Positions 1-64,000 of a stretch of DNA of 64,000 nucleotides are shown piece after piece; positions within the stretch are counted from its first letter, which is position 1, and every line of letters starts with the position of its first letter. Position numbers and translations under genes: made by a program. Origin of the DNA: Hyphomonadaceae bacterium. GTDB lineage: Bacteria > Pseudomonadota > Alphaproteobacteria > Caulobacterales > Hyphomonadaceae. Location of the stretch: contig CP121341.1 of NCBI GenBank assembly GCA_043513745.1, forward strand, positions 298,599-362,598, in the 5' to 3' direction. Under the pieces are notes generated by a model. The model had not been told where the DNA came from. It saw only the letters and a program-made list of their open reading frames with translations, and did not search any database.

Positions 1-797
1 GCTGACGAACGCGGGATGTTCGTCTGGCTGTCCAGATAAGCACCATAAGTGATCATAAGGCCGACCCCGACGCCAATCGAGAAGAAGGCCTGGCCAAGCG
101 CCGATAGGAACGTCTTGAAACCAACGTCCTGCCATTTCGGTTCAAACAGAAACGCCGCCGTCTGGCCGACATCCCCTTGGGTGACAGCAAAGCCAACCAC
201 AACGAGTAGCATGATGAAGAAGGCCGGCATGAGTATCGTCGCGACTCTCTCGAGCCCGCCTTTCACGCCTCGTCCGACAACAATAACGTTGGCGACCAGG
301 AACAGGAATAACAGCCCCAGGATACCCCATTTTCGGGAGGTTCCGTCTTCGCCTTGACCAATCGTATCGACAAAGTTTGTCGCCGACGCCGCAGCGTCCA
401 TGCCTTCAAACTTTCCGGTTGGTGCCTGTAGTAGGAAGGCGATGAGCCAAACCGAGATCACCATATAGAAGGTCAGAATGAAGAAGGCGGTGAGTGTGCC
501 CACCCAACCGACAACCCCCCAGTTCCCGCTCCTACTTTCAGCACGAGCCAGGGATTCAACGCCTTCAATCGCCGACATACCAGATTTTCGCCCCATACCG
601 TATTCCGCCATGAGGAGCGGTAGACCGACCAGAAGGACGCAGAGCAGGTAAATGACGATAAACGCCCCGCCCCCGTTTTCGCCGGCGGTGTAAGGAAACC
701 GCCAGAAATTGCCGAGGCCGACGGAAGATCCGACCGCGGCCATTATGAAGCCAAAGCGCGAGCCCCACGTATCTGTCTTACGACCGATCGCTGCCAT
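1..797 (-). CDS. Sodium-dependent transporter, NSS/SNF family (3' end runs off the window; absent from the ORF track)
   Basis: Manual translation from ATG at 797 (RBS GGAGGAGG): MAAIGRKTDTWGSRFGFIMAAVGSSVGLGNFWRFPYTAGENGGGAFIVIYLLC..., the NSS TM1 signature GLGNxWRFPY. Confidence 0.9.
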   Translation of the reverse strand, partial: MAAIGRKTDTWGSRFGFIMAAVGSSVGLGNFWRFPYTAGENGGGAFIVIYLLCVLLVGLPLLMAEYGMGRKSGMSAIEGVESLARAESRSGNWGVVGWVGTLTAFFILTFYMVISVWLIAFLLQAPTGKFEGMDAAASATNFVDTIGQGEDGTSRKWGILGLLFLFLVANVIVVGRGVKGGLERVATILMPAFFIMLLVVVGFAVTQGDVGQTAAFLFEPKWQDVGFKTFLSALGQAFFSIGVGVGLMITYGAYLDSQTNIPRSS

Positions 798-908
798 AAA
801 TACCTCCTCCCAGGGAATGATTTCGGCGCGACACTAGCTGTCGCGGAGCAAAAATCAACGCAATTGCTGGCTTTTGAGGGATGATCAGTCCAGGCCAGAG
901 ATTTCAGG

Positions 909-2072
909 TCAGGCGCCAGTATTGAGCGGCTCATTGCGGCCGAGATGCGCGGCGCAGATCAGACCGAAACACCCGGCCGTCGTGATCATCACCGTCCCCC
1001 CATAAGACAGAAGCGGGAGCGGAACCCCAACCACAGGAACAAGCCCCAAGACCATGGCAACATTGAACAAAATGTAGAATGCCACGGTCGCCACTGCCCC
1101 CGCAGCGGCAAACCTGGCGAACAGGCTGGCCGCCCTTAAGGCGATGGCAAGCCCCAGCCCGAGGATCACCATCCAGAGGATCAGCACTCCGCTCGTGACC
1201 AGGAAGCCGAACTCTTCGGCCAGCACGGTAAGAATGAAATCGGTATGTTGCTCCGGGATATAATCCAGCTGCGACTGCGTGCCTTCCATATATCCCTTAC
1301 CCGTCCAGCCACCCGACCCGATAGCAATTTTTGCCTGTTCGATCTGATAGCCGTCATCCATTACATTCACCGATTGTCCGGTGAGCTGGGCCACATAGGT
1401 GTCGACCCGCTCACGCTGATAGTCCTGCAGCACGAAGAAGTAGATCGCCGGAACGCTCGCGATCGCGGCAACTCCAAGCGCCATGATCACGCGCCACCAG
1501 AGCCCGGCGAGGAAGATCAGAATTCCACCTGAGGCAAACAGCGCCAGAGTTGTCCCGAAATCTGGTTGCCTGAAAATCAGAGCCGCAGGCAATGCGATCA
1601 GGGCCAGAGCCGGCAGGTGGATCATGAACCCACCGGAGAAATCGCTCCAGCGCTTGTGATAATAGGCCGCCAGCGCCAATGTCAGTGTAACCTTCATGAA
1701 CTCAGACGGCTGCACGCCGACCGGGCCAATCTGAACCCAGCGCTGCGCGCCGCCACCCGTTGTTCCGAAAAACTCGACCGCGACCAGAAGCACCAATGTC
1801 GCCAGATAGCTTGGCCATGCCGCCCAGAACCACCACCGGATTGGCACCAGACCGACCACCAGCAGAACCCCAAGCGCGATGCCAAACCGAGTGGCCTGGC
1901 GCATCGGCAATCCAGCTTCCTGGGGATTGGTGAAGGTTGCAGAGTGCAGAATCGCGACGCCAATCATGCCCATCGCACAGATAAGAAGGATGAGCCCCCA
2001 AGGCAGAGACCCTAGCTGCGTCCACAGCGATCTCCGTGAAAAATCCAGCGAACTGGCGCGCATCGTAGCCAT
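909..2072 (-). CDS. rodA: Rod shape-determining protein RodA (SEDS family)
   Basis: Multi-TM protein with GAQRW, QPSEFMK, PEQHTDFI and PLLSYGG motifs; follows mrdA. Confidence 0.95.
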   Translation of the reverse strand: MATMRASSLDFSRRSLWTQLGSLPWGLILLICAMGMIGVAILHSATFTNPQEAGLPMRQATRFGIALGVLLVVGLVPIRWWFWAAWPSYLATLVLLVAVEFFGTTGGGAQRWVQIGPVGVQPSEFMKVTLTLALAAYYHKRWSDFSGGFMIHLPALALIALPAALIFRQPDFGTTLALFASGGILIFLAGLWWRVIMALGVAAIASVPAIYFFVLQDYQRERVDTYVAQLTGQSVNVMDDGYQIEQAKIAIGSGGWTGKGYMEGTQSQLDYIPEQHTDFILTVLAEEFGFLVTSGVLILWMVILGLGLAIALRAASLFARFAAAGAVATVAFYILFNVAMVLGLVPVVGVPLPLLSYGGTVMITTAGCFGLICAAHLGRNEPLNTGA

Positions 2073-2074
2073 GA

Positions 2075-4003
2075 TCAGCGCGCCCCGCTTCCTGTGCCAG
2101 AGGCGCTGCCAGCGGCGGCTGTGCGGATGTATGACGGTGTACGTCGGGCATCGATTCGCAGCGCTTCGGCGATAATGTCACGCGCGACCGGGGCAGCGGC
2201 TTTCGAGCCCCCTTCCCCATGCTCAACCACCACGGAGATCGCGTATTTTGGATCATCGTGCGGCGCGTAAGCCACGAACAAGGCGTGGTCTCGCAAACGG
2301 CGAGCAATGTTGTCGCCCTTGAGAATCCCGGAAGCGCGTTCAGCGGCTGAAATTCGTCGCACTTGCGACGTGCCGGTTTTCCCGGCGAGGCGTGGGCCGC
2401 CTAGCCCTAAATCGCCTGATCGTAGTGCTGTGCCACCTGCTTCTGAGGTCACCCCATACATGCCCGCTTTCATGCGCTGCATGATTTCCGGATCGAGCGG
2501 CTCATCGAATGGAATATCAGTGTCCGGGCGCGGCCCATCACCGATAATTCGCGGGGTCACAATCTTGCCTTCGGCGGCAATACGCGCGGACATGACGGCC
2601 AGCTGCAGGGGCGACGTCGAGACCTGCCCTTGGCCAATACCAATGTTCAGAGTTTCACCTTCATACCAAGGCTCCCCGCGCGCCGCACGTTTCCACGCAT
2701 CGTCCGGCATTACGCCGCTACGTCCGCCGGTTAAACCGAGTTCCCAGCGTTGTCCGAAGCCAAATCTCCGTCCCATATCGGCAAGGTTCTCGATCCCCAT
2801 GCGCTTGGCGATTTCATAGAAATAGACGTCACACGAGCCTTTAATCGCCCAATGCATATTGACCGAGCCATGCCCCCGCCGTTTCCAGCAATGCCAGGTA
2901 TTGTTGCCGAACCGGTAGTGGCCTGGGCAATAAACGCGTTCGTTCGGGTTGATGACACCGGCTTCCAACGCCGCTGCTGCGACGACCATTTTGAAGGTCG
3001 ATCCCGGCGGATAGGTGCCGTCATAGGCTTTGTGATAAAGCGGCGAATATTCCACGTCATCGCGCAGAAGCGCATAGTCTTTTGACGAAATGCCATTGAC
3101 GAAATCGTTCGGATCAAAGGCCGGCGTCGAGACAAAGGCAAGGATATCCCCTGTTTCGATGTCGAGCACGACGGCCGCACCGCTTTCTTCGCCAAACCGA
3201 TCGATTGCGAACTTTTGAAGCTCTGCATCAACTGTCAGATACAGATCTCGTCCAGCTTTCGGCGACAGGCTGGGGTCATCAAACTCACGAATGATGCGAC
3301 CCGCGGCATTGGTCTCGAGTTTGCGGAAGCCCGCCTCACCGCGCAGCCAGTCTTCCGCGTAACGTTCGACGCCCGAGCGCCCGGTTCGCATATCGGGGTG
3401 CTTGAACAATCGCCGGATCGCAGCGCGTTCCTGAGCATTGGTGTCCTCGCTCAGTCGCTCGAGATCGGCTTCGCTGGCTTTCGCAACATAGCCGAGCACG
3501 TGAGCGAAATCCCGTCCCCGCGGATAGGAGCGCGTCGCCGCCATTTCGACCTGCAAGCCCGGAAGGCTTGGAGCCAGAACGGAAAGTCGCGAGAAATCCT
3601 CATAGGACAGTTCGCTCTTCACGGTGACTGGCTGGAAGCTCGCCTGACGACGGGCATCGCTGATCAACCGCGCCTGCCGCTCTGGTGAAATATCGAGATG
3701 CTTGGACAGCTCCGCCATCAAACCCGTCAGATCGTTTGCCTGTTCGCGAACAATCGAAACCCGGCCCGCTTGACGATGCGCCGCGAGAGGGCGCCCAAAG
3801 CGATCCAGGATGCGGCCGCGCTGCGGCGGCGCCAGATCCAGGCGCACGCCATTCTCGGCAGCTGCAACTTCGAACCGCTCATGCTCCATGATCTGCAACT
3901 GAAACAGACGCGCGATCAGGCCACCAAACATCGCCGTGCCGCCTCCGGCCGCAATCAAGGCGCGCCGACTGAACAATCCATCAATGGGGCGTTTGAGGCT
4001 CAT
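2075..4003 (-). CDS. mrdA: Penicillin-binding protein 2
   Basis: PPGSTFK (SxxK), SCDVYFY (SxD) and KTGT motifs; mre operon context. Confidence 0.95.
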   Translation of the reverse strand: MSLKRPIDGLFSRRALIAAGGGTAMFGGLIARLFQLQIMEHERFEVAAAENGVRLDLAPPQRGRILDRFGRPLAAHRQAGRVSIVREQANDLTGLMAELSKHLDISPERQARLISDARRQASFQPVTVKSELSYEDFSRLSVLAPSLPGLQVEMAATRSYPRGRDFAHVLGYVAKASEADLERLSEDTNAQERAAIRRLFKHPDMRTGRSGVERYAEDWLRGEAGFRKLETNAAGRIIREFDDPSLSPKAGRDLYLTVDAELQKFAIDRFGEESGAAVVLDIETGDILAFVSTPAFDPNDFVNGISSKDYALLRDDVEYSPLYHKAYDGTYPPGSTFKMVVAAAALEAGVINPNERVYCPGHYRFGNNTWHCWKRRGHGSVNMHWAIKGSCDVYFYEIAKRMGIENLADMGRRFGFGQRWELGLTGGRSGVMPDDAWKRAARGEPWYEGETLNIGIGQGQVSTSPLQLAVMSARIAAEGKIVTPRIIGDGPRPDTDIPFDEPLDPEIMQRMKAGMYGVTSEAGGTALRSGDLGLGGPRLAGKTGTSQVRRISAAERASGILKGDNIARRLRDHALFVAYAPHDDPKYAISVVVEHGEGGSKAAAPVARDIIAEALRIDARRTPSYIRTAAAGSASGTGSGAR

Positions 4004-4551
4004 GCGCCGCCTCCATTCGGAACCGTTCGGCGAATACCAAGATCAAACAGCGGCGAAATCAACATATGCACGACCAATGTTGCGAAATAGGCGGTCAGCA
4101 TTGGGGTCACGCGTACGAAGTGTCCTGATGAAATACTGGCAACAAACCATACGAGCATGATCCCGAAAAACAAAGTTACAACCGGGAGAACAAAACTCAG
4201 AAACGGCGTGCGTTCTGTATCGAACATCTGGTGGACCATTGCAGACAGCCCGAAGGTCAGTAGATTGGCGAGCCCATGACTGCCCCAAGGCGCCTGCGAG
4301 GCGTCCTGCGCAAATCCGAACATGACGAGTACCACCATCGGGCCAAACCCGATCCCGGACCGGCCCCAGCCAACGGCCGCAATCAGCCCGACATAGGGCC
4401 ATGCCAGCGGTACCCCGAAAAGGGATTTCGGCGTCAATCCGACCATGCCAATCAGCGCGACAATGAGAATTCCAATTAATAGGCGCGAACGGGGCCTAGC
4501 GGCCTCCCAACGCAGCGCCATAGAGTCAACAATCGAGCTCAGCCAATTCAC
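4000..4551 (-). CDS. mreD: Rod shape-determining protein MreD-like membrane protein
   Basis: 183-aa hydrophobic protein between mreC and mrdA with 4-bp overlaps; assigned mainly by position. Confidence 0.75.
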   Translation of the reverse strand: MNWLSSIVDSMALRWEAARPRSRLLIGILIVALIGMVGLTPKSLFGVPLAWPYVGLIAAVGWGRSGIGFGPMVVLVMFGFAQDASQAPWGSHGLANLLTFGLSAMVHQMFDTERTPFLSFVLPVVTLFFGIMLVWFVASISSGHFVRVTPMLTAYFATLVVHMLISPLFDLGIRRTVPNGGGA

Positions 4552-5408
4552 GAGCCATCCTCATCGGTTAGCTCAGCGACTTCCGTTTCGACCGGAAAGG
4601 CTTCCGGAACCGGGATCGACATGATTGGCTTGAGACGCACATAGGACAGTTGGCCGTTCAGCATCTCCAGGTCGACGCGGATTTCCTTGCCCTCGGCATC
4701 GCGCACATGCCCCACCACAACGCCGCGCGGAAACAATCCGCCTTCGCCGGATGTCAGGATACGCTCATTTGGAAGGAAATCGCCTTGCTCTGGCAGGTCG
4801 GTCAGACGGCCAAGCCCATCGCGCCCGCCATACATGATTGCACGCAGGCCACTGGCCTCGCCCATGACCGGCACGCGGCTGTTAAAGTCGGTAATCTTGA
4901 GAATGCGTGATGACCGCTGCCCCACTTGCACTACGCGGCCGACAAGACCGCGATCGTTTTCGGCAAAATAGCCTTCCAGCACGCCATTTGTAGCGCCGGC
5001 ATTGGCGAGCAAGGCTTCGGCAAACGGGCCGTTCGTTTCGGCCATAATCCGGGCGGTAACTTCAGCCCCGCCGGGCTCACCCTGCATATTCAGGATGTCT
5101 TCATAGACCTCGAGACGCTCAGCCATGGTCAGCGCCAAAGCCTTATACTGCGCCAGTTCGCGGACGCGAGCTTCCAATTCGAGGATCCGGCGCTCTTTCG
5201 CAGAGGCACCGCTGATCCGGTCGATCAGGCTTGGACGCGTAACGTGGAACAGCTGATCAGACGCCGCCGTACGGACGGGCTCTACGCCCTGGCTCAGACG
5301 CGGCGACGTTTGCAGCAATAGGAGGGCAAGCAATCCGGCAACAGCCACGAAGAATCCGTACCGCCGGAGCGGGCGCTGTCTGTATCCCTTGCCGCCGAGA
5401 CGTGGCAT
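4548..5408 (-). CDS. mreC: Rod shape-determining protein MreC
   Basis: N-terminal TM, coiled coil, GLVGRVV and TSGEGGLFPRGVVVG motifs; follows mreB. Confidence 0.93.
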   Translation of the reverse strand: MPRLGGKGYRQRPLRRYGFFVAVAGLLALLLLQTSPRLSQGVEPVRTAASDQLFHVTRPSLIDRISGASAKERRILELEARVRELAQYKALALTMAERLEVYEDILNMQGEPGGAEVTARIMAETNGPFAEALLANAGATNGVLEGYFAENDRGLVGRVVQVGQRSSRILKITDFNSRVPVMGEASGLRAIMYGGRDGLGRLTDLPEQGDFLPNERILTSGEGGLFPRGVVVGHVRDAEGKEIRVDLEMLNGQLSYVRLKPIMSIPVPEAFPVETEVAELTDEDGS

Positions 5409-5457
5409 GGGGCGGATCCTTCTTTCTTGATCGCGGACGCTTTAGCCCACAATCGTG

Positions 5458-6561
<1,104 letters not shown>

Positions 6562-6674
6562 TCAGCCCTTATACCCTAATGCCGTTTAGAATTAATTAAA
6601 GCAAGTCTGCATTCTCACTCTATCCGTACGACCCGTACACCACCCCACTTCCCCGGCAGTCATTACGAAAAGGA

Positions 6675-6702
6675 AAACCTGCCCCAAAATGGGACAGGCT
6701 TT
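6675..6702 (-). terminator. Rho-independent terminator after leuA
   Basis: Minus strand CCTGTCCC-ATTTT-GGGGCAGG followed by TTTTCCTTTT. Confidence 0.65.
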
Positions 6703-6728
6703 ATGCAAACGCTTCGTTTGTTAGGGTT

Positions 6729-8261
6729 TTAGGCGGCCATTCTTTTCAGGCGGCGAGCCTCTAGCTTGTTGAGGGCATGAATATAGGCCTTGGCGGCGGC
6801 AACAAGCGTATCCGGATCTGAGGACCGTCCGGTCGCCATGATACCCTCACCCTTCAGACGCACATGCACATCGGCCTGCGCATCCGTACCGCCCGTAACC
6901 GCGCTAACCTGAAACAGGTCGAGCTTACCCTCATGGGGGACAATTTTGCGGATCGCGTTGAACACAGCGTCGACCGGGCCATTGCCTTCACAGGACACGG
7001 CGTGGCTCTCGCCATCCACCAAAACCGTAAGGTCCGCTGTTTGCGGCCCCTCGGAGCCAGCGACAACGCGAAGCTTCTCGAAGGAGATACGCTCCCCGAC
7101 TGCAGACAATTGATCATCGACCAATGCGATCAAATCGTCGTCAAAGACGTGCTTTTTCCGGTCAGCCAAGTCTTTGAACCGTTTGAAAGCCTCGTTCAGG
7201 CTGTCCTTGTCGAGCTCATAGCCCAAGCTTTCCAGCTTATCCCGGAACGCATGACGTCCCGAATGTTTGCCCATAACCAAGCTGGTTTTCGAAACGCCGA
7301 CATCTTCCGGCTTCATAATCTCATAGGTTTCGGCGTTTTTGAGCATGCCGTCCTGGTGGATGCCGCTCTCATGCGCGAAAGCGTTTTTGCCGACAATGGC
7401 CTTGTTATACTGGACTGGGAAGCCAGTGATCCGGCTCACCATATGGCTGGCCGTCGCCAGTTTGGTTGTGTCGAGACCGGTGGTGAATGGCAGGTCATCG
7501 CGGCGCGTGTTGAAGGCCATGACGACTTCTTCCAACGCCGCATTGCCAGCCCGTTCGCCGAGACCGTTGATGGTGCACTCGACCTGCCGCGCGCCGTTTT
7601 GCACGCCCGCTATTGAATTGGCGACAGCAAGTCCGAGGTCGTTGTGGCAATGCGTCGACCAGATCACTTTGTCGCTGTCTGGAATAGTCTCGCGCAGGCG
7701 GCGGATCAGGTTGCCATATTCCTCGGGGTGGGAATATCCGACCGTGTCGGGAATGTTGATCGTGGTCGCACCGCTGGTAATCGCAGCATCGATGCACTTG
7801 CAGAGGAAATCGAATTCCGTGCGGGTCGCGTCCTCTGGGCTCCATTCCACGTCTGCCACCAGGTTGCGAGCCTGCGCGACAGAGCGCCCGACCGCTTCGA
7901 GAACAGCGTTCGCGCCCATTTTGAGCTTGTGCTTCATATGCACCGGGCTGGTGGAGATAAACGTGTGAATACGAGGCTTTGCAGCGTGGCGCACGGCTTC
8001 GGCGCAGCGATCAATGTCGTCAGGAGTGGACCGCGCGAGGCCGCAAATAGTCGCCGATTTAGCGCGCTTAGCGATTTCTCGGACGGCCTCGAAATCGCCA
8101 ATTGAGGCCGCTGGGAAGCCCGCCTCTATCACGTGTACGCCCATGGTCTCGAGCAATTCGCCCAAAGCCAGCTTTTCATTGTGGGTCATAGAAGCGCCAG
8201 GCGATTGCTCGCCATCGCGCAAGGTGGTGTCAAAAATTACAATATCTGTTGTGTCTGTCAT
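6729..8261 (-). CDS. leuA: 2-isopropylmalate synthase
   Basis: DTTLRDGEQ, HCHNDLG, GERAGN and HESGIHQDG motifs, plus the C-terminal regulatory domain (GNGPVDA). Confidence 0.97.
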   Translation of the reverse strand: MTDTTDIVIFDTTLRDGEQSPGASMTHNEKLALGELLETMGVHVIEAGFPAASIGDFEAVREIAKRAKSATICGLARSTPDDIDRCAEAVRHAAKPRIHTFISTSPVHMKHKLKMGANAVLEAVGRSVAQARNLVADVEWSPEDATRTEFDFLCKCIDAAITSGATTINIPDTVGYSHPEEYGNLIRRLRETIPDSDKVIWSTHCHNDLGLAVANSIAGVQNGARQVECTINGLGERAGNAALEEVVMAFNTRRDDLPFTTGLDTTKLATASHMVSRITGFPVQYNKAIVGKNAFAHESGIHQDGMLKNAETYEIMKPEDVGVSKTSLVMGKHSGRHAFRDKLESLGYELDKDSLNEAFKRFKDLADRKKHVFDDDLIALVDDQLSAVGERISFEKLRVVAGSEGPQTADLTVLVDGESHAVSCEGNGPVDAVFNAIRKIVPHEGKLDLFQVSAVTGGTDAQADVHVRLKGEGIMATGRSSDPDTLVAAAKAYIHALNKLEARRLKRMAA

Positions 8262-8266
8262 CGGTT

Positions 8267-8351
8267 CGGCCAGTTGATGTCGTGAAACTTTTTGGTGCGA
8301 TCCCCTGGCCGTGGGCAGATGCGCTACAGCACCGCCGCTACCGGCCAGGGG
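8267..8351 (-). promoter_or_regulatory. Mutually exclusive helices of a leuA attenuator
   Basis: mRNA box A CCCCUGGCCG (8342-8351) pairs with box B CGGCCAGGGG (8302-8311); box C CUGGCCG (8267-8273, just before the leuA ATG) can also pair with B. Confidence 0.7.
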
Positions 8352-8395
8352 CCGATAAGGAGAAGTAGGTCCAGAAGAGGCAAATTCTTGCGCAT
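8324..8395 (-). CDS. leuA leader peptide MRKNLPLLDLLLLIGPWPVAAVL
   Basis: 23-aa ORF ending 62 nt upstream of leuA, with 7 Leu codons in residues 5-13 (including TTG and CTA). Confidence 0.8.
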   Translation of the reverse strand: MRKNLPLLDLLLLIGPWPVAAVL

Positions 8396-8435
8396 GGCCA
8401 CTGCAATGCGGCGATGAAGCGGCAGTGTCAACAGG

Positions 8436-9152
8436 CTATTCTGCGCTGAGCGCAATATTCTCCCCTTTGCGGCGCCGGTGCCGCACATAGAAAAAGCCGC
8501 CCAGAAACACACCGAGCGCCGCAAGCGCGGCCGCCAGTGCCGTCCAGAAATTCCCCTCAAGCGCAGCCTGGATTGCCTGCAGGCCAAACGCGACCAAAGC
8601 GATCTTGGGTATGACGCCGAGCGCCAATCCGCCGAAATAATGGGTGAATTTCGCGCCAATCGCTCCGAACACCATGTTCACCAGAAGGAATGGCCCCGTC
8701 GGCGCATTACGTACAATCGCGCTCGCCGCGAATGCATTGCGAGCGACGAATTCGGCAAATCTCTTGATCCGCCCTTCGCCCAGTCGATTGAGCGTTGCGG
8801 TGCTGAACAGCCGGCCGAGCCAGAATGTGATCACCCCCGAACAGAGCGTCGCAACCCAGGCCCAGACGGCGCCCCATAGAGGCCCGAACGCATAGACTGC
8901 GATCCCGATCAGAAGAAATTGCGGCACGCCGATAAAGGCGCAAACACAGAATGCTAGGATTAGTGCTGGAACACCCCAGGGTCCGTCGGCAAACTCGCCA
9001 ATCGCCCGCTGTAGCGCGTCAATATTCAGAAACTCGGTGTAGCGACCAAACAGAAAAAGCGCCAATAACAAAGCAATCAAGCCAATCCCGACCCATAGGC
9101 CGAGCCGGGAGCCCTGCGCTTTTGGGGCGGGGTTGGGCGTATCGCTCTCCAT
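8436..9152 (-). CDS. TVP38/TMEM64 (DedA/VTT) family membrane protein
   Basis: Re-entrant helix pattern FIGVPQF..AFGPLWG, plus FWLGR and RNAPTGPF..NMVFG motifs. Confidence 0.85.
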   Translation of the reverse strand: MESDTPNPAPKAQGSRLGLWVGIGLIALLLALFLFGRYTEFLNIDALQRAIGEFADGPWGVPALILAFCVCAFIGVPQFLLIGIAVYAFGPLWGAVWAWVATLCSGVITFWLGRLFSTATLNRLGEGRIKRFAEFVARNAFAASAIVRNAPTGPFLLVNMVFGAIGAKFTHYFGGLALGVIPKIALVAFGLQAIQAALEGNFWTALAAALAALGVFLGGFFYVRHRRRKGENIALSAE

Positions 9153-9217
9153 AGAACGTCCCTGCGCCGACTGCTATCTTAGGTCAAGCAAGTCTATCAG
9201 ATTGCACGGCTGCGCGC

Positions 9218-10363
9218 TTAAGTTTTGCGCTTGAGGAATTTCAGCCCGGACCAGTCGGCATCGACCGCGCAGACTTTGATATCGACCCAACCCAGCGGTA
9301 GGACATGATCGCGAAAATCCTGTTCCGTCAAATCGATGAAGAGCGACGAGCTCTTTTTCGGCCACGACACCCAGATCATTCCTCCCGGAACAACAGACGC
9401 GAGCGCGCGATCAAACAAGGACGCGACGTCGCGGCGACGACGGGAGAAAACGTGCACGCAGTTCGACGGCGCAGCCCGCTTCAAAAACCGCACGCCTTCG
9501 ACACCTGCAACGTCGCAGTCTTCGCAATACTCACCGCCGCGACCCTCAAGTTGCGGAGAGGTCGCCGCCCACGTCGCGGTTGAGGCGCCCTGCTCCGGCG
9601 TCTTGAACATGGCTTGGATGGCTGGCGGAATGGTGCCGTCTGGATTCATCCACCCCATCGCGGACATTTCCTCCACCGTGAGGTGGCGCTGCAAGGGTGT
9701 GAAGATCCCGCCCGGATGCACGCCAAATGCCGTCACGCCAAACTCATCCCATCGACGATCCGCCCCAAGCGCGAACAAGGCGTTTGCTGACTTCGCCTGG
9801 GCATAGGCGTTCCACTTTTCGTATTCAGTGCGCTCATAGTTCGGGTCATCCCATTTTACATCACCGCGAATGTGGGCGGTCGATGAAAGCGCCACCACGC
9901 GGGACGTGTCCGCCTTTTGCAGCGCAGGCAGCAATGAAAGGGCAAGCGCCATATGCCCCAGGTGATTGATCCCGAACTGGCTTTCCCAGCCGGGTCCGAC
10001 TCGCGCGAGCGGACAGGCCATAATGCCAGCATTGTTGATCAGGATATCGAGCTGACGACCAGTCGCGACATAGTCTTCGGCAAACTTGCGGACGCTCGCG
10101 AGGTCGCCAAGATCCATAGCCGCAATTTCGATATCGCCGTCGACAGATCCAAGTGCGTCCTGCGCCGCGTCTGGACGGCGAGCCGGAACGGTGACTTTAG
10201 CGCCGACACCTGCCAGCGCGCGCACTTCCTCGATCCCGATCCCGCTATAACCGCCTGTGACGATCACGTTCTTGCCGCTGAGATCCATTCCTTTGACGAC
10301 ATCCGCCGCTGGGGTTTTTGCGCCGAAGCCTGAGCCGATCGGTTTTTGGTTTTCCGCTGCCAT
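9218..10363 (-). CDS. SDR-family oxidoreductase fused in frame to a DUF3052-like C-terminal fragment
   Basis: TGGYSGIG, NNAGIM and YAQAK SDR motifs; after YCEDCD the sequence switches to GGMIWVSWPKKSS..DLTE..VDIKVCAVDADWSGLKF. Confidence 0.75.
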   Translation of the reverse strand: MAAENQKPIGSGFGAKTPAADVVKGMDLSGKNVIVTGGYSGIGIEEVRALAGVGAKVTVPARRPDAAQDALGSVDGDIEIAAMDLGDLASVRKFAEDYVATGRQLDILINNAGIMACPLARVGPGWESQFGINHLGHMALALSLLPALQKADTSRVVALSSTAHIRGDVKWDDPNYERTEYEKWNAYAQAKSANALFALGADRRWDEFGVTAFGVHPGGIFTPLQRHLTVEEMSAMGWMNPDGTIPPAIQAMFKTPEQGASTATWAATSPQLEGRGGEYCEDCDVAGVEGVRFLKRAAPSNCVHVFSRRRRDVASLFDRALASVVPGGMIWVSWPKKSSSLFIDLTEQDFRDHVLPLGWVDIKVCAVDADWSGLKFLKRKT

Positions 10364-10479
10364 GTCATCCTCCAGTTTCGTTCACGGTGGCAGCGGAAAC
10401 ACTGTCTGGCAAGACTCGACAGAAAAGCGCCGCATTCCTAGTTACAAGGTTACACATCGATCATTGTTCGGAGCCCCAC

Positions 10480-11148
10480 ATGCTTATTCGATTGCTGACC
10501 GTCTTCTGCTGTTCGTTTGCCCTCGCGGCGACCGCATCAGCCCAGTTTGGCAAGCCGCAACCGACACCGAAGAACGCGGATGAATACTTTGCCGAGCGCG
10601 CTATGCGCGATGCAGCGCGCCTGACCACCGGGGTCGAGGGGCGCGAAGTTATCAAGGACAGCGACGGCATTGATCTCGCCCGCGCAGAACAACGCATGGA
10701 GCAAGCGCTGGAGATATTTGAACGCTTGTGCGCCGACCGCTCTTTGCCCCAGGATCAATGGGCCAGAAACTGTTTTGACGCTGGCGAAATGCATCGGCGC
10801 GGATCCGGCACGGTCCAGGACTACCCAAAAGCAAAGGCGCTCTATGACGCCGCCTGTTTCGAGGGTCGACATGCCGGGGCTTGCATGCAGCAAGCGTATA
10901 TTTCTCAAAAAGAACACGCCGGTGAGATTGATCTGGAACACGCTCGCGCGCTCTATACTCAAGGCTGCGATCTTGGCGATCCGGGGTCCTGCTCCGGCCT
11001 CGGCAATATGATGTATATGGGCCTTGGCGGACCGCGTGATCGCTCAACGGCAGTGGAGCTTCTTCAAGATTCGTGTGCAGAAGAGTATGCTTGGGCCTGT
11101 ACCCGCCTGATTGAGTATGGCCTGCCGCAGCGGCTCGATCGATACTAG
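10480..11148 (+). CDS. Secreted Sel1-like repeat protein
   Basis: Signal peptide from ATG 10480; repeated C..LG.MY..G.G...D...A..L...AC units. Confidence 0.85.
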   Translation: MLIRLLTVFCCSFALAATASAQFGKPQPTPKNADEYFAERAMRDAARLTTGVEGREVIKDSDGIDLARAEQRMEQALEIFERLCADRSLPQDQWARNCFDAGEMHRRGSGTVQDYPKAKALYDAACFEGRHAGACMQQAYISQKEHAGEIDLEHARALYTQGCDLGDPGSCSGLGNMMYMGLGGPRDRSTAVELLQDSCAEEYAWACTRLIEYGLPQRLDRY

Positions 11149-11222
11149 CGCTTTCCCCCACGCCATCTTGTTGAACACAAATTTTTGCGTCACTTCTTGT
11201 CCCAGTCGGACGGGAGGAAGAA

Positions 11223-13214
11223 ATGCGGATCATAGTTGCGGGATTAGGGTTGGCCTTATTGGCAGCATGCGGGCAAGACGAGGCAGCGCCACCTGAACCA
11301 TCAGCCGAGGCCATCGCAGCAGGCCTACCAGCACCAGGAGCTGCGACGTCCGTTACCAAACAAGCCAATGCAGATCTCGCAGCGCGCCTAGACCTTTCCC
11401 AAGGATCAGACGGCGAAGATGCTCGCCGCGATCGACTGGCCTATATTGAACACGACGCGATCCTGAACGCCAATGGCGATGTGGTCTGGGCGATCCCACA
11501 GTTTGAGTTTTTGGATGCCGACGCCCCCGAGACAGTCAATCCATCCCTTTGGCGTCAATCACAACTCGCCGCGCATCATGGTCTGTTCAAGGTCATGGAC
11601 GGGATCTACCAGGTCCGCGGCTACGATTTGTCCGTGATGAGCGTCATCGAAGGCGAATCAGGTTGGATCCTGGTCGATCCTCTGACCGCCACCGAAACCG
11701 CCGCTGCAGCCTTGAAGCTCGTCAACGACACGCTAGGCGAGCGCCCGGTGACCGGCGTGCTCTACACTCACTCGCATGCAGACCATTTTGGCGGCGCGCG
11801 CGGCGTGATTACAGATGAGCAAGTCGCCGCAGGTGTGCCCGTCCTCGCCCCGATCGGGTTTTCCGAGAGCGCTGTTTCGGAGAATCTTATCGCCGGCAAC
11901 CAGATGAGCCGCCGCGCCACGCTGATGTTTGGCAACACGCTCCCACGCTCAACAACGGCCCATGTCGGATCGGGCCTCGGTCCCGGCCTTCCGAATGGAA
12001 CGGTCAGTTTGCTGCTTCCCACGGAAGAGATTGAGGGCCGGGGAACCGTACGCGTGATTGACGGTGTGACCTTCGAGTTCATCGACGCCGCAGGGACCGA
12101 AGCGCCTGCTGAATTCATGTTCTATCTTCCGGAGAAGCGGGCGCTGTGTACCGCAGAAGTGGCCACAGCGACCTTCCACAATGTGCTGACACCTCGAGGT
12201 GCCAAAGTCCGTGATGCGCTGAAATGGAGCCGCGTCATTGATTACGTTCTCGCTGAGTATGGCGACAAAAGCGATGTGGTCTTCGCCTCTCACCATTGGC
12301 CGACCTGGGGCGAGGAAAACGTTGCCGGGTTCCTGGCGAGCCAGCGCGATATCTATCGATACGTTCACGACCAGACCCTGCGCAATGCCAATGCCGGGGC
12401 GACCATGGTAGAAGCCGCGGAAGCGGTGGAAGAGCCAGGCTTCCAGGGCGAAGACTTCACCACGCGCGGCTATTACGGGACGCTCAATCACAATGCCAAA
12501 GCGGTGTATCAGCACTATTTTGGCTGGTGGGGCGGCGTTCCAGCAGATTACAACAGGCTGCCGCACGAAGTGACAGCTTCGCGATATGTTGATGCGATGG
12601 GCGGCGCTGATCGTGTCCTCGAAATCGGTCAATCCGCATTCGAGTCTGGGGACTATCGCTGGGCCGCAGAAGTCTTCAATCATCTGGTATTCGCCGACCC
12701 TGACAATCAAGAAGGGCGCGACTGGCTATCGGCCACCTATGAGCAACTCGGTTTTCAGGCTGAAAGCGGCGCCTGGCGCAGCTACTATCTGACAGGGGCT
12801 GCGGAACTCAGGCGGGGTGTGCCGGATGTTGGTAATCCAAACCTCGGCAATCCGGACTTTCTGAAAGCGGTTCCGTCGCTGGATTTGTTCGACGCGTTGG
12901 CCGTGCGATACAATCCCGGCGAAATGGACCGGGATCCGTTCGTAGTCGTGTTCAATTTCCCCGATCGGGATGAGACCGTCAGCCTCCTGGTTGAGAAATC
13001 GGTCCTTGTTCCCCGAATGGGAGCCACAGAAGACGCGACCGCTACGGTCACCATCAATCGCAGCGATCTCGATCGCCTGATCCTCGGAGAGGCAGCACCG
13101 CTTGGGCTAATCACAGGCGGCAAGATGAAGATTAGCGGCAAGCGCAGTGCTGTGTCCGCCATGTTTGACGCGCTCGACCAACCAGATTTCTGGTTCAATA
13201 CAGTGACGCCGTAA
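11223..13214 (+). CDS. Alkyl/aryl sulfatase (SdsA1-type MBL fold with dimerisation and SCP2 domains), lipoprotein
   Basis: Lipobox LAAC; HSHADHFGG, SHHWP, YYG and WRSYYLTGA motifs. Confidence 0.92.
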   Translation: MRIIVAGLGLALLAACGQDEAAPPEPSAEAIAAGLPAPGAATSVTKQANADLAARLDLSQGSDGEDARRDRLAYIEHDAILNANGDVVWAIPQFEFLDADAPETVNPSLWRQSQLAAHHGLFKVMDGIYQVRGYDLSVMSVIEGESGWILVDPLTATETAAAALKLVNDTLGERPVTGVLYTHSHADHFGGARGVITDEQVAAGVPVLAPIGFSESAVSENLIAGNQMSRRATLMFGNTLPRSTTAHVGSGLGPGLPNGTVSLLLPTEEIEGRGTVRVIDGVTFEFIDAAGTEAPAEFMFYLPEKRALCTAEVATATFHNVLTPRGAKVRDALKWSRVIDYVLAEYGDKSDVVFASHHWPTWGEENVAGFLASQRDIYRYVHDQTLRNANAGATMVEAAEAVEEPGFQGEDFTTRGYYGTLNHNAKAVYQHYFGWWGGVPADYNRLPHEVTASRYVDAMGGADRVLEIGQSAFESGDYRWAAEVFNHLVFADPDNQEGRDWLSATYEQLGFQAESGAWRSYYLTGAAELRRGVPDVGNPNLGNPDFLKAVPSLDLFDALAVRYNPGEMDRDPFVVVFNFPDRDETVSLLVEKSVLVPRMGATEDATATVTINRSDLDRLILGEAAPLGLITGGKMKISGKRSAVSAMFDALDQPDFWFNTVTP

Positions 13215-13355
13215 CGAGCGATCCCGGGGGAGATCCGGGGATGCGGCTTTTGAGTCACAGGTCGTTACGAAAACGCAATAAGTTTATGCGTCCCCTATTC
13301 TCCCGTGGCGCGAGTTTTGCTTACCTGTTTCGGGGTAATCCCCAGGGGACGCAAA

Positions 13356-13532
13356 ATGAAACGCTTGAAGACCGTCCGATTTTTTCGGCGCGAGTTGAAC
13401 ACAGACGCAACTGATAACCGTGAACCGACTATTCTGGATCACGGGGATCCGATTACGGTAAAACTGACGAGAGAGCTGGAGGATCGCCGACGGCGCCTGA
13501 GCCTCAGCGAAAACCATCCCGTCGGACTCTAG
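13356..13532 (+). CDS. Small hypothetical protein (58 aa)
   Basis: ATG at 13356 after GGGGA; no recognisable motif; 4-bp convergent overlap with the XRE gene. Confidence 0.3.
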   Translation: MKRLKTVRFFRRELNTDATDNREPTILDHGDPITVKLTRELEDRRRRLSLSENHPVGL

Positions 13533-13753
13533 TCACCGTCCCATCCGAAGACATCCTCTAGTCTGACACCGAACACCCGCGCGATCCGAAACGCGCTTTC
13601 GAGGCTGGGCGAATATTTACCTCGCTCGATCGCGATGACGGTTTGGCGGGTTACACCGATCTCTTTCGCCAGCGCTGACTGGCTCATCTGATCTTTCGCC
13701 TCGCGAAGCTCTTTGACGCGATTGGTTATTGGGGGCCGTTTTGCCATGATCAA
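13529..13753 (-). CDS. XRE/Cro-C1 HTH transcriptional regulator
   Basis: SQSALAKEIGVTRQTVIAIERGKYSPSL. Confidence 0.92.
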   Translation of the reverse strand: MIMAKRPPITNRVKELREAKDQMSQSALAKEIGVTRQTVIAIERGKYSPSLESAFRIARVFGVRLEDVFGWDGD

Positions 13754-14172
13754 ACGCCCCGGCGAAAGAAAAAGATCTGTAGACCATATTCAGCAATCTG
13801 GCTGATAATCATGGTCGCAAAGACCAGATGAAAGAGCCGATTGCCATCGCCATTCACGCCGAAATCTATCAGCGCGCATATAATCAGAAAGCCCATCGCT
13901 CGGCCGCTCCAGGCTTCGCCCTTGAACTGGATCACCTTCTCGCGCTCATCCAAGTCGGTATTCGCTTCCGATGGTTTTGTGATCGAGATCAAAATCGACG
14001 CGACGATTGAGGCGATCACAAGAAGGACCACATATCCAATCATCAGGGGCAGAATTGGCGGAGGAAACTGACCCAACGCGTCAGCGGCCTGAAATATAAC
14101 GCTATAATAAGCTACACCGGTAACGATGAGGATCAACATCATCGCCCATGCCATCTTTTCCTGAAATCCCAT
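13750..14172 (-). CDS. Four-TM membrane protein co-transcribed with the XRE regulator
   Basis: Hydrophobic segments with a DEREK loop; ATGA overlap with the XRE gene. Confidence 0.8.
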   Translation of the reverse strand: MGFQEKMAWAMMLILIVTGVAYYSVIFQAADALGQFPPPILPLMIGYVVLLVIASIVASILISITKPSEANTDLDEREKVIQFKGEAWSGRAMGFLIICALIDFGVNGDGNRLFHLVFATMIISQIAEYGLQIFFFRRGV

Positions 14173-14198
14173 TATAGTCTCCTATTCATAAATCGAAG

Positions 14199-14262
14199 TG
14201 TCAAAAATCTTGTACACACCCCATGTAGTAAAACATTTTTGACATGTCAAATATTTTCGACA
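14199..14262. promoter_or_regulatory. Three pseudo-palindromic operator-like sites (TGTCAA...ACA/ACT, 18 bp)
   Basis: tgtcaaaaatcttgtaca 14199-14216, an inverted copy 14227-14244 and tgtcaaatattttcgaca 14245-14262, upstream of the membrane-protein/XRE operon. Confidence 0.55.
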
Positions 14263-14338
14263 CACACGTGGACCCCCCCTTTGACAGCAGCGCCGAGAGT
14301 GATACCTCCCGGCGCTTACACTAAGGAGCCCTGAACCG

Positions 14339-15925
14339 ATGAGCGATCTCCAATCTCTCGCAGAAACCGCAAAAGCCTGGCCGTTTGAACAAGCGCGCGC
14401 CTTGCTGAAACGCCTGCGCAATATGGAGAAACAGGGCAAACCGAAACAGGGCCCGGTCGTGTTCGAAACCGGCTATGGTCCGTCAGGCTTGCCGCATATC
14501 GGTACGTTCGGCGAGGTCGTGCGCACCACGATGGTCAAGCAGGCCTTCGAAGCGCTGACCGACGGCGCGTTTGAAACCCGGCTGATCTGCATCTCTGATG
14601 ATATGGACGGGATGCGGAAAGTCCCGCCAACGGTGCCGAACCCGGATTCGCTTGAGCCCTATCTGCAGCAACCGCTGACCGCTGTGCCGGATCCGTTTGG
14701 CACGCATGAGAGCTATGGCGCGCATATGGGTGCCCGGCTCTGCGCCTTCCTGGACAATTTCGGCTTTGAGTATGAGTTTCTGTCCGCGACCGAATGCTAC
14801 AAGAATGGCACGTTCGATCCAATGTTGCTCCGCGCGCTGGAAAAGTTCGACGAGATCATGGCCGTGATGTTGCCAACCCTCGGCGCAGAGCGTCAGGCGA
14901 CTTACTCGCCATTCCTACCCATCTCACCGACCACAGGCCGCGTGCTCTATGTGCCGATGAAGGCCACCGACCCGAAAGCCGGGACGATCACGTTCGAGGA
15001 TGAAGACGGGACCGACGTGACCCTTCCTGTCACAGGCGGGCACGCCAAGCTGCAATGGAAACCTGATTTCGGGATGCGCTGGGCGGCTCTCGGCGTCGAT
15101 TTCGAGATGTTCGGCAAGGACCATCAGGACAATGCGCCGATCTATTCCAAGATTTGCCGGATCCTCGGCGTGCAACCGCCGCAGCAATATGTCTACGAAC
15201 TCTTCCTGGACGAGCAAGGCACCAAGATCTCCAAGACCAAGGGGAATGGGATCGCGGTTGAAGAGTGGCTGAAATACGCCCCGCAAGAGAGCCTGTCTCT
15301 GTATCAGTTCCAGAAGCCGCGCGTGGCGAAGAAGCTTTATTTCGACGTCATCCCGAAAGCCGTTGATGAGTATCTGACCTTTCTCGAAAAGTTCCCGGAT
15401 GAGGAACCTAAAAGACAAGTCGAAAACCCGGTCTGGCACATTCATGGCGGTACGCCGCCGGAAGAAACTTCGCCTGTCAGCTTCGCGCTATTGCTGAACC
15501 TTGTGAGCGTGGCCAATGCGGAAAACCGCGAGCAGCTTTGGGGCTATATCTCTCGCTATGCGCCAGGCGCATCTGCGGAAACTCACCCGCTGCTCGACCG
15601 GCTCGCGGGATATGCGTTGGCCTATTACCGCGATTTCGTGGAGCCGACCAAATCCTACCGGGCACCCGACGAGCAGGAACGCGCCGCCATGGCCGATCTT
15701 GCGACGCGCTTGCGGGCCTGGGATGCGGACGTGGATCAGGGCGAGCTGCAAACGCTCACTTTCACCGTCGGCAAAGAGCATGAGTTCGAAAACCTGCGCG
15801 GTTGGTTCCAGGCGCTCTACGAAGTCCTGCTGGGCCAAAGCCAGGGCCCACGCTTCGGCGGCTTTATCGCGCTCTATGGCGTCAACGAAACCGCGCAACT
15901 GATCGAGGACGCGCTCGCACGCTGA
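14339..15925 (+). CDS. lysS: Lysine--tRNA ligase, class I
   Basis: [28 protein letters not shown] and GPRFG motifs. Confidence 0.97.
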
Positions 15926-15982
15926 TGGTCGTACGCGGGCGGTTTTGGTTGATGGATTGGGGCGGGTTTAAGCCACTCCGAT

Positions 15983-16012
15983 AATGTCCGCTTTCGGGTC
16001 ATAGCGGACGTT
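15983..16012. repeat. Palindromic cassette-boundary element E1
   Basis: AATGTCCGCT-TTCGGGTCAT-AGCGGACGTT. Confidence 0.85.
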
Positions 16013-16044
16013 AGGCGGTCACGGATCGAACGTGCTTCGACTTT

Positions 16045-17037
16045 TTATTCGTTGAGTTCTAAATCCGTTGGCGGCTCGAACGCTCCGATGGTTTCGATTC
16101 GGGATTCGATCGCGGCTCGACTGACGCTCCAATGATCCAAGGTTTCGCGATCATTCATCCCGCGATCAGCAGCGAGCGCAGAGATGCGTCCCATTCCCGA
16201 AAATAGCGTCGTCGGGAGCTGAGCGGCGATCGGATCAGCGAAGGCGATGTCCGGATTCACGATCTCCCAGCCATCCTCGCGCAAGCCGTCGACCATCTCG
16301 GTGGTAAAGCTCGCGGCCAGATCATTTTCGTGCAGCAGCAATACTTGTACGGGACGACGATCAAGGACACGGAGCGCTAAATCGTCATAATGCGCGGCGG
16401 CGTCGACAACCATATCGACGTAGACGCGAGACAGAGCATCCATATTCACCTCTTTTCCGTTTCGGACTGCGTCAGCCCAAAGCGAATCGAGATGCCAGTC
16501 ATAGGTGTCGACCGTTACATATCCGCTGAGTAAGTCGCGTTGCTCGAGCGCTGCGCGGAGCGAGTCGCGTTTCTCAATGCTTCGCGCATCGGAGACTGAA
16601 CCGCCTTCATCCAGATATGGAAACCGAAACCAAGGGCGCCGATTCTCAAATATGCTGAGACGCGCCTCTGCGCGGTCGATGTCAGAGATGTAATCCTCAA
16701 GTGAAGTTCGGCTCGCATGATTGTGCTGATCACTGTGATTGGCAATCAAATGCCCCGCAGCGGCATAGTCAACGATCCGGTCGACGCCTTCGGTCTGATC
16801 CAGCCTTCGCGTCGTCACGAAGAACGCCACTGGCCCAGTTTCGGCCTCGGCCCACTGCGAGATCAAAGCGTCCGTTCGTTCGCGCCCAGAAAACCGGGGG
16901 CCATCGCCAAGCGGCCCGTCATCGTAGGTCAGAGCGATTTTTTTCGGCGTGGACTCCGGTGCTTCCTTCGCCGGTTCTTGAGCTGAACACCCGCAAACAA
17001 TACTCAACATCAACACACACGAAAGCCGTAACCACAT
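16045..17037 (-). CDS. Polysaccharide deacetylase (NodB/CE4 family), probable lipoprotein
   Basis: LTYDDGP, NHSDQH, WFRFPY and LLLHEN motifs; signal peptide from ATG 17037 with RBS AAGGGAG. Confidence 0.88.
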   Translation of the reverse strand: MWLRLSCVLMLSIVCGCSAQEPAKEAPESTPKKIALTYDDGPLGDGPRFSGRERTDALISQWAEAETGPVAFFVTTRRLDQTEGVDRIVDYAAAGHLIANHSDQHNHASRTSLEDYISDIDRAEARLSIFENRRPWFRFPYLDEGGSVSDARSIEKRDSLRAALEQRDLLSGYVTVDTYDWHLDSLWADAVRNGKEVNMDALSRVYVDMVVDAAAHYDDLALRVLDRRPVQVLLLHENDLAASFTTEMVDGLREDGWEIVNPDIAFADPIAAQLPTTLFSGMGRISALAADRGMNDRETLDHWSVSRAAIESRIETIGAFEPPTDLELNE

Positions 17038-17121
17038 GACAGCACATCTCCCCTTAGAATTGATTAGCGGATGATACCTGCAACCAGGTATCGCATCCAT
17101 CCCCGCTTTCGTCCCAGAATC

Positions 17122-17152
17122 GGTGTCCGCTTTCGGCGTGAAAGCCGACGTT
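17122..17152. repeat. Palindromic cassette-boundary element E2
   Basis: GGTGTCCGCTTT-CGGCGTG-AAAGCCGACGTT, with a C:C stem mismatch. Confidence 0.75.
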
Positions 17153-17155
17153 TGC

Positions 17156-17446
17156 TTACTCAGTCTCGATTCCGTAGGTCTTTCGCTTGTACGCTCGGAA
17201 CACCACGCCGACCCCTGCTGTAAATCCCCAAAACAAGATCACCGGAATGACGATGAATGGCCACGTCATCAGATGCACTTCGAGTATTCCCTCAGCGATA
17301 CCCAATGCCTCAGCGTCCAAGGCGGTATCGATTCTTTGTTCAAATGTTCCCTTTTGTCCGAACCAAATCAGCGCACTTAGCCCAAGGACGCATGCAGCAA
17401 GGAAAAGGCGAAAGTACATGATTGAATCAAACTTCATTACCTTCAC
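17156..17446 (-). CDS. Small two-TM hypothetical membrane protein
   Basis: 96 aa with two hydrophobic helices; fills the space between E2 and E3. Confidence 0.7.
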   Translation of the reverse strand: MKVMKFDSIMYFRLFLAACVLGLSALIWFGQKGTFEQRIDTALDAEALGIAEGILEVHLMTWPFIVIPVILFWGFTAGVGVVFRAYKRKTYGIETE

Positions 17447-17482
17447 TCTGCAGCCGTAGTTCTATTTCTTCAACACCCATGT

Positions 17483-17511
17483 AATGTCTGCTCCTGACCC
17501 AAAGCGGACAC
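17483..17511. repeat. Palindromic cassette-boundary element E3
   Basis: AATGTCTGCT-CCTGACCCAA-AGCGGACAC. Confidence 0.85.
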
Positions 17512-17524
17512 TTCTGGCTATGAT

Positions 17525-18142
17525 CTATTGGGCTTTGAGTGGCATCCCATAAAGCGGGCGAACCTCGTCAGGGACTAAGCTCATGTCGATTGTTATGCCT
17601 CGCTCGGCTCCAATGCGTCCGACGATGGCGCCAATCTCGGGGGGTGTTAAATCCCCTGCAGACGCGACCTCCATGGCAACGGCATCAAAAAAGTCATCAA
17701 ACTCTCCCGAAGATGTTCCCACCAGCAAGGTTGCGTCCTCGTCGCCAGCATTCCACAGTGCGTGCGACCCGCCGCGCGGGAGCATGACCAAACCGCCCGG
17801 TGAAATTGTCTTTTGTTGGCCGTCTGCCATAAACGTGACCGTCCCTTCTCGGACATAGAAGAACTCGTCCTCATGCGTATGCGTATGCGGCGGTGCACCA
17901 GCGCTGTTTGCTGGCACTTTGATCTCAAAAAGACTTAGACCGGCATCATTGGTCTCAGCACCAACCAACCGCGTCGTCGGATGAAGTGGAAAGTCGATTG
18001 GTTCGCCTTCGCCGACATCAATTAGAAGTGCTGGTTTTGCTTCAGTCGTGCTTGTTGTATTCTCGGCAAAACTAGACGATGTGCATGCCATTAGCGCGAA
18101 TGCTGACATGCCTGCTAGCGCTCCACCCGATAAACTTTTCAT
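17525..18142 (-). CDS. Cupin-domain protein, probable lipoprotein
   Basis: PPHTHTHEDEFFYVREG and PRGGSHALWN cupin motifs; start ATG 18142 with RBS GGGAGG; LMAC lipobox-like. Confidence 0.88.
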   Translation of the reverse strand: MKSLSGGALAGMSAFALMACTSSSFAENTTSTTEAKPALLIDVGEGEPIDFPLHPTTRLVGAETNDAGLSLFEIKVPANSAGAPPHTHTHEDEFFYVREGTVTFMADGQQKTISPGGLVMLPRGGSHALWNAGDEDATLLVGTSSGEFDDFFDAVAMEVASAGDLTPPEIGAIVGRIGAERGITIDMSLVPDEVRPLYGMPLKAQ

Positions 18143-18239
18143 CGCGAATCCTCCCTCTTTCGAAAATACAATGCGGGAGGCCTCTCGGTTCTGCAAGTTT
18201 CGTTCGTTCCGCTAATTTCGGCCAATGTCCGCTTTTGAC

Positions 18240-19465
18240 TGCGGATTCAAATGATCGTCGCAACACTTTAGTTTGATTGGAAACTGGAGTGGAAGTCATG
18301 AAGCAACGTCGACGCATTTATTACTCAGAGTCTCAGAGAGCGGAGATATGGGATCGCTGGAAGCGCGGGGAGACCATGAACGCCATTGGTCGCGTGTTTG
18401 ATCGTGGTCATTCTTCGATCTTTTCGGTTCTAGAGCCAACAGGTGGTATTCGCCCACCTGCACGTAGGCGCTCTGCCGGCGCTTTGTCTTTGTGCGAGCG
18501 CGAAGAAATCTCACGCGGTCTTGTTTCTGGTTTGTCTATGCGAGCGATTGCAAAGTCCCTGGGCCGGACTGCATCCACAATCAGCCGGGAGGTCAAACGC
18601 AATGGCGGACGGCGCGCCTATCGTGCAATCAAGGCGGATAAGCGCGCATGGGAACAAGCATTGCGCCCCAAGCCCTGCAAGCTATCTGGCAGCGCCTTCC
18701 TGCGCAGAGCTGTTTCTGCCAAACTACGCTCTGATTGGTCGCCCCAGCAAATTTCTGGTTGGCTCAAGCGAACCTATCCAGAAGATGAGCATCGCAACGT
18801 GTCGCATGAAACGATCTACAGATCTCTTTTTGTTCAGGCACGCGGTGTTCTGAAGAAGGAACTGCAGGCGTATCTGAGGACGAGACGTGCGGTGCGCCGA
18901 TCAAGACAAACAAGCTTGAAGCGAAATGGTATTGGCCAGATCAAGAACACCATATCTATCAGCCAGCGCCCTGCATCGGTTGAAGATCGCGCTGTGCCCG
19001 GACATAGGGAAGGTGATCTGATTGGCGGTTCAAAGAATAGCTATGTGGCCACATTGGTGGAACGTCATTCGCGCTATGTCATGCTGATTAAAGTGGCCAA
19101 CAAAGACACTCAGGGTGTTGTGACGGCACTCATCAAACACGCCCGTCGCCTGCCGGATGAATTGTACAAATCCCTGACTTGGGACCGCGGGAAGGAAATG
19201 GCGGATCATCAACGCTTTACATTGGCGACAGACATACAAGTTTATTTCTGTGACCCACAAAGCCCTTGGCAACGCGGATCGAACGAAAATACCAATGGTC
19301 TATTGAGGCAGTATCTGCCCAGGGGAACCGACTTGTCCCTCCACAATCAGGCTAAGCTGAATGCCATTGCAAGAAAGCTCAATGAGAGGCCAAGAAAAAC
19401 GCTGGACTATGAGACCCCGGCTGAGCGATTAAATGCGTGTGTTGCAGTGACCAATTGAATCCGCA
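18240..19465 (+). mobile_element. IS30-family insertion sequence, 1226 bp
   Basis: 27-bp terminal IRs TGCGGATTCAAATGATCGTCGCAACAC / TGCGGATTCAATTGGTCACTGCAACAC (22/27 identical); 2-bp AC duplication. Confidence 0.95.
18298..19458 (+). CDS. IS30-family DDE transposase
   Basis: Two HTH regions, SHETIY, EGDL, TWDRGKE and PWQRGSNENTNGLLRQY motifs. Confidence 0.95.
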   Translation: MKQRRRIYYSESQRAEIWDRWKRGETMNAIGRVFDRGHSSIFSVLEPTGGIRPPARRRSAGALSLCEREEISRGLVSGLSMRAIAKSLGRTASTISREVKRNGGRRAYRAIKADKRAWEQALRPKPCKLSGSAFLRRAVSAKLRSDWSPQQISGWLKRTYPEDEHRNVSHETIYRSLFVQARGVLKKELQAYLRTRRAVRRSRQTSLKRNGIGQIKNTISISQRPASVEDRAVPGHREGDLIGGSKNSYVATLVERHSRYVMLIKVANKDTQGVVTALIKHARRLPDELYKSLTWDRGKEMADHQRFTLATDIQVYFCDPQSPWQRGSNENTNGLLRQYLPRGTDLSLHNQAKLNAIARKLNERPRKTLDYETPAERLNACVAVTN

Positions 19466-19518
19466 ACCCAAAGCAGACATACCGAACATCTCTCTCAGCG
19501 CGCCAGATACTGCCCATC

Positions 19519-20271
19519 CTACCCCACCAACGCCGCCAGTTCTCCACACGTCGCGACCAGGCGCTCAATGTCCTGCTCGCGGGAGAGGCGGTGGTCGCCG
19601 TCCTTGATCAGGGAGAAGACCAGCTCCTCGCTCTTCAGCGCTTCAACCAAACGGAACGCGTGCTGCCACGGCACGTCGGGGTCCTGCATGCCCTGGAGGA
19701 TGCGGATGGGACAGGTCAGATCAATCGGTGCATCCAGGAGCGCCCATTTTTTGCCATCCTCAATCAGGTCACGGGTGATCGGGTACGGGTCGCCATAGTC
19801 GGACGGGCGCAGCGTGCGGCCCTGGTCCATGATCTCGGCTTGTTGCTCAGCGCTGAACTCGGGCCATATCAGTTTCTGTGTGAAGTCCGGGGCGGGCGCG
19901 ATCAGCACCATAGCCGCCACCCGGTTCTTCAAGGCGAGGGCGGACAGAAGCGCCATCCAGCCGCCCATGCTGGAGCCGACCAGAACGAGCGCGCCGGAGG
20001 TCAGGCCCTCAATCGCGGCGAGGGCATCCTCGCGCCAGGCTGAGATCGTCCCGTCTTCGAAATCCCCTCCAGAGACGCCGTGCCCTGAATAGTCGAACGC
20101 CAGGAAGCCATGCCCCGCCTGTTGCGCCCAGGTCTCCAGCACGGTGACTTTCGTGCCCGTCATGTCGGACTTGAAACCGGACAGCCAGACAAAGGTCAGC
20201 CCGCTCGACGGGGCGGAATACCGGTACGCCAGGCGGCGCCCTTGCGGTGAAACAAAATCCTTATGCTCCAT
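19519..20271 (-). CDS. Alpha/beta hydrolase (ABHD10-like)
   Basis: GFKSDMTGTK, GSSMGG nucleophile elbow and KDGDHRLS. Confidence 0.9.
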   Translation of the reverse strand: MEHKDFVSPQGRRLAYRYSAPSSGLTFVWLSGFKSDMTGTKVTVLETWAQQAGHGFLAFDYSGHGVSGGDFEDGTISAWREDALAAIEGLTSGALVLVGSSMGGWMALLSALALKNRVAAMVLIAPAPDFTQKLIWPEFSAEQQAEIMDQGRTLRPSDYGDPYPITRDLIEDGKKWALLDAPIDLTCPIRILQGMQDPDVPWQHAFRLVEALKSEELVFSLIKDGDHRLSREQDIERLVATCGELAALVG

Positions 20272-20376
20272 GCGCACGCTCCTTCTCGCCCGGCTTCGCC
20301 CCTTCTACTGCAACTGCTTGCGCAGACTGGCAACTTCTTCGTTTCAATGCGCGGCCAAATCAGTCACACTCAGTGG

Positions 20377-21567
20377 ATGAGCGAATCTGCGTGGCCAGAC
20401 CTGAGCGGACAGACTGTCCTGCAAGTTATCCCCGACCTGAGTGCAGGCGGGGCCGAGCGCACGACGGTCGAGATGGCCGAGGCAATTACCGGCGCCGGTG
20501 GACGCGCGCTTGTCGTCAGCGCTGGCGGGCGACTCGAAGCGGCATTGGCTGAAGTCGGCGGTGAACTCATCCAAATGAATGCGGCGAGTAAGAACCCCCT
20601 CACCATTCGGAAAAACACCCGCCTGATTGAAACGATCATTTCGGAAGAGGGTGTCAGCCTGATCCATGCGCGGTCGCGGGCTCCGGCCTGGAGCGCCTAT
20701 GTCGCGGCCCGGCGAACCGATACGCCCTTCGTTACCACCTATCACGGCGCTTATAGCGGCAAGACAGGGCTCAAGCGGCGATACAATTCCGTGATGGCGC
20801 GCGGCGACCTCGTGATTGCAAATTCCGAGTGGACCGCCGCGCATGTCATGGAAACACATCAAACGCCCCCGGAGCGGATCATTACCATTCCGCGCGGTGT
20901 CGACTTTGCCGCTTTCGACCCGGAACAGGTGAGTGACGAGCGTGTCCAGACAATCAAACTCGACTGGCAGATCAAGGCCGGTGATGAGCGTCTGGTCTTC
21001 GTCCTGCCCGGGCGCCTGACCAGCTGGAAAGGCCAGTCGCTGGCGATCGATGCGCTCGGCGCCCTCGACGCGGCAGAACGTGAGCAGATTCATCTGGTGC
21101 TTGCCGGCGATGATCAGGGTCGAAAGGGATATGTGACGGAGCTGGAAGACAAGATCATCTACCATAAGCTCGGCGGAACGGTCTCAATTGTTGGCCACAC
21201 AGAGGATATGCCCGCGGCTTATATGGCGGCAGATGTCATTGTTGCGCCTTCCACCCGGCCTGAAGCGTTTGGCCGGGTCGCCGCCGAAGCGTCCGCCATG
21301 GCGAAACCGGTCATCGTCGCTGATCATGGCGGCCAGCGCGAAACCGTTATCGAAGGTGAGACCGGCACACGCGCCGAACCCGGCTCTGTCCCAGCGCTCA
21401 CCGCTTGCATTCGCACGCTTGCCAACCTTCGCCCAGAGGCACGAGATGCCATGGGACGGGCCGGACAAGCCTATGTTCGCGAGCGTTTCAGCAAAAAGCA
21501 GCTTCAAACCGCCACGTTAAACGTGTATGCGCGTCTACTTCTAAATCAGGCGTCAGTTGAAAATTAA
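20377..21567 (+). CDS. Glycosyltransferase family 4
   Basis: GGAERTT, HARSRAPAW and EAFGRVAAEA (E-x7-E) motifs; start trimmed to MSESAW. Confidence 0.9.
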   Translation: MSESAWPDLSGQTVLQVIPDLSAGGAERTTVEMAEAITGAGGRALVVSAGGRLEAALAEVGGELIQMNAASKNPLTIRKNTRLIETIISEEGVSLIHARSRAPAWSAYVAARRTDTPFVTTYHGAYSGKTGLKRRYNSVMARGDLVIANSEWTAAHVMETHQTPPERIITIPRGVDFAAFDPEQVSDERVQTIKLDWQIKAGDERLVFVLPGRLTSWKGQSLAIDALGALDAAEREQIHLVLAGDDQGRKGYVTELEDKIIYHKLGGTVSIVGHTEDMPAAYMAADVIVAPSTRPEAFGRVAAEASAMAKPVIVADHGGQRETVIEGETGTRAEPGSVPALTACIRTLANLRPEARDAMGRAGQAYVRERFSKKQLQTATLNVYARLLLNQASVEN

Positions 21568-21621
21568 GCCGAACAGAGGCATATTAGCTACGCAATCGTT
21601 GGCAACCATAGGAGATTAGCC

Positions 21622-22164
21622 ATAGCACGCAGACCATACGGCCGCCCTGAGCGCGCCAAACCTACCGGCCCTCGCACCAATCGCGATATTCGTGCCGAGC
21701 GCGTCCTTCTCATTGACGAGAACGGCGAGAAACAAGGTGAAATGCCCATAGAAGCTGCCTTGGACGCTGCCCGCGAAGCCGGTATGGACCTCGTTGAGGT
21801 CTCTCCGAACCAAGACGTTCCGGCCTGTAAAATCGTCGACTATGGCAAGATGCGCTACGAAGCGCAGAAGAAAAAAGCTGCCGCCAAGAAGAAGCAGAAA
21901 ACACAGGAACTGAAGGAAATTAAGTTCCGCCCGAACATCGACACCCACGATTATGAGGTGAAAGCCAAGAAAATTGCTCAATTCTTTGAGCAAGGCGACA
22001 AGGTCAAAATCACGCTTCGCTTCCGCGGCCGTGAAATGGCCCACCAACATCTCGGCATGGAAGTGTTGAATCGCGTCAAAGAGCAGTTCGACGAGCAGAT
22101 GAAAGTCGAACTCGAACCAAAGCTCGAAGGTCGCCAGATGACGATGGTGATGTCACCGCGCTAG
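21622..22164 (+). CDS. infC: Translation initiation factor IF-3 with non-canonical ATA start
   Basis: In-frame ATA at 21622 after AGGAG gives [26 protein letters not shown]; C-domain [18 protein letters not shown]. Confidence 0.93.
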
Positions 22165-22311
22165 CCCACGTCCTTCAGTCTGAAGACGAGAGCTTGATTT
22201 CCAATCCTATTTGCGCTTAAACCCGCGCTTCCGCAGCGGCCGGGCCGAAAACGGCATGCCTTGTCGCTCTTAATGACTAACTTGGAGCCTCGCGCTCAAC
22301 AGGAGATCGAA

Positions 22312-22518
22312 ATGCCGAAGATGAAGACCAAGAAGGCCGCTGCAAAGCGGTTCAAGATCACGGCTTCCGGAAAACTGAAGCACGGTGTTGCTGGTAAGCG
22401 CCACCGCCTGATCAGCCACAACGGGAAATACATTCGCCAGAACCGCGGCACTGAAGTTGTTGCCAAGGCCGATACCCAGCGTGTCATCAAGAAGTTTCTG
22501 CCGAACGGCCTGAAATAA
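22312..22518 (+). CDS. rpmI: 50S ribosomal protein L35
   Basis: MPKMKTKKAAAKRFKITASGK. Confidence 0.97.
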   Translation: MPKMKTKKAAAKRFKITASGKLKHGVAGKRHRLISHNGKYIRQNRGTEVVAKADTQRVIKKFLPNGLK

Positions 22519-22551
22519 GATCTGAACCGAATTTGAAGTAAGGAGCCTCCC

Positions 22552-22914
22552 ATGGCCCGTTCACGTAATAAGGTGCCAGCAAAGGCACGTCACAAGAAGA
22601 TCCTGAAGGCCGCAAAAGGCTATCGCGGCGCGCGCTCGAAGCAGTTCCGCACCGCTACGGCAGCCGTCTGGAAAGCCGGTCAGTACGCTTATGTTGGCCG
22701 CAAAGTTAAGAAGCGCAGCTTCCGCAGCCTGTGGATCCAGCGGATCAACGCTGCTGTTCGCGAGCATGACGAGAACATGACGTATAGCCGTTTCATCGGC
22801 GGTCTGGGCAAAGCCGGGATCGAGATGGACCGCAAAGTCATGTCTGATCTCGCGATCAAAGAGCCCGCCGCTTTTGGTGCCTTGGTGGAGAAAGCCAAGG
22901 CCGCCCTGGCGTAA
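22552..22914 (+). CDS. rplT: 50S ribosomal protein L20
   Basis: [30 protein letters not shown]. Confidence 0.97.
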
Positions 22915-23011
22915 AGCCGGTTCACACCTTAGCTTTTCTCCGCTAATCCGACCGCTTCAAGCGGGGTCGGAATGGCCCCGTTTGTCTCCCAAATGACCAA
23001 CGGGGCTTTTT

Positions 23012-24085
23012 ATGTCCGATACATCAATCATCGAATCCGAAGCGCTCGCAGCGATCAATAGCGCGGCTGACCTGGCCGCGCTCGACGCTGTGCGCGTCGC
23101 CGAGCTGGGTAAGAAGGGCCGTGTTTCTGGCCTTATGAAGACCTTGGGCGGCATGTCGCCCGAAGAGCGGCAGGAGATGGGACCTAAGCTCAACGCTCTG
23201 AAAAACCGCGTGGCCGATGCCGTCGAAGCGCGCAAGTCCGTGCTTGAGGATGAAGCTCTCGAAGCGCAGCTCGCGACAGAAACGCTCGACATGACGCTGC
23301 CGCCTAAGCCAGAATCGACCGGCGCCCTGCACCCTGTCATGCAAGTGTTCGAGGAAGTTGCGGCGATCTTTGGCGATATGGGCTTCGCCGTCGCTGAAGG
23401 GCCGGACATCGAAGATGACTGGCACAACTTTACGGCGCTGAATTTTCCGGAAGGCCACCCGGCCCGAGAAACCCACGATACGTTCTTCATGGAAGCACCG
23501 GAAGGCGGCGATCCGAAAGTGCTGCGCACGCACACGTCACCGGTTCAGATCCGCACGATGACCAATGGTAAGCCGCCCATCCGTATCATCGCGCCGGGCC
23601 GCGTCTATCGCAATGATTGGGATGCCACCCATACCCCGATGTTCCACCAGGTCGAAGGTCTGGTGATCGAGAAGGGTATCCATATGGGCCACCTCAAAGG
23701 GTGCCTGATTGATTTCGTCAAAGCCTTCTTCGAAGTCGACGAAGTGGAAGCGCGCTTTCGGCCTCACTTCTTCCCGTTCACTGAGCCGAGTGCCGAGATG
23801 GACGTGAAGTACACTAAAAAAGGCGAGACGATTGAGATCGGCGCCGGTGACCGCTGGATGGAAATCCTGGGGTCCGGCATGGTGCATCCGAATGTGCTCA
23901 AGAATTGCGGCATCGACCCGGACGAATACCAAGGCTTCGCATTCGGCATGGGCATCGATCGTCTGGCCATGCTGAAATATGGCATGCCCGACCTGCGCCC
24001 CTATTTCGAAGCAGACGCGTCCTGGACCCGCCATTACGGCTTCAAGCCTTGGCTCACACCCAGCGTCAGCGGTGGGCTGAGCTAA
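23012..24085 (+). CDS. pheS: Phenylalanine--tRNA ligase alpha subunit
   Basis: [36 protein letters not shown] and GFAFGMG motifs. Confidence 0.97.
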
Positions 24086-24702
24086 TGGGCGACGGCAATA
24101 AAGTCGAATTTCTCGTCGCGATCTGCGCTTTGATCACTTCGGCCATGGCTGTTTTCATGGCCTGGGATCAAGGCAGCGTCATGCGTGCCCAACAACACGG
24201 TTCCGTCTATCCGGTTCTGCAAGTCGATGGTTTTGTCGATGAAAACACATCTCACACATCGATCGGTATCAATATTGGAAACAGCGGCGTGGGCCCGGCC
24301 CTCATCGAGTCCGTCGAATTCTTCGTGAACGACGAAAGAACCGAAAGCTTTGACGGGTATCTAGACTCCTTGCCGCGCGGCTTCGATCTTTCCTATTCCG
24401 CCGTTTCAGGCCGCGCATTGGCGCCCGGGAACACCGTAACCGCGATCTCCATGCAGTGGCCGAACAACGCGTTTGATCGCAGCACGATCTCGCGGATTCA
24501 ATCAGATTCCGATACCTGGTCGCTCGAGATTTGTTACTGTTCGGTCTTCAAGCGTTGTTGGATGACAACCCAAATCGGGCAATCCCGCGCTGAGCCAGTC
24601 AAGTCCTGTAAGCGCCGCGACGGCGATATTTTCGAAACCCTGGGTGAGCCACGTTTTGCGCCGCAACCCGCCCCTGAGATCACACAAGAGCCCAACCCAT
24701 GA
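24085..24702 (+). CDS. Hypothetical single-TM protein inserted between pheS and pheT
   Basis: ATG overlaps the pheS stop (TAATG) and its stop overlaps the pheT start (ATGA); N-terminal TM, YCSVFKRCW motif. Confidence 0.75.
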   Translation: MGDGNKVEFLVAICALITSAMAVFMAWDQGSVMRAQQHGSVYPVLQVDGFVDENTSHTSIGINIGNSGVGPALIESVEFFVNDERTESFDGYLDSLPRGFDLSYSAVSGRALAPGNTVTAISMQWPNNAFDRSTISRIQSDSDTWSLEICYCSVFKRCWMTTQIGQSRAEPVKSCKRRDGDIFETLGEPRFAPQPAPEITQEPNP

Positions 24703-27092
24703 AATTTCCTCTCTCTTGGTTGAAAGACTATCTCGCCACGACGGCCTCACTGGACGATATTCTCGGCTATATGCTCAAGGCTGGCCTAGAGGTCGAAGCG
24801 GTTGAAAACCCGGCCGAGGACCTGAAACCCTTCACGATCTGCAAAGTCACCGACGCCCAGCCGCATCCTGACGCGGACAAGCTTCGCGTTTGCACCGTCG
24901 ACACGGTAGATGGACAGAAGCAGATCGTCTGCGGCGCCCCGAATGCGCGCGCTGGCATGACCGCTATTTACGCCCCACTCGGTGCCTACATTCCAGGGTT
25001 GGACTTCAGCCTCGACAAGAAGCCGCGAAAGATCCGCGGTGTCGAAAGTCACGGCATGATGTGCTCCACCAAGGAACTGAACGCTGGCGAGGACCATGAC
25101 GGGATCGCCGATCTGGACGCGTCCATTCCGCTCGGCACACCTGCCGCGCAAGCGCTAGGCCTGGATGACCCGGTGATCGATTTCGAGGTCACGCCAAACC
25201 GTCCGGACTGGCTTGGCGTCAAAGGGATTGCACGCGATCTCGCAGCAGCAGGCGCAGGCGGCTTCATTGATGACCCGGCGCGCAAAGTCAGCGGATCCTA
25301 TGATTGTCCCATTGAGATTGAACTCGATAACCCCGAAGCCTGCCCCGTCTTTGCCGGTGCACTGGTTCGCGGCGTCAAGAATGGACCTTCGCCGGACTGG
25401 ATGCAGGCGCGTTTGAAAGCCGTTGGCATCACGCCGAAATCGCTTCTGGTCGACGTCACCAATTACATCTCAATCGACCGGGCCCGCCCCCTTCACGCTT
25501 ACGACGCTGCCAAACTCACGGGCTCCATTCACGCCCGCCTCGGCCGCAAAGGCGAAGAATGCGCAGCGCTCGACGGCAAGACTTATCCAGTCGCGCCTGA
25601 AATGTGCGTCATCGCGGACGAAAGCGGTGTGATTGGACTTGGCGGCGTCATGGGCGGCGAGAGCACAGCAGTTTCTGATGAGACGACGGACGTGTTCATC
25701 GAAAGCGCCTGGTTCGACCCGCTTCGCACGGCCAGAACCGGCCGGACGACCGGTATTATCTCTGACGCACGCTACCGCTTTGAACGCGGAGTTGACCCTC
25801 AGTCCTGCGTGGAAGGTGTACAGCTCGCCTTGCGTCTGATTACAGAGTTCGGGGGCGGCACAGCGTCCAAAATCAAAGTTGCTGGCGAAGCCCCGCGCCG
25901 CGAGGCACCGATTGAATTCTTCAAGCGGGATGTTGCCCGCCTGACCGGCCTCGACGTCAAACCCGCCAACATGAAGAAGACGATCAAGGCGCTTGGTTTC
26001 GCAATCGAGGACACCGGCGAGACCTGGCTTCTGCAGGTGCCGAGCTGGCGCTTCGATATGGAGCAAAGCGCCGATATTGTTGAAGAAATTGCCCGTCTTG
26101 AAGGCTATAAGGCGCTGCCAACCTTGTCGCTGCCTACCCCTGCGGGCGGCAAACGTGTCGTGACCACGCCTATTCAGGACCGGATCCGAACATCGCGCCG
26201 GACCTTGGCGTCGCGCGGGTTCCTCGAGACGGTCACCTGGAGCTTTATGCCGAAAGCGCACGCAGCCTTGTTTGGGGGCGGTCAAGATTCCCTCACCGTG
26301 GCGAACCCGGTCGCCAGCGAACTCAACCAGATGCGCCCAAGCATTCTCGGCAATCTCGCATCCGCGGTACAACGAGGGTCTGATCATGGCGAACGCGGCC
26401 TCCGCCTGTTCGAAGCTGGCCCCATCTATCTCGGGGACGGACCGAAGGATCAGCGATCAGTGATTGCGGCGCTTGTACGCCCACACAAGGCGCGGCACTG
26501 GAACGGCTCTGATGCTTACGATGTTTATGCTGCGAAAGCAGACCTGTTTGCCGTGCTCAAATCGCTTGGCCAGCCCCCTGCCCGGTTCCAGGTTGGCGAG
26601 CCGCGCCAACCCCACTGGCACCCAGGACAAGCGGCTAGTCTGAAGCTCGGCCCAAAAGTCACAGTGGCTCACTTTGGTGCCCTGCACCCGCGCGTCTTGA
26701 AAGCTCTGGATGTTGAAGGTCCGCTCTTCGCGTTTGAGCTGAACCTGAACGCACTGCCGCAGATGAAAGCGAAAACGACGAAAACAAAACCTGTTTTCGA
26801 AAAAGCCGATCTCACGCCGATCCGGCGAGACTTTGCATTTGTCGTGAGCGAAGACACAGCAGCCGGTGACATCATCAAAGCAGCAAGCGGCGCTGATAAA
26901 GCGCTGATCACCGCCGTCGACGTGTTCGATGTGTATCAGGGTCAGGGTGTTGAGCCCGGACACAAATCGATCGCGGTGGAGGTTACGCTGCAACCGCGCG
27001 GTGAGAATCTGAAAGATCAGGACATTGAAGCGATCTCGCAGAAAATTATCGCCGCCGTCGCCAAATCCGCAGGCGGTGTGCTACGGGGATAG
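24699..27092 (+). CDS. pheT: Phenylalanine--tRNA ligase beta subunit
   Basis: HPDADKL, CGAPN, TPNRPD, RFERGVD, PSWRFD and RRDFAF motifs. Confidence 0.97.
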   Translation: MKFPLSWLKDYLATTASLDDILGYMLKAGLEVEAVENPAEDLKPFTICKVTDAQPHPDADKLRVCTVDTVDGQKQIVCGAPNARAGMTAIYAPLGAYIPGLDFSLDKKPRKIRGVESHGMMCSTKELNAGEDHDGIADLDASIPLGTPAAQALGLDDPVIDFEVTPNRPDWLGVKGIARDLAAAGAGGFIDDPARKVSGSYDCPIEIELDNPEACPVFAGALVRGVKNGPSPDWMQARLKAVGITPKSLLVDVTNYISIDRARPLHAYDAAKLTGSIHARLGRKGEECAALDGKTYPVAPEMCVIADESGVIGLGGVMGGESTAVSDETTDVFIESAWFDPLRTARTGRTTGIISDARYRFERGVDPQSCVEGVQLALRLITEFGGGTASKIKVAGEAPRREAPIEFFKRDVARLTGLDVKPANMKKTIKALGFAIEDTGETWLLQVPSWRFDMEQSADIVEEIARLEGYKALPTLSLPTPAGGKRVVTTPIQDRIRTSRRTLASRGFLETVTWSFMPKAHAALFGGGQDSLTVANPVASELNQMRPSILGNLASAVQRGSDHGERGLRLFEAGPIYLGDGPKDQRSVIAALVRPHKARHWNGSDAYDVYAAKADLFAVLKSLGQPPARFQVGEPRQPHWHPGQAASLKLGPKVTVAHFGALHPRVLKALDVEGPLFAFELNLNALPQMKAKTTKTKPVFEKADLTPIRRDFAFVVSEDTAAGDIIKAASGADKALITAVDVFDVYQGQGVEPGHKSIAVEVTLQPRGENLKDQDIEAISQKIIAAVAKSAGGVLRG

Positions 27093-27116
27093 TCCGCACG
27101 AGGGGGAAAGGTTGGA

Positions 27117-28013
27117 ATGACAACGCATCACGTCGTCACCCGGATCGGCCTGCGCCATAGGCTCTACGGCCAGCTTGAACCCGACGCCACTGGCAAATCG
27201 GGCCTTTCGGCACTGAACACTCTGATTATCGGCCTGGTGCTACTGAGCTTCTTAGCACTGGCGCTTGAGACGGAAGAAACGATCGGTCCGATGTGGCGGA
27301 TCGCGATCGACTATGTGAACCTCGCGATCGTTTCGATTTTTGCGATTGAGTACCTCGCGCGCCTGTGGGTGGCCGGGGAAGATCCGAAGTATCGAGGGAT
27401 CGGCGGCAGACTGAAATACATGACGACCGGGTATGCCATCGCCGATTTGATCGCGTTCCTTCCCGAACTGCTCTGGATCCTGCTGACACCCGCCGGCGTT
27501 GGCGACGAGGTCTTGATCATTCTTAGAGCGCTGCGACTGGCCAGGTTGATCAAGCTGGCGCGGTTTGTTCCTGCCTTCGACGTGCTTGGCGCGACTGTGG
27601 AGCGCGCCGGGACGCAGCTCCTGACAACGCTCGCGATGGCTCTGGCACTCGTCTACGTTTCCGCCGTCGCCCTCTACTTCCTTGAAGGGGTGGGCGCGAA
27701 TGCCAGGGAAGAATTCGCATCGATCCCGCGGGCGCTTTGGTGGGCCATGGCGACGCTGACAACTGTTGGCTATGGCGACGTCTATCCTGTTACGGCGCTG
27801 GGCAAGATGTTCGCGTCGGTCATCGCACTCGCGGGGATTGGCGTGGTTGCTCTACCTGCGGGTGTCTTCGCAAGCGCATTTTCAGATGAGCTACGTGAGC
27901 GTGAGATCCGCAAACTGAAAGAGCGCGTGGAAGAGGTTGAATCTGAAAACGATGAGCTGGAAGCCGAACTGGAAGAAGAGCTCGAACAAGAAATTGAGAA
28001 GTTTCCAGACTAG
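27117..28013 (+). CDS. Six-TM voltage-gated-type potassium channel
   Basis: S4-like LRALRLARLIKLAR, TLTTVGYGD filter, acidic coiled-coil tail. Confidence 0.92.
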   Translation: MTTHHVVTRIGLRHRLYGQLEPDATGKSGLSALNTLIIGLVLLSFLALALETEETIGPMWRIAIDYVNLAIVSIFAIEYLARLWVAGEDPKYRGIGGRLKYMTTGYAIADLIAFLPELLWILLTPAGVGDEVLIILRALRLARLIKLARFVPAFDVLGATVERAGTQLLTTLAMALALVYVSAVALYFLEGVGANAREEFASIPRALWWAMATLTTVGYGDVYPVTALGKMFASVIALAGIGVVALPAGVFASAFSDELREREIRKLKERVEEVESENDELEAELEEELEQEIEKFPD

Positions 28014-28033
28014 GGTCTGAACCGCTCCAACGC

Positions 28034-29887
28034 TTAAGACACCATTTTCAGGCTGGGCGGTTCGTCCTGCACGAGGCGCGGTTTGCCAAGCCAGTATCCC
28101 TGGATCGTATCCGCGCCGAGCAATGCAATGCGACGCGCCGCCTGCTCGGTTTCGATCCCTTCAACGCAGGACTCAAGCCCGAGCTGCTTCGCCAAACGAA
28201 TAGCGGCGAGCAGAATGCTCTTACTCTGGGTGCTTTTGTCAGACTTCTGGACGAAGCTTTGATCGATTTTCAGTTTGTCGAGCGGCAGCGTGTCCAGCAT
28301 GGACAGCGATGAATAACCGGTTCCAAAATCGTCCAGCGCGATAGCGAAACCCAGTTCGCGCGCCTGACGGAGGATCGCAACGTTGCGATCGACGTTTCGG
28401 AACGCCACCTCTTCCGTGATCTCTATCGTGATCGCATGCGGACGGACGTCGTGACGCTCAAGAATACGAAGCAACGATTCCAGGAAGTCGGAAGCCACAA
28501 GCTGCGCCGGCGAAACATTGATGGCCAGCTTTTGATCGGTCAGATTGAGCTTGGTTAGGGCTTCATCCAGCGTGACCCAGAGGATCTCGTTCAGCAGGCC
28601 CAGCTTTTCAGCAATCGGAATAAAGTCTTTCGGACTCGGGTCGCGTTCAAATCCACTATTGGTCCAACGCGTCAGCAGTTCATAAGCGATAACATCCAGC
28701 GAGTGAGCGTTGGCAATCGGTTGGACGGCGGCACGGATCTGGCCGTTCTTGATGGCGGATTTCAATTCCATTTCGAGCGTTGAACTGGCGATCGCGTCGT
28801 TGTCGACTAGCGGATTGAATTTGGCCCAATGCGTGTTGCCGCTTTTTGCTCGGCGCATTGCAGTGTCAGCGGCTCTTAGAAGACCAGAAAGGGATTGCTC
28901 GACGGTCTGGCCATGCGCATAGCCGATCGAAGCGCCAATTGGGATAACGCCCGACTCCCAACGCATGTCCTGCGTGATCTGGGCGTGCAGCGTTTCTATG
29001 TGCGTTGCCATGGTCTCTTCGCAGGCTTCTGCATCGAAAAGCACAGCAAATTCGTCTCCGCCAAGGCGTGCGCTCAATTCAACATGCGGAACATCACCGA
29101 TGCGTTGGGCCACTTTGCAAAGCACCTCGTCTCCGACCGCGTGCCCATATTGGTCGTTCAGCGGTTTGAAGTGATCGAGGTCGACGAACACGATGCAGAT
29201 CTCTGAACGGGTCGGCCACAGGGCACGAAGTTTTTCCATGAACGCCCGGCGATTCATCAAGCCCGTCAGAACATCGGTCGCGGCAAGCTTTTCGGTTTCA
29301 GTGACTAATTCGAACAGATTCTCGTCGGCGCGCTGCCGCGAGAACGTGACGACTGCGAACAGACAGATCGAAAAGCCGGACAGCGCGGCCACGACCAAGC
29401 TGAAAGCAAATTGCTCGCTCGGCATCCACTCCACATTGAAACTCAGATCAGCGAACAACCACGTATAACAAAACACACAGACGAATTGCACTGGCGCAAG
29501 CATCAGAAGACGTCTGGTGTCTAGCGCCATCATGAAGAATAAAGGTACAAGCAGAATGACGGGAAGGTCGAATGCCCGGCTATTGCCCATGAAACCACCG
29601 CCGAAATTCTTGACCCAAAACAGCGCGAACATGGCCATACAACCATTGAAGAAGATCGTTCGGACATGAAAGTTTCGGTGGGCGCTTAGCGTTATTCCAC
29701 CGAGCAGCACCGCGTAGGCCGGGATGACGACCCGAACCAGCCAAGTGTCCTTACCGCTTGCATGGTAGAGCATGTAGAGAAATGCCGCGAAGCCAAGGCC
29801 GAGAATACCCACCCAGTATGCGTGCATACGCGTGCGCTCTGACATGTCGAGCTTCGTCGTTTTTAAATGTGATGTTCCCGCAGACAT
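28034..29887 (-). CDS. Membrane-bound GGDEF-EAL protein (c-di-GMP metabolism)
   Basis: About five TM helices; DLDHFKPLND and RLGGDEF; QPI..YELL, DDFGTGYSS, KIDQSF, VEGIE. Confidence 0.93.
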   Translation of the reverse strand: MSAGTSHLKTTKLDMSERTRMHAYWVGILGLGFAAFLYMLYHASGKDTWLVRVVIPAYAVLLGGITLSAHRNFHVRTIFFNGCMAMFALFWVKNFGGGFMGNSRAFDLPVILLVPLFFMMALDTRRLLMLAPVQFVCVFCYTWLFADLSFNVEWMPSEQFAFSLVVAALSGFSICLFAVVTFSRQRADENLFELVTETEKLAATDVLTGLMNRRAFMEKLRALWPTRSEICIVFVDLDHFKPLNDQYGHAVGDEVLCKVAQRIGDVPHVELSARLGGDEFAVLFDAEACEETMATHIETLHAQITQDMRWESGVIPIGASIGYAHGQTVEQSLSGLLRAADTAMRRAKSGNTHWAKFNPLVDNDAIASSTLEMELKSAIKNGQIRAAVQPIANAHSLDVIAYELLTRWTNSGFERDPSPKDFIPIAEKLGLLNEILWVTLDEALTKLNLTDQKLAINVSPAQLVASDFLESLLRILERHDVRPHAITIEITEEVAFRNVDRNVAILRQARELGFAIALDDFGTGYSSLSMLDTLPLDKLKIDQSFVQKSDKSTQSKSILLAAIRLAKQLGLESCVEGIETEQAARRIALLGADTIQGYWLGKPRLVQDEPPSLKMVS

Positions 29888-29999
29888 ATCGAAACGCTAG
29901 CAGGTTTGGATAAAAATCTACTTCCGGTCGAGTATTTAAATATTCTCGACTAAGTAGTATTTCATTATTATTTTGGGACGCTTTTTATTCTGAACCGCG

Positions 30000-31172
30000 C
30001 TAGTCGCTTGCGGGCGTATCCAGTTGCAGCCAGTCCTTGGCTTCCAGCCCGTAGATCATGTCCATGACTTCAAACTGGACCCCGACCGGCTTGCGTGAAT
30101 TGGAGTTCCAGAGCGCCACCACTCCTGCGTTTCGTTCAGGATCGAAGAGGATCATTGAACGGTACCCATCAACGGCGCCGCGATGCCCGACGACGCGGTA
30201 GCCTGGTTTCCCGTATTTGTAGACACGCCATCCGAGCGCGTACCGCGCGTCGCGGAGGTGGCCACCATAACGTCGGCTCATGCTGGACTGTTCGCGTCTG
30301 GTGTAGACGCGGGGGGTGTGAAGCTCTGTCAGCGTATCCGGAGACAAGACTTCAGGCTCAAGCCCCATCTGTGCGCGTGCAAACTGGGCGAGGTCGCGGA
30401 TGGAGCCATTGACCCCGCCAGCAGCCGGAACGCGGTAATAGGACCGGTTCACGGTGCGTTTAACTGGCCGCGGATCTGCACGGCGCTTACGGTGCGGCTC
30501 GGCCCAGGAATAGGACTTCAGCAAAGCTTCTAGACCGTAACTCGCATCCTGCATGTTGAGGGGCTGAAACAGCTCAAGCCGAACGACTTCCTCAAAATCA
30601 ATGCCGCGAACCGAGGCGACGATCTCTGAAATCGCGTCGAACGCAACGTTCTGATAGGTGTGGCACTCGCCGACGCTGCAGGTTCGCTTGAGCTTGCCGA
30701 GCGCTTTGCGGATCTGCGCCGGATCGCCGCCATCTTCGAGGCGCGTATCGTAAGCGTTCGGGACAATACCGATCTGGTGCGAGAGCAGGTCATCCAGCGT
30801 GCCGACCTTCTCACCGCCGAGTGGAAGCCTGAGAGACGTCTTGAACTTGGATATCGTGTCAGAGAACGTTAGCTGCCCATCCGCCACCATTTTACCAACT
30901 GCCGTTGACGCAACGCCTTTCGACAGGGACGCCCAGCGAAAGACTGTATGATCGTTGACGGGGTCTCCCCCGAACTTGGTGACGCCATACCCCTCAGCAA
31001 AAGTGATTTCGCCGTCTTCGATCACGGCGACGGCGAGACCAACAATTTCTGGATCAGAGGCGAGACGGGTCAGGCGCTCATCTAAAACGTCAAAATCAAC
31101 CGGTTCAGAGACGGCCGTTCCGAGCAACAACACAGCAGCAAGTGCGAGAGCGATGAGGCGAAATGCGAACAT
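30000..31172 (-). CDS. Serine hydrolase (beta-lactamase class C-like)
   Basis: ASLSK (SxxK), YQN and HRG motifs; signal peptide. Confidence 0.88.
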   Translation of the reverse strand: MFAFRLIALALAAVLLLGTAVSEPVDFDVLDERLTRLASDPEIVGLAVAVIEDGEITFAEGYGVTKFGGDPVNDHTVFRWASLSKGVASTAVGKMVADGQLTFSDTISKFKTSLRLPLGGEKVGTLDDLLSHQIGIVPNAYDTRLEDGGDPAQIRKALGKLKRTCSVGECHTYQNVAFDAISEIVASVRGIDFEEVVRLELFQPLNMQDASYGLEALLKSYSWAEPHRKRRADPRPVKRTVNRSYYRVPAAGGVNGSIRDLAQFARAQMGLEPEVLSPDTLTELHTPRVYTRREQSSMSRRYGGHLRDARYALGWRVYKYGKPGYRVVGHRGAVDGYRSMILFDPERNAGVVALWNSNSRKPVGVQFEVMDMIYGLEAKDWLQLDTPASD

Positions 31173-31181
31173 GATCGCCCC

Positions 31182-32156
31182 CTATTCTGGCTTCGAGCCT
31201 TCATCCCCTTCGGCCACGACCGTACTCGCGCCAAAAATGCGTCCATTAAGAACAGGCATTGCAGCAGCGTTTGGGTCGATCGGCGGCTGGATGTCGCTGA
31301 ACGTCATGCGCATCCGCAATTCTGGCGCTTCGTCATCTTGTTCGAAACTTTTATAAGCAGCCTCGATCAGATCCGAGACGTGCTGATCGCGCGACCGCGC
31401 CGTCGATCCGCCAAACATAATCGCAACGACACGGCGACCGCGGCGTTTTGCGCTGGCCATCAGGTTGAACCCCGACGCGCGCGTATAGCCGGTCTTGATC
31501 CCGTCCACACCAGAGACTTTGCCGATCAGTTTGTTGTGGTTGCGATAATTGGCACGGCCCCAGCTGAACTTGGTATTGGCGAAATAGCCATAATAGTCAG
31601 CGTGATCTTGCAATAGCCGTTCTGCTAGTACCGACATGTCGCGCGCTGTAGAAAGCTGCTGTGAGTTGGGCAGGCCAGACGCGTTTTTGAACGTCGTGCT
31701 CTCCATGCCCATCGCCTCAGCCTTGGCCGTCATGAGGGTCGCGAAGCGCTGCTCCGTTCCGCCGAGACGTTCGGCAACGACCACAGCCACATCATTTGCA
31801 GATTTGGTGATCAGCGCATTGATCGCGTCCTTAGTCGTGATTGTGGAGCCGGCGCGTAGACGCAGAGAAGATGGCGGCTGGCTCGCCGCCGCGCGCGAAA
31901 CAGGCAACTGCTCATAGAGTTTAACCTCGCCGCTCTTCATCGCGTCGAACAGCATATACAACGTCATCGCCTTGGTCAGCGACGCTGGGTATCTCGGCGC
32001 ATCGGCATGCCGTGCGTGCAGCACCTGGTCGGTTTCGAGATCAATCACGATGGAGGCGTATTTTTCTGCTGATGCCGTCGATTGGGCCCCAAGCGCCAGG
32101 AGGGTTCCGGCCACCAGAGCGGATTTGATCGAAATCGCAGAAAAACCAACGGCCAT
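31182..32156 (-). CDS. D-alanyl-D-alanine carboxypeptidase (peptidase S11)
   Basis: ASLTK, SAND, KTGYTRASGFNL; start trimmed to ATG 32156. Confidence 0.9.
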   Translation of the reverse strand: MAVGFSAISIKSALVAGTLLALGAQSTASAEKYASIVIDLETDQVLHARHADAPRYPASLTKAMTLYMLFDAMKSGEVKLYEQLPVSRAAASQPPSSLRLRAGSTITTKDAINALITKSANDVAVVVAERLGGTEQRFATLMTAKAEAMGMESTTFKNASGLPNSQQLSTARDMSVLAERLLQDHADYYGYFANTKFSWGRANYRNHNKLIGKVSGVDGIKTGYTRASGFNLMASAKRRGRRVVAIMFGGSTARSRDQHVSDLIEAAYKSFEQDDEAPELRMRMTFSDIQPPIDPNAAAMPVLNGRIFGASTVVAEGDEGSKPE

Positions 32157-32290
32157 GCACGGGTCTCCAATTAGAGCATTCCCCGGCATCCCGAGAAAAC
32201 AGTAGGATCGATTCATAAGGTTAGCTAGAGGTAAATGCACATGGCATTTCTGTTAGGATTTGTGCCCCTTTTGTTACCTCAACCTTAATT

Positions 32291-32305
32291 TTGTGCACTG
32301 CACAA
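32291..32305. promoter_or_regulatory. PhaR-type operator upstream of the phasin gene
   Basis: Palindrome TTGTGCACTGCACAA matching the alphaproteobacterial TGC-N3-GCA PhaR motif. Confidence 0.6.
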
Positions 32306-32367
32306 TTTTTTGTTGCAATTGCGAGATGGCGCCGTATATTACGTGGCGTAAACAAGGACTTTGGATC

Positions 32368-32784
32368 ATGACCGCCACCCCTTCTTCTCCGTTCGCTTTG
32401 CCTTTTCGCGCGTTCGATACAGACGCGTTTGCGAACTTCTTTCCCAATCAAGATTCGATGGGCACGCTCGCGCGCGGCGCAATGGAAGCCTCAACCGCCA
32501 GCACACGCGCTTCGGTCAAAGGCATGCAGGATGTCGGACAAACCATGATGGGCCACCTTAAGCAGCAGATGGCTCTGTCGGTTGAAACCGGTAAGAAGCT
32601 GTCCGAAGCGGGCACGCTGTCTGAAGCAATGACCGTACAGACGGGCTTTGTGAAATCAGCTTTCGAGAACAACCTCAAAGGCTTCAACGAGCTTTCAGAA
32701 GTGTATGCCGACACAATGCGTGAGGCATTTGCGCCGCTGGCCAAGCAGGCTAAGAAAACCGCAAAGAGCGCAGCCAGCGCCTAA
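32368..32784 (+). CDS. Phasin family protein
   Basis: Amphipathic helical pattern (..KKLSEAGTLSEAMTVQTGFVKSAFE..), Ala/Lys-rich tail; ATG 32368. Confidence 0.8.
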   Translation: MTATPSSPFALPFRAFDTDAFANFFPNQDSMGTLARGAMEASTASTRASVKGMQDVGQTMMGHLKQQMALSVETGKKLSEAGTLSEAMTVQTGFVKSAFENNLKGFNELSEVYADTMREAFAPLAKQAKKTAKSAASA

Positions 32785-32901
32785 GCGTTCCGCAAACGCC
32801 TGCATATCAGACGCAGTCAAGATAGAGCCGGGCATGAAAGCCTGGCTCTTTCAGTTTAAACACCTGACAAACCCATCGACTTCCGGCAAGTTCGACGGAC
32901 C

Positions 32902-33297
32902 ATGTCTGATTTTATTTCCTTCAAGTCGCTAAAACGCCCGCCCAAGCCCAATACTTGCCTGGTCGCGCCTGAGAATCATTGCCTGGCTGCGGAGCCGGAT
33001 TTTGCGCCGCCTGTTGTGCCGTTGACGGGACGCGGTCTCTATTCGCGCCTCAGTGAAGTCATCGCGTCTGAACGCAGTTGGGGAAAACTCGAAGCAGACC
33101 CCGAACAGTTACGGATCAAGTTCGTCGCGACGACGGGGCTGATGCGCTTCAAAGACGATGTCGATATTGAAGTGATCCCGCTTGAGAATGGCAAAGCAAC
33201 CTTCGCAATCTATTCCCGGTCTCGGATCGGATATTCCGACCTAGGCGCCAATCGCAAACGCGTGAGCGATTTAATTCGACGCGTGACCACAAATTGA
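32902..33297 (+). CDS. DUF1499 family protein
   Basis: PNTCL, RFKDDV, SRSRIGYSDLGANRKRV. Confidence 0.88.
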   Translation: MSDFISFKSLKRPPKPNTCLVAPENHCLAAEPDFAPPVVPLTGRGLYSRLSEVIASERSWGKLEADPEQLRIKFVATTGLMRFKDDVDIEVIPLENGKATFAIYSRSRIGYSDLGANRKRVSDLIRRVTTN

Positions 33298-33372
33298 TCA
33301 ATTTCTAGCTTGATCCTACGGCAACACAGCGTCAGTCTACACTTTCGGAAAGGAACGCTTATCTTCTAGGCC

Positions 33373-33750
33373 ATGTCTATCAGAATCGACCGCATAACGC
33401 TCTCAGACCCAGAAGGGCCGAACGATCCAATGAATCCGGATGGCGGCGATGACGCTGGTCTTGGAATTGCCACCAAGACGCGCGTTCGCACCAAGAAACC
33501 GAGCATGTATCGGGTTTTGATCCTGAATGACGATTACACGCCGATGGAGTTTGTCGTGCTGATCCTTGAGCGCTTTTTCAGCAAGAGCCGGGAACAGGCG
33601 ACTCGGATTATGCTGCACGTTCATCAGAAGGGCGTCGGTGTCTGCGGCGTCTATACGTACGAAGTTGCGGAGACCAAAGTTGCGCAGGTCATGGATATGG
33701 CCCGGCGCAATGAGCACCCCCTGCAATGCACAATGGAAAAAGAGGACTAG
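33373..33750 (+). CDS. clpS: ATP-dependent Clp protease adaptor ClpS
   Basis: [34 protein letters not shown]. Confidence 0.97.
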
Positions 33751-33759
33751 GAGAAACAC

Positions 33760-36078
33760 ATGCCGAGCTTAACCCCTAGCCTCGAAAACGCCCTCGAACG
33801 CGCCCTCACCGCAGCGGGCGAGCGCCAGCACGAATACGCGACTCTTGAGCACCTCCTCCTGGCGCTGACCGAGGATGAAGACGCAATTGAGGTGATGAGC
33901 GCCTGCAAAGTTGACATCGCGTCTCTGAAACAAGCCCTCGAACAATATATCGACGAAGACCTCTCCAGCCTGATAACTGATAACCCGTCAGGACGGGTGC
34001 AGCCGACGGCGGCTTTCCAGCGGGTCGTACAACGCGCCGTTCTCCATGTTGAGAGTTCCGGGCGCGATGAGGTTTCCGGTGCGAACATTCTCATCTCGAT
34101 CTTCTCGGAGCGAGAAAGCCACGCAACGTACTTCCTGCAGGAACAGGACATGACCCGCTATGACGCGGTCAACTATGTCAGCCATGGCGTTTCGAAAGTG
34201 CCGGGTCAGAACCGCCCGACCACGCCGCGGGGCGCAGAGCCAGAAGAGGCCGTTCCAAACGCACCGCAAAGCGAGGCGCTGGATGCCTATTGCGTCAACC
34301 TGAATGAGAAAGCCAAGCAAGGAAAAATCGATCCACTGATCGGGCGTCAGCTTGAAATTGAGCGTTGCATCGAAGTGCTCTGCCGCCGGTCCAAGAACAA
34401 TCCGATCCTCGTCGGTGATCCAGGCGTCGGCAAAACCGCGATTGCGGAAGGCCTGGCACGCATGATCGTCAATGGCGAAGTGCCGGAAATTCTAGATGAT
34501 GCTACGATCTGGGCGCTGGATATGGGCGCTCTCCTAGCTGGCACACGCTATCGCGGCGATTTCGAAGAACGCTTGAAAGCCGTCATGAAAGAAATTGGCG
34601 AGCAGGAAAAAGGCATTCTCTTTATCGACGAGATCCACACCATCATCGGCGCCGGAGCAACCTCAGGCGGCGCGATGGACGCCTCTAATCTGCTGAAGCC
34701 TGCGCTGCAGAACGGCGAAGTGCGGTGCATGGGCTCGACCACGTTCAAAGAGTATAAGCAGCACTTCGAAAAAGACCGGGCTCTGTCTCGCCGGTTCCGC
34801 AAGATCGATGTGGTTGAACCGAATGTCGAAGACGCAGTGAAAATCCTCACCGGTCTCAAATCGACCTTCGAGGATTTCCATGGCCTGCGTTATACCAATG
34901 ACGCCATCCGGGCTGCGGTGGAGCTATCGGCCCGCTATATGACCGATCGCAAGCTGCCCGACAAAGCGATCGATGTGATCGATGAAGCCGGCGCAACGCA
35001 ATGGCTGGTCCCGGAGAGCAAGCGTCGCAAGACGATCGGCGTGAAGGAAGTCGAAGCGATTGTGGCCAAGATTGCCCGCATCCCCCCAAAACAGGTCACG
35101 AAAGACGATGCCCAGGCGATCAAGTCGCTAGAGGCCGATCTAAAGCGCGTGGTCTACGGCCAGGAAGCTGCGATCGACGCGTTGTCGAGTGCGATCAAAC
35201 TATCGCGCGCTGGCCTGCGCGAACCGAACAAACCAATCGGCTCTTACTTGTTCACCGGTCCGACCGGCGTCGGGAAAACCGAAGTGACTCGCCAACTTGC
35301 CTCTATTCTGGGCGTCGAGCTTCACCGCTTCGACATGTCAGAATATATGGAGCGTCACTCGATCTCTCGCCTGATCGGTGCCCCTCCCGGCTATGTTGGA
35401 TATGACGAAGGCGGCCTACTGACGGACGCCGTCATGCAGCACCCTCACTCCGTCGTCCTGCTCGACGAGATCGAGAAAGCACATCCAGATCTGTTCAACG
35501 TGCTCCTTCAGGTGATGGACAATGGCACGCTGACCGATGCGAATGGCCGCAAGGTCGACTTCCGCAATGTCATTCTGGTGATGACCACAAATGCGGGTGC
35601 TTCGGACGCCGCCAAGAACTCCATCGGGTTTGGCCGCGGCCGCAAGGATGACGAACAGGAAGAGGCTCTGAAACGCCTGTTCACACCGGAATTCCGCAAC
35701 CGCCTGGACGCCGTGATTACGTTTGGTGGTCTGACGCCTGAAATCATCGAGCGCGTGGTCGAGAAATTTGTGCTGCAGCTTGAAGTTCAGCTGGCGGATC
35801 GAAACGTGACGATTGAACTGGCCGCAGGGGCCCGCGACTGGCTCGCCAAGCGCGGCTTTGACGCCGAGTTTGGGGCTCGTCCTCTGGCCCGTGTCATTTC
35901 CGAGTACGTGAAGAAGCCAATGGCCGAAGAACTCCTGTTCGGAAAACTCGCCAAAGGCGGCACGGTGAAAATCGGTCACGACAAGAAGAAGGACGAATTG
36001 ACCTTCAAATATGTCGAGGACAAGCCGACCAAGCGGAAGCCAAAGACCCCCGGCAAAGGCAAGCCTGAGAAGGTTTAG
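33760..36078 (+). CDS. clpA: ATP-dependent Clp protease ATP-binding subunit ClpA
   Basis: Two AAA+ modules (GDPGVGKT, GPTGVGKT); follows clpS. Confidence 0.97.
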   Translation: MPSLTPSLENALERALTAAGERQHEYATLEHLLLALTEDEDAIEVMSACKVDIASLKQALEQYIDEDLSSLITDNPSGRVQPTAAFQRVVQRAVLHVESSGRDEVSGANILISIFSERESHATYFLQEQDMTRYDAVNYVSHGVSKVPGQNRPTTPRGAEPEEAVPNAPQSEALDAYCVNLNEKAKQGKIDPLIGRQLEIERCIEVLCRRSKNNPILVGDPGVGKTAIAEGLARMIVNGEVPEILDDATIWALDMGALLAGTRYRGDFEERLKAVMKEIGEQEKGILFIDEIHTIIGAGATSGGAMDASNLLKPALQNGEVRCMGSTTFKEYKQHFEKDRALSRRFRKIDVVEPNVEDAVKILTGLKSTFEDFHGLRYTNDAIRAAVELSARYMTDRKLPDKAIDVIDEAGATQWLVPESKRRKTIGVKEVEAIVAKIARIPPKQVTKDDAQAIKSLEADLKRVVYGQEAAIDALSSAIKLSRAGLREPNKPIGSYLFTGPTGVGKTEVTRQLASILGVELHRFDMSEYMERHSISRLIGAPPGYVGYDEGGLLTDAVMQHPHSVVLLDEIEKAHPDLFNVLLQVMDNGTLTDANGRKVDFRNVILVMTTNAGASDAAKNSIGFGRGRKDDEQEEALKRLFTPEFRNRLDAVITFGGLTPEIIERVVEKFVLQLEVQLADRNVTIELAAGARDWLAKRGFDAEFGARPLARVISEYVKKPMAEELLFGKLAKGGTVKIGHDKKKDELTFKYVEDKPTKRKPKTPGKGKPEKV

Positions 36079-36135
36079 CGTTTTCGGGAACTATCGTAAC
36101 TGACCCCGAATAATAATAAGCTTTGAGTATCCGAA

Positions 36136-36226
36136 GATACCCGCGCAGGCAGGTATCCATGGATGGTTAGATCGTCTTGTTGCGGTGGATGGATTCTGTC
36201 CCTAGACACCTGCCTGCGCAGGTGTC
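36136..36226. repeat. Inverted doublet of 22-bp REP-like palindromes
   Basis: gatacccgc-gcag-gcaggtatc (36136-36157) and gacacctgc-ctgc-gcaggtgtc (36205-36226), between convergent genes. Confidence 0.65.
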
Positions 36227-36251
36227 GGCGAAGGAACTAGGAAGCCCCAGC

Positions 36252-36695
36252 CTAAACCGAAAACGCGCTCTCACGTGCCACGGTCAGGTGTGGGGCGCCG
36301 TCGCTGGTCTTTTTCCAAGACACACCTTCCGGCGAAACCAGCGCTGTGACGCGTTGCCGAAAGGCAGAAAAGCTCTCCCAGTCAACCACATCGACAGGGT
36401 CGTCAAAGTGCAGGGTCAGCTCATACCCTTCGCCGCCATGCAATTCGCGAACGGCATGGACACGGCCTCGAAAGGCTCGCTTCAGATAGGCCCCGCTGAC
36501 ACGCTCTCCGACTTGCCAGCAAGCTTCAGGTTCGTTCGACAGTCGGGCGGCGGCGGTGTTCCAATCGCGAAACCCCATCTCACGCGCGACTTGCTCGAGC
36601 GCGGCCGCATAGCTGAGCTTCGTCTCGCTATTTGCTTTGAGTTCGCGCGCACGGGCCTTTGCCTGCACGCGGGTATAAATGTGCTGTATCATCAC
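36252..36695 (-). CDS. Glyoxalase-superfamily-associated protein
   Basis: N-terminal AKARARELK..LSYAAALEQVAREMGFRDWNT motif. Confidence 0.7.
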   Translation of the reverse strand: MMIQHIYTRVQAKARARELKANSETKLSYAAALEQVAREMGFRDWNTAAARLSNEPEACWQVGERVSGAYLKRAFRGRVHAVRELHGGEGYELTLHFDDPVDVVDWESFSAFRQRVTALVSPEGVSWKKTSDGAPHLTVARESAFSV

Positions 36696-36903
36696 AGCGT
36701 CCTTTCACAATTCCAGTGTGGTCCAGCGAAGGGCGGGGCTCGCATTGCCGCCAGACCAGAAGTGAAAAGGTCTGCGATAGGCCGGAAAATCCGGGAGGTC
36801 TTCACCAAGGACTTTCGTCCAGCGAGCGGCAGGCGCCTCAACCGAGGCGCTCCCTTACGCGAGAAAGCGGGGAAAGGTCAACTCACCGTACTCAAATACC
36901 TGA

Positions 36904-38763
36904 TCAGGCTTTTTCCGGGTCGCCGTCCATGATCTCCATCATCCGGTCGTGCAGGTCGGCTTCCCAGGTCTCTGATCGTTCGCGGACGCGGCTGACATAA
37001 GCCTCGTTCTCGTGCGCCGGTATGTCCATGTCGTAGACGTCAGCAACTTCGATCATCGATTGTTGATCCATCTCATGGAATGCCATTTTCATTTCGTCCG
37101 CTGCCTCGCGCGGAACACCCATCGCTTCGAACGCAGAACGCCCAATTCTGAGCGAGCTGTCATAGGTTTCACGAATGATGTCGCGGCATCCATGCGCCCA
37201 TAGCTCATAGACGTGATGGCGATCGACGGCCCGGGCGATCACATGCAGATCGGGGAAATTACGAGTGGCATAAGCGACGAGTTCAGTGATCTGTTCCTTA
37301 TCATCAATAGTAACGATGAGCATTTTCGCCTTGTCGATCCCGGCCGCGTGCAGCAGGTCCGGCCGGGTTGCGTCGCCAAAATAGGCGTGGCTGACGCCGT
37401 AAGTCCGCAAGATATCTAGCTGCTTGGAGCTGTAATCGATCACCGTCGAGGTATAGCCAGCGGTCCGCAACATGCGGTCGACGATCCCACCAATCCGGCC
37501 TCGGCCCGCAATAATGATCCCATTGTTTTCAGTGATCTCATCGGCTTCAGCCTCCTGCCCGCGCGCGTAAATCCCAGCGACGATCTGATCGTAGAGAATG
37601 AACAGGAGCGGCGTGATCAGCATCGACAAGGCGACCACAAGCAAGAGTAAGCTGGCAACGTCGTCAGGAATGATCCCGTTTGTGGTCGTAAAGGCGAGCA
37701 AAACGAAACCGAATTCCCCGGCCTGCGCCAGACCGAGCGTAAACAGCCAGCGCTGCGCCCCACGAATCTTGAAGGCCGTACCGAGCAAGAAGAGCACCGT
37801 CGCTTTCAGCAGGATCAAGCCTACCGTCATGCTGATCACCAGGCCAAAATTCTCAGACAAGAGTTGGAAATTAATTCCAGCCCCGACGGTGATGAAGAAC
37901 AGCCCCAGCAGCAGGCCCCGGAATGGGTCGATGTCTGATTCCAGTTCGTGCTTATATTCAGAGTTGGCGAGGACGACGCCCGCCAGAAACGTGCCGAGCG
38001 CAGGCGACAGACCGACCAGAGTCATCAATAGCGCGATCCCGATAACCATCAACAAAGCTGTGGCCGTGAACAGTTCACGCAGTTTCGCGCCCGCGACAAA
38101 TCGGAAGATCGGTCGTGTCAGATAGTTCCCGCCTAGAATCACAGCAGCAATGGCACCGACAGTAACCAGCATGGTCTGCCAGCCATTCAAATTCTCGACC
38201 AGGCTGATGCTATGCTCATCGCCGCCGCCGGCGGTCAGGGTCGCGACTTCCGGGAAAGCCAGCAGCGGAATGATGGCCAGCATCGGAATGAATGCGATGT
38301 CCTGGAACAGGAGCACAGAAAAGCTCGCTTGGCCGCCATCGCTCTTCATCAGGCCTTTCTCATTCAGCGTCTGCAGCACAATCGCCGTTGAGGACAGTGA
38401 CAGGATCATGCCGATCACCAACGCCGTGTTCCATGATTGCCCAAACGCCATCGCCACTGACATGACCAGCAACATGGTCATCAGGACCTGCCCTCCGCCA
38501 AGCCCCATCAATCGATTTCGCATTTGCCAAAGCAGCTTGGGTTCCAGCTCCATCCCGACCAGGAACAACATCATCACGACGCCAAACTCGGCAAAATGCT
38601 GCAGGGCTACGACGTCGACCTGTAGCAGGCCCAGGAGCGGACTGATGCAAATACCCGCAATCAGGTATCCCAGCACCGATCCGAGCTTCAACCGCGTCGC
38701 GATTGGAACAGCGATGATCCCAGCACATAACAGAATGAAGGCGAGGAGGAGAAAATCGGACAT
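36904..38763 (-). CDS. KefB/KefC-type CPA2 potassium efflux antiporter with KTN/RCK domain
   Basis: LGSVLGYL, LFQD, LGTFLAG, GEFGFV and GDATRPDLL motifs; start trimmed to ATG 38763. Confidence 0.92.
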   Translation of the reverse strand: MSDFLLLAFILLCAGIIAVPIATRLKLGSVLGYLIAGICISPLLGLLQVDVVALQHFAEFGVVMMLFLVGMELEPKLLWQMRNRLMGLGGGQVLMTMLLVMSVAMAFGQSWNTALVIGMILSLSSTAIVLQTLNEKGLMKSDGGQASFSVLLFQDIAFIPMLAIIPLLAFPEVATLTAGGGDEHSISLVENLNGWQTMLVTVGAIAAVILGGNYLTRPIFRFVAGAKLRELFTATALLMVIGIALLMTLVGLSPALGTFLAGVVLANSEYKHELESDIDPFRGLLLGLFFITVGAGINFQLLSENFGLVISMTVGLILLKATVLFLLGTAFKIRGAQRWLFTLGLAQAGEFGFVLLAFTTTNGIIPDDVASLLLLVVALSMLITPLLFILYDQIVAGIYARGQEAEADEITENNGIIIAGRGRIGGIVDRMLRTAGYTSTVIDYSSKQLDILRTYGVSHAYFGDATRPDLLHAAGIDKAKMLIVTIDDKEQITELVAYATRNFPDLHVIARAVDRHHVYELWAHGCRDIIRETYDSSLRIGRSAFEAMGVPREAADEMKMAFHEMDQQSMIEVADVYDMDIPAHENEAYVSRVRERSETWEADLHDRMMEIMDGDPEKA

Positions 38764-38912
38764 GGCGGGCGCTCGTCGATGGGAAAGGTTTGAAGCGATA
38801 TAGGCGTATTTTTCGCGATTGCGAAAGCTGACGAGTCGGGAACAGCTCATCCGGTTGTTCTGTCCCCCAAAACTGATGTACAAAGCCCTAGTTGAGTATT
38901 GGGAGGTGACGT

Positions 38913-40652
38913 GTGCTTAAGTGGTTTCTCGGCATCCTGGTTATTGTCGGCGTCGGCTGCGCAGCGGCCTGGTGGTGGCTGAATCGACCTTTGATTATTC
39001 GCCATCCCGACTTTGGAACGGATTGCGCTGATCTCGTTTCTCAAGATCGCCTCGATCGCAAGGTCGACTGTATTCGCGTCTGGTACGGCACCAATCGCAA
39101 GCTCGAAACGGGCGACGCGATGCTCGCCTCTGATGCTGCCGATGTGATTGAAGGCACAGGCGAAAATGGCGAATCCCTCCGCCTCGGCCGGGCAGATGTC
39201 TGGCTTCCAAAGCTGATTGAAGATGGCGGCTCGCGCGAACGCGGAGAAACCCCTCATGTCCAGGGCCAGGCTCCGAATGATGCCGACAAGCTCTCCGAAT
39301 ATGTTTTCCTGACTCGAATCACGACGAGCGGGCGCGAAACCTTCACGGCAACGCTTCAAGACGCCATCTATTATGAGGGATCCGACGCGATCCTGTTATT
39401 TGTGCATGGCTTCAACGTGAAATTCGACGATGCGCTGGTGCGCGCGGCACAGCTCTCGAACGACCTGTCACGCAACGAATCCTATGATGTCGGCATTCCC
39501 GTTCTCTACAGCTGGCCGTCTGCTGGTGAAGTTTCGATTGAGGAATACCGGGGCGATCGTGATCGCTCGATCAATTCCGCCCCTTATCTGGAAGAATTTC
39601 TCGATCTGATCACCGAAGACCTGGACGTCAGCCGGATCAATATTATCGCCCACTCCATGGGCAACCGCGTCCTCACCAAAGCGCTTGAGGATTATGCGCG
39701 AGACTATCTCGTTCGCCACGACCGGGATGATCTCGAGTTTCGGATCCTATTGGTGGCCGCTGATGTGGAGCGTGACGTGTTTGCCGCCGCGAATGGCGTG
39801 TTCGATAATCTCGATGCGAATGTCACGATTTACACGTCTGATACAGATCGCGCGCTCTATGCGTCGAACATTCTCAATCAGGCGAAACGGCTGGGGGAAA
39901 CCGACACTGACAAGCCCTACATTCGCAACGCGCAGAACTATCAGACGATTGATGCAACCGCTGTGACCACGCAATTGTTCGGGACGGGACACAATTACTA
40001 TTCCGACAATCCGACCATTCTTTGGGACATGATGTGCACGATTGGCGAAACGCGGCCCCAGGATCGCGCGCTCGAAATTGCGCGCTATGGCGGATTGCCA
40101 GACGGCGATCCGTATTACCGGGTCAATTCAATGATCGCGCCGCAAACCGAAGCCTGCACCTTGCATCGGTCAGCTTTCCCGGCCGGGCGCCTCGACGTTG
40201 CCGAGCCTGAAGACGCCTCTGCACCAGAACCAGCGCCCCGCCGCGATCGCAGCCTCGCTCCGCCGCCACCCCCGCCAGAGCCTGTGGTGGAGATGGAACC
40301 AATGGCCGATCCACAATCGCTTCCCCTGGAAACGACATTCTATGTCGTCGACTATGAAGCCACCGATCTGACGCCATATGAAGCGGTTTTGCGCCAGGTT
40401 CTCGACAGCGGTGAGACGATCGAATCTTTGACCATTAGCGCATACAACGACACGGCAGGGCTCGATGCAGAGAGCCGCGTCCAGACGGTTCGCTTTGCCA
40501 ATCTCGTCCGAGACTGGTTCATCGCCAACGGGGTCGATCCGAGTGCAATTACGACGGTCGGATATGGCGAGCAGGAGCTCGCCGTTGCGACCGAAGACGG
40601 GGTGGATCAACAATTGAACCGCCGCGTCGTGATCGAAGTCGTATCGAACTAG
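38913..40652 (+). CDS. DUF900-type alpha/beta hydrolase with Pro-rich linker and OmpA-like C-terminal domain
   Basis: LFVHGFN, YSWPS, AHSMGNR; C-terminal GYGEQ..NRRVVI. Confidence 0.85.
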   Translation: MLKWFLGILVIVGVGCAAAWWWLNRPLIIRHPDFGTDCADLVSQDRLDRKVDCIRVWYGTNRKLETGDAMLASDAADVIEGTGENGESLRLGRADVWLPKLIEDGGSRERGETPHVQGQAPNDADKLSEYVFLTRITTSGRETFTATLQDAIYYEGSDAILLFVHGFNVKFDDALVRAAQLSNDLSRNESYDVGIPVLYSWPSAGEVSIEEYRGDRDRSINSAPYLEEFLDLITEDLDVSRINIIAHSMGNRVLTKALEDYARDYLVRHDRDDLEFRILLVAADVERDVFAAANGVFDNLDANVTIYTSDTDRALYASNILNQAKRLGETDTDKPYIRNAQNYQTIDATAVTTQLFGTGHNYYSDNPTILWDMMCTIGETRPQDRALEIARYGGLPDGDPYYRVNSMIAPQTEACTLHRSAFPAGRLDVAEPEDASAPEPAPRRDRSLAPPPPPPEPVVEMEPMADPQSLPLETTFYVVDYEATDLTPYEAVLRQVLDSGETIESLTISAYNDTAGLDAESRVQTVRFANLVRDWFIANGVDPSAITTVGYGEQELAVATEDGVDQQLNRRVVIEVVSN

Positions 40653-42184
40653 TTGCCCTCAGGCTCGGCGACGACGCGGAAGCCAAGAGAACGATCGCGA
40701 ACGGAGCGTTCGTTGCGCGCACGATTGGCCGCGCGGTGCTCAGCAGCGCCGAGACGCCAGGACCCGCCCCGCACGACGAAAAGCTGGCAGCCCGACCTGC
40801 TGACAACGCGTCCATCACTTGGCGCGTCCGCGTAATTGTTGACATAGCAGTCCGCGACCCATTCGCGGACATTTCCCAACATGCCTGAAACGCCGAATGG
40901 ATTGTCCGGAAGGCTGACCGTATCCGAAATTCCCCCACTCACGGCACCTTTGCCGGGAAAACTCGTCCCCCACCAATAAGGCGTGTCTTTTCCGCCGCGC
41001 GCCGCATATTCCCATTGGGCTTCACTCGGCAGGCGATACCGGCGCTCACCTTGCTGAGACAGCCAAGTCGTGTAGGCCACGGCGTCATCATAGCTCACGC
41101 GCGTGACGGGCTCGCTGCTATCTCCACCTGGATCTGCGCGGCAGGCACCGGCATCGGCACAAAGCTGCCATTGCTGCCGAGTGATTTCAGTGGCGCTGAT
41201 TGAAAATGGGCGCAGCGTAACCTCACGCCGTGGGCCCTCATTTCCCGACCGATTCGCCTCCGAAGCGGGCGACCCCATCGTGAAACTCCCGCCAGGTAAG
41301 TCGACCATATCGGGACAGACGGCGCAGCTCGCCGTTGCGGGCGGAGGTGGTGGCTCCACGTCCGGGCCTGGACCGGGCGCGGGCGGATTGAGCGCCTGCA
41401 TTCCAAACCATCCACCTATGCCCAGCACAGCAACCGCGCCGACCAGCATGGGCAGCGGGCTCGAAGACTTTTTCTTTTCCGTCTTTATCGCCTTCTCCGC
41501 AACTGGCGCAGGCGCTGCGGGTTTGGGTGTTGGTTTCGGCTCGGGCGGCGCCGGCTCCGGCGTTTTTGGTGCGGGTGTAGTTGCGCCCGCCGCCGCCTGC
41601 ACAGCCACCAATCGATTGCGCGCCAGTGCCGCATAATGACCGTCAGGATAACGACTGAGATAGGCCTCGAAGTCTGCAGGATCATCACCATCCTTGATTG
41701 ACGTCCAGAACACAGTCTCGATCGTGGCGTCGTTCTGCGCTGATGGAACTGCAGGAGCCGCCGCTGCGCTCGCAGCCGTTTCGGCTGCGGTATGCTTGTC
41801 CAGTGAGCGCTTGATGTCGGCAACAAATTCCGCCCAACGCGCTTCGTTGCGGTCGCCATTCCAGCCAATCAGGTCAGCGGTTTGCGTCAGCTCGAACATG
41901 ATTGGCCGATCGGCCTCTTCGATCATCGCCGGTACCATCTCACAGCTGCGTTGCCCGAGCGTTGCTTCGGCGCGCACCCATTTGGATTTCACAGAAGTCT
42001 GCGACCAGAGCACCACGACAACGGCGGAGTCGCGGAGCATATTTTCCGTCACTTCGTCATAGGTCTGTCCAGCGCGCAGCACCTTATCCCACCAGACCGA
42101 AAACCCCTCAGCCTCCAGCGCCTCGGCGATCACTTGCGCGATCGGTCGATCCGCTCTGCTATAGGATAAGAATATGTGCGACAT
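40649..42184 (-). CDS. TIR domain / TM / FGE-sulfatase (SUMF1-like) domain protein
   Basis: IFLSYSRAD..VWWD..WSQTSVKSKWVRAEA (TIR); DPADFEAYL..YPDG repeat; PDMV, RLPSEAQWEYAARGG, GNVREW, VRGGSW, GFRV (FGE-like). Confidence 0.88.
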   Translation of the reverse strand: MSHIFLSYSRADRPIAQVIAEALEAEGFSVWWDKVLRAGQTYDEVTENMLRDSAVVVVLWSQTSVKSKWVRAEATLGQRSCEMVPAMIEEADRPIMFELTQTADLIGWNGDRNEARWAEFVADIKRSLDKHTAAETAASAAAAPAVPSAQNDATIETVFWTSIKDGDDPADFEAYLSRYPDGHYAALARNRLVAVQAAAGATTPAPKTPEPAPPEPKPTPKPAAPAPVAEKAIKTEKKKSSSPLPMLVGAVAVLGIGGWFGMQALNPPAPGPGPDVEPPPPPATASCAVCPDMVDLPGGSFTMGSPASEANRSGNEGPRREVTLRPFSISATEITRQQWQLCADAGACRADPGGDSSEPVTRVSYDDAVAYTTWLSQQGERRYRLPSEAQWEYAARGGKDTPYWWGTSFPGKGAVSGGISDTVSLPDNPFGVSGMLGNVREWVADCYVNNYADAPSDGRVVSRSGCQLFVVRGGSWRLGAAEHRAANRARNERSVRDRSLGFRVVAEPEGN

Positions 42185-42396
42185 CGTCCCCGGCCCCTGT
42201 GTTTTGTTATGCTTAAAGCGACCTTGCCCTCAGCCATGACACAAAACTTCGTCAATCCAAAGCAGAAGTTCAGTCGAAGCGCACACGGCACGGTTTCGAA
42301 AAATCTTTTTAATACAGCCTGCAAGCGCGAAACCTTCTTGCCAGCTGCGAAGTGAACGTGTTTCGTGTGCGGGATGGATAAGCCAGGGACGGGCGT

Positions 42397-43557
42397 ATGA
42401 CTTTTCGCTTCAATGACGAACTATTATTGTCGGAAGAAGACCGAGCCCTCGCTGCGCGGACTTACCCGAATGTGTTTTTCGCTTTGGATCATCCTGAACT
42501 GCGAGACGAGTTCCAGCGCGTAGATCGCGCTGCGGTGGCCGCGAAACGGAGGTCTCGATGGATTGGTTGCGCGGCATTGGTTTTTGCCACCTTGTCGCTA
42601 CTCGCCTTTCCGGTTGATGTTGTCATCAAGGGGATCTGGACGAATGAGGCGGATCACAAACCCATTCTCAACTACCTGGCCATTGCCGGTGCCTGTTTTG
42701 GCATTCTGGCGCTAATATTCGGGAATATCGGCCTTGGCTTTGGCAAAGTAAAACGCGGCTGGCTGATGAAGCGCCTGATCACCGAACGCCTCCGCCAATG
42801 GCACGCGCAATATATCGCCGCCCACTCCGTCGAGATCGCCGTCGCGGCTGAGCAACCAGAGGCAAAGGCTACCTGGTTGGACCAGCGCGATCTCAGCTTC
42901 AAACGCTTCAAGCGAAACTTCATCGATCAGATTTCCAGCGAGTACACCAAATACACCCACGCCTCTGCTGCCGCGCATTCCGGCCAGAGCGTGACCGATC
43001 CTAAAGCCGAAACCGCCTTCTGGATCGAGGATGCTTGGGCAGGCAAAGCCGCAATGAAACCTGACAAGGTGCATCAGGACCCGCTCGACGAAATATGTCG
43101 CGCTCTGCATGAAACCCGGATGCGGGGGCAAATACAGTACACCAACTATGTGCTGTCGTCGGAAGGAAAGTTCTGGTCCTCGCCCTCCAAGCAGCTGCAT
43201 ATTCTCGGAAATCTCAGCTATTTGCTCGTCGTTTTTGCGTTCATCGCAAACTTCATCGCTCTCGGCGCTGCGGTCTGGGGACCGTTCGTAGAAAGCACCT
43301 CCGTCCTGAGCGCGCTGGCAATCGCCTTCGCAATCCTCGCCGTCGGCGTCCGGGCAATGTTGGAGGGCCTGCGTCCGCAGCGCGAGACACGGCGGATGCA
43401 ATTCTATGCGGGTGCAATTAACCGCGCCGACCGCGATTTCGATACAGCGCGCACCCATGCCAAACGTATCGCCGCCTTCAGCAAACTGGAGCGCGCGTCC
43501 TACGATGAAATGGTCGAGTTTATCAGCTCCAACGAACGCGCAAGATTTGTGCTCTAG
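42397..43557 (+). CDS. Four-TM protein resembling tandem SLATT (DUF4231-like) domains
   Basis: Helix-2TM-W..KR..TERLR unit followed by R..GQ..Y-2TM-R..R..Y unit; pattern recognised by eye. Confidence 0.55.
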   Translation: MTFRFNDELLLSEEDRALAARTYPNVFFALDHPELRDEFQRVDRAAVAAKRRSRWIGCAALVFATLSLLAFPVDVVIKGIWTNEADHKPILNYLAIAGACFGILALIFGNIGLGFGKVKRGWLMKRLITERLRQWHAQYIAAHSVEIAVAAEQPEAKATWLDQRDLSFKRFKRNFIDQISSEYTKYTHASAAAHSGQSVTDPKAETAFWIEDAWAGKAAMKPDKVHQDPLDEICRALHETRMRGQIQYTNYVLSSEGKFWSSPSKQLHILGNLSYLLVVFAFIANFIALGAAVWGPFVESTSVLSALAIAFAILAVGVRAMLEGLRPQRETRRMQFYAGAINRADRDFDTARTHAKRIAAFSKLERASYDEMVEFISSNERARFVL

Positions 43558-44552
43558 CGCCCCGCGCAAGCCTCAAGGGCGAGATTATCGACCTCAAGCG
43601 CTGCCGCAACCCGATACGGCGCATCCGTCGCAAGCATTGTAAGACCGCCATCGGCCAGGGCCTGAAACTCACTTGGATCGCCATCTGACCAATAGACATC
43701 ATCCAAGCGCTCACCCGCCCGACCAAGCGTGCCAAACGCTGTCTCGACACCGCGATTACCAATCGCTTCAAAGGCGCGCGTATTTGGATTGCTGATCCCC
43801 ATCCAGGCGACGACTTTGTCAAAGTCGACCCCTTGCGCCGCCAGCTCGTCCTGGTGATCGCGGCTGTTGACGCTCGCAGTCATCATCAGATCTGGCGCGA
43901 GCCGGGCCACCTCAACAGCCTGATTGTCATTATAGGTGATCAGCACGACATTTTCCTCAGCCTCTGCCGCGCGCACGAGCGAGATGATATTGCGAAAACT
44001 CGTGGTGGGCTTCTTGTCGAGCTCAACAATTGCCCCGGTCGACTTCGCCCAGAGCAGGACGTCGGTCAATTTCGGCGCCTGAAACGAAGTGATCGCTCCG
44101 TCATTGTCTTTGAGGTTCAGCGTCCGGACCGTCTCCCAGTCCGTGTCGGCAACAAATCCGCTTCCCGTCGTTGTTCGGCCAAGGCTGCGATCGTGCATCA
44201 GGAACAATACCCCGTCCCGACTTTCCGCAACATCAATCTCATGGATCAGGATCCCCTGGTCGAGACCATATTGCATCGTCTCGATGGCGTTTTCGGGATA
44301 GCCTGGGGCGGGTCCGCCGCGATGTGACGCGATCAACAGGCCGCCACTCTCACGTACGCAGTCGAAGAATTCGGGCAGAGGTCCGACAGAGTATCCTTCG
44401 ACAGGTTCTAACTGCGTGAGATCCGTCCGCTCAACAGCACCTTCAGCAGCGCTTTCTAAGATTTGTGGCGGGTCAAACTCCCCGGCCTCCGGCTGACACG
44501 CAGAGAGACAAAAACTCGCCACGGCGAGTGTAATTGGGAGAAGACGTCGCAT
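43554..44552 (-). CDS. Glycerophosphodiester phosphodiesterase, lipoprotein
   Basis: SHRGG, PENAI, EID, LMHD motifs; LSAC lipobox. Confidence 0.9.
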   Translation of the reverse strand: MRRLLPITLAVASFCLSACQPEAGEFDPPQILESAAEGAVERTDLTQLEPVEGYSVGPLPEFFDCVRESGGLLIASHRGGPAPGYPENAIETMQYGLDQGILIHEIDVAESRDGVLFLMHDRSLGRTTTGSGFVADTDWETVRTLNLKDNDGAITSFQAPKLTDVLLWAKSTGAIVELDKKPTTSFRNIISLVRAAEAEENVVLITYNDNQAVEVARLAPDLMMTASVNSRDHQDELAAQGVDFDKVVAWMGISNPNTRAFEAIGNRGVETAFGTLGRAGERLDDVYWSDGDPSEFQALADGGLTMLATDAPYRVAAALEVDNLALEACAGR

Positions 44553-44654
44553 GCTATATCACTTTCGATTCTTGCCGAGCCTGTATCGTCAACCTACAAC
44601 AATCCTCAGGCCTCGAAAGGGGCGAGAACACTACAGATTTATGGAGGATAACCG

Positions 44655-46280
44655 ATGCACGGCATCATGCAGGACTGGCAGCTCACAACCAACAAGATTC
44701 TGGAGCACGCAAAACGTATCAACCCAACCCGCGAGATTATCACGCGCCGCGTCGGAGGCGAGATCGTTCGCACCAGCTATTCCCAGCTGCACGATCTATC
44801 CAAACAGGTCTCTGGTGCCCTGATCGAAGGCGGCATCGGTCTCGGCGACCGAGTTGCAACGCTAGGATGGAACTCGGCCCGACACATGGCCGCCTGGTAC
44901 GGCACGATGGGCATTGGCGCCGTCCTGCACACGATCAACCCGCGTCTCCACCCGGATCAGATCGCTTGGATCGCCAATCACGCCGAAGACAAAGTGCTGA
45001 TCCTCGACACCACGTTCCTTCCCATCATTGAGGCGGTGAAAGACAAGTTCGAGACGATCAAAACCTACGTGATTTTTGCCGACGCCGACAATATGCCGGA
45101 AAACTCGCTCGGCGCGATTGCCTTTGATGACTGGGTGGCGGGTAAATCTCTCAATGCCAGCTGGGGCGACTTCCCGGAAGAGACGGCCTGCGGGCTCTGC
45201 TACACTTCGGGCACAACCGGAAACCCGAAAGGCGTGCTTTATTCGCACCGCTCGAACGTCCTACACACCATGATCACAATGTCCAAGGATGCCATGGGCA
45301 TGGGCTCGGATGATGTCGTCCTGCCCGTCGTGCCGATGTTCCACGCCAATGCCTGGGGCCTCGCGTTTGGTTGCCCGGCCACCGGCGCCAATATGGTCAT
45401 GCCGGGTGCGCAAATGGACGGCGCCAGCATCTATGAGCTGCTCGACACCGAGAAAGTGACCATTACCGCGGCGGTGCCGACGGTCTGGCTCGGCCTGCTC
45501 GGCTATCTACGCGAGAACAATCTCAAGCTGCCGCATCTACGCAAAGTTGTCATCGGCGGCTCCGCTGTGCCGGAAGCCATTCTGCGCGCCTTCGAGACCG
45601 AGTTCGAAGTTGATGTCATTCACGCCTGGGGCATGACCGAAACCAGTCCGCTCGGCACACTTGGCACCCTACCTCCGCACTTGATGGACGCCGATATCGA
45701 CACCCGGATGACGCAAAAACTCAAGCAAGGCCGTCCACCATTTGGGGTCGAGCTCAAAATTGTTGATGACGAGAACAATGACCTCGCCTGGGATGGCGAA
45801 ACGTCTGGACGCCTTGTCGTACGGGGCCCGGCCATCGCAGCTGGATACTTCAAGGGCGATGGCGGCAATGTTCTGGATGAGAACGGCTTCTTCGACACGG
45901 GTGATGTCGCCAATATGGACCAGTTCGGCACCATGCAGATCACTGATCGCGCCAAGGACGTGATCAAATCAGGCGGCGAGTGGATCAGCTCGATCGATAT
46001 TGAAAACATCGCCGTTGGTCACCCTAAAGTGGCGAATGCGGCCGCGATTGGCATCTATCACCCGAAATGGGATGAGCGTCCGCTCTTAATCATTCAGGCG
46101 GCGCCAGGCGAAGAACCATCCAAGGAAGAGCTACTCGCACAACTGGAAGGCAAGATCGCCAAATGGTGGACACCGGATGATGTCGCTTTCATTGACGAGA
46201 TCCCACTCGGCGCGACCGGCAAGATCAACAAGCTGAAACTGCGTGAGATCTTCAAGGACTATAAGCTGCCAACAGCCTAG
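44655..46280 (+). CDS. Long-chain fatty-acid--CoA ligase (AMP-binding family)
   Basis: [41 protein letters not shown]. Confidence 0.93.
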
Positions 46281-46304
46281 TTCGGTCGACAGCCACGTAT
46301 CAAG

Positions 46305-46340
46305 ACACCCGGCGGTCCTCTCAGGCCCTCCGGGTGTTTT
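46305..46340 (+). terminator. Rho-independent terminator
   Basis: ACACCCGG...CCGGGTGT followed by TTT. Confidence 0.7.
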
Positions 46341-46452
46341 AAATTGGGCCGAGGTCCCACCCGTTCACGCCGCATAAACCTTAAATCGGCAAGCTCTGAG
46401 AGTTAATCTTGTCTGCCTTAAACCAGACGTAATTAAACCTGAGACAGCTTGC

Positions 46453-47166
46453 ATGAGTTTCGTCCTGAGCATCGCGTTTCCACTGATCGTTGGCACCGGC
46501 CCAATGGACGAGGCCTTGCGCGCGACTGAAGCGCCAGACAGCCTGCGCGCGGCCTTCACCGTCGAAATGAGCAGCGCTAAAGCCAGCCGCACATTTGCCT
46601 TCGACCCGCGAGAGCCGGACGGGCGGCGCTGGCGTCTGATCATCGCGCGCGGAGAGGATGGCGACCTGGACCAGGCCGCAGCGGCCTGGGGCGCAGAAGC
46701 CGCGCCAGATGGGCGTCTGTTTCCGGACGATTTGCGCGCCAGTTTCGGCGAAACGGTTTATGTCGACGATATGGGCCCGGCCTGGCGGTTGAAGTTCCAG
46801 CACGCCCCCTCAGCGAATGATGGCGCGCTTGATATCTGGGCGACGCAACGCCTTCAGGCGGAGGCATGGATGGAACCCGGGGATGGCCGCTTCATGCGGA
46901 TCGATTACGCCCTACCCCGCCCGGTTCGAGGGCCAAAAGGCGGGCGCCTCACGCGGTTCGAGCAAAGCTATCTTCTCGAGACGGAACCGGAATGGGGGCT
47001 GACTTATGTGTCCCAGTTCCAGCTCAATTTTGAAGCCAAGGCGGCGTTCCGAACGATCCGCCAGAACTATACCGCGGTGATCACCGAAGCGACCTTCTTT
47101 TTTGCCAGTCCGGAGCTGGAACAGCATTTCGTCTCAGCCCAGCTGGAGCCGGTGTGGCCACGCTGA
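46453..47166 (+). CDS. Hypothetical exported protein
   Basis: 237-aa ORF with hydrophobic N-terminus and host-like codon usage. Confidence 0.7.
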   Translation: MSFVLSIAFPLIVGTGPMDEALRATEAPDSLRAAFTVEMSSAKASRTFAFDPREPDGRRWRLIIARGEDGDLDQAAAAWGAEAAPDGRLFPDDLRASFGETVYVDDMGPAWRLKFQHAPSANDGALDIWATQRLQAEAWMEPGDGRFMRIDYALPRPVRGPKGGRLTRFEQSYLLETEPEWGLTYVSQFQLNFEAKAAFRTIRQNYTAVITEATFFFASPELEQHFVSAQLEPVWPR

Positions 47167-47227
47167 AATTGGCGCATAAGAATGGTTGCGGAGCGCCAAA
47201 GCGCGGTGTATGCAGCGCGCTTCTGAT

Positions 47228-47304
47228 GGTTCGGTAGCTCAGCTGGTTAGAGCGCACGACTCATAATCGTGAGGTCGGGAGTTCAAGTCTCCCCCGAACC
47301 ACCA
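47228..47304 (+). tRNA. tRNA with CAT anticodon (elongator Met or Ile2), CCA encoded
   Basis: Acceptor stem GGTTCGG/CCGAACC, D arm, anticodon arm CACGA-CTCATAA-TCGTG, GTTCAAG T loop; G1-C72 pair excludes the initiator type. Confidence 0.93.
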
Positions 47305-48453
47305 TTCACTACCTTGATTTTCAATGATTTTTATCTGCTCCAGCATATAGTCGGAGATAGAGGTGTAACGCAATTGTAACGCAACCTCCGAGAGGAACGC
47401 ATCAATAGCTGCGGTAGACTTGAAGAGGTATGACGGATCAAAGGGAGCGTAGATCTCTGTCGTGCTCACATCGGGAGATTTGTGACCGAGCTGCGCAGCG
47501 ACCTCCCACGCAGGAACGCTGCTTTTTCTCAGCCATCGGGCCATCGTGTGACGAAGGCCATAAGGTTGAACGGCCGCGTCCAACTTCGTTGCTTTTCGAA
47601 CTGTTCGCCAAGCGGTGCGAATGCTCTTTACGGGCGTTCCTTTGAATTCAATGACGTGGCCTGTTTGACTCAATTCCTGTTGCTTCAGCAGCCAAGGTTT
47701 GACGGTCTGCGGGATTTTTACTTGAGGGCGAAATTTAAGTGTCTGCTCTCGTCCCTTTGGATTGAGATCGATTAGATCATTGCGAAAATCGACCTGTTCG
47801 AACTTCAGGTCCAGGATCGCTCTATTCCGAGACGTGCCGGAGATCATCATCACGATGAACGCTTTCAAATGATACTCGGCATTGTCGATGAGCTCCGCCA
47901 CTTCCTCGACCTCCAGCGGACGCCCTTTTGGCGGCGGCGTCGGCACCTTGACGAGTTCTATGTAAGGGACTGACGCGAGCTCACCTCTTTTCCACGCCCA
48001 ATTCAACGCCGCCTTTCCGACCGTGAGAATCTGCCGCATAGAATTCTTCGAGAGGTTCATTTCATTCTGTAGATACTCTCGGTACGCTTGCTGCCGCGCT
48101 GGGGCGCACGCCTCTTTGACCGTGGCTGTTTTGTGAAAGTCTAACCAATATCGCAGGTAGCGCTGAACGTTATCGTGGCTGCGCAGCTTGGATCCATATT
48201 GTTCATAGTAACGAGCGAAAAGTTCGGCGAGCGTGGATTCTTCAGGCGCCTCTTCAGTTTTCGTATGAAAAAGCACAAACCAGTCGGTTAGTGCTTGCCT
48301 GGCTTTGTCAAAATCCGATGTGCCGAGGCTAATGCGGCGTGTTTGTCGAGCTTCGTTGTCAAACCAGGTTCTGTACCACGCTTCACTCTTAGGCCGCTTC
48401 GATAACCAGAATTCGCCGATCTGAAATGGCTTCTCCGAGTTGTATCTGGGCAT
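47239..48453 (-). CDS. Tyrosine integrase; C-terminus encoded antisense across att and the tRNA
   Basis: R..AILDL, YGLRHT, LGH and EIYA catalytic motifs; ATG 48453 with RBS GGAGAG; last 21 residues are tRNA antisense. Confidence 0.92.
   Translation of the reverse strand: MPRYNSEKPFQIGEFWLSKRPKSEAWYRTWFDNEARQTRRISLGTSDFDKARQALTDWFVLFHTKTEEAPEESTLAELFARYYEQYGSKLRSHDNVQRYLRYWLDFHKTATVKEACAPARQQAYREYLQNEMNLSKNSMRQILTVGKAALNWAWKRGELASVPYIELVKVPTPPPKGRPLEVEEVAELIDNAEYHLKAFIVMMISGTSRNRAILDLKFEQVDFRNDLIDLNPKGREQTLKFRPQVKIPQTVKPWLLKQQELSQTGHVIEFKGTPVKSIRTAWRTVRKATKLDAAVQPYGLRHTMARWLRKSSVPAWEVAAQLGHKSPDVSTTEIYAPFDPSYLFKSTAAIDAFLSEVALQLRYTSISDYMLEQIKIIENQGSEWWFGGDLNSRPHDYESCALTS
47364..47384. repeat. 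Tandem TGTAACGCAA repeat, probable integrase arm-type sites
   Basis: TGTAACGCAA-T-TGTAACGCAA, 60 bp from the tRNA end. Confidence 0.65.
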
Positions 48454-48692
48454 GGTTCGCTCTCCATTGAATTCACCAAACATTGAATCAACTGGAACCC
48501 GAAAAAGCAAATCTTTCTGGGGGAAACTCGAACAAATTCGATATCGCCGCTATTACGCAATCGTCTCAACGAGACGATTGAAAGATTGAGGACTTCCGCT
48601 GCTTCTCGCTCGCTGTATTTTCTATACAAATTCAGGCCCTGCGCCTCTGCGATACGTTCGTGGAATTCCGATAGTTCAGGTATCTCATTCAT
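48288..48692 (-). CDS. Excisionase-like HTH_17 protein overlapping int by 166 nt
   Basis: YSEREAAEVLNLSIVSLRRLRNSGDIEFVRVSPRKI; ATG overlaps the copG stop (ATGAATGA). Confidence 0.75.
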   Translation of the reverse strand: MNEIPELSEFHERIAEAQGLNLYRKYSEREAAEVLNLSIVSLRRLRNSGDIEFVRVSPRKICFFGFQLIQCLVNSMESEPCPDTTRRSHFRSANSGYRSGLRVKRGTEPGLTTKLDKHAALASAHRILTKPGKH

Positions 48693-49137
48693 TCGGGCAA
48701 CCCTCCGAAGAAGAGGTGCCATCAGTTCTGCGGATCAATGAAGCGTTTGAATTCTCAAGCACGCCGCCGGCGGATAAGTTTCGAGCCACTTGATTGAGGA
48801 AATGATCGTAACGCCTTTTTCCAAGGGACTGCGCCGCATCTCGCTCGCCATCCGGTATCGGCTCCATCCGGGTGAGCCAATAAAGAACGTAATGACAAAT
48901 TGTCTCGAGACAGACTGCGATATCTCGTTCAATTGCTCCCTGGCGTATGTCGAACTTATCCAGTCGATCGAGTAAACGCTCTTCCAATCCCAGTTTTGAG
49001 TCAGGGCAAAAATACGCGCGCAAGGCTGTCTCAATGATGGCCGTTTTGGTTACGCCAGGGCGGCGCGCCTCCTCATAGAGCAGTGCGTGCAGATCGGTTG
49101 GAATGTGAATATTGATCCGAGGTTTGGCCATGCTCAA
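48685..49137 (-). CDS. CopG-like ribbon-helix-helix protein (Tn4371-type, follows traG)
   Basis: RINIHI..EARRPGVTKTAIIETAL; ATGA overlap with traG. Confidence 0.85.
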   Translation of the reverse strand: MSMAKPRINIHIPTDLHALLYEEARRPGVTKTAIIETALRAYFCPDSKLGLEERLLDRLDKFDIRQGAIERDIAVCLETICHYVLYWLTRMEPIPDGERDAAQSLGKRRYDHFLNQVARNLSAGGVLENSNASLIRRTDGTSSSEGCPNE

Positions 49138-51053
49138 TCCATTGGGAAGTAATCACTATCGTCGCTTCGATCCAACGCCGCGAGTTTTGCGCGTTTGCTG
49201 GACTGCTCATCCGCGTCATCTGCGACCGCAACGTTCGGTTCGGACTGGCATGATCGTTCAATCTCTGCGCTTTCTGATCGTTCTGGAAGCTCCATCTCTA
49301 ACTGTCTGCCTGAGGACGTCGTCGCGCCAGACGAGGTCAGCGAAAATCTAATCGAAGCACAAATAGGTCTGGGTTCATCTTCAAGCTTTGGCGGGGCAAA
49401 CACGCGTGACGTAAAATTTCTGTCCTTGAAGTATCGAAGCTTCTTGGCTCGAACCGGTGGACACCCCGCCACCATCACAATCTCCTCGTTTGGAGCCAGT
49501 TGCATGACTTCGCCCTGCGTCACGAGCGGCCGGCTGGTTTCCTGCCGCGAGACCATCATGTGAGATAACCATGGCGCAAGCCGGTGACCGGCATAGTTCT
49601 TTTGAGATCTGAGCTCGGTCTTTGTGCCAAGCGCTTCTGAAACGCGCTTGGCTGTGCGCTCATCATTAGTCGCAAACGCGACCCGGACGTGACAATTGTC
49701 GAGGATAGAGTTGCTCGGACCATATGCTTTCTCGATCTGATTGAGCGACTGCGCGATCAAAAACGCGCGGATCCCGAAGCCCGCCATATACCCAAGCGAC
49801 TCTTCAAAGAACTGAAATCGTCCGAGCGCCGGAAACTCATCCAGCATCAAAAGCAATTGACGTCGCTCGGTACTAGCCAAACGTTCAGTGAGCCGTTTCA
49901 GAATTTGATTTAAAATCAGCCGAATGAGCGGCTTTGTTCGCGAAATGTCGGATGGCGGTATGACGAAGTAAAGCGAGGTCGGGCGCGCAGCATTGACGAT
50001 ATCATTGACGCACCAATCGCTTGCGCCAGTTACTGAAGCGATGATTGGATCGCGGTAAAGCGTTAGAAAACTCATGGCCGTGGAGAGCACGCCCGAACGC
50101 TCATTCTCCGATTTGTTCAGAAGCTCGCGCGCAACCTGCGCAATCGTATCTTTGACATCGTGCTGCGCATGTTTGGCTTTGAGCATGACGCCGAGCGTCT
50201 TCTCAAACGTCCGAGAAGGATCAGAAAGAAACCGCGCGCACCCTGCAAGCGTTTTATCGTCTTCGACATAGAGCATATGAAGGATCGCACCGACAAGCAG
50301 TGCATGGGCTGTTTTCTCCCAGTGACTGCTCCGTTCAAGACTACCTTCTGGATCGACCAAAATGTCTGCAATATTTTGAACATCACGCACCACATTCAGA
50401 TCGAGGCGAACTTCAGCAAGCGGATTGTATCGCGGCGAGGCCGGATCGGTGGGGTCAAACCGGATGCAGCGTGAGAACTTCGATCGCCATCCGGACGTCA
50501 GGTCCCAGTTCTCCCCTTTTATGTCATGAATGATCGTGCTCCCAGTCCAGGAAAGCAGAGTCGGGATGACGAGCCCGACGCCTTTACCCGATCGCGTTGG
50601 TGCAAAAGCGAGAACATGTTCGGGGCCGGCATGGCGAAGGTACTTTCCGTCCCATGTCCCAAGGAAGACGCCGTCATTCTTCAAGAGTCCAGCTTTGCGA
50701 ACATCACTCTCATCAGCCCACCGCGCGGAGCCGTAAGTTGTGACATTTCGCTCATAGCGGCTGCGCCAGACGGACCCCATCACTGCTGCAACGATACCAA
50801 GCAGACCGCCGCTTGCTGCGATCATGCCCGCTTGAGTGAAGATCTCTGGAGCGTAGGCTTCATAAGCGTACCACCATTGAAACAGGCGCCATGGTTTGTA
50901 GACGGGCGTTTCGAGAGCAACGAACCATGGCGCGCCCAATGCAGGTTGAAAATCGAGTTGATGAGCGATCCATTGGGTCGCGCCCCAAACCGTTCCGATA
51001 ATGATCGCGAAAACAATGACGATTTGACCGATCAAAATTTTTGCTGGGGTCAT
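49134..51053 (-). CDS. traG: Type IV coupling protein TraG/VirD4
   Basis: APTRSGKG, HDIKGEN, LDEFPALG, AQSLNQ. Confidence 0.96.
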   Translation of the reverse strand: MTPAKILIGQIVIVFAIIIGTVWGATQWIAHQLDFQPALGAPWFVALETPVYKPWRLFQWWYAYEAYAPEIFTQAGMIAASGGLLGIVAAVMGSVWRSRYERNVTTYGSARWADESDVRKAGLLKNDGVFLGTWDGKYLRHAGPEHVLAFAPTRSGKGVGLVIPTLLSWTGSTIIHDIKGENWDLTSGWRSKFSRCIRFDPTDPASPRYNPLAEVRLDLNVVRDVQNIADILVDPEGSLERSSHWEKTAHALLVGAILHMLYVEDDKTLAGCARFLSDPSRTFEKTLGVMLKAKHAQHDVKDTIAQVARELLNKSENERSGVLSTAMSFLTLYRDPIIASVTGASDWCVNDIVNAARPTSLYFVIPPSDISRTKPLIRLILNQILKRLTERLASTERRQLLLMLDEFPALGRFQFFEESLGYMAGFGIRAFLIAQSLNQIEKAYGPSNSILDNCHVRVAFATNDERTAKRVSEALGTKTELRSQKNYAGHRLAPWLSHMMVSRQETSRPLVTQGEVMQLAPNEEIVMVAGCPPVRAKKLRYFKDRNFTSRVFAPPKLEDEPRPICASIRFSLTSSGATTSSGRQLEMELPERSESAEIERSCQSEPNVAVADDADEQSSKRAKLAALDRSDDSDYFPMD

Positions 51054-51147
51054 TGAGCGCTCGCAGACAATTCAAACATGCGATGCAATCTGCCGAAACG
51101 AACATGCGGCGCCTAGTTGGAGCGCAAGCAAACGCCTGCAAATCCGA

Positions 51148-53025
51148 TCATCGGCTCAGTCCACGCGTTCGGGAGCGAGTGATTGAGAATCTGATCCCAG
51201 AGGGTGTGCGCTCGATAGACAAATCTCGTCCCCGCAGATGAGTCAGGTCACGCCGCCATGGGACCAGCGTGAATTCCTTGCCATTACTCAGCAGTGCCAT
51301 TCTCCCCTGCCCCAGATCCAAGTGTCCTTTGTAGCGACCTCGGAACTGGTCACCAGTGGAAAGCGCCCGGTAAGTCTCTCCTGTGTTCAAGGCATGCGCT
51401 TTCGCAGCCTCATACAACTCGGCCTGCGCCATGGCTGTCTTATCCGGCGATCCGCGCGCCTTCAGAACGAGGTGTCGTTTTTCAATCGCAGACCTTAAAT
51501 TAGGGATCTCATTGTCGCTCAATCTATCCAACCAGACAGGACCGCGAGACTCAATCTGATCGGCGATGCTGAGCCAGGATTTCACGGCGACTTTCGGCCC
51601 ACCGCGTGAACGTTCGAATGCTGCAGCCCGTTTCAGATAATCATCTGGAATATCCCAGGTGCCATCCGGTTGCCGCTGTACGATACCCGTACGGCGCAAG
51701 GATTCTAATCTTCGCTTATGGGTTTCCCGATAAGCGGCTGTAGATGAGGGATCGAATGCCGCGTGAAGGTCATTCGAATAGAACCCACCATTTCGTTCGG
51801 CGATTTTGTCGATGGTTCGGTCTGCGGGTCGCGGTTCGCCCGCGCACTGCGCAACCTCGATGATGGCGCCGTCGGCAAGCGCAAGATTTTCACCGCCAGG
51901 GACATGCCAAGTGACCCCTTCAAAATCGCGGACAATGAGGAACCGTCGATCTCGCAATTCGTCATCCGGACCAGATTTCAGAACTTCTCCTAAAAGAGCC
52001 GGTTCATCACCCGATCTATCACCCCACAACTTGAGAGCATTTTCTGTGATTTGAGCGCTGTGTTCAGCCGCGAGAGAACGGATAACATCACCGCGTCGGC
52101 CCATCGAGTTTAGAGTTCTTTCCCACCCTCGTTTCATCTGCCATTGATGAGCGCCATCTGGTTTAGCGAGATGTCGCGATTGAAGATGCGCCAGCCGGCG
52201 CAGATGGAGGTTGCGATCGAAACGGTCTCTCGTGCCCGATGCAGGCTCTATGATAATTCGATCATCGCGTTCCAGATCCGCGAGCTTTTGGTCAAGGCCC
52301 GTGAATCGATCTTGCGAGACCTCTGATTGCTGTGCTCGAATAATTTCAAGATCGCGCCGGGGGCCAAGCCTGCGCGTGGCCAACTCTTCTGCACGTCGGC
52401 GAAGACCTTGGGTCAGATAGTTTCTTGCGATGACCAGATCGCGTCCGCGACCGTCTCGCCCTCGGATCACAATATGCGTATGTGGGTGACCGGTATTGTG
52501 GTGATCAACGGCGACCCAGTCGAGCTTCTGGCCCAGGTCGGATTCCATTTGCGCCATCAGTGTTCTCGTATTGGATTTAAGATCCTCAAACGCATGCCCA
52601 TCTTCAGGCGACACGATGATCCTGAATTGGTGTCGGTCGGACTCGCTGTTCTTGAGGAACCGGCGTCGATCAACCTTTCCGCCTTCTCGCGTATAGAGAT
52701 CACCGCCCGCGCCATCTCGATCGACGCCATCTCGTTGAAGATAGCCGAGATGGGCGCGAAACGCCCCTAATCCGCTCCTGCCACGGGCTCGGGCAATATG
52801 GACTTTGACGACCACTCGGCGCATTCGAAATCGCGGCAATGATGAGGACGCAAATCGAACAGCGCTTCCACGACCAATTCGCGCGCCGGTAAAGCCAGGC
52901 TTTTTGGGACCACGGTTTAACCTGGCCGCAGCACGCGTGATTTTGCTCCGAGCGCTCCGCCCGCTTCCACGCCCAAGATCGCGGATCCTGCCAAGCCGAG
53001 GCGTAAAGTCAAAATCCTCGCTCAT
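51148..53025 (-). CDS. VirD2/RlxS-like MOBP relaxase (DUF3363)
   Basis: RRVVVK, HLGYLQRDG, FRIIVSPED, DHHNTGHPHTH; start trimmed to MSEDFDF. Confidence 0.93.
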   Translation of the reverse strand: MSEDFDFTPRLGRIRDLGRGSGRSARSKITRAAARLNRGPKKPGFTGARIGRGSAVRFASSSLPRFRMRRVVVKVHIARARGRSGLGAFRAHLGYLQRDGVDRDGAGGDLYTREGGKVDRRRFLKNSESDRHQFRIIVSPEDGHAFEDLKSNTRTLMAQMESDLGQKLDWVAVDHHNTGHPHTHIVIRGRDGRGRDLVIARNYLTQGLRRRAEELATRRLGPRRDLEIIRAQQSEVSQDRFTGLDQKLADLERDDRIIIEPASGTRDRFDRNLHLRRLAHLQSRHLAKPDGAHQWQMKRGWERTLNSMGRRGDVIRSLAAEHSAQITENALKLWGDRSGDEPALLGEVLKSGPDDELRDRRFLIVRDFEGVTWHVPGGENLALADGAIIEVAQCAGEPRPADRTIDKIAERNGGFYSNDLHAAFDPSSTAAYRETHKRRLESLRRTGIVQRQPDGTWDIPDDYLKRAAAFERSRGGPKVAVKSWLSIADQIESRGPVWLDRLSDNEIPNLRSAIEKRHLVLKARGSPDKTAMAQAELYEAAKAHALNTGETYRALSTGDQFRGRYKGHLDLGQGRMALLSNGKEFTLVPWRRDLTHLRGRDLSIERTPSGIRFSITRSRTRGLSR

Positions 53026-53069
53026 TTGACCTGCACCACGCCTGAGCCCCGTAAATATTGCGCGCTCAA

Positions 53070-53231
53070 GCGAAACCTGCACTGCAATACCGTGCAAAGG
53101 ACACTAAAAAATCGATGTGCAGACAATGTCTTATGCGCCGGATGGTGCATGAGCTTTAATCTTGCCCTACCGGGTCCGCTATCAACTTCCGCCATTTTCC
53201 TTGCACCGCTTTGCATGCGCTTGCACCGCTT
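53070..53231. other. Putative oriT
   Basis: TAATCTTG^CCC (53157-53167) resembles the MOBP nic consensus YATCCTG^Y; TTGCACCGCTT direct repeats at 53201 and 53221; lies between traF and the relaxase. Confidence 0.5.
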
Positions 53232-53731
53232 CATCGCGAGACATCAAAGAGGAGGACGGCGATGCCGTCCAAGTCTTTACGTTTTGTGACCCCAAAATAG
53301 CGTCCATCGAGTGATTTTGGGTGTACGTTGAGCAAGAAAATTTCATCTTCTGAAAGCATGAAGCATCCGCTCCAAACCGGTAATTCTCGTTGCAAATCGT
53401 CTTGCTTAAGAGCTATTGCGCGGACCTCGCCGTTGATGAGAATGATCTCATTTTCACGGCATATTTTATCGCCTGGCAGTCCAGCGATCTGCTTCACAAG
53501 AGGCCAATCTTCGCCAACATATCCATTATGTTGAGCCCATTGGCTGCCATCGCTTTTGGGTGAAAGGACGGCCCAACGATCATAAGCGACAGGGCCGTCT
53601 TTCACCCAATAAAGACCGATCGGTGTACTCGCAGTCCGGTTCCAGACCAAGCGCTTCTGATGGCCAAGAAATGGTGCGAAAATGAGCGCTCCAATCGCCA
53701 TCAGGCCCAGGCCCAAACTCAGCCATTTCAT
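53231..53731 (-). CDS. traF: S26-family peptidase TraF
   Basis: WNRTASTPIGLY, PLVKQIAGLPGD, SLDGRYFG. Confidence 0.9.
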   Translation of the reverse strand: MKWLSLGLGLMAIGALIFAPFLGHQKRLVWNRTASTPIGLYWVKDGPVAYDRWAVLSPKSDGSQWAQHNGYVGEDWPLVKQIAGLPGDKICRENEIILINGEVRAIALKQDDLQRELPVWSGCFMLSEDEIFLLNVHPKSLDGRYFGVTKRKDLDGIAVLLFDVSR

Positions 53732-53970
53732 GAGTCTTTGCGAATACGCTGCGATGTCGAGGCGTAGCTGTTTCGCTCAGACCAACGGATCAGTTCAGGC
53801 TTGGGATAGAATACCCGCGCGCCATGCTTGCGATAGATTGGGCCACGTCCTTCGCAGCGATAATGGTCCAGCGTGGACCGGGTAAGGCGTAGGAATTTCG
53901 CTGCCTCTGTAACGGTCAGAAGTTCTGGCCAGTCGCCTGCTTCTAGTCTTGGGTTCGTAGATTCTGACAT
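53728..53970 (-). CDS. RdfS-like HTH_17 recombination directionality factor
   Basis: LLTVTEAAKFLRL..TLDHYRCEGRGPIYRKHGARVFY; upstream of traF, as in ICESym rdfS-traF-rlxS. Confidence 0.8.
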   Translation of the reverse strand: MSESTNPRLEAGDWPELLTVTEAAKFLRLTRSTLDHYRCEGRGPIYRKHGARVFYPKPELIRWSERNSYASTSQRIRKDS

Positions 53971-54095
53971 GTTCGATCTCCCTGTTTCGTCTTGGTGTCG
54001 ATGGGAGAGCCTTGCGGGAATATGCGGCAGGTCGGGAGCGGAAAAATGAGATGGAGAGGTTTTTCCCCTGCGCGCTTAACCATACCATTCATACT

Positions 54096-54126
54096 AAAAA
54101 CCGCGCCGAGAATGGTCTCGGCGCGG
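54096..54126 (-). terminator. Rho-independent terminator after DUF736
   Basis: CCGCGCCGAG-N6-CTCGGCGCGG then TTTTT on the minus strand. Confidence 0.8.
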
Positions 54127-54150
54127 CTCTGACTGAGATAGGGATTTAGC

Positions 54151-54474
54151 CTAGTCGCGTGGGCTCCAGAGGATCACATGACGCCCTTTCTTGCCTTTGA
54201 CCGGGGCGAGGTTCGCATAGATCCGACGCGGTCCGATTTGCGGATCAGCCAGAGTGAGCGATACATATTCGCGGCCCGATGCTTTGGCTTTTCTGAGCCA
54301 TCCCCCGCCGATTTCTGTAGTCGTTTCGCCTGCGAAGATGCGATAATCGGGCTGTCCGTCAGTGGTCTTTTCCTCATTCTTTGCAATGCGGATCGAGGCT
54401 GACAGGTTCATCATGGCGAGCATGCCTTCAAATCCGGTTTTCGTTTCGCTGACATATCCAAGTGCGTTTGCCAT
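54151..54474 (-). CDS. DUF736 family protein
   Basis: QPDYRIF..EIGGGW..SGREYVSLTLADP; true start MANALGY. Confidence 0.88.
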   Translation of the reverse strand: MANALGYVSETKTGFEGMLAMMNLSASIRIAKNEEKTTDGQPDYRIFAGETTTEIGGGWLRKAKASGREYVSLTLADPQIGPRRIYANLAPVKGKKGRHVILWSPRD

Positions 54475-54499
54475 TTTAAGTCTCCTTTTCGTTTCTTTG

Positions 54500-54710
54500 G
54501 CGTGTCTTCGGGAAGCTTCATGCCCCGTCGACGCCGGACCGAAAGGCCGCTGAAATTGCCTTCTGAACCCAACGGGGCGGAGCGTACGCGGAGCACGGGG
54601 GAGAACAGGAATTTTGCTGCGCGAGGAGGCGCGCCAGCGCCGGGGAAAATTCCTGTTTGGACCCGTTTCAGATGGCGGTTTCAGCGGCCAGGTCCTCCAG
54701 GCAAGAGACG
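54500..54710. promoter_or_regulatory. Long nested stem-loop upstream of DUF736 (ssDNA-promoter-like)
   Basis: ggccgctgaaa 54545 / tttcagcggcc 54679; aacaggaatttt 54604 / aaaattcctgtt 54646; ggacc/ggtcc. Confidence 0.6.
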
Positions 54711-54832
54711 GGTCTTGAGGCTGATAAGAAAGCAACAGTAACGAAGGAAAACTGTTGCAATAAAACGGGAAATTCAAAGAGAAACGAGCCGGGCTCGAAG
54801 TCCAGCTCGCCCTGATCGATCTGGCATTTTAG

Positions 54833-56566
54833 TTACGATGCGCCTGCATTGATGGCATCGAACAGTCTGCTCACCCGCTCCCAGGCATCCGCAGGTGGTG
54901 AAGGTGCATCTGAAATAATTCGGCGAGGTGGCACCGACATCCAATCGGGTTGCCAATCAGAATTTTGATCACACCCTATCCCGTCAATTCGGTTTGTGAT
55001 GACCTGTTTTTGAACCTTCGCCGTGTCAGTGCGGCATTCATCGGCGAGGGTTTTGGACCCAATGTCTTCGACCATGGCATTGATGGCGCGTTTGTCCCTG
55101 ACCAAAGTCCAGAAGGTCTCGTCCGGTTGCCAATATTTGGACGGGTCAGCCTCGCAGACATGCAGTACGGCTTCGACCACATTGCCGCCTGCTTCGAGCG
55201 TTTCAGACATGACAAAGGCGACAATATCGAACACATCTTCATCGCTCATCTGGAGTAAGGCGGCGAATATCTCGACCAGACGATAGCTATCTGAATTGCG
55301 GCGCGCTTTGCCATTTACACCTTTGTCTTGGAACAGAGTATCGACTTTTCCTCCAGCCGTTTTGAGCTCGCTCGCCGGAATGCTTGCTTCCACGCTGGCG
55401 CGAGTTTCGGGCGTGCGCGTGCGGCATTCATGGGCGCGAACATCCCAAAGCGCGCTGCCCGTCATCGCATGGGCGATCATCAATCGAAGCGCGATGGCCG
55501 GGCGTTTCAACAGGCTCGCCTGCGCAACCCCGTGGCGATGAAGCAGAATGTATTCAGCCAAAGGCCCGCTCATTTCTGGTTTGATCGGTGCCGTGTTGTC
55601 TGGTTTACCGTTCGAACTTTTCTCCCGACGCCGGGCCTCGGCCTGTGTAAGATATCCCTCGTGAAACGTAACCGTTCCGTCGTGGCGGATTTCGACAAAG
55701 ACTTTTCCGCCCTCCTCCAGCGGGGTCGCCACATGCTCCCATCGCTGAAAGTAATGCCCGCGCTCAAGGCAGATCACATCGCACCATCCAGCATTTTCGA
55801 ACGCATCGACTTTTTCCGAGATCGACTTCGACTGCGCCGCCCAAAACGTGTCCGGGTCGGCAAACACGCCATGATCTCCGAACAGATCGCCAATGATATC
55901 GCCTTCGAAGTGCTCAAGATCAAACAGAGCTTTATCGGTCGTGATCGACACCCCGCCTGTCACCCAAGCGCGGCAGCTTCTCCCAATCGGAGCGCGCTCA
56001 TTTTCGCTATTATGCAGTCGGACCCATTCTGCTTGCTGGACTTCGGTCGCAAGGGTCAGTGCCCGGATCGTCGACCGGTCAATTTCCTCGTCAGCATAGA
56101 GTTTCCGGATGGGCGCTATTAATGAGGCGAGCGCCATAACCCGTCTGACCAGCAATTCTGTGACACCGAAGAAATTGGCGATTTCGTCAATGCTTCGCCC
56201 TTCATCGGAAAGGCGCTTGAAGGCGGTGTATTGTTCCATCTCGCTTGCAGGCAAGCGTCCGACATTTTCGATGACGGAGGCTTCAATGGCTGCGGCAGCA
56301 TCATTCTCCGGCATAACCGCGCATGGGATGAGTGGGACCTGCCCCGTTTCTTTCGCGATCTCTTTTAGCGCGAAGAACCGACGCCGACCGGCAACGATGC
56401 CATAGCCCTTGCCCTCCTTGCGCACGAGCAAAGTCTGGCGAATGCCGCGTTCGCGGATGGACGGCAAAATGTCTGACACGTCAGGTTTCTTGCGCCCATG
56501 GCGCATATTGAGCTTGCTGACTTTCAACTGGTCGAGCGGAATGTGATTGAGGTCTGGGTGAGCCAT
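54833..56566 (-). CDS. ParB/Spo0J-like protein of the ICE leading region
   Basis: SIRERGIRQTLLVR, AGRRRF, ASVIEN..R; start trimmed to MAHPDL. Confidence 0.88.
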   Translation of the reverse strand: MAHPDLNHIPLDQLKVSKLNMRHGRKKPDVSDILPSIRERGIRQTLLVRKEGKGYGIVAGRRRFFALKEIAKETGQVPLIPCAVMPENDAAAAIEASVIENVGRLPASEMEQYTAFKRLSDEGRSIDEIANFFGVTELLVRRVMALASLIAPIRKLYADEEIDRSTIRALTLATEVQQAEWVRLHNSENERAPIGRSCRAWVTGGVSITTDKALFDLEHFEGDIIGDLFGDHGVFADPDTFWAAQSKSISEKVDAFENAGWCDVICLERGHYFQRWEHVATPLEEGGKVFVEIRHDGTVTFHEGYLTQAEARRREKSSNGKPDNTAPIKPEMSGPLAEYILLHRHGVAQASLLKRPAIALRLMIAHAMTGSALWDVRAHECRTRTPETRASVEASIPASELKTAGGKVDTLFQDKGVNGKARRNSDSYRLVEIFAALLQMSDEDVFDIVAFVMSETLEAGGNVVEAVLHVCEADPSKYWQPDETFWTLVRDKRAINAMVEDIGSKTLADECRTDTAKVQKQVITNRIDGIGCDQNSDWQPDWMSVPPRRIISDAPSPPADAWERVSRLFDAINAGAS

Positions 56567-56598
56567 AGTGGTCTCCTGCTGGGGTAAATTGAAATTGC

Positions 56599-57168
56599 TC
56601 ACCGACACCAAAAGATGTGCACTTCATCGAAATGCATCTCGATGGTGAACACATCGCCGTTCAGCGCCAGGTCCTGACCCATTCCGGCCCAGTCGATGTA
56701 GAATTGGAAGGCTTCCGGAATCTCCGGGCCGGTTTCTAGCGTTAGGGATTCGGCGAAATCCGCGAGTGAAGTGTAACACCCCGCGTAGTCGTCAAAAGCC
56801 GCTTTTGCCTGTTCGAGGTCACCGCAATAGTGTTCGCAGACTTTTGCTCCGAGTTCGCCGCGCTCGTTGATAAACTCCACGAGATCGCAGACCCAGTCGA
56901 ATCCGGCATATTCTGAAATCGGTGCGCCCTCGAACCCGTCATAGTCGTGAATGGCCCATTCTTCAGCACCCGGCTCAGGGCTCCCATTCAGCATCTGGCG
57001 CACTTCAGCCCAGATATGATCTTGTCCCTTATCCGCACTGATCCAGCGCCCATGCAGTCGGCCCGCATTGTAGGCTGCCAAACACGCCACATAGATACGA
57101 GGTGTGTCCTTCAGAGGTGATCCGGTGGTACCGACAAGGGGTGCAGGTGTCAGCGGTGTAGCGCTCAT
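56599..57168 (-). CDS. ardA: Antirestriction protein ArdA
   Basis: RIYVACLAAYNAGRLHGRWI, EEWAIHDYDGF, YIDW; acidic. Confidence 0.92.
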   Translation of the reverse strand: MSATPLTPAPLVGTTGSPLKDTPRIYVACLAAYNAGRLHGRWISADKGQDHIWAEVRQMLNGSPEPGAEEWAIHDYDGFEGAPISEYAGFDWVCDLVEFINERGELGAKVCEHYCGDLEQAKAAFDDYAGCYTSLADFAESLTLETGPEIPEAFQFYIDWAGMGQDLALNGDVFTIEMHFDEVHIFWCR

Positions 57169-57194
57169 ATCTCATCTCCGTCCCGCCCCGCATT

Positions 57195-57378
57195 CCTTTC
57201 CCGACAGGCGGGATGGGGCGGCAGGAAAGAGCGACAGCCAGAGCGCACAAGGGCTGGCCGCAAGGGTTCAGGTAGGAGACTTTCAAACGATCTGAGGGCT
57301 CACCACATCCGGTTCCCTTGCGGACTGACCGCGCTCTGGCAGGCGCGCTGTCCGCCCCAGACCGACTGCTGGGAAAGC
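57195..57378. promoter_or_regulatory. Long nested stem-loop upstream of ardA (ssDNA-promoter-like)
   Basis: ctttccc/gggaaag, ggggcgg/ccgcccc, ccagagcgc 57238 / gcgctctgg 57331, ccgcaaggg 57258 / cccttgcgg 57315. Confidence 0.65.
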
Positions 57379-57499
57379 TCTACTTATTGAGGCTGCTCAG
57401 GATTCCATGACTGATGGGCGAGCAAAAGGAGACGAAACGTTCCCCATCGAAGATCTTGTTTTCGTTACAATCGACTGACGATTGCGCTACAAGCACGCC

Positions 57500-58030
57500 A
57501 TGAAGAATGTTGAACCCAAACATTTGGCTGCAGCCGAGCAACTCATAGCCGATCTGGAACGGTTCGATGAAATTACTGTGTTGGTCCTGAATGGACATTT
57601 GATACTCGATCGACTGCTGACGGAAGGTATTGAAAATTTTGTGCTGCATCCGAGTAAGTTGGATGGTGCACGACTTTCTTTTTCGCAAAAGCTCCAACTA
57701 GCAAGGTCTATGTCCACTAGTTCGCAAGATAGCACGATGTGGAAGCTCATAGAAAAGGTGAACCGGGTGCGAAACGTGTTAGCTCATGGCGACACTAAAA
57801 TATCTCAAACCAGAGCGTTTGAGGCGCTAAGAAGTCAGTATTTTCAAGAGTTCCCAAGCGTTCCAGGCCTCGCTAATGAGAAAATGACCGAAACCATGCT
57901 TTGGGTTTGTGCTATCGCCGCAACCAAAGGTTTCTTGGTGAAATTTTGTGAAGAAGTGGGTCGCCTGAAGGAACACGTCATTGCACTGGATAAGGTATTG
58001 AATGATGGTCAACTGAGCGGCGACCGGTGA
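57500..58030 (+). CDS. HEPN-like (MtlR-type) protein
   Basis: GHLILDRLL, LSFSQKL and RNVLAH (Rx4H) motifs. Confidence 0.65.
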   Translation: MKNVEPKHLAAAEQLIADLERFDEITVLVLNGHLILDRLLTEGIENFVLHPSKLDGARLSFSQKLQLARSMSTSSQDSTMWKLIEKVNRVRNVLAHGDTKISQTRAFEALRSQYFQEFPSVPGLANEKMTETMLWVCAIAATKGFLVKFCEEVGRLKEHVIALDKVLNDGQLSGDR

Positions 58031-58058
58031 GCCGTTTCGTGAATGCGGAGGAACGTTT

Positions 58059-58349
58059 GTGTTAAATGATAGGTACTTTGGACCACTAGAGTTCGAAGTC
58101 GATGCGACCTTGAATGGTATGATCGTCGGCGATGCCATCGTACCATCTGGAATCGAAGTTCTAATTGCCGGAATGGTGACAGGAAACCTGATTGTCAAAA
58201 ATGACGGAGCGGCGATCGTGTACGGCAAGATTAATGGCTCGATCATAAATGAAGGCGGACTTGTGAAAGTTTTTGGTATGGTCCGCGATGTACAAGACAA
58301 AGGCTCCACGAGATCTCATATTGATGAGAATGCCGTCGTGACGGGTTAG
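58059..58349 (+). CDS. Small bactofilin-like beta-helix protein
   Basis: Repeats of G.I.G.(L/I).(V/I); GTG start after GGAGG. Confidence 0.6.
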   Translation: MLNDRYFGPLEFEVDATLNGMIVGDAIVPSGIEVLIAGMVTGNLIVKNDGAAIVYGKINGSIINEGGLVKVFGMVRDVQDKGSTRSHIDENAVVTG

Positions 58350-58429
58350 TATTGGAGGGCCGGCCGATGTTGCGCGCGATATGGCCATCCTGTATTTGTA
58401 TAGATAGCAGGTGACTACTGGAGACCGCA

Positions 58430-59191
58430 GTGTCGGACGAATTGAAATCGCTACAGCGGAAATTGTCAGGCCCGGACTCTACAGAGCAGCACATTCTGCT
58501 TTTGAAGCTTACCGATCTCTTGGAGAATCCCCCGTATTTTGGGGAGAAATGTAATCTGGATGCCGATCAACCTCCTCGCAAATGGTTGGCTAAAGCTCGT
58601 GCCTTGCTTCAACGCTTGGACTCTATCAAAACTATCGAGTTCGACGCAACTTTTCGTATGCTCTCTCAGCATTGGTCCTGGGGAATTAATAATATCAAAG
58701 GACAGATTCAAAATTCGACCGAAGAGCTTTTGCTCGCGTTGGAGTTAGAAGGACGTTCCGATATCGGCCTAGCTTTTGAGCCCGGGGATACCTACAAGTT
58801 TTTCAGCGCATTGAAGAAAATAGTCGAAGACGCTGAAGAGGCTGTTTGGATCATCGATCCTTACTTCGATGGTGAGGCATTCGACAATTATCTTTCAGGG
58901 GCTTCCGCGAGCCTCAATATTCGCATTCTCGCGGACCGTTATTCGAAGGACGTTTCTGTCTATGTGCGAAAGCACGCTGAGCAATTCAGCTCGGTCATCG
59001 AGCTGGCGTCGAGCAAAGAGCTGCACGATCGCGTAATTATTATCGATGAAAGAGACGTTTGGATAATGGGCGCATCGATTAAAGACGCTGGAAAAAAGGC
59101 CACATACCTCATTCCATTACATGGTGACATATCCTCAGATAAAATCGACACCTACCAGCAAATTTGGTCGCGCGCGAAGCGAATTGAGTGA
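58430..59191 (+). CDS. Hypothetical protein with C-terminal PLD-like nuclease-fold domain
   Basis: VWIIDPYFD..LHDRVIIID..MGASIKDAG; GTG start after GGAG. Confidence 0.6.
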   Translation: MSDELKSLQRKLSGPDSTEQHILLLKLTDLLENPPYFGEKCNLDADQPPRKWLAKARALLQRLDSIKTIEFDATFRMLSQHWSWGINNIKGQIQNSTEELLLALELEGRSDIGLAFEPGDTYKFFSALKKIVEDAEEAVWIIDPYFDGEAFDNYLSGASASLNIRILADRYSKDVSVYVRKHAEQFSSVIELASSKELHDRVIIIDERDVWIMGASIKDAGKKATYLIPLHGDISSDKIDTYQQIWSRAKRIE

Positions 59192-59295
59192 TGTAGCGTC
59201 CTCGTCCGCATTTGGGATCAAACAACGATCTGCTTATGTCCGCTAATGGGAAGTTCCAGCCCCATCCGAAACCGCCCCGATCTAGTCTCTGGCGT

Positions 59296-60609
59296 TTACA
59301 CATTCCCGACAAGCAGCTCGCGTCTCGCCTGCACGCCAGAACTGATGCTCGCGATCAATGCTTCAGGCACCGTGTTGTCAGCCAACTTTGTAATCGCATC
59401 CAATGCACCCGGAATTGCTGCGTTCAATTCTTCACAAAGTTGGTCCACCACACCTTTCGGCAAGCCAGCCGCTTCAGCCGTCTGCTCAAAATGGCGTTTT
59501 GAAATTCGCATAATCTGATAGCGATTATTGTCGCCGAGAGACATCGCTAGTTTGTAACGATTGTGAGCGATCCAACCATCGTCCACAATCGGCTGTGCGG
59601 AAATAATGTCGTACAGAGGCGCTAGGACAAAGCGCCCATTTGGGCGAAGCTGAATGGAAAAATTCTTTGCGTGCCCATCGGTGGCTCCGATGAGCCAGAA
59701 TACCAATTGAGCGCGAAAGAATGCCAGGCGGTCTTCATTTGGTGTGTCGCTCTCCTTCAAGCGGTCCAGAATATCTAAGACCCCGGGTCCTCCATCACGT
59801 TGGTACTTTCTCGTCGATGGAACCGACATGGCTTGACAGAAATCTTCTTGTGGAAGTCGGAGCAATCGACCGTCTTCGGTCCAAAGCCGGTCGAACCGCG
59901 TTACACTGAGCGTGAGCTGATCTTCAAAGCTCTCGATTGCCGCGTCGGCGACTTCCAGGCCCAGCGCACGACAAAACTCCATACAGACATATTCATTCTG
60001 AACGCTGTCATTCAGGTCAATATCATCGTGGATGACGCCGATAGCGGGTTTCAAAATATGCGTTGTGGCCGTCGTACCAATCGGCCGATGCCAAACACCA
60101 TCTTTCCTCAACAGCGCAGTCTTATCCTGCGCGCCAGCAATCGAGATCCGAAAGTCTTCATCCTCGCGGTCAAGACCAAGTGGATTGACGCGGAGCCCGC
60201 GGATCAACTGGGCTATTTGTGCTTCGGACAGTTGTTCGCCCTGCACATCGCCGGCCTGACCCGGGTCCTCGTCATCGACCAGAAACTGAAGCGCTCCAAC
60301 ACAATCGCGACCCGCCACTGATAAGAGAGAAAACGCATCCGTTCCCTCAGCGCCAAGGCGTTCAGCCACATTGCGTCGGACGCGTTCTGCATCCGGCAGA
60401 AGGTTTTCAAAGACATTCACGACCTCCGCGCCGCGCCATGTTCGTTCGGCGAGCGGAAGCGACGTCGAGACCGGCATGGCATGTTCCCAGGCCAGCCATT
60501 CGGGATTGTAGGCAAAGCTGATGGCACCGCTGGCAGCCTGCTCCAAGCGGCCAACTAAGCGCGCATTCAAGAACACATTGAGGCGTCGGGTCTGAGATCG
60601 ACGCGGCAT
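59296..60609 (-). CDS. hipA: HipA-family kinase toxin
   Basis: SIAGAQDKT, HILKP, RFDR, QEDFCQA, DGHAKNFS, APLYD. Confidence 0.95.
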   Translation of the reverse strand: MPRRSQTRRLNVFLNARLVGRLEQAASGAISFAYNPEWLAWEHAMPVSTSLPLAERTWRGAEVVNVFENLLPDAERVRRNVAERLGAEGTDAFSLLSVAGRDCVGALQFLVDDEDPGQAGDVQGEQLSEAQIAQLIRGLRVNPLGLDREDEDFRISIAGAQDKTALLRKDGVWHRPIGTTATTHILKPAIGVIHDDIDLNDSVQNEYVCMEFCRALGLEVADAAIESFEDQLTLSVTRFDRLWTEDGRLLRLPQEDFCQAMSVPSTRKYQRDGGPGVLDILDRLKESDTPNEDRLAFFRAQLVFWLIGATDGHAKNFSIQLRPNGRFVLAPLYDIISAQPIVDDGWIAHNRYKLAMSLGDNNRYQIMRISKRHFEQTAEAAGLPKGVVDQLCEELNAAIPGALDAITKLADNTVPEALIASISSGVQARRELLVGNV

Positions 60610-60854
60610 TAGAACAAGTCCGCAAAGTCGGCGGCGCTACCACGTTTCGAGACAACGAGTTCCAGTTTCAGCGCGGTCAGCGCATCGAAGAAGACTTCCA
60701 TACGTGTGGCGGGCTCGCCCGCTTCAAGTTTGGAAACGGTTGCTTGGCGAACATTCATCCGGGATGCGAGTTCGGTTTGCGACCAGCCGCGCGCTTTGCG
60801 CGCTTTGCGCACCAGATCGCCCGCCATTCGAGGGCTTCTAACGAGATCAACCAT
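60609..60854 (-). CDS. hipB: HipB-like HTH antitoxin
   Basis: WSQTELASRMNVRQATVSKLEAG; TAATG coupling to hipA. Confidence 0.9.
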   Translation of the reverse strand: MVDLVRSPRMAGDLVRKARKARGWSQTELASRMNVRQATVSKLEAGEPATRMEVFFDALTALKLELVVSKRGSAADFADLF

Positions 60855-60864
60855 TCACACACTC

Positions 60865-60936
60865 CATACGCGTTCGCGAATAAAGCTAATATATACGCTA
60901 ATACGTATAATTCAAGTTAATACGTGAACCCGTATA
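60865..60936. promoter_or_regulatory. Three HipB-type operators TATAC-N8-GTATA at a 27-bp period
   Basis: CATAC-N8-GAATA 60865, TATAC-N8-GTATA 60892, AATAC-N8-GTATA 60919. Confidence 0.7.
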
Positions 60937-60972
60937 GAAATCTCACTCTACTAATTGCGAAGAGTCGCTTAA

Positions 60973-61812
60973 TCAAGCCGCCGCCCGATCCGGTCCGACA
61001 TGACCGCCAAGTAGTTCCACCAAATATCCACCATCGCGCAATGCTTCAGCTTTCTGAACAAGATACTTCACAGCGTCTTTCATATGCCCGCTTAGCCACT
61101 CAGCATCGACTTTAGTCTTGCCGTAAAGGACGATGGCAATCTCCCTACGGCTCATTCCAAGTTTTAGCGAGTCGAGCACGATCAATCCGTCTCGTAACAT
61201 ATGAGTACGCTTCGTCCATTTTGGTGTCTCCGCTTCGGGATCATTTCCGAAAACGCGCATACCTTCCTGCTGCGCTTTGACTTTGCGATCATAGCTTTCG
61301 AAATCGGAGATCTGCAGTTTCATGCGAACTGGCTCCATCCCAAGCAAAGATATGCCGTGACAACGGGTCTGGAACACGCAGCCATTGCCGCGATTCAGCA
61401 GGAATTCTCGTCCGATGGAATCTGTAAAATGAGAAATCCGAACGAGTGCGACACTGGTGTCATAGATTTCGCAAGTCTCATTCTCTCCCCTCGGAATGAC
61501 ATTGATTTCCACCTGGTCTGGAAATGCTTTTTCATTCCAGACCACGTCTGCGTCGATGGCGTTCTTGGATGGATCGGGCATCATGATGAGGCCCCAGCGT
61601 TCTGCCACGGTTTGCGGTACGCGTGATTTCAAAACGCGTATATTATGGCAGACGGTCCGCTCGGAAATGTCGTTTTGATCGAATGCGCTCGCGTCTTCGA
61701 GAAACTCTTCGTTTCGTCGCAAGTATTCCCAGGCCCATCGGTCGGATGTCATCCGCCATAGGTAGTCGTAGCGTTTCAGCACACCGTTAGATTTCAAAGT
61801 GTAAGTCTTCAC
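60973..61812 (-). CDS. FseA-like activator (DUF6499 + DUF2285) in a single reading frame
   Basis: WAWEYLRRN, RWGL..PDP, LD....GMSRREIAIVLYG..W..MK..V..LV..A..L..GGY; GTG 61812 after GGGGAGG. Confidence 0.8.
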   Translation of the reverse strand: MKTYTLKSNGVLKRYDYLWRMTSDRWAWEYLRRNEEFLEDASAFDQNDISERTVCHNIRVLKSRVPQTVAERWGLIMMPDPSKNAIDADVVWNEKAFPDQVEINVIPRGENETCEIYDTSVALVRISHFTDSIGREFLLNRGNGCVFQTRCHGISLLGMEPVRMKLQISDFESYDRKVKAQQEGMRVFGNDPEAETPKWTKRTHMLRDGLIVLDSLKLGMSRREIAIVLYGKTKVDAEWLSGHMKDAVKYLVQKAEALRDGGYLVELLGGHVGPDRAAA

Positions 61813-62117
61813 TATCCCAGCCTCCCCAGCTTGAAAGCAGCGCCGCAATGAAAATGCCATCGCCGAGCCTTGGACGGGCCGGAGTGTTAACAAAACAAGT
61901 CCAGATATTAACCTTTGGACATAAGTTTGGTCCGACTTCAGTTTCGGACACGAATTCACTGTTTCATTTTGAAATTTAGCCCTCTGTCTCAAGTCTAGTT
62001 TGCAAACGGTTGCAGCTAATGGCTCGAGTTCGCATTTAATGGCCCGCGCTCTCACTCATCAGGGTTGAATCTATCCTCCAGTCTGGTCCTCGAAATCAAT
62101 GCAAAAGGACCTCCCCG

Positions 62118-63113
62118 ATGGCGCAGCTCGCCCGCAACGCAGAGACCGACTCACGGCGCACAAACATGCTTCGTACGGCATTCTGCCCTGTGGTGCGCGC
62201 TGCGCTGGAGGATCCGGGCGTTATCGAAGTCATGGCAAATCCGGACGGGAGTATCTGGCTGGAACGAGTCGGACTTGGCCTTACAGTTTCTGATGACAAT
62301 CTTAGCGCTTGTGATCGCGAACGGGTTATTCGGCTAGTTGCATCATCGATTGGAGAAACCGCCCGCTCGACTTCCCCTATCATCTCGGCTGAGTTGCCAG
62401 AGGGCGGCGAACGGTTTGAAGGGCTATTGCCACCCGTCTCGATGCAACCCTGCTTTTCGATCCGTAAGCCAGCCTCATCTCCGCTCAGTCTTCACGACTA
62501 TGTTGAGCAAGGCAGCATTGCGCCAGCGGTGGCGCAGTCATTAAAGGCGTCCATCCAAGCCCGCGAGAATATTCTGATCGCGGGCGGCACGTCTTCGGGA
62601 AAAACCACGTTCGCCAATGCTTTGCTTGGCGAACCCGGCATCGAGAAAGATCGCGTCGTCATTCTTGAAGATACGCGCGAGCTGAATTGCAAGAACGCTA
62701 ATAGAGTACAGCTCCGGACAAGAGGTGATCAGGTCACCCTAAGAGACCTTGTCCGCTCGACCCTGAGATTGAGGCCAGATCGGATCATTGTCGGTGAAGT
62801 GCGCGGCCCAGAGGCGCTCGATCTTCTCAAAGCCTGGAACACAGGTCACCCGGGCGGTCTTACGACACTGCATGCCAACTCAGCGCTCGGCGCGCTGCGA
62901 CGTCTGGAGCAGCTGGCACTCGAAGCCACACCGCGCATGCCGCATGAGCTGATCGCCGAAGCGATTGATGTCGTTGTTTTTATGTCGCGAGAGAATGGTG
63001 TTCGGCGCGTGACCGAAGCCATTCGTGTGCTCGGGTTTGACGGCGAGACTTACGAGACTGAACCGCTCACCGGACGCTCATTTTCTCTTATTCAACAAGG
63101 AGTTTCGCAATGA
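62118..63113 (+). CDS. trbB: Conjugal transfer ATPase TrbB (VirB11 family)
   Basis: GGTSSGKTT, LEDTREL, LRLRPDRIIVGEVRG, TGHPGG. Confidence 0.95.
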   Translation: MAQLARNAETDSRRTNMLRTAFCPVVRAALEDPGVIEVMANPDGSIWLERVGLGLTVSDDNLSACDRERVIRLVASSIGETARSTSPIISAELPEGGERFEGLLPPVSMQPCFSIRKPASSPLSLHDYVEQGSIAPAVAQSLKASIQARENILIAGGTSSGKTTFANALLGEPGIEKDRVVILEDTRELNCKNANRVQLRTRGDQVTLRDLVRSTLRLRPDRIIVGEVRGPEALDLLKAWNTGHPGGLTTLHANSALGALRRLEQLALEATPRMPHELIAEAIDVVVFMSRENGVRRVTEAIRVLGFDGETYETEPLTGRSFSLIQQGVSQ

Positions 63114-63442
63114 TCAATGATCATATCCGATCCATTCACCGAATAACTAAGCTTGGGACCGCGCTTACCATTAGCACCTTGCTCAGCGCACCTGCCTGGG
63201 CCGCTGGTTCCGGCATGCCGTGGGAAGGTCCACTCGATCAGATCCTACAGTCCATTGAAGGCCCAGTTGCACGAATTGTTGCTGTGATCATTATCACGCT
63301 GACCGGTCTTGCACTGGCCTTTGGTGAAACATCCGGCGGAATGCGCAAGCTCATTCAGATCGTTTTCGGGCTCTCCATCGCGTTCGCGGCGACGAGCTTC
63401 TTTCTCACCTTCTTCGCGTTCGGCGGCGGAGCCCTGGTCTAA
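63110..63442 (+). CDS. trbC: Pilin TrbC (VirB2)
   Basis: AWAAGSGMPWEGPL..SIEGPVA..GLALAFG. Confidence 0.93.
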   Translation: MINDHIRSIHRITKLGTALTISTLLSAPAWAAGSGMPWEGPLDQILQSIEGPVARIVAVIIITLTGLALAFGETSGGMRKLIQIVFGLSIAFAATSFFLTFFAFGGGALV

Positions 63443-63696
63443 TGCGCGAAGGCTATGAACTCCCCGTGCATCGCTCACTGACTGAACCGATCCTGATGGC
63501 TGGCGCGCCAAGAAGTGCGGCCATCTTGATCGGAACGCTCGCTGCCGTCCTCGCGCTCGGCCTGCGCCTATGGATCCCGGGCCTGATTTTCTGGGCGCTC
63601 GGGCACTCGGCGGCGGTCTTCATGGCGCGCTCCGACCCGGACTTCATGGCCGTTTCTTCTCGTTCCACCCGTCACAAGGCGTATCTCTCATGCTGA
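63442..63696 (+). CDS. trbD: TrbD (VirB3)
   Basis: PVHRSLTEPILMAGAPR..DP. Confidence 0.92.
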   Translation: MREGYELPVHRSLTEPILMAGAPRSAAILIGTLAAVLALGLRLWIPGLIFWALGHSAAVFMARSDPDFMAVSSRSTRHKAYLSC

Positions 63697-64000
63697 ACCT
63701 GAAAGAATTTTCCGAGACGCCGCGAATGCTGGCCGACTACTTGCCCTGGGCCTGCCTGGTCGCTCCCGGTGTGGTGCTCAACAAGGATGGAAGCTTCCAA
63801 ACCACGTTTCGGTATCGCGGTCCCGATCTAGAAAGTTCGACCGAGGATCAGCTGGTGTCTGTCACTGCGCGGGTGAACAATGTTCTGCGCCGTTTTGGAT
63901 CAGGCTGGGCGCTATTCTTCGAGGCCCAGCGCGAAGAGGCTCACGATTATCCCGAATGCAATTTTCCGGATGCTGCGTCCTGGCTCGTCGATCAAGAACG
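63690..64000 (+). CDS. trbE: TrbE (VirB4), 5' part only
   Basis: Manual translation MLNLKEF..LADYLPWACLVAPGVVLNKDGSFQTTFRYRGPDLES..NNVLRRFGSGWALFFEA. Confidence 0.93.
   Translation, partial: MLNLKEFSETPRMLADYLPWACLVAPGVVLNKDGSFQTTFRYRGPDLESSTEDQLVSVTARVNNVLRRFGSGWALFFEAQREEAHDYPECNFPDAASWLVDQE

Follow-up and report, generated by a model that had tools for sequence, protein, structure and literature searches.

Related systems

Several described systems place short palindromes beside or between genes. REP/BIME elements are species- or genus-specific extragenic palindromes that serve as specific targets of insertion sequences (ISs) and are associated with strain-specific genome ‘loops’ (PMC1525189). 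In T4-type phages, conserved PeSL stem-loops separate single ORFan genes in hyperplastic regions; insertions, deletions and replacements are bounded by the motif, and no dedicated recombinase is known (PMC2839356, PMC4122927). The dif modules of Acinetobacter carry one or a few genes between pdif sites, occur in varied contexts and contain no dedicated recombinase; their sites follow an 11 + 6 + 11 plan in which the inner palindrome is conserved and one side varies less than the other (PMC6449649). In integron arrays and CALIN, mostly single-gene cassettes of unknown or accessory function lie between imperfect palindromes with non-equivalent strands; open reading frames (ORFs) often end in or beside the site, arrays may stand without a nearby integrase and an IS may lie inside an array. 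The dRS3 repeats of Neisseria (NIME arrays, minimal mobile elements) are genus-specific short inverted repeats in arrays, with variable regions between conserved flanking genes and a mobile element that integrates into the repeat; the authors who described them state that they knew of no such arrays outside Neisseria. Core att sites of lambda/P4-class integrases have inverted binding arms around a crossover region of ∼7 bp, and the integrase gene ends beside the site. When att-flanked elements without an integrase (CIMEs) insert in tandem at one site, arrays of segments with att copies between them arise, and these are mobilisable in trans. The palindromes of the marine genus Henriciella described here share these features with each system in turn, and differ from each in others.

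The lysS–hydrolase locus

The window, i.e. the whole stretch of 64,000 nucleotides analysed, contains a hotspot bordered by the convergent genes lysS and hydrolase. A sequence-only reading had reported three unrelated minus-strand genes between them, bounded by four related palindromes near stop codons. The genes and palindromes (E1, E2, E3 and the split E4) are real, and each palindrome lies 4–58 nt from a stop. The features are as follows.

14339–15925, + strand: lysS, class I lysyl-tRNA synthetase, left hotspot border (Pfam tRNA-synt_1f, 7e-127)
15959–15974, + strand: second motif GGGGCGGGTTTAAGCC, 9 nt upstream of E1, one mismatch against the consensus GGGGCGAGTTTAAGCC
15983–16014, polarity +: hairpin E1, array boundary on the lysS side, class B centre (CGGGTCA), model R1 41.3 bits
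16045–17100, − strand: cassette gene 1, CE4 polysaccharide deacetylase family (Pfam Polysacc_deac_1, 2e-14)
17122–17154, polarity +: hairpin E2, A-like centre class (CGGCGTG), model R1 40.7 bits
17156–17446, − strand: cassette gene 2, 96-aa protein with two hydrophobic segments, no known family
17481–17513, polarity −: hairpin E3, class B centre, model R1 37.0 bits on the minus strand
17525–18196, − strand: cassette gene 3, cupin-domain protein (Pfam Cupin_2, 2e-16)
18224–18239, − strand: left half of hairpin E4, AATGTCCGCTTTTGAC, holding one copy of the AC duplication (18238–18239), by direct reading
18240–19465, + strand: IS30-family IS of 1226 bp in the E4 loop (NCBIfam NF033563, 281 bits, cut-off 80)
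19466–19480, − strand: right half of hairpin E4, ACCCAAAGCAGACAT, with the hydrolase stop 34 nt away
19519–20277, − strand: alpha/beta hydrolase, right hotspot border (Pfam Hydrolase_4, Abhydrolase_6)

E1–E4 are members of a 29-nt palindrome family specific to Henriciella, with 11-bp arms ATGTCCGCTTT, an asymmetric centre of 6–7 nt (7 rather than 6 in most copies) and a conserved 3′ T-R-G flank. Because the arms are palindromic, direction can be read only from the centre. GGGTCA, the centre of E1, is the reverse complement of TGACCC, the centre of E3 and E4. E1 and E2 therefore face the opposite way from E3 and E4, and the earlier claim that all four arms point the same way is wrong. The cassette interpretation loses its directional argument at this locus.

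E2, which is 4 nt away from the stop codon of the 96-aa gene, carries a C:C mismatch at stem position 6. The same position is T:G in E3 on the + strand of the window (C:A on its own oriented strand) and C:A or T:G, according to strand, in rejoined E4, which has polarity − and a class B centre. E1 ends in GTTAG, and its single-stranded DNA folds at −11.2 kcal/mol for the top strand and −8.9 for the bottom strand. The second motif has nine hits in the genome (at most two mismatches) against ∼2 expected; eight of the nine are intergenic and five lie no more than 50 nt from a hairpin. It recurs in a composite (hairpin, ∼18 nt, motif, ∼9 nt, hairpin) and also adjoins the integrase of one congener (G006).

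E4 is not intact, being split by the IS30-family element with an AC duplication. The element has inverted repeats TGCGGATTCAA... and a transposase ORF at 18277–19458 (Pfam HTH_38 and rve). Its two copies in the genome are 99.8% identical and share the same loop position and junction, and genus-wide all six full-length copies (6/6) sit between hairpin halves. The IS30-family element inserts specifically into hairpin loops. Its family is outside the five REP-targeting families listed in a survey (IS3, IS110, IS4, IS256 and IS5; PMC1525189).

A genus-specific palindrome family

When only the window was searched with a simple pattern, two hits were obtained against 0.5 expected, which is not significant. 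The covariance-model scan proposed with the sequence-only reading located ∼68 copies in the 3.4-Mb source genome, a family far beyond chance. At least 93% of hairpins are intergenic in a genome that is ∼91% coding. Many ORFs stop within or beside a hairpin; the distance from stop codon to hairpin is 0–60 nt, and the next start codon is 40–110 nt away. Among 110 strong copies, the bracketed stem base of GTC[C]GC deviates in 45%, while the stem positions next to it are invariant in at least 97%; the break noticed at one position in E2, E3 and E4 (C:C, T:G, C:A) is non-random across the family. The inner palindrome is conserved, with one side conserved better than the other, and CTAAT is the complementary-strand form of the conserved one-sided flank. 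Wobble pairs favour one strand (G:T 122 versus A:C 41). This excess points to a single-stranded form, for which a core-site model based on double-stranded DNA alone has no need. The hairpins have no U-tract and, beyond three flank bases, no conserved promoter or other module.

It is extremely unlikely that the family is a degenerate classical integron, i.e. an attC cluster left after integrase loss (CALIN). Imperfect palindromes do lie in arrays between single promoter-proximal ORFs whose stops often fall inside or beside the site, as in integron cassettes, and the end of E1, GTTAGGC, fits the attC R′ consensus GTTRRRY. However, the sites measure 29–35 nt, half or less of an attC site (∼57 nt or longer, by the figure of the sequence-only reading), and form a simple uninterrupted stem without R″/L″ and L′/R′ boxes or extrahelical bases. 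Most copies end in ATT rather than GTT and have no AAC partner. Across the whole genome no IntI exceeds the family cut-off, and cassette genes lie on both strands at ∼15 scattered loci with no attI anchor. Furthermore, integrons, In0 and CALIN were found in 0 of 243 alphaproteobacterial genomes surveyed, the host class being reported as integron-free (PMC4889954). The earlier distinction from classical integrons holds, as does the statement that no enzyme for cassette movement is encoded at the lysS–hydrolase locus.

Organization of the arrays

The copies cluster: 60 of the 68 hairpins are no more than 3.5 kb from another copy, whereas 2000 randomisations gave a mean of 8.8 and never more than 24. 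The arrays are spread between core genes and separate single small genes. Apart from a few adjacent hairpin pairs, the spacing is gene-sized, and whole genes are separated, whereas the 20-bp dRS3 repeats of Neisseria (6-bp arms) separate non-coding RS units of 50–150 bp. Within arrays the sites are mostly direct, non-alternating repeats. Of 98 pairs of neighbours, 73 agree in polarity (49 expected, p < 2e-4), and 65 of 90 agree in centre class (45 expected, p < 2e-4), a homogeneity that would result from recombination requiring matching crossover regions. Array ends read +...− in 18 cases and −...+ in one. The largest array, flanked by phage terminase and portal genes, has 19 sites of the same polarity between single ORFs of 100–300 aa on both strands, which is a misfit with gene-linked terminators. 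In array interiors, site polarity and direction of the abutting ORF are concordant in ∼10 cases and discordant in 12; at array edges, polarity agrees with the incoming flanking gene in ∼11 cases versus at most two.

Two alternative readings invoke known enzymes. Use of dif-like sites by host XerC/XerD, with the cassettes as a chromosomal equivalent of the dif modules on Acinetobacter plasmids, is improbable. The layout is the same (11-bp arms, 6–7-bp centre, conserved inner palindrome and one better-conserved side; PMC6449649), island edges carry inverted sites as in dif modules, and an enzyme present in every host would account for the arrays of genomes without a linked integrase. Yet the sequence is unrelated to dif, the arms GTCCGCTTT / AAAGCGGAC being unlike canonical dif arms (...CATAA / TTATG...), and a search of the source genome for canonical dif did not find it. 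Moreover, the arrays are chromosomal, their sites are mostly direct repeats and the centre has mostly 7 nt, not 6.

Still less probable is a family of REP/REPIN elements spread by RAYT or another HUH single-strand transposase, with an incidental link to cassettes. Such elements would also be short, imperfect, genus-specific palindromes with a single-strand bias, and REPs are likewise IS targets (PMC1525189); the one-sided CTAAT flank recalls the REP 5′ tetranucleotide. The complete genome, however, has no Y1/RAYT gene by a search that detected the controls, and the ∼68 copies are few and clustered rather than dispersed. Their spacing, a few adjacent pairs excepted, is that of genes and not of 70–100-bp REPIN doublets, and single clusters mix both polarities, so that no replichore-wide orientation rule applies.

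Gain, loss and copying of genes

The hotspot borders are conserved, with lysS orthologues in 22 of 24 congeners (82–95% identity) and hydrolase orthologues in 23 of 24. The DNA between them is not. Relatives with an empty site, sought at the suggestion of the sequence-only reading, exist: in G010 and G005 the gap is 2 bp, with overlapping stop codons and no hairpin, and in G003 a 280-bp spacer carries the sole hairpin of that genome. First insertion at a hairpin-less site cannot be site-specific recombination between hairpins. The remaining gaps measure 567–4122 bp, with mostly unrelated gene content. Where edge hairpins were detected, those on the lysS side have polarity + (G004, G007, G009, G021 and the source genome) and those on the hydrolase side polarity − (G003, G004 and the source genome). 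About half of the congeners’ variable gaps have no detectable hairpin; gene turnover at this hotspot is thus not strictly hairpin-dependent.

The three cassette genes are not kept in synteny: none has a homologue in the same gap in the 15 congeners with lysS and hydrolase on one contig. CE4 homologues (61–67% identity) occur elsewhere in six congeners without hairpins, and the best congener homologue of the cupin (G024, 80% identical) is at a different locus; most CE4 and cupin homologues are found at loci without hairpins. Of 62 hairpins in other genomes, 58 (94%) lie in DNA that cannot be aligned to the source genome, while 52% of those loci aligns. All hairpin-containing gaps (15/15) are indels or breakpoints, versus 29 of 46 hairpin-free gaps. 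The palindromes mark the limits of single-gene cassettes, and the arrays that these form occupy hotspots of the flexible genome. As had been anticipated, copies cluster around variable single genes; they occur almost only in variable DNA and not as solitary terminators or REPs.

A unit of 546–548 bp encoding a 142-aa protein, with hairpins at both ends, is found in three different contexts. Two copies, 88% identical, lie in two arrays of the source genome among unrelated neighbours; their homology begins and ends inside the hairpins, and gene orientation relative to hairpin polarity is kept. The third is in another species, beside unrelated genes. This cassette has been copied from hairpin to hairpin and occupies all three contexts. 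Such two-sided copying concerns this one cassette; two further shared blocks have a one-sided hairpin end. Exact-protein look-ups for strain-level comparison gave no match.

The main alternative, possible if doubtful, is a passive, REP-like intergenic palindrome of structural or regulatory nature (transcript 3′-end stabiliser, attenuator or operator), riding on a pool of accessory DNA particular to the genus. The boundaries of cassettes would then coincide with hairpins only because hairpins are intergenic, and shuffling would proceed by ordinary or phage-type homologous recombination across 29-bp repeats. PeSL stem-loops do shuffle single ORFs without a dedicated recombinase (PMC2839356), and many hairpin-bearing genomes lack a linked recombinase. 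The nearby stop codons with more distant starts, the edge polarity matching the incoming gene and the phage genes around the largest array also fit, as does the one-strand G:T excess if selection acts on an RNA or single-stranded fold. Against a passive element stand the missing U-tract and promoter module, the homogeneous centre classes, and an in-array polarity that is independent of ORF direction, yet uniform though genes lie on both strands. In addition, 29 bp is short for cellular RecA-dependent exchange. PeSL are composite promoter-plus-terminator motifs of lytic phages, whereas the hairpins are chromosomal and a search of 2.9 million viral contigs returned zero copies.

Candidate enzymes and a possible mechanism

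The search for a co-occurring enzyme, also proposed earlier, was negative in this genome for HUH/RAYT and IntI; in four congeners, P4-type integrase genes are hairpin-ended. Genus-wide, a hairpin lies at or within ∼100 nt of the 3′ end in 5 of 26 P4-type integrase loci, always with the same polarity, and in three loci the TAA stop of the integrase forms the CTAAT flank. The linked integrases are divergent lineages, 27%–43% identical to the integrase of G005. As 21 of the 26 are not hairpin-linked, integrase genes may be mere cargo. Most hairpin-bearing genomes lack a linked integrase: G023, with its 20 hairpins, has no P4-type integrase at all, and the source genome retains only an N-terminal fragment, which an IS has cut and which lies 6 kb from an array.

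Collectively, the comparisons favour hairpins that are recombination sites served in trans, a reading to which we give a probability of about one half and which offers candidate enzymes only. The palindromes would be joints for gain, loss and copying of DNA, and would act as core-type sites in which two binding arms surround a crossover region. Arms plus a 6–7-bp centre fit the core sites of tyrosine recombinases (by comparison with pdif; PMC6449649), and such recombinases, supplied in trans, may act on them. The best candidates would be the P4-type integrases of those congeners in which the integrase gene itself terminates within a hairpin. A hairpin-ended integrase gene would constitute an autonomous integrase-plus-site unit, and cargo cassettes (CE4, 2-TM protein, cupin) would be non-autonomous. 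The array in the window would be a non-autonomous one built into an ancestrally empty site, its last site, E4, now being IS-disrupted. In contrast to att sites and CIMEs, each unit comprises a single gene instead of a multi-gene island, and the attB-like role falls to a dispersed repeat instead of a tRNA gene.

Since they form single-gene arrays at hotspots of gain and loss, the palindromes resemble, by analogy, an integron-like cassette system. If the system is integron-like, it would be a cassette system in a class reported to be without integrons (PMC4889954).

The lysS–hydrolase interval

Two convergent core genes of the window, lysS and an alpha/beta hydrolase gene, enclose three accessory genes, an insertion sequence (IS) and four related palindromes, the hairpins E1–E4.

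Features of the lysS–hydrolase interval (window coordinates)
14339–15925, plus strand: lysS, class I lysyl-tRNA synthetase, core gene, convergent with the hydrolase gene
15983–16014: hairpin E1
16045–17100, minus strand: CE4 deacetylase
17122–17154: hairpin E2
17156–17446, minus strand: 96-aa protein with two hydrophobic segments
17481–17513: hairpin E3
17525–18196, minus strand: cupin
18224–18239 and 19466–19480: the two halves of hairpin E4, with an IS30-family insertion between them
18240–19465: IS30-family IS of 1226 bp that splits E4 (NF033563, 281 bits against a cut-off of 80; HTH_38 and rve)
19519–20277, minus strand: alpha/beta hydrolase, core gene, convergent with lysS

The sequence-only reading had placed the four palindromes correctly, and was right about their proximity to stop codons (4–58 nt) and about the break in the stem at GTC[C]GC in E2, E3 and E4. 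It had also described the arms of all four as pointing in the same direction, which is wrong. Since the arms are palindromic, direction has no meaning for them and is set by the centre alone; the centres GGGTCA (E1) and TGACCC (E3 and E4) are reverse complements, so that E1 and E2 point opposite to E3 and E4. A pattern search restricted to the window gave two matches against 0.5 expected and was uninformative before the whole genome was scanned. The covariance models of Rfam 15 gave no match at E-values up to 1 in window positions 15800–19600, and membership of a known Rfam family was rejected.

A hairpin family confined to one genus

The genome is a single 3.40-Mb contig of 56.7% G+C, in which the window occupies positions 298599–362598. 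Scans with regular expressions were noisy, and a covariance model built from an alignment of 46 oriented copies was used instead. It recovers ∼66 sites which, with two sites split by the IS, make ∼68 in total. The consensus reads ATGTCCGCTTT – centre – AAAGCGGACAT, with a conserved length of 29 nt plus three flanking bases and a single continuous 11-bp stem. Centres fall into two classes, class A being CGGCGTC and class B resembling GGGTCA and one base shorter (7 versus 6 nt). On one flank, the 3′ side, T-R-G is conserved; beyond it the flank is unconserved, and no further conserved sequence was found within 70 nt on either side. A promoter composite like that of the PeSL cassettes of T4-type phages was rejected because conservation of the flank extends over 3 nt only. 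Intrinsic terminators combine a G+C-rich stem with a U-tract; the flank profile of 110 copies has no T-run.

Integron attC sites measure at least ∼57 nt and display R′′–L′′ ... L′–R′ boxes (RYYYAAC / GTTRRRY) together with extrahelical bases, a description to which the Henriciella hairpin does not conform: its outer stem pairs are mostly AAT/ATT, and a GTTRRRY ending appears only in some copies, such as E1. Its layout matches that of dif/pdif sites, which have two 11-bp arms, an inner palindrome and a 6-bp centre, the centre of the hairpin being of 6 nt in class B and of 7 nt in class A.

Hairpins occur in 20 of 24 congeners, at 1–43 copies each, with essentially no copies in genomes outside the genus. 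An exact-pattern scan of the genomes of 185,579 species matched only Henriciella and closely related Hyphomonadaceae MAGs. Scanning the 2.9 million viral contigs of IMG/VR gave no match, and a phage origin was rejected on that ground.

Single-gene cassettes in polar arrays

Of the 68 copies, 60 lie no more than 3.5 kb from another, whereas random placement gives 8.8 on average and 24 at most. They form ∼15 clusters with gene-sized spacing, only a few adjacent pairs being 45–72 nt apart, and no fewer than 93% fall between genes, in a genome whose coding fraction is ∼91% by crude gene calls. REP/REPIN elements are dispersed in many copies, often as inverted doublets, unlike these ∼68 clustered copies, and go with a RAYT gene in the genome. 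The search for Y1/RAYT transposases (PF01797) gave no match in this genome and was positive in six control genomes; RAYT or other HUH enzymes were rejected as the agents here. That the palindromes are REPs of the RAYT type is very improbable.

The largest array (genome 2,584,169–2,593,712) comprises 19 sites of one polarity that part single ORFs of 100–300 aa lying on both strands. In integron cassettes, by contrast, the ORFs share one orientation and have the site on their 3′ side. Another array, with four sites of opposite polarity, lies 6.8 kb away, with a phage terminase gene in the intervening stretch, and a portal-like gene follows the largest array. Recognizable cassette products are an Imm33 protein (1e-29), DUF6572, a weak TriTu match and an RDD protein; the majority belong to no known family. 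Array DNA has an A+T content of ∼50%, versus 43% genome-wide. Congeners possess arrays of the same anatomy. In G005, a co-oriented array begins with an integrase gene and a hairpin and continues with ∼10 units, in each of which the ORF stop abuts a hairpin.

The two largest arrays are surrounded by prophage-like territory (genome 2575800–2597400) that includes a large terminase gene (2577575–2578975, minus strand) and an HNH-AP2 endonuclease gene. A gene for a portal-like DUF4055 protein (2594680–2596236, plus strand) lies beside them. It is unusual that the terminase and portal genes diverge and are separated by 16 kb.

Order within arrays was counted over 145 sites in 47 arrays of this genome and its relatives. 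Neighbours share polarity in 73 of 98 pairs (49 expected; p < 2e-4, permutation) and centre class in 65 of 90 (45 expected; p < 2e-4, permutation). Array ends read ‘+ ... −’ in 18 cases versus ‘− ... +’ in one, and the site that closes a run of one class is often of opposite polarity and belongs to the other class; examples are B+ followed by A−, ten times, and A+, eighteen times, followed by B−. At array edges polarity usually agrees with the incoming core gene. Inside arrays it is independent of the direction of the abutting ORF (∼10 concordant versus 12 discordant), and the abutting ORF was rejected as its determinant. Replication direction was rejected as well, because clusters mix the two polarities and each replichore carries both.

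As a description it is solid that a palindrome specific to this genus marks off single-gene cassettes, and that their arrays lie at hotspots of the flexible genome.

Gene gain and loss at the hotspots

The lysS and hydrolase genes were located across 24 congeners, and the gap between them was taken from the 15 with both genes on one contig. Neither G010 nor G005 has a hairpin here, and in both the stop codons of the two genes overlap (CTAG); G003 has a gap of 280 bp with the sole hairpin of that genome; in the remaining congeners the gap spans 567–4122 bp, with mostly unrelated genes. None of these 15 gaps contains a homologue of the CE4, two-segment or cupin gene. Where hairpins were detected, those at the edge beside lysS are ‘+’ (G004, G007, G009, G021 and this genome) and those beside the hydrolase gene ‘−’ (G003, G004 and this genome). 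In roughly half of the filled gaps a hairpin was not detected.

Two further features of the interval deserve mention. Another palindromic repeat, ...CTCATCCTGAGCGAAGTCGAAGGA... paired with the complement ...TCCTTCGAC...GCTCAGGATGAG..., is present in the gap of G003 (locus L020), G019 (L010) and G006 (L009), so that the hotspot collects more than one repeat family. The hydrolase frame is apparently ∼9 codons longer at its C-terminus (window 19519–19560) than at the empty sites of G010 and G005 (L007 and L008), which suggests that the first insertion fell at or in the stop codon and altered the protein end.

Outside this genome, 33 loci with 62 hairpins were compared with it: 58 of the hairpins are in sequence without an alignment to this genome, while 52% of those loci aligns. 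Gaps between aligned blocks that contain hairpins are indels, replacements or synteny breakpoints in 15 of 15 cases, versus 29 of 46 hairpin-free gaps. Enrichment within 100 nt of synteny-block edges is weak (27% versus 15%), hairpins occurring both inside variable segments and at their edges.

One cassette, a unit of 546–548 bp encoding a 142-aa protein, was found in three contexts. Two copies stand in separate arrays of this genome (1680713–1681260 and 2591015–2591562) among unrelated neighbouring cassettes. They are 88% identical, their homology begins and stops inside hairpins, and the orientation of the gene relative to hairpin polarity is kept; at this identity the hairpin arms are too similar for the crossover to be placed. 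The third copy, with a hairpin at each end, is in a MAG of another species and adjoins genes that are located at 0.523 Mb in this genome. Two more shared blocks have a hairpin at one end only. For the genes of the lysS–hydrolase interval the picture is different: CE4 homologues in six congeners (61–67% identical) have no hairpin within 1.5 kb, and the best cupin homologue (80%, G024) has one, 1.2 kb off. Homologues of the two in congeners thus mostly lack flanking hairpins, which weakens the case for these genes as travelling cassettes. Exact-protein look-ups yielded no near-identical strain or strain-level polymorphism on record.

The main rival to a reading as recombination sites holds that the palindrome is a passive REP-like element, an RNA 3′-end structure or an operator, and that cassettes are exchanged by PeSL-like homologous recombination (PMC2839356). 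The authors of the PeSL study saw no evidence for shuffling of this type in cellular chromosomes (PMC2839356). A passive role is possible, on the doubtful side.

Strand inequality of the stem

Stem position 6, bracketed in GTC[C]GC, is C:G in 60 of 110 strong copies, T:G in 31, C:A in nine, T:A in five and C:C in two, while positions 3, 5, 8 and 9 are at least 97% invariant in the same set. With the strand oriented by the centre alone, G:T/T:G pairs outnumber A:C/C:A pairs over the whole stem by 122 to 41 (p = 1.5e-10, a value that overstates independence because copies are related by descent). Pairing is therefore better preserved on the strand with GGCGT or GGGTC than on the complement. The excess is compatible with selection acting on one strand in single-stranded form (DNA or RNA) and with strand-biased deamination. 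On the integron-like reading proposed below, this bias towards one strand suggests that a folded single strand takes part in the reaction, as with attC.

An IS30-family element between hairpin halves

The element that splits E4 has the marks of the IS30 family, namely a DDE transposase, terminal inverted repeats and a short target duplication. Its inverted repeats of ∼26 bp (TGCGGATTCAA...) are unrelated to the hairpin, and an AC duplication flanks both copies of this genome, the second being at genome 1536353–1537580. The genus has six full-length copies of this IS lineage: two here, one in G014 and, in G010, three of a relative with 69% identity. All six sit between two hairpin halves, so the element goes only into the hairpin loop. 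Known REP-targeting IS families are IS3, IS110, IS4, IS256 and IS5, a list without IS30 (PMC1525189). An IS30-family element can thus be specific for a REP-like target.

Candidate recombinases

Membership of the integron or CALIN arrays would call for IntI in the genome or beside the array. The profile of integron integrases (TIGR02249) gave a best match of 72.7 bits in the complete genome against a cut-off of 265, all matches being generic tyrosine recombinases; with no IntI, a classical integron was rejected, and a degenerate derivative of one is hardly credible.

A screen for genes that recur beside arrays led to P4-type tyrosine integrases (Arm-DNA-bind_3, Phage_int_M, Phage_integrase). 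At the sites of such integrases the gene is adjacent in fixed orientation, the integrated element lies between attL and attR, and a relative with the empty site has one attB. In five of 26 P4-type loci of the genus, a hairpin of always the same polarity lies at, or within ∼100 nt of, the 3′ end of the gene, and at three loci the TAA stop of the integrase is part of the CTAAT flank. The five proteins are divergent, with 27–43% identity to that of G005, except for the G005/G011 pair (83%). The block common to G005 and G011 starts ∼90 nt upstream of the gene and stops where the hairpin ends; it comprises just the integrase gene and the hairpin, as a minimal unit of integrase and site should. Upstream there is a degenerate palindrome; an empty site matching the block was not found in the genomes compared.

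In this genome, two intact P4-type homologues have no hairpins beside them. An N-terminal fragment of ∼85 aa (genome 1228921–1229184) shares 43–51% identity with the integrases that are hairpin-linked in congeners; it is truncated by the gene of an IS3-type transposase and lies 6 kb from hairpin cluster 4.

XerCD is an alternative candidate enzyme, and the dif-like layout of the site would accord with Xer-dependent modules. However, the hairpin arms are unlike the proteobacterial dif consensus, and three approaches detected no canonical dif near either GC-skew extreme or elsewhere in the genome. Xer-dependent, dif-like modules are an improbable explanation.

Other recombinase genes were encountered. 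An open frame of 103 aa (genome 868101–868274, locus L001), probably a gene remnant, matches tyrosine recombinases in their C-terminal catalytic part alone (72.7 bits over 57 profile positions) and has no hairpin near it. A tyrosine recombinase of 244 aa (2802148–2802882) has the catalytic domain only and scores below the XerC, XerD and IntI cut-offs. An ICE at window ∼47200–60000, with a tyrosine integrase of 436 aa (genome 346044 region), contains no hairpins of this family.

A second motif, GGGGCGAGTTTAAGCC(GCTGAG), is intergenic and of low copy number, and is often 9–20 nt from a hairpin. Searched with four mismatches, it was swamped by chance matches, and the search was redone with at most two.

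Copies of the second motif
window 15959–15974
genome 1168392
genome 1169201
genome 2560339
genome 2560838
genome 2576820
genome 2802897
genome 2803909

It brackets single genes without hairpins at 2.56 and 2.80 Mb, and is found 15 nt after the stop codon of the 244-aa recombinase gene and again after the next gene. Its role could be that of a binding site of the arm type, or it could mark cassette boundaries of another kind.

Recombination sites or passive repeats

The reading that we favour, with a probability of about 0.5, is that tyrosine recombinases act on the palindromes in trans and use them as recombination sites. It is favoured by the core-site layout, by uniform polarity and centre class within arrays, by the cassette copied from hairpin to hairpin and by the integrase genes that end in hairpins. 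Against an integrase in trans stands G023, with 20 hairpins and zero P4-type integrases.

More tentatively, the whole may be pictured as an integron-like gene-capture system made from different parts. The minimal 29-bp palindrome would be the recombination site, and the enzyme would come from small autonomous units, each of one P4-type integrase gene with one hairpin. Acting in trans, it would excise, insert and shuffle dozens of single-gene cassettes that are not autonomous themselves and encode immunity-like proteins, enzymes and ORFans; ∼15 hotspots of the chromosome and a prophage would exchange them.

Integrons are the textbook device for the capture of single genes. The systems closest to that of Henriciella are integron and CALIN arrays (PMC4889954), the dRS3/NIME arrays and minimal mobile elements of Neisseria (PMC1797815), the dif modules of Acinetobacter (PMC6449649) and the T4-type PeSL cassettes; the structure of the site, the host or the cargo sets it apart from each of them. 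Integrons were missing from all 243 alphaproteobacterial genomes of one survey, an absence called ‘extremely puzzling’ (PMC4889954), and NIME repeat arrays were described as Neisseria-specific (PMC1797815).

An alphaproteobacterial genus thus displays the genome anatomy of integrons, with palindrome-parted single-gene cassettes at turnover hotspots, built on a different and much smaller site and without IntI. If the palindromes are recombination sites, they represent an independent solution to modular gene capture, and the compact 29-bp site may find use in genetic tools; were the integron-like system real, cassette arrays would have been invented independently in a class reported to be without integrons. 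If the palindromes are passive, PeSL-type shuffling would extend from lytic phages to cellular chromosomes, and Henriciella would be a second genus with NIME-like repeat arrays. On either reading, the hairpin model offers a practical way to find the flexible genes of Henriciella.

Follow-up and report, generated by a model that had tools for sequence, protein, structure and literature searches.

The stretch of DNA analysed here (64,000 nt of contig CP121341.1; hereafter, the window) belongs to a Hyphomonadaceae genome, G000, that consists of one 3.40-Mb contig with 56.7% GC. Positions 18240-19465 of the window, on the plus strand, hold a complete IS30-family insertion sequence (IS) of 1226 bp, one of exactly two copies in the genome (99.8% identical). 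The element is bounded by 27-bp inverted repeats, in which 22 of the 27 positions match: the left repeat (18240-18266, plus strand) reads TGCGGATTCAAATGATCGTCGCAACAC, whereas the right repeat (19439-19465, minus strand) closes the element with GTGTTGCAGTGACCAATTGAATCCGCA (on the other strand, TGCGGATTCAATTGGTCACTGCAACAC) and takes in the final codons of the transposase gene along with its TGA stop. The transposase gene (18298-19458, plus strand) encodes 386 amino acids from its ATG, with an alternative TTG start at 18277. In the 393-aa open reading frame (ORF), an N-terminal helix-turn-helix (HTH) region precedes an HTH_38 domain (residues 70-109) and the DDE core of an rve domain (residues 245-330), and the protein matches the NCBIfam model NF033563, "IS30 family transposase", with 281 bits, against a cut-off of 80. 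Its catalytic triad, D240-55-D296-33-E330, is of the DD(33)E type and agrees with the spacing rule of the IS30 family, D-(54-61)-D-33-E (PMC2516522). The family is further delimited by a size of ~1.0-1.25 kb, terminal inverted repeats of 20-30 bp and target duplications of 2-3 bp, and the 1226-bp element, with its 27-bp repeats, its AC duplication and relatives that duplicate 2 or 3 bp, falls within these bounds. The inner part of the left repeat, TCAA..GTC..GCAACAC, is kept in all relatives. No tandem or abutted copies of the IS were found in the genome assembly.

The duplicated AC lies at 18238-18239 and 19466-19467, exactly where the sequence-only reading of this DNA had placed it around the element, and removal of the IS together with one AC restores, as that reading had also claimed, a palindrome, AATGTCCGCTTTTGACCCAAAGCAGACAT. 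The left half of this split palindrome, designated E4, spans 18224-18239 and comprises the arm ATGTCCGCTTT (18225-18235), the dinucleotide TG and the duplicated AC; the right half (19466-19480) comprises the other AC, followed by CC and the arm AAAGCAGACAT (19470-19480). Folded as single-stranded DNA, restored E4 forms a stem of 11 bp around a 6-nt loop, with a single C/A mismatch (-5.8 kcal/mol, z = -5.6), and perfect members of the same palindrome family fold at -14.9 kcal/mol. Three intact members precede E4 in the window: E1 (15984-16011; 6-nt spacer, 20/22 arm matches), the more degenerate E2 (17123-17151; 7-nt spacer, 19/22) and E3 (17484-17511; 6-nt spacer TGACCC, 18/22), which among the local members comes closest to the empty site. 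Restored E4 had been described as nearly identical to E3; the two are indeed similar, but they agree at only 24 of 29 positions, and a search allowing three mismatches missed E3. The exact motif proposed for the repeat, TGTCCGC..GCGGACA, has no perfect copy within the window, because each local copy has a variant base. The insertion was also thought to have inactivated E4, which holds only in the trivial sense that the arms now lie 1.2 kb apart. The IS sits 44-98 bp upstream of a cupin gene (17525-18196, minus strand) and, judging from this position, may alter its expression.

A genome-wide scan for the arms ATGTCCGCTTT and AAAGCGGACAT separated by 5-8 nt, at a score of at least 18 of the 22 arm positions, returned 40 intact palindromes, versus one in a reversed-genome control, and the family as a whole amounts to ~42 sites in 3.4 Mb. 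Two loops dominate, TGACCC, of 6 nt in a 28-bp unit, and CGGCGTC, of 7 nt in a 29-bp unit. The conserved unit of 28-29 bp reaches 34-35 bp with an AAT/ATT or AAC/GTT extension, and the flanks are not conserved further. All sites lie between ORFs, in convergent (18), tandem (17) or divergent (7) contexts, and they cluster in ~8 islands, the largest of which holds 17 copies in 26 kb. The repeat had been portrayed as an abundant, defined target: the family is real, but its ~42 extragenic sites are far below the copy number of classical REPs, for which more than 100 per genome serves as the criterion. Across the genus Henriciella, the palindrome occurs in 27 of 37 genomes, with 0-31 strict copies per genome and a patchy distribution, and IS-carrying genomes are palindrome-richer, all seven of them having at least six copies (Mann-Whitney p = 0.006). 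At least three strict copies are found in ~16 of 400 Pseudomonadota genomes. Intact palindromes are likewise present in distant hosts, where the arms are kept, the loops are the hosts' own and a control pattern gave zero matches. The strict motif is also present in 78 IMG/VR viral contigs, and doublets of palindromes ~45 bp apart occur both in viral contigs and in other genomes.

Several known classes of palindromic repeat were considered for this family and rejected. Identification as an integron attC site fails on the lack of IntI, since nothing above cut-off was found for the integron integrase (TIGR02249) in 12 palindrome-rich genomes, and on the unit itself, which measures 28-35 bp and is not a 55-140 bp imperfect palindrome with R''/L''/L'/R' boxes. 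The seven tyrosine recombinases of G000 are all encoded elsewhere, none beside the palindrome arrays. A REP/REPIN-RAYT repeat was discarded for want of a RAYT (PF01797) match in G000, where positive controls did match. No Ssn gene was found beside the palindromes either: G000 has two PF01541 matches, a 627-aa ORF that is presumably UvrC and a 178-aa ORF at 2.05 Mb, and neither lies in a palindrome island. The pattern of the Ssn recognition motif, HGTCWY..YYVSBRH..WNVSBRG..RNCYNB (PMC11893778), fits none of the 40 palindromes and has 25 matches in the genome versus 31 in the control, so that this identity was rejected as well. In CGTC-tagged REPs, an unpaired CGTC/TGTC tag accompanies a stem of 8-9 bp that starts with A/T and a loop of 4-5 nt (PMC3733652), whereas the TGTC of the present palindrome pairs with GACA, in a stem of 11 bp with a loop of 6-7 nt.

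The second G000 copy of the IS (C1:1536354-1537579) is inserted at the same loop nucleotide of a different family member, between ccaatgtccgcttttgAC on its left and ACccaatgcagacat on its right. The flanks of the two copies are identical over 18 nt on the left (CCAATGTCCGCTTTTGAC) and at 14 of 15 nt on the right, and are unrelated beyond the palindrome. Given ~42 sites in 3.4 Mb, the probability of both insertions arising by chance is ~1e-10; that both lie in 6-nt spacers has a chance of ~0.15, with n = 2. Flank identity of this extent would also be found if a single insertion had later been copied by segmental duplication or gene conversion. The similarity, however, ends at the palindrome edges on both sides, as it would for two members of a repeat family, and the case for targeting does not rest on G000 alone, being carried also by the copies of a sister genome and by a 74-copy survey; a single copied insertion is thus an explanation to which we give almost no weight. 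The sister genome, the Henriciella metagenome-assembled genome (MAG) G010, harbors a 70%-identical IS in three 100%-identical copies that split three different members of the palindrome family. All three occupy 7-nt-spacer loops, in both orientations relative to the loop, with the duplications CCG, CGC and GAG. When the joined flanks of the G000 copies were compared with 40 congeners, an exact orthologous empty site was not found for either copy; the search gave many solo palindromes, and in genome G003 an intact palindrome lies behind an orthologue of the hydrolase gene of the right flank. As a separate observation, the target of a second Henriciella IS reads GAGCGTCCGTTTTAGGG/GGCGTTTTAAG.

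These copies also bear on where the element ends. A repeat search had delimited 42-nt arms at 18225-18266 and 19439-19480 with 79% complementarity, and these arms, along with the nearly identical flanks of the two G000 copies, are what would be observed if the half-palindromes belonged to the mobile element, the true IS then extending over 18224-19480 with 42-bp inverted repeats that carry the hairpin arms. The three identical G010 copies, however, differ from one another at many flank positions and carry different 3-bp duplications; the half-palindromes are therefore not part of the element. Flanks differ likewise within the pairs L031/L032, L058/L065, L060/L071 and L063/L070 of relatives. 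Moreover, uninterrupted palindromes with the joined sequence exist, such as ATGTCCGCTTT TGACCC AAAGCGGAC at C1:1738724, and the direct repeat between IS end and arm occupies the place of a target duplication, not that of an element terminus. Arms borne by the element are accordingly extremely improbable, and we retain the limits 18240-19465.

Relatives of the transposase were retrieved with a profile built from five transposases, which yielded 80 loci from named genomes, with 64-74% protein identity, among ~600 relatives. The survey set consisted of 74 unique full copies with both flanks (64-100% protein identity), their IS ends being placed by a fixed offset from the transposase stop codon together with the conserved GCAACAC motif. 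The hosts (Roseobacteraceae, Sphingomonadaceae, Bradyrhizobium, Halieaceae, Burkholderiales, Mariprofundaceae, Nitrospinota and Acidobacteriota) span the Alpha-, Beta-, Gamma- and Zetaproteobacteria and extend to the Nitrospinota. The flanks reach an arm score of at least 14/22 in 56 of the 74 copies and of at least 16/22 in 39; among 72 control flanks, sampled 150 nt farther from the IS, none attains 14/22. Distances from the arms to the IS ends are symmetric, being 4 nt on both sides (4/4) in 28 copies and 5 nt on both sides (5/5) in 10 (duplication included), and the spacers restored in relatives measure 6 or 7 nt, the same two lengths that occur at intact sites. An exact 3-bp duplication accompanies all 12 of the 5/5 sites and an exact 2-bp duplication 27 of the 36 4/4 sites; fixed-offset IS ends or later mutation may account for the other nine. 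Two copies from one MAG, L063 and L070, are 99.6% identical and show both outcomes, a 3-bp duplication at a 7-nt spacer and a 2-bp duplication at a 6-nt spacer, which demonstrates that duplication length is set by the target spacer and not by the element.

On a maximum-likelihood tree of the transposases, high-scoring targets are scattered over all major branches, requiring 21 label changes, and the trait is therefore shared rather than derived. Low scores concentrate in the Acidobacteriota branch, the whole of which is among the 18 of 74 relatives with a weak or no arm match, and specificity has thus been relaxed or changed in places. Palindrome specificity is, on these comparisons, an ancestral trait of a broad sub-clade (protein identity of at least 64%) encompassing several proteobacterial classes and beyond. 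The sequence-only reading had proposed a specialist parasite of the repeat family, checkable in the flanks of further copies and close homologues: the second genomic copy, the three sister-genome copies and 56 of the 74 relatives lie in the same palindrome, and the outcome that would have spoken against the proposal, namely further copies in unrelated targets lacking a palindrome, was not observed. Palindrome targeting is hence upheld, but the specialism is not particular to Henriciella, the target consensus being common to an IS30 sub-clade across phyla. The GCGGA/TCCGC core that had been pointed out in both the IS tips and the palindrome arms does exist at E4, but does not generalize: among the 39 palindrome-targeting relatives it is present in five left and three right tips and, being so rare there, is not needed for targeting.

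Together, these comparisons make it highly probable that this IS30-family insertion sequence is intact and was active recently, and that its transposase picks one target, the centre of the 28/29-bp palindrome ATGTCCGCTTT-N6/7-AAAGCGGACAT. Insertion always takes place in the spacer and leaves, duplication included, 4 or 5 nt between each arm and the IS end. A 6-nt spacer gives a duplication of 2 bp and a 7-nt spacer one of 3 bp, that is, the spacer minus 4. Because the duplication tracks the spacer, both strand-transfer points lie 2 nt inside each arm at any spacer length, which suggests a transposase dimer reading both arms. Such a dimer would read the two arms as double-stranded half-sites, probably through the N-terminal HTH region, by analogy with IS30, whose hot-spot targeting depends on this region (Nagy et al. 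2004, as cited in PMC1525189). Both active sites would be set at a fixed distance, 2 nt inside, from their arms, and integration would follow the IS30 pathway, starting from a circle in which the two IS ends abut, a route established for IS30 and IS1655 (PMC9333248).

Arm conservation and fixed spacing point to recognition of double-stranded half-sites and not of an extruded hairpin or cruciform. Alternatively, the IS might read structure instead of sequence, landing in any hairpin, cruciform or terminator-like stem-loop, of which this repeat would merely be the commonest. The target is a strong palindrome, as the folding energy of its perfect members attests, loops vary freely between hosts, and an IS30-family element, IS1630, is said to target hairpins. 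Nevertheless, it is the sequence of the arms, and not just their pairing, that is kept in classes ranging from Alpha- to Gamma- and Zetaproteobacteria, and at many targeted sites the pairing is imperfect, yet each side independently holds the arm consensus. Both findings, set beside the variable loops, render recognition of a hairpin alone unlikely. The fixed joins 2 nt from the arms, with a duplication of 2-3 bp where IS1630 duplicates the whole hairpin, argue in the same direction, and both G000 copies passed over the other GC-rich, terminator-like hairpins of the genome.

An association between IS and palindrome would say nothing about target choice if the palindromes were themselves products of the IS, be it as footprints, solo relics or decoy sites. 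The transposase is so far the only conserved protein linked to the arms, with no RAYT, Ssn or IntI nearby, which fits such an origin. However, palindromes are present in the 27 of 37 Henriciella genomes noted above and the transposase in only eight of 41, and genomes G004, G006 and G021 possess 28, 13 and 12 palindromes, respectively, without this IS. No IS-derived sequence is present in the palindromes, nor was a copy of the palindrome arms found inside the IS. Furthermore, copy-out-paste-in elements transpose without excision, as established for IS30 (PMC9333248), and therefore leave no footprint. An origin of the palindromes from the IS is on this evidence very unlikely, and we continue to regard them as pre-existing targets. 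Lying between genes, mostly past 3' ends, they constitute gene-sparing landing sites, and copies of the palindrome on prophage-like DNA may help the IS to spread.

The palindromes bound one-gene units both in Henriciella and in a Halieaceae MAG. In G000, the cargo of the largest array comprises Imm33, DUF7919, DUF6572, RDD and many orphan ORFs, and the array is flanked by phage-like ORFs that we take to be terminase and portal genes. The Halieaceae MAG presents ten palindromes with one gene per interval, including an AAC(3)-type acetyltransferase gene, and an IS of the same IS30 clade resides inside one of these palindromes. A duplicated cassette of G000 has two versions that are 88% identical, with homology that starts and stops precisely at the hairpins, and a homologue in G021 likewise ends at a hairpin. 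The one-gene arrays, the cassette-typical cargo, the hairpin-to-hairpin duplication, the patchy occurrence and the 78 viral contigs are consistent with a tentative proposal, which we hold to be possible but on balance doubtful, that the palindrome, with 11-bp arms and a 6/7-bp core in the layout of a recombinase core site, is the boundary and recombination site of a widespread proteobacterial gene-cassette system. Such a system would lack an integron integrase, be carried in part by prophages and have the IS30 sub-clade as a dedicated parasite. It is just as possible that the hairpins are REP-like elements or terminators travelling with horizontally acquired genes.

Our results would add IS30 to the IS families that use extragenic palindromic repeats as landing sites, five of which were listed in 2006, and give the IS30 family a long, sharply defined natural target of 22 conserved bases governed by a simple geometric rule. 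Through that rule, the way in which a DDE transposase links the reading of half-sites with strand transfer would become visible, and the rule may be of use in site-directed integration. The results also suggest that a protein conserved across phyla reads the palindrome arms, and make the IS a marker for finding palindromes and cassette-like arrays in other genomes. Full-text literature searches brought up no IS30-family element described as specialised on a genomic palindromic repeat or linked to REP targets, and those with the arm sequence gave unrelated papers only, among the matches listed.

IS30 of E. coli and IS1655 of Neisseria meningitidis resemble the present element in the order HTH, HTH_38, DD(33)E, in their 2-3 bp duplications and in inserting at the axis of a palindromic preferred site. 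Their published hot spots are loose consensus palindromes of 24 bp (IS30) and 19 bp (IS1655), defined on plasmids or phage DNA, sizes that reportedly stem from Olasz 1998 and Kiss 2007. Inverted repeats with a ..GGTCG..GCAACAC motif are a further likeness (ISLxc3/IS1655 repeats, PMC2516522), and both elements prefer palindromic hot spots and their own ends (PMC9333248). In contrast to these two systems, the target described here is a natural genomic repeat with 11-bp conserved arms, common to a clade across phyla, the duplication length tracks the spacer and no targeting of the element's own ends was seen.

A second comparison is with the REP-targeting ISs of "type 1 association", namely IS1397, ISKpn1, ISPsy8, ISPa11, ISPpu9, ISPpu10, IS621, ISRm22 and ISRm19 (Tobes & Pareja 2006, PMC1525189). 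Targeting of REPs with all copies at one position is documented there for the IS3, IS110, IS4, IS256 and IS5 families, IS30 not being listed, and the association of IS1655 with REPs is loose, at 15-33% (PMC1525189). As in the present case, these elements occupy the same position in a short extragenic palindrome and their joined flanks rebuild the repeat, and ISRm22 likewise inserts at the palindrome axis. Their REPs are species-specific and present in high copy number, whereas the palindrome studied here is low-copy (0-31 per genome) and its arms are conserved across classes. In IS110-type elements, furthermore, a guide RNA selects the target, a role that would here fall to a protein reading half-sites.

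Among IS30-family elements of the Mollicutes, those of the IS1630/ISMhom-1 type also choose stem-loops behind genes. IS1630 reportedly, following Calcutt et al. 1999, duplicates the whole inverted repeat (19-26 bp) and accepts variable sequences; here, by contrast, only 2-3 bp within the loop are duplicated and the arms have a fixed sequence. Another parallel is offered by IS1111-attC elements and group IIC-attC introns, which are specialised on a short hairpin site that separates gene cassettes. The attC sites they use measure ~55 bp and up. Unlike them, the system described here has no IntI (12 genomes) and a near-perfectly symmetric site of 28-35 bp, and its transposase belongs to another family, with another chemistry. 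Because targeting of REPs has been published for five other IS families, and the preference of IS30 for palindromic hot spots is known, this unusually site-specific transposon represents a sharpened form of known behaviour and not a new principle; compared with the IS, the palindrome that it targets is the more surprising object.

A second IS30 species, 67-69% identical to the window IS (the 1226-bp element at window 18240-19465, inside palindrome E4) and ending in the tips TGTGGTC...ATCGGCA, is present in four Henriciella genomes (G001, G016, G028 and G029; loci L004, L006, L007, L012, L018, L021, L024, L026 and L028). Its copies are consistently flanked by another repeat, GAGCGTCCGTTTTAGGG and GGCGTTTTAAGNCGCTC, and this difference in flanking repeat points to a shift of target specificity within the clade. 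On one well-supported Acidobacteriota branch of the transposase tree (L092, L093, L098 and L108), the palindrome arms were not recognisable in the flanks, which may reflect either altered specificity or hosts that lack the target.

The window IS lies 44-98 bp upstream of a cupin gene (17525-18196, minus strand) and immediately downstream of a conserved alpha/beta-hydrolase gene (19519-20277, minus strand). If the hydrolase and cupin genes were co-transcribed, this insertion would exert a polar effect on the cupin cassette. An intact palindrome is located 3' of the hydrolase orthologue in the Henriciella genome G003, and in G029, the closest relative, no palindrome was found at the corresponding place after the hydrolase gene. 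The sister genome G010 has three IS copies, and about 450 bp past one of them lies a short tyrosine-recombinase-like fragment (G010:C1:274117-274332).

Elsewhere in the genome holding the window (G000), a 142-aa orphan gene occurs together with its upstream region in two copies sharing 88% nucleotide identity (C1:1680719-1681258 and C1:2591017-2591556, both outside the window). Homology between the two copies begins inside one palindrome and stops inside the next, so that this hairpin-to-hairpin unit looks as if it had been copied as a cassette; a homologue in the Henriciella genome G021 likewise terminates at a palindrome. The largest palindrome array of G000, with 17 copies (C1:2575847-2602007, also outside the window), holds small genes in both orientations, among them genes for Imm33, DUF7919, DUF6572 and RDD; many others match no Pfam family. 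This array sits between phage-like ORFs at C1:2577575-2578975 and C1:2594680-2596236, which by eye we take to be putative terminase and portal genes, respectively. A gammaproteobacterial array of ten palindromes in a Halieaceae MAG (L142; G073:C4:224000-238000) holds one gene in each interval, mostly co-oriented, and carries an aminoglycoside 3-N-acetyltransferase family gene (PF02522) and an MBL-fold gene; its palindromes display two loop types, ACTCCG and TAGGTC, and one of them is interrupted by an IS of this same IS30 sub-clade.

The strict palindrome is also carried by 78 viral or proviral contigs in IMG/VR (L168, L173, L185, L188, L205 and L214 among the loci), where GTGCCA/TGGCAC are the commonest loops. 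Several of these contigs present palindrome doublets or triplets at a spacing of about 45 bp, an arrangement that resembles REP doublets (REPIN/BIME-like).
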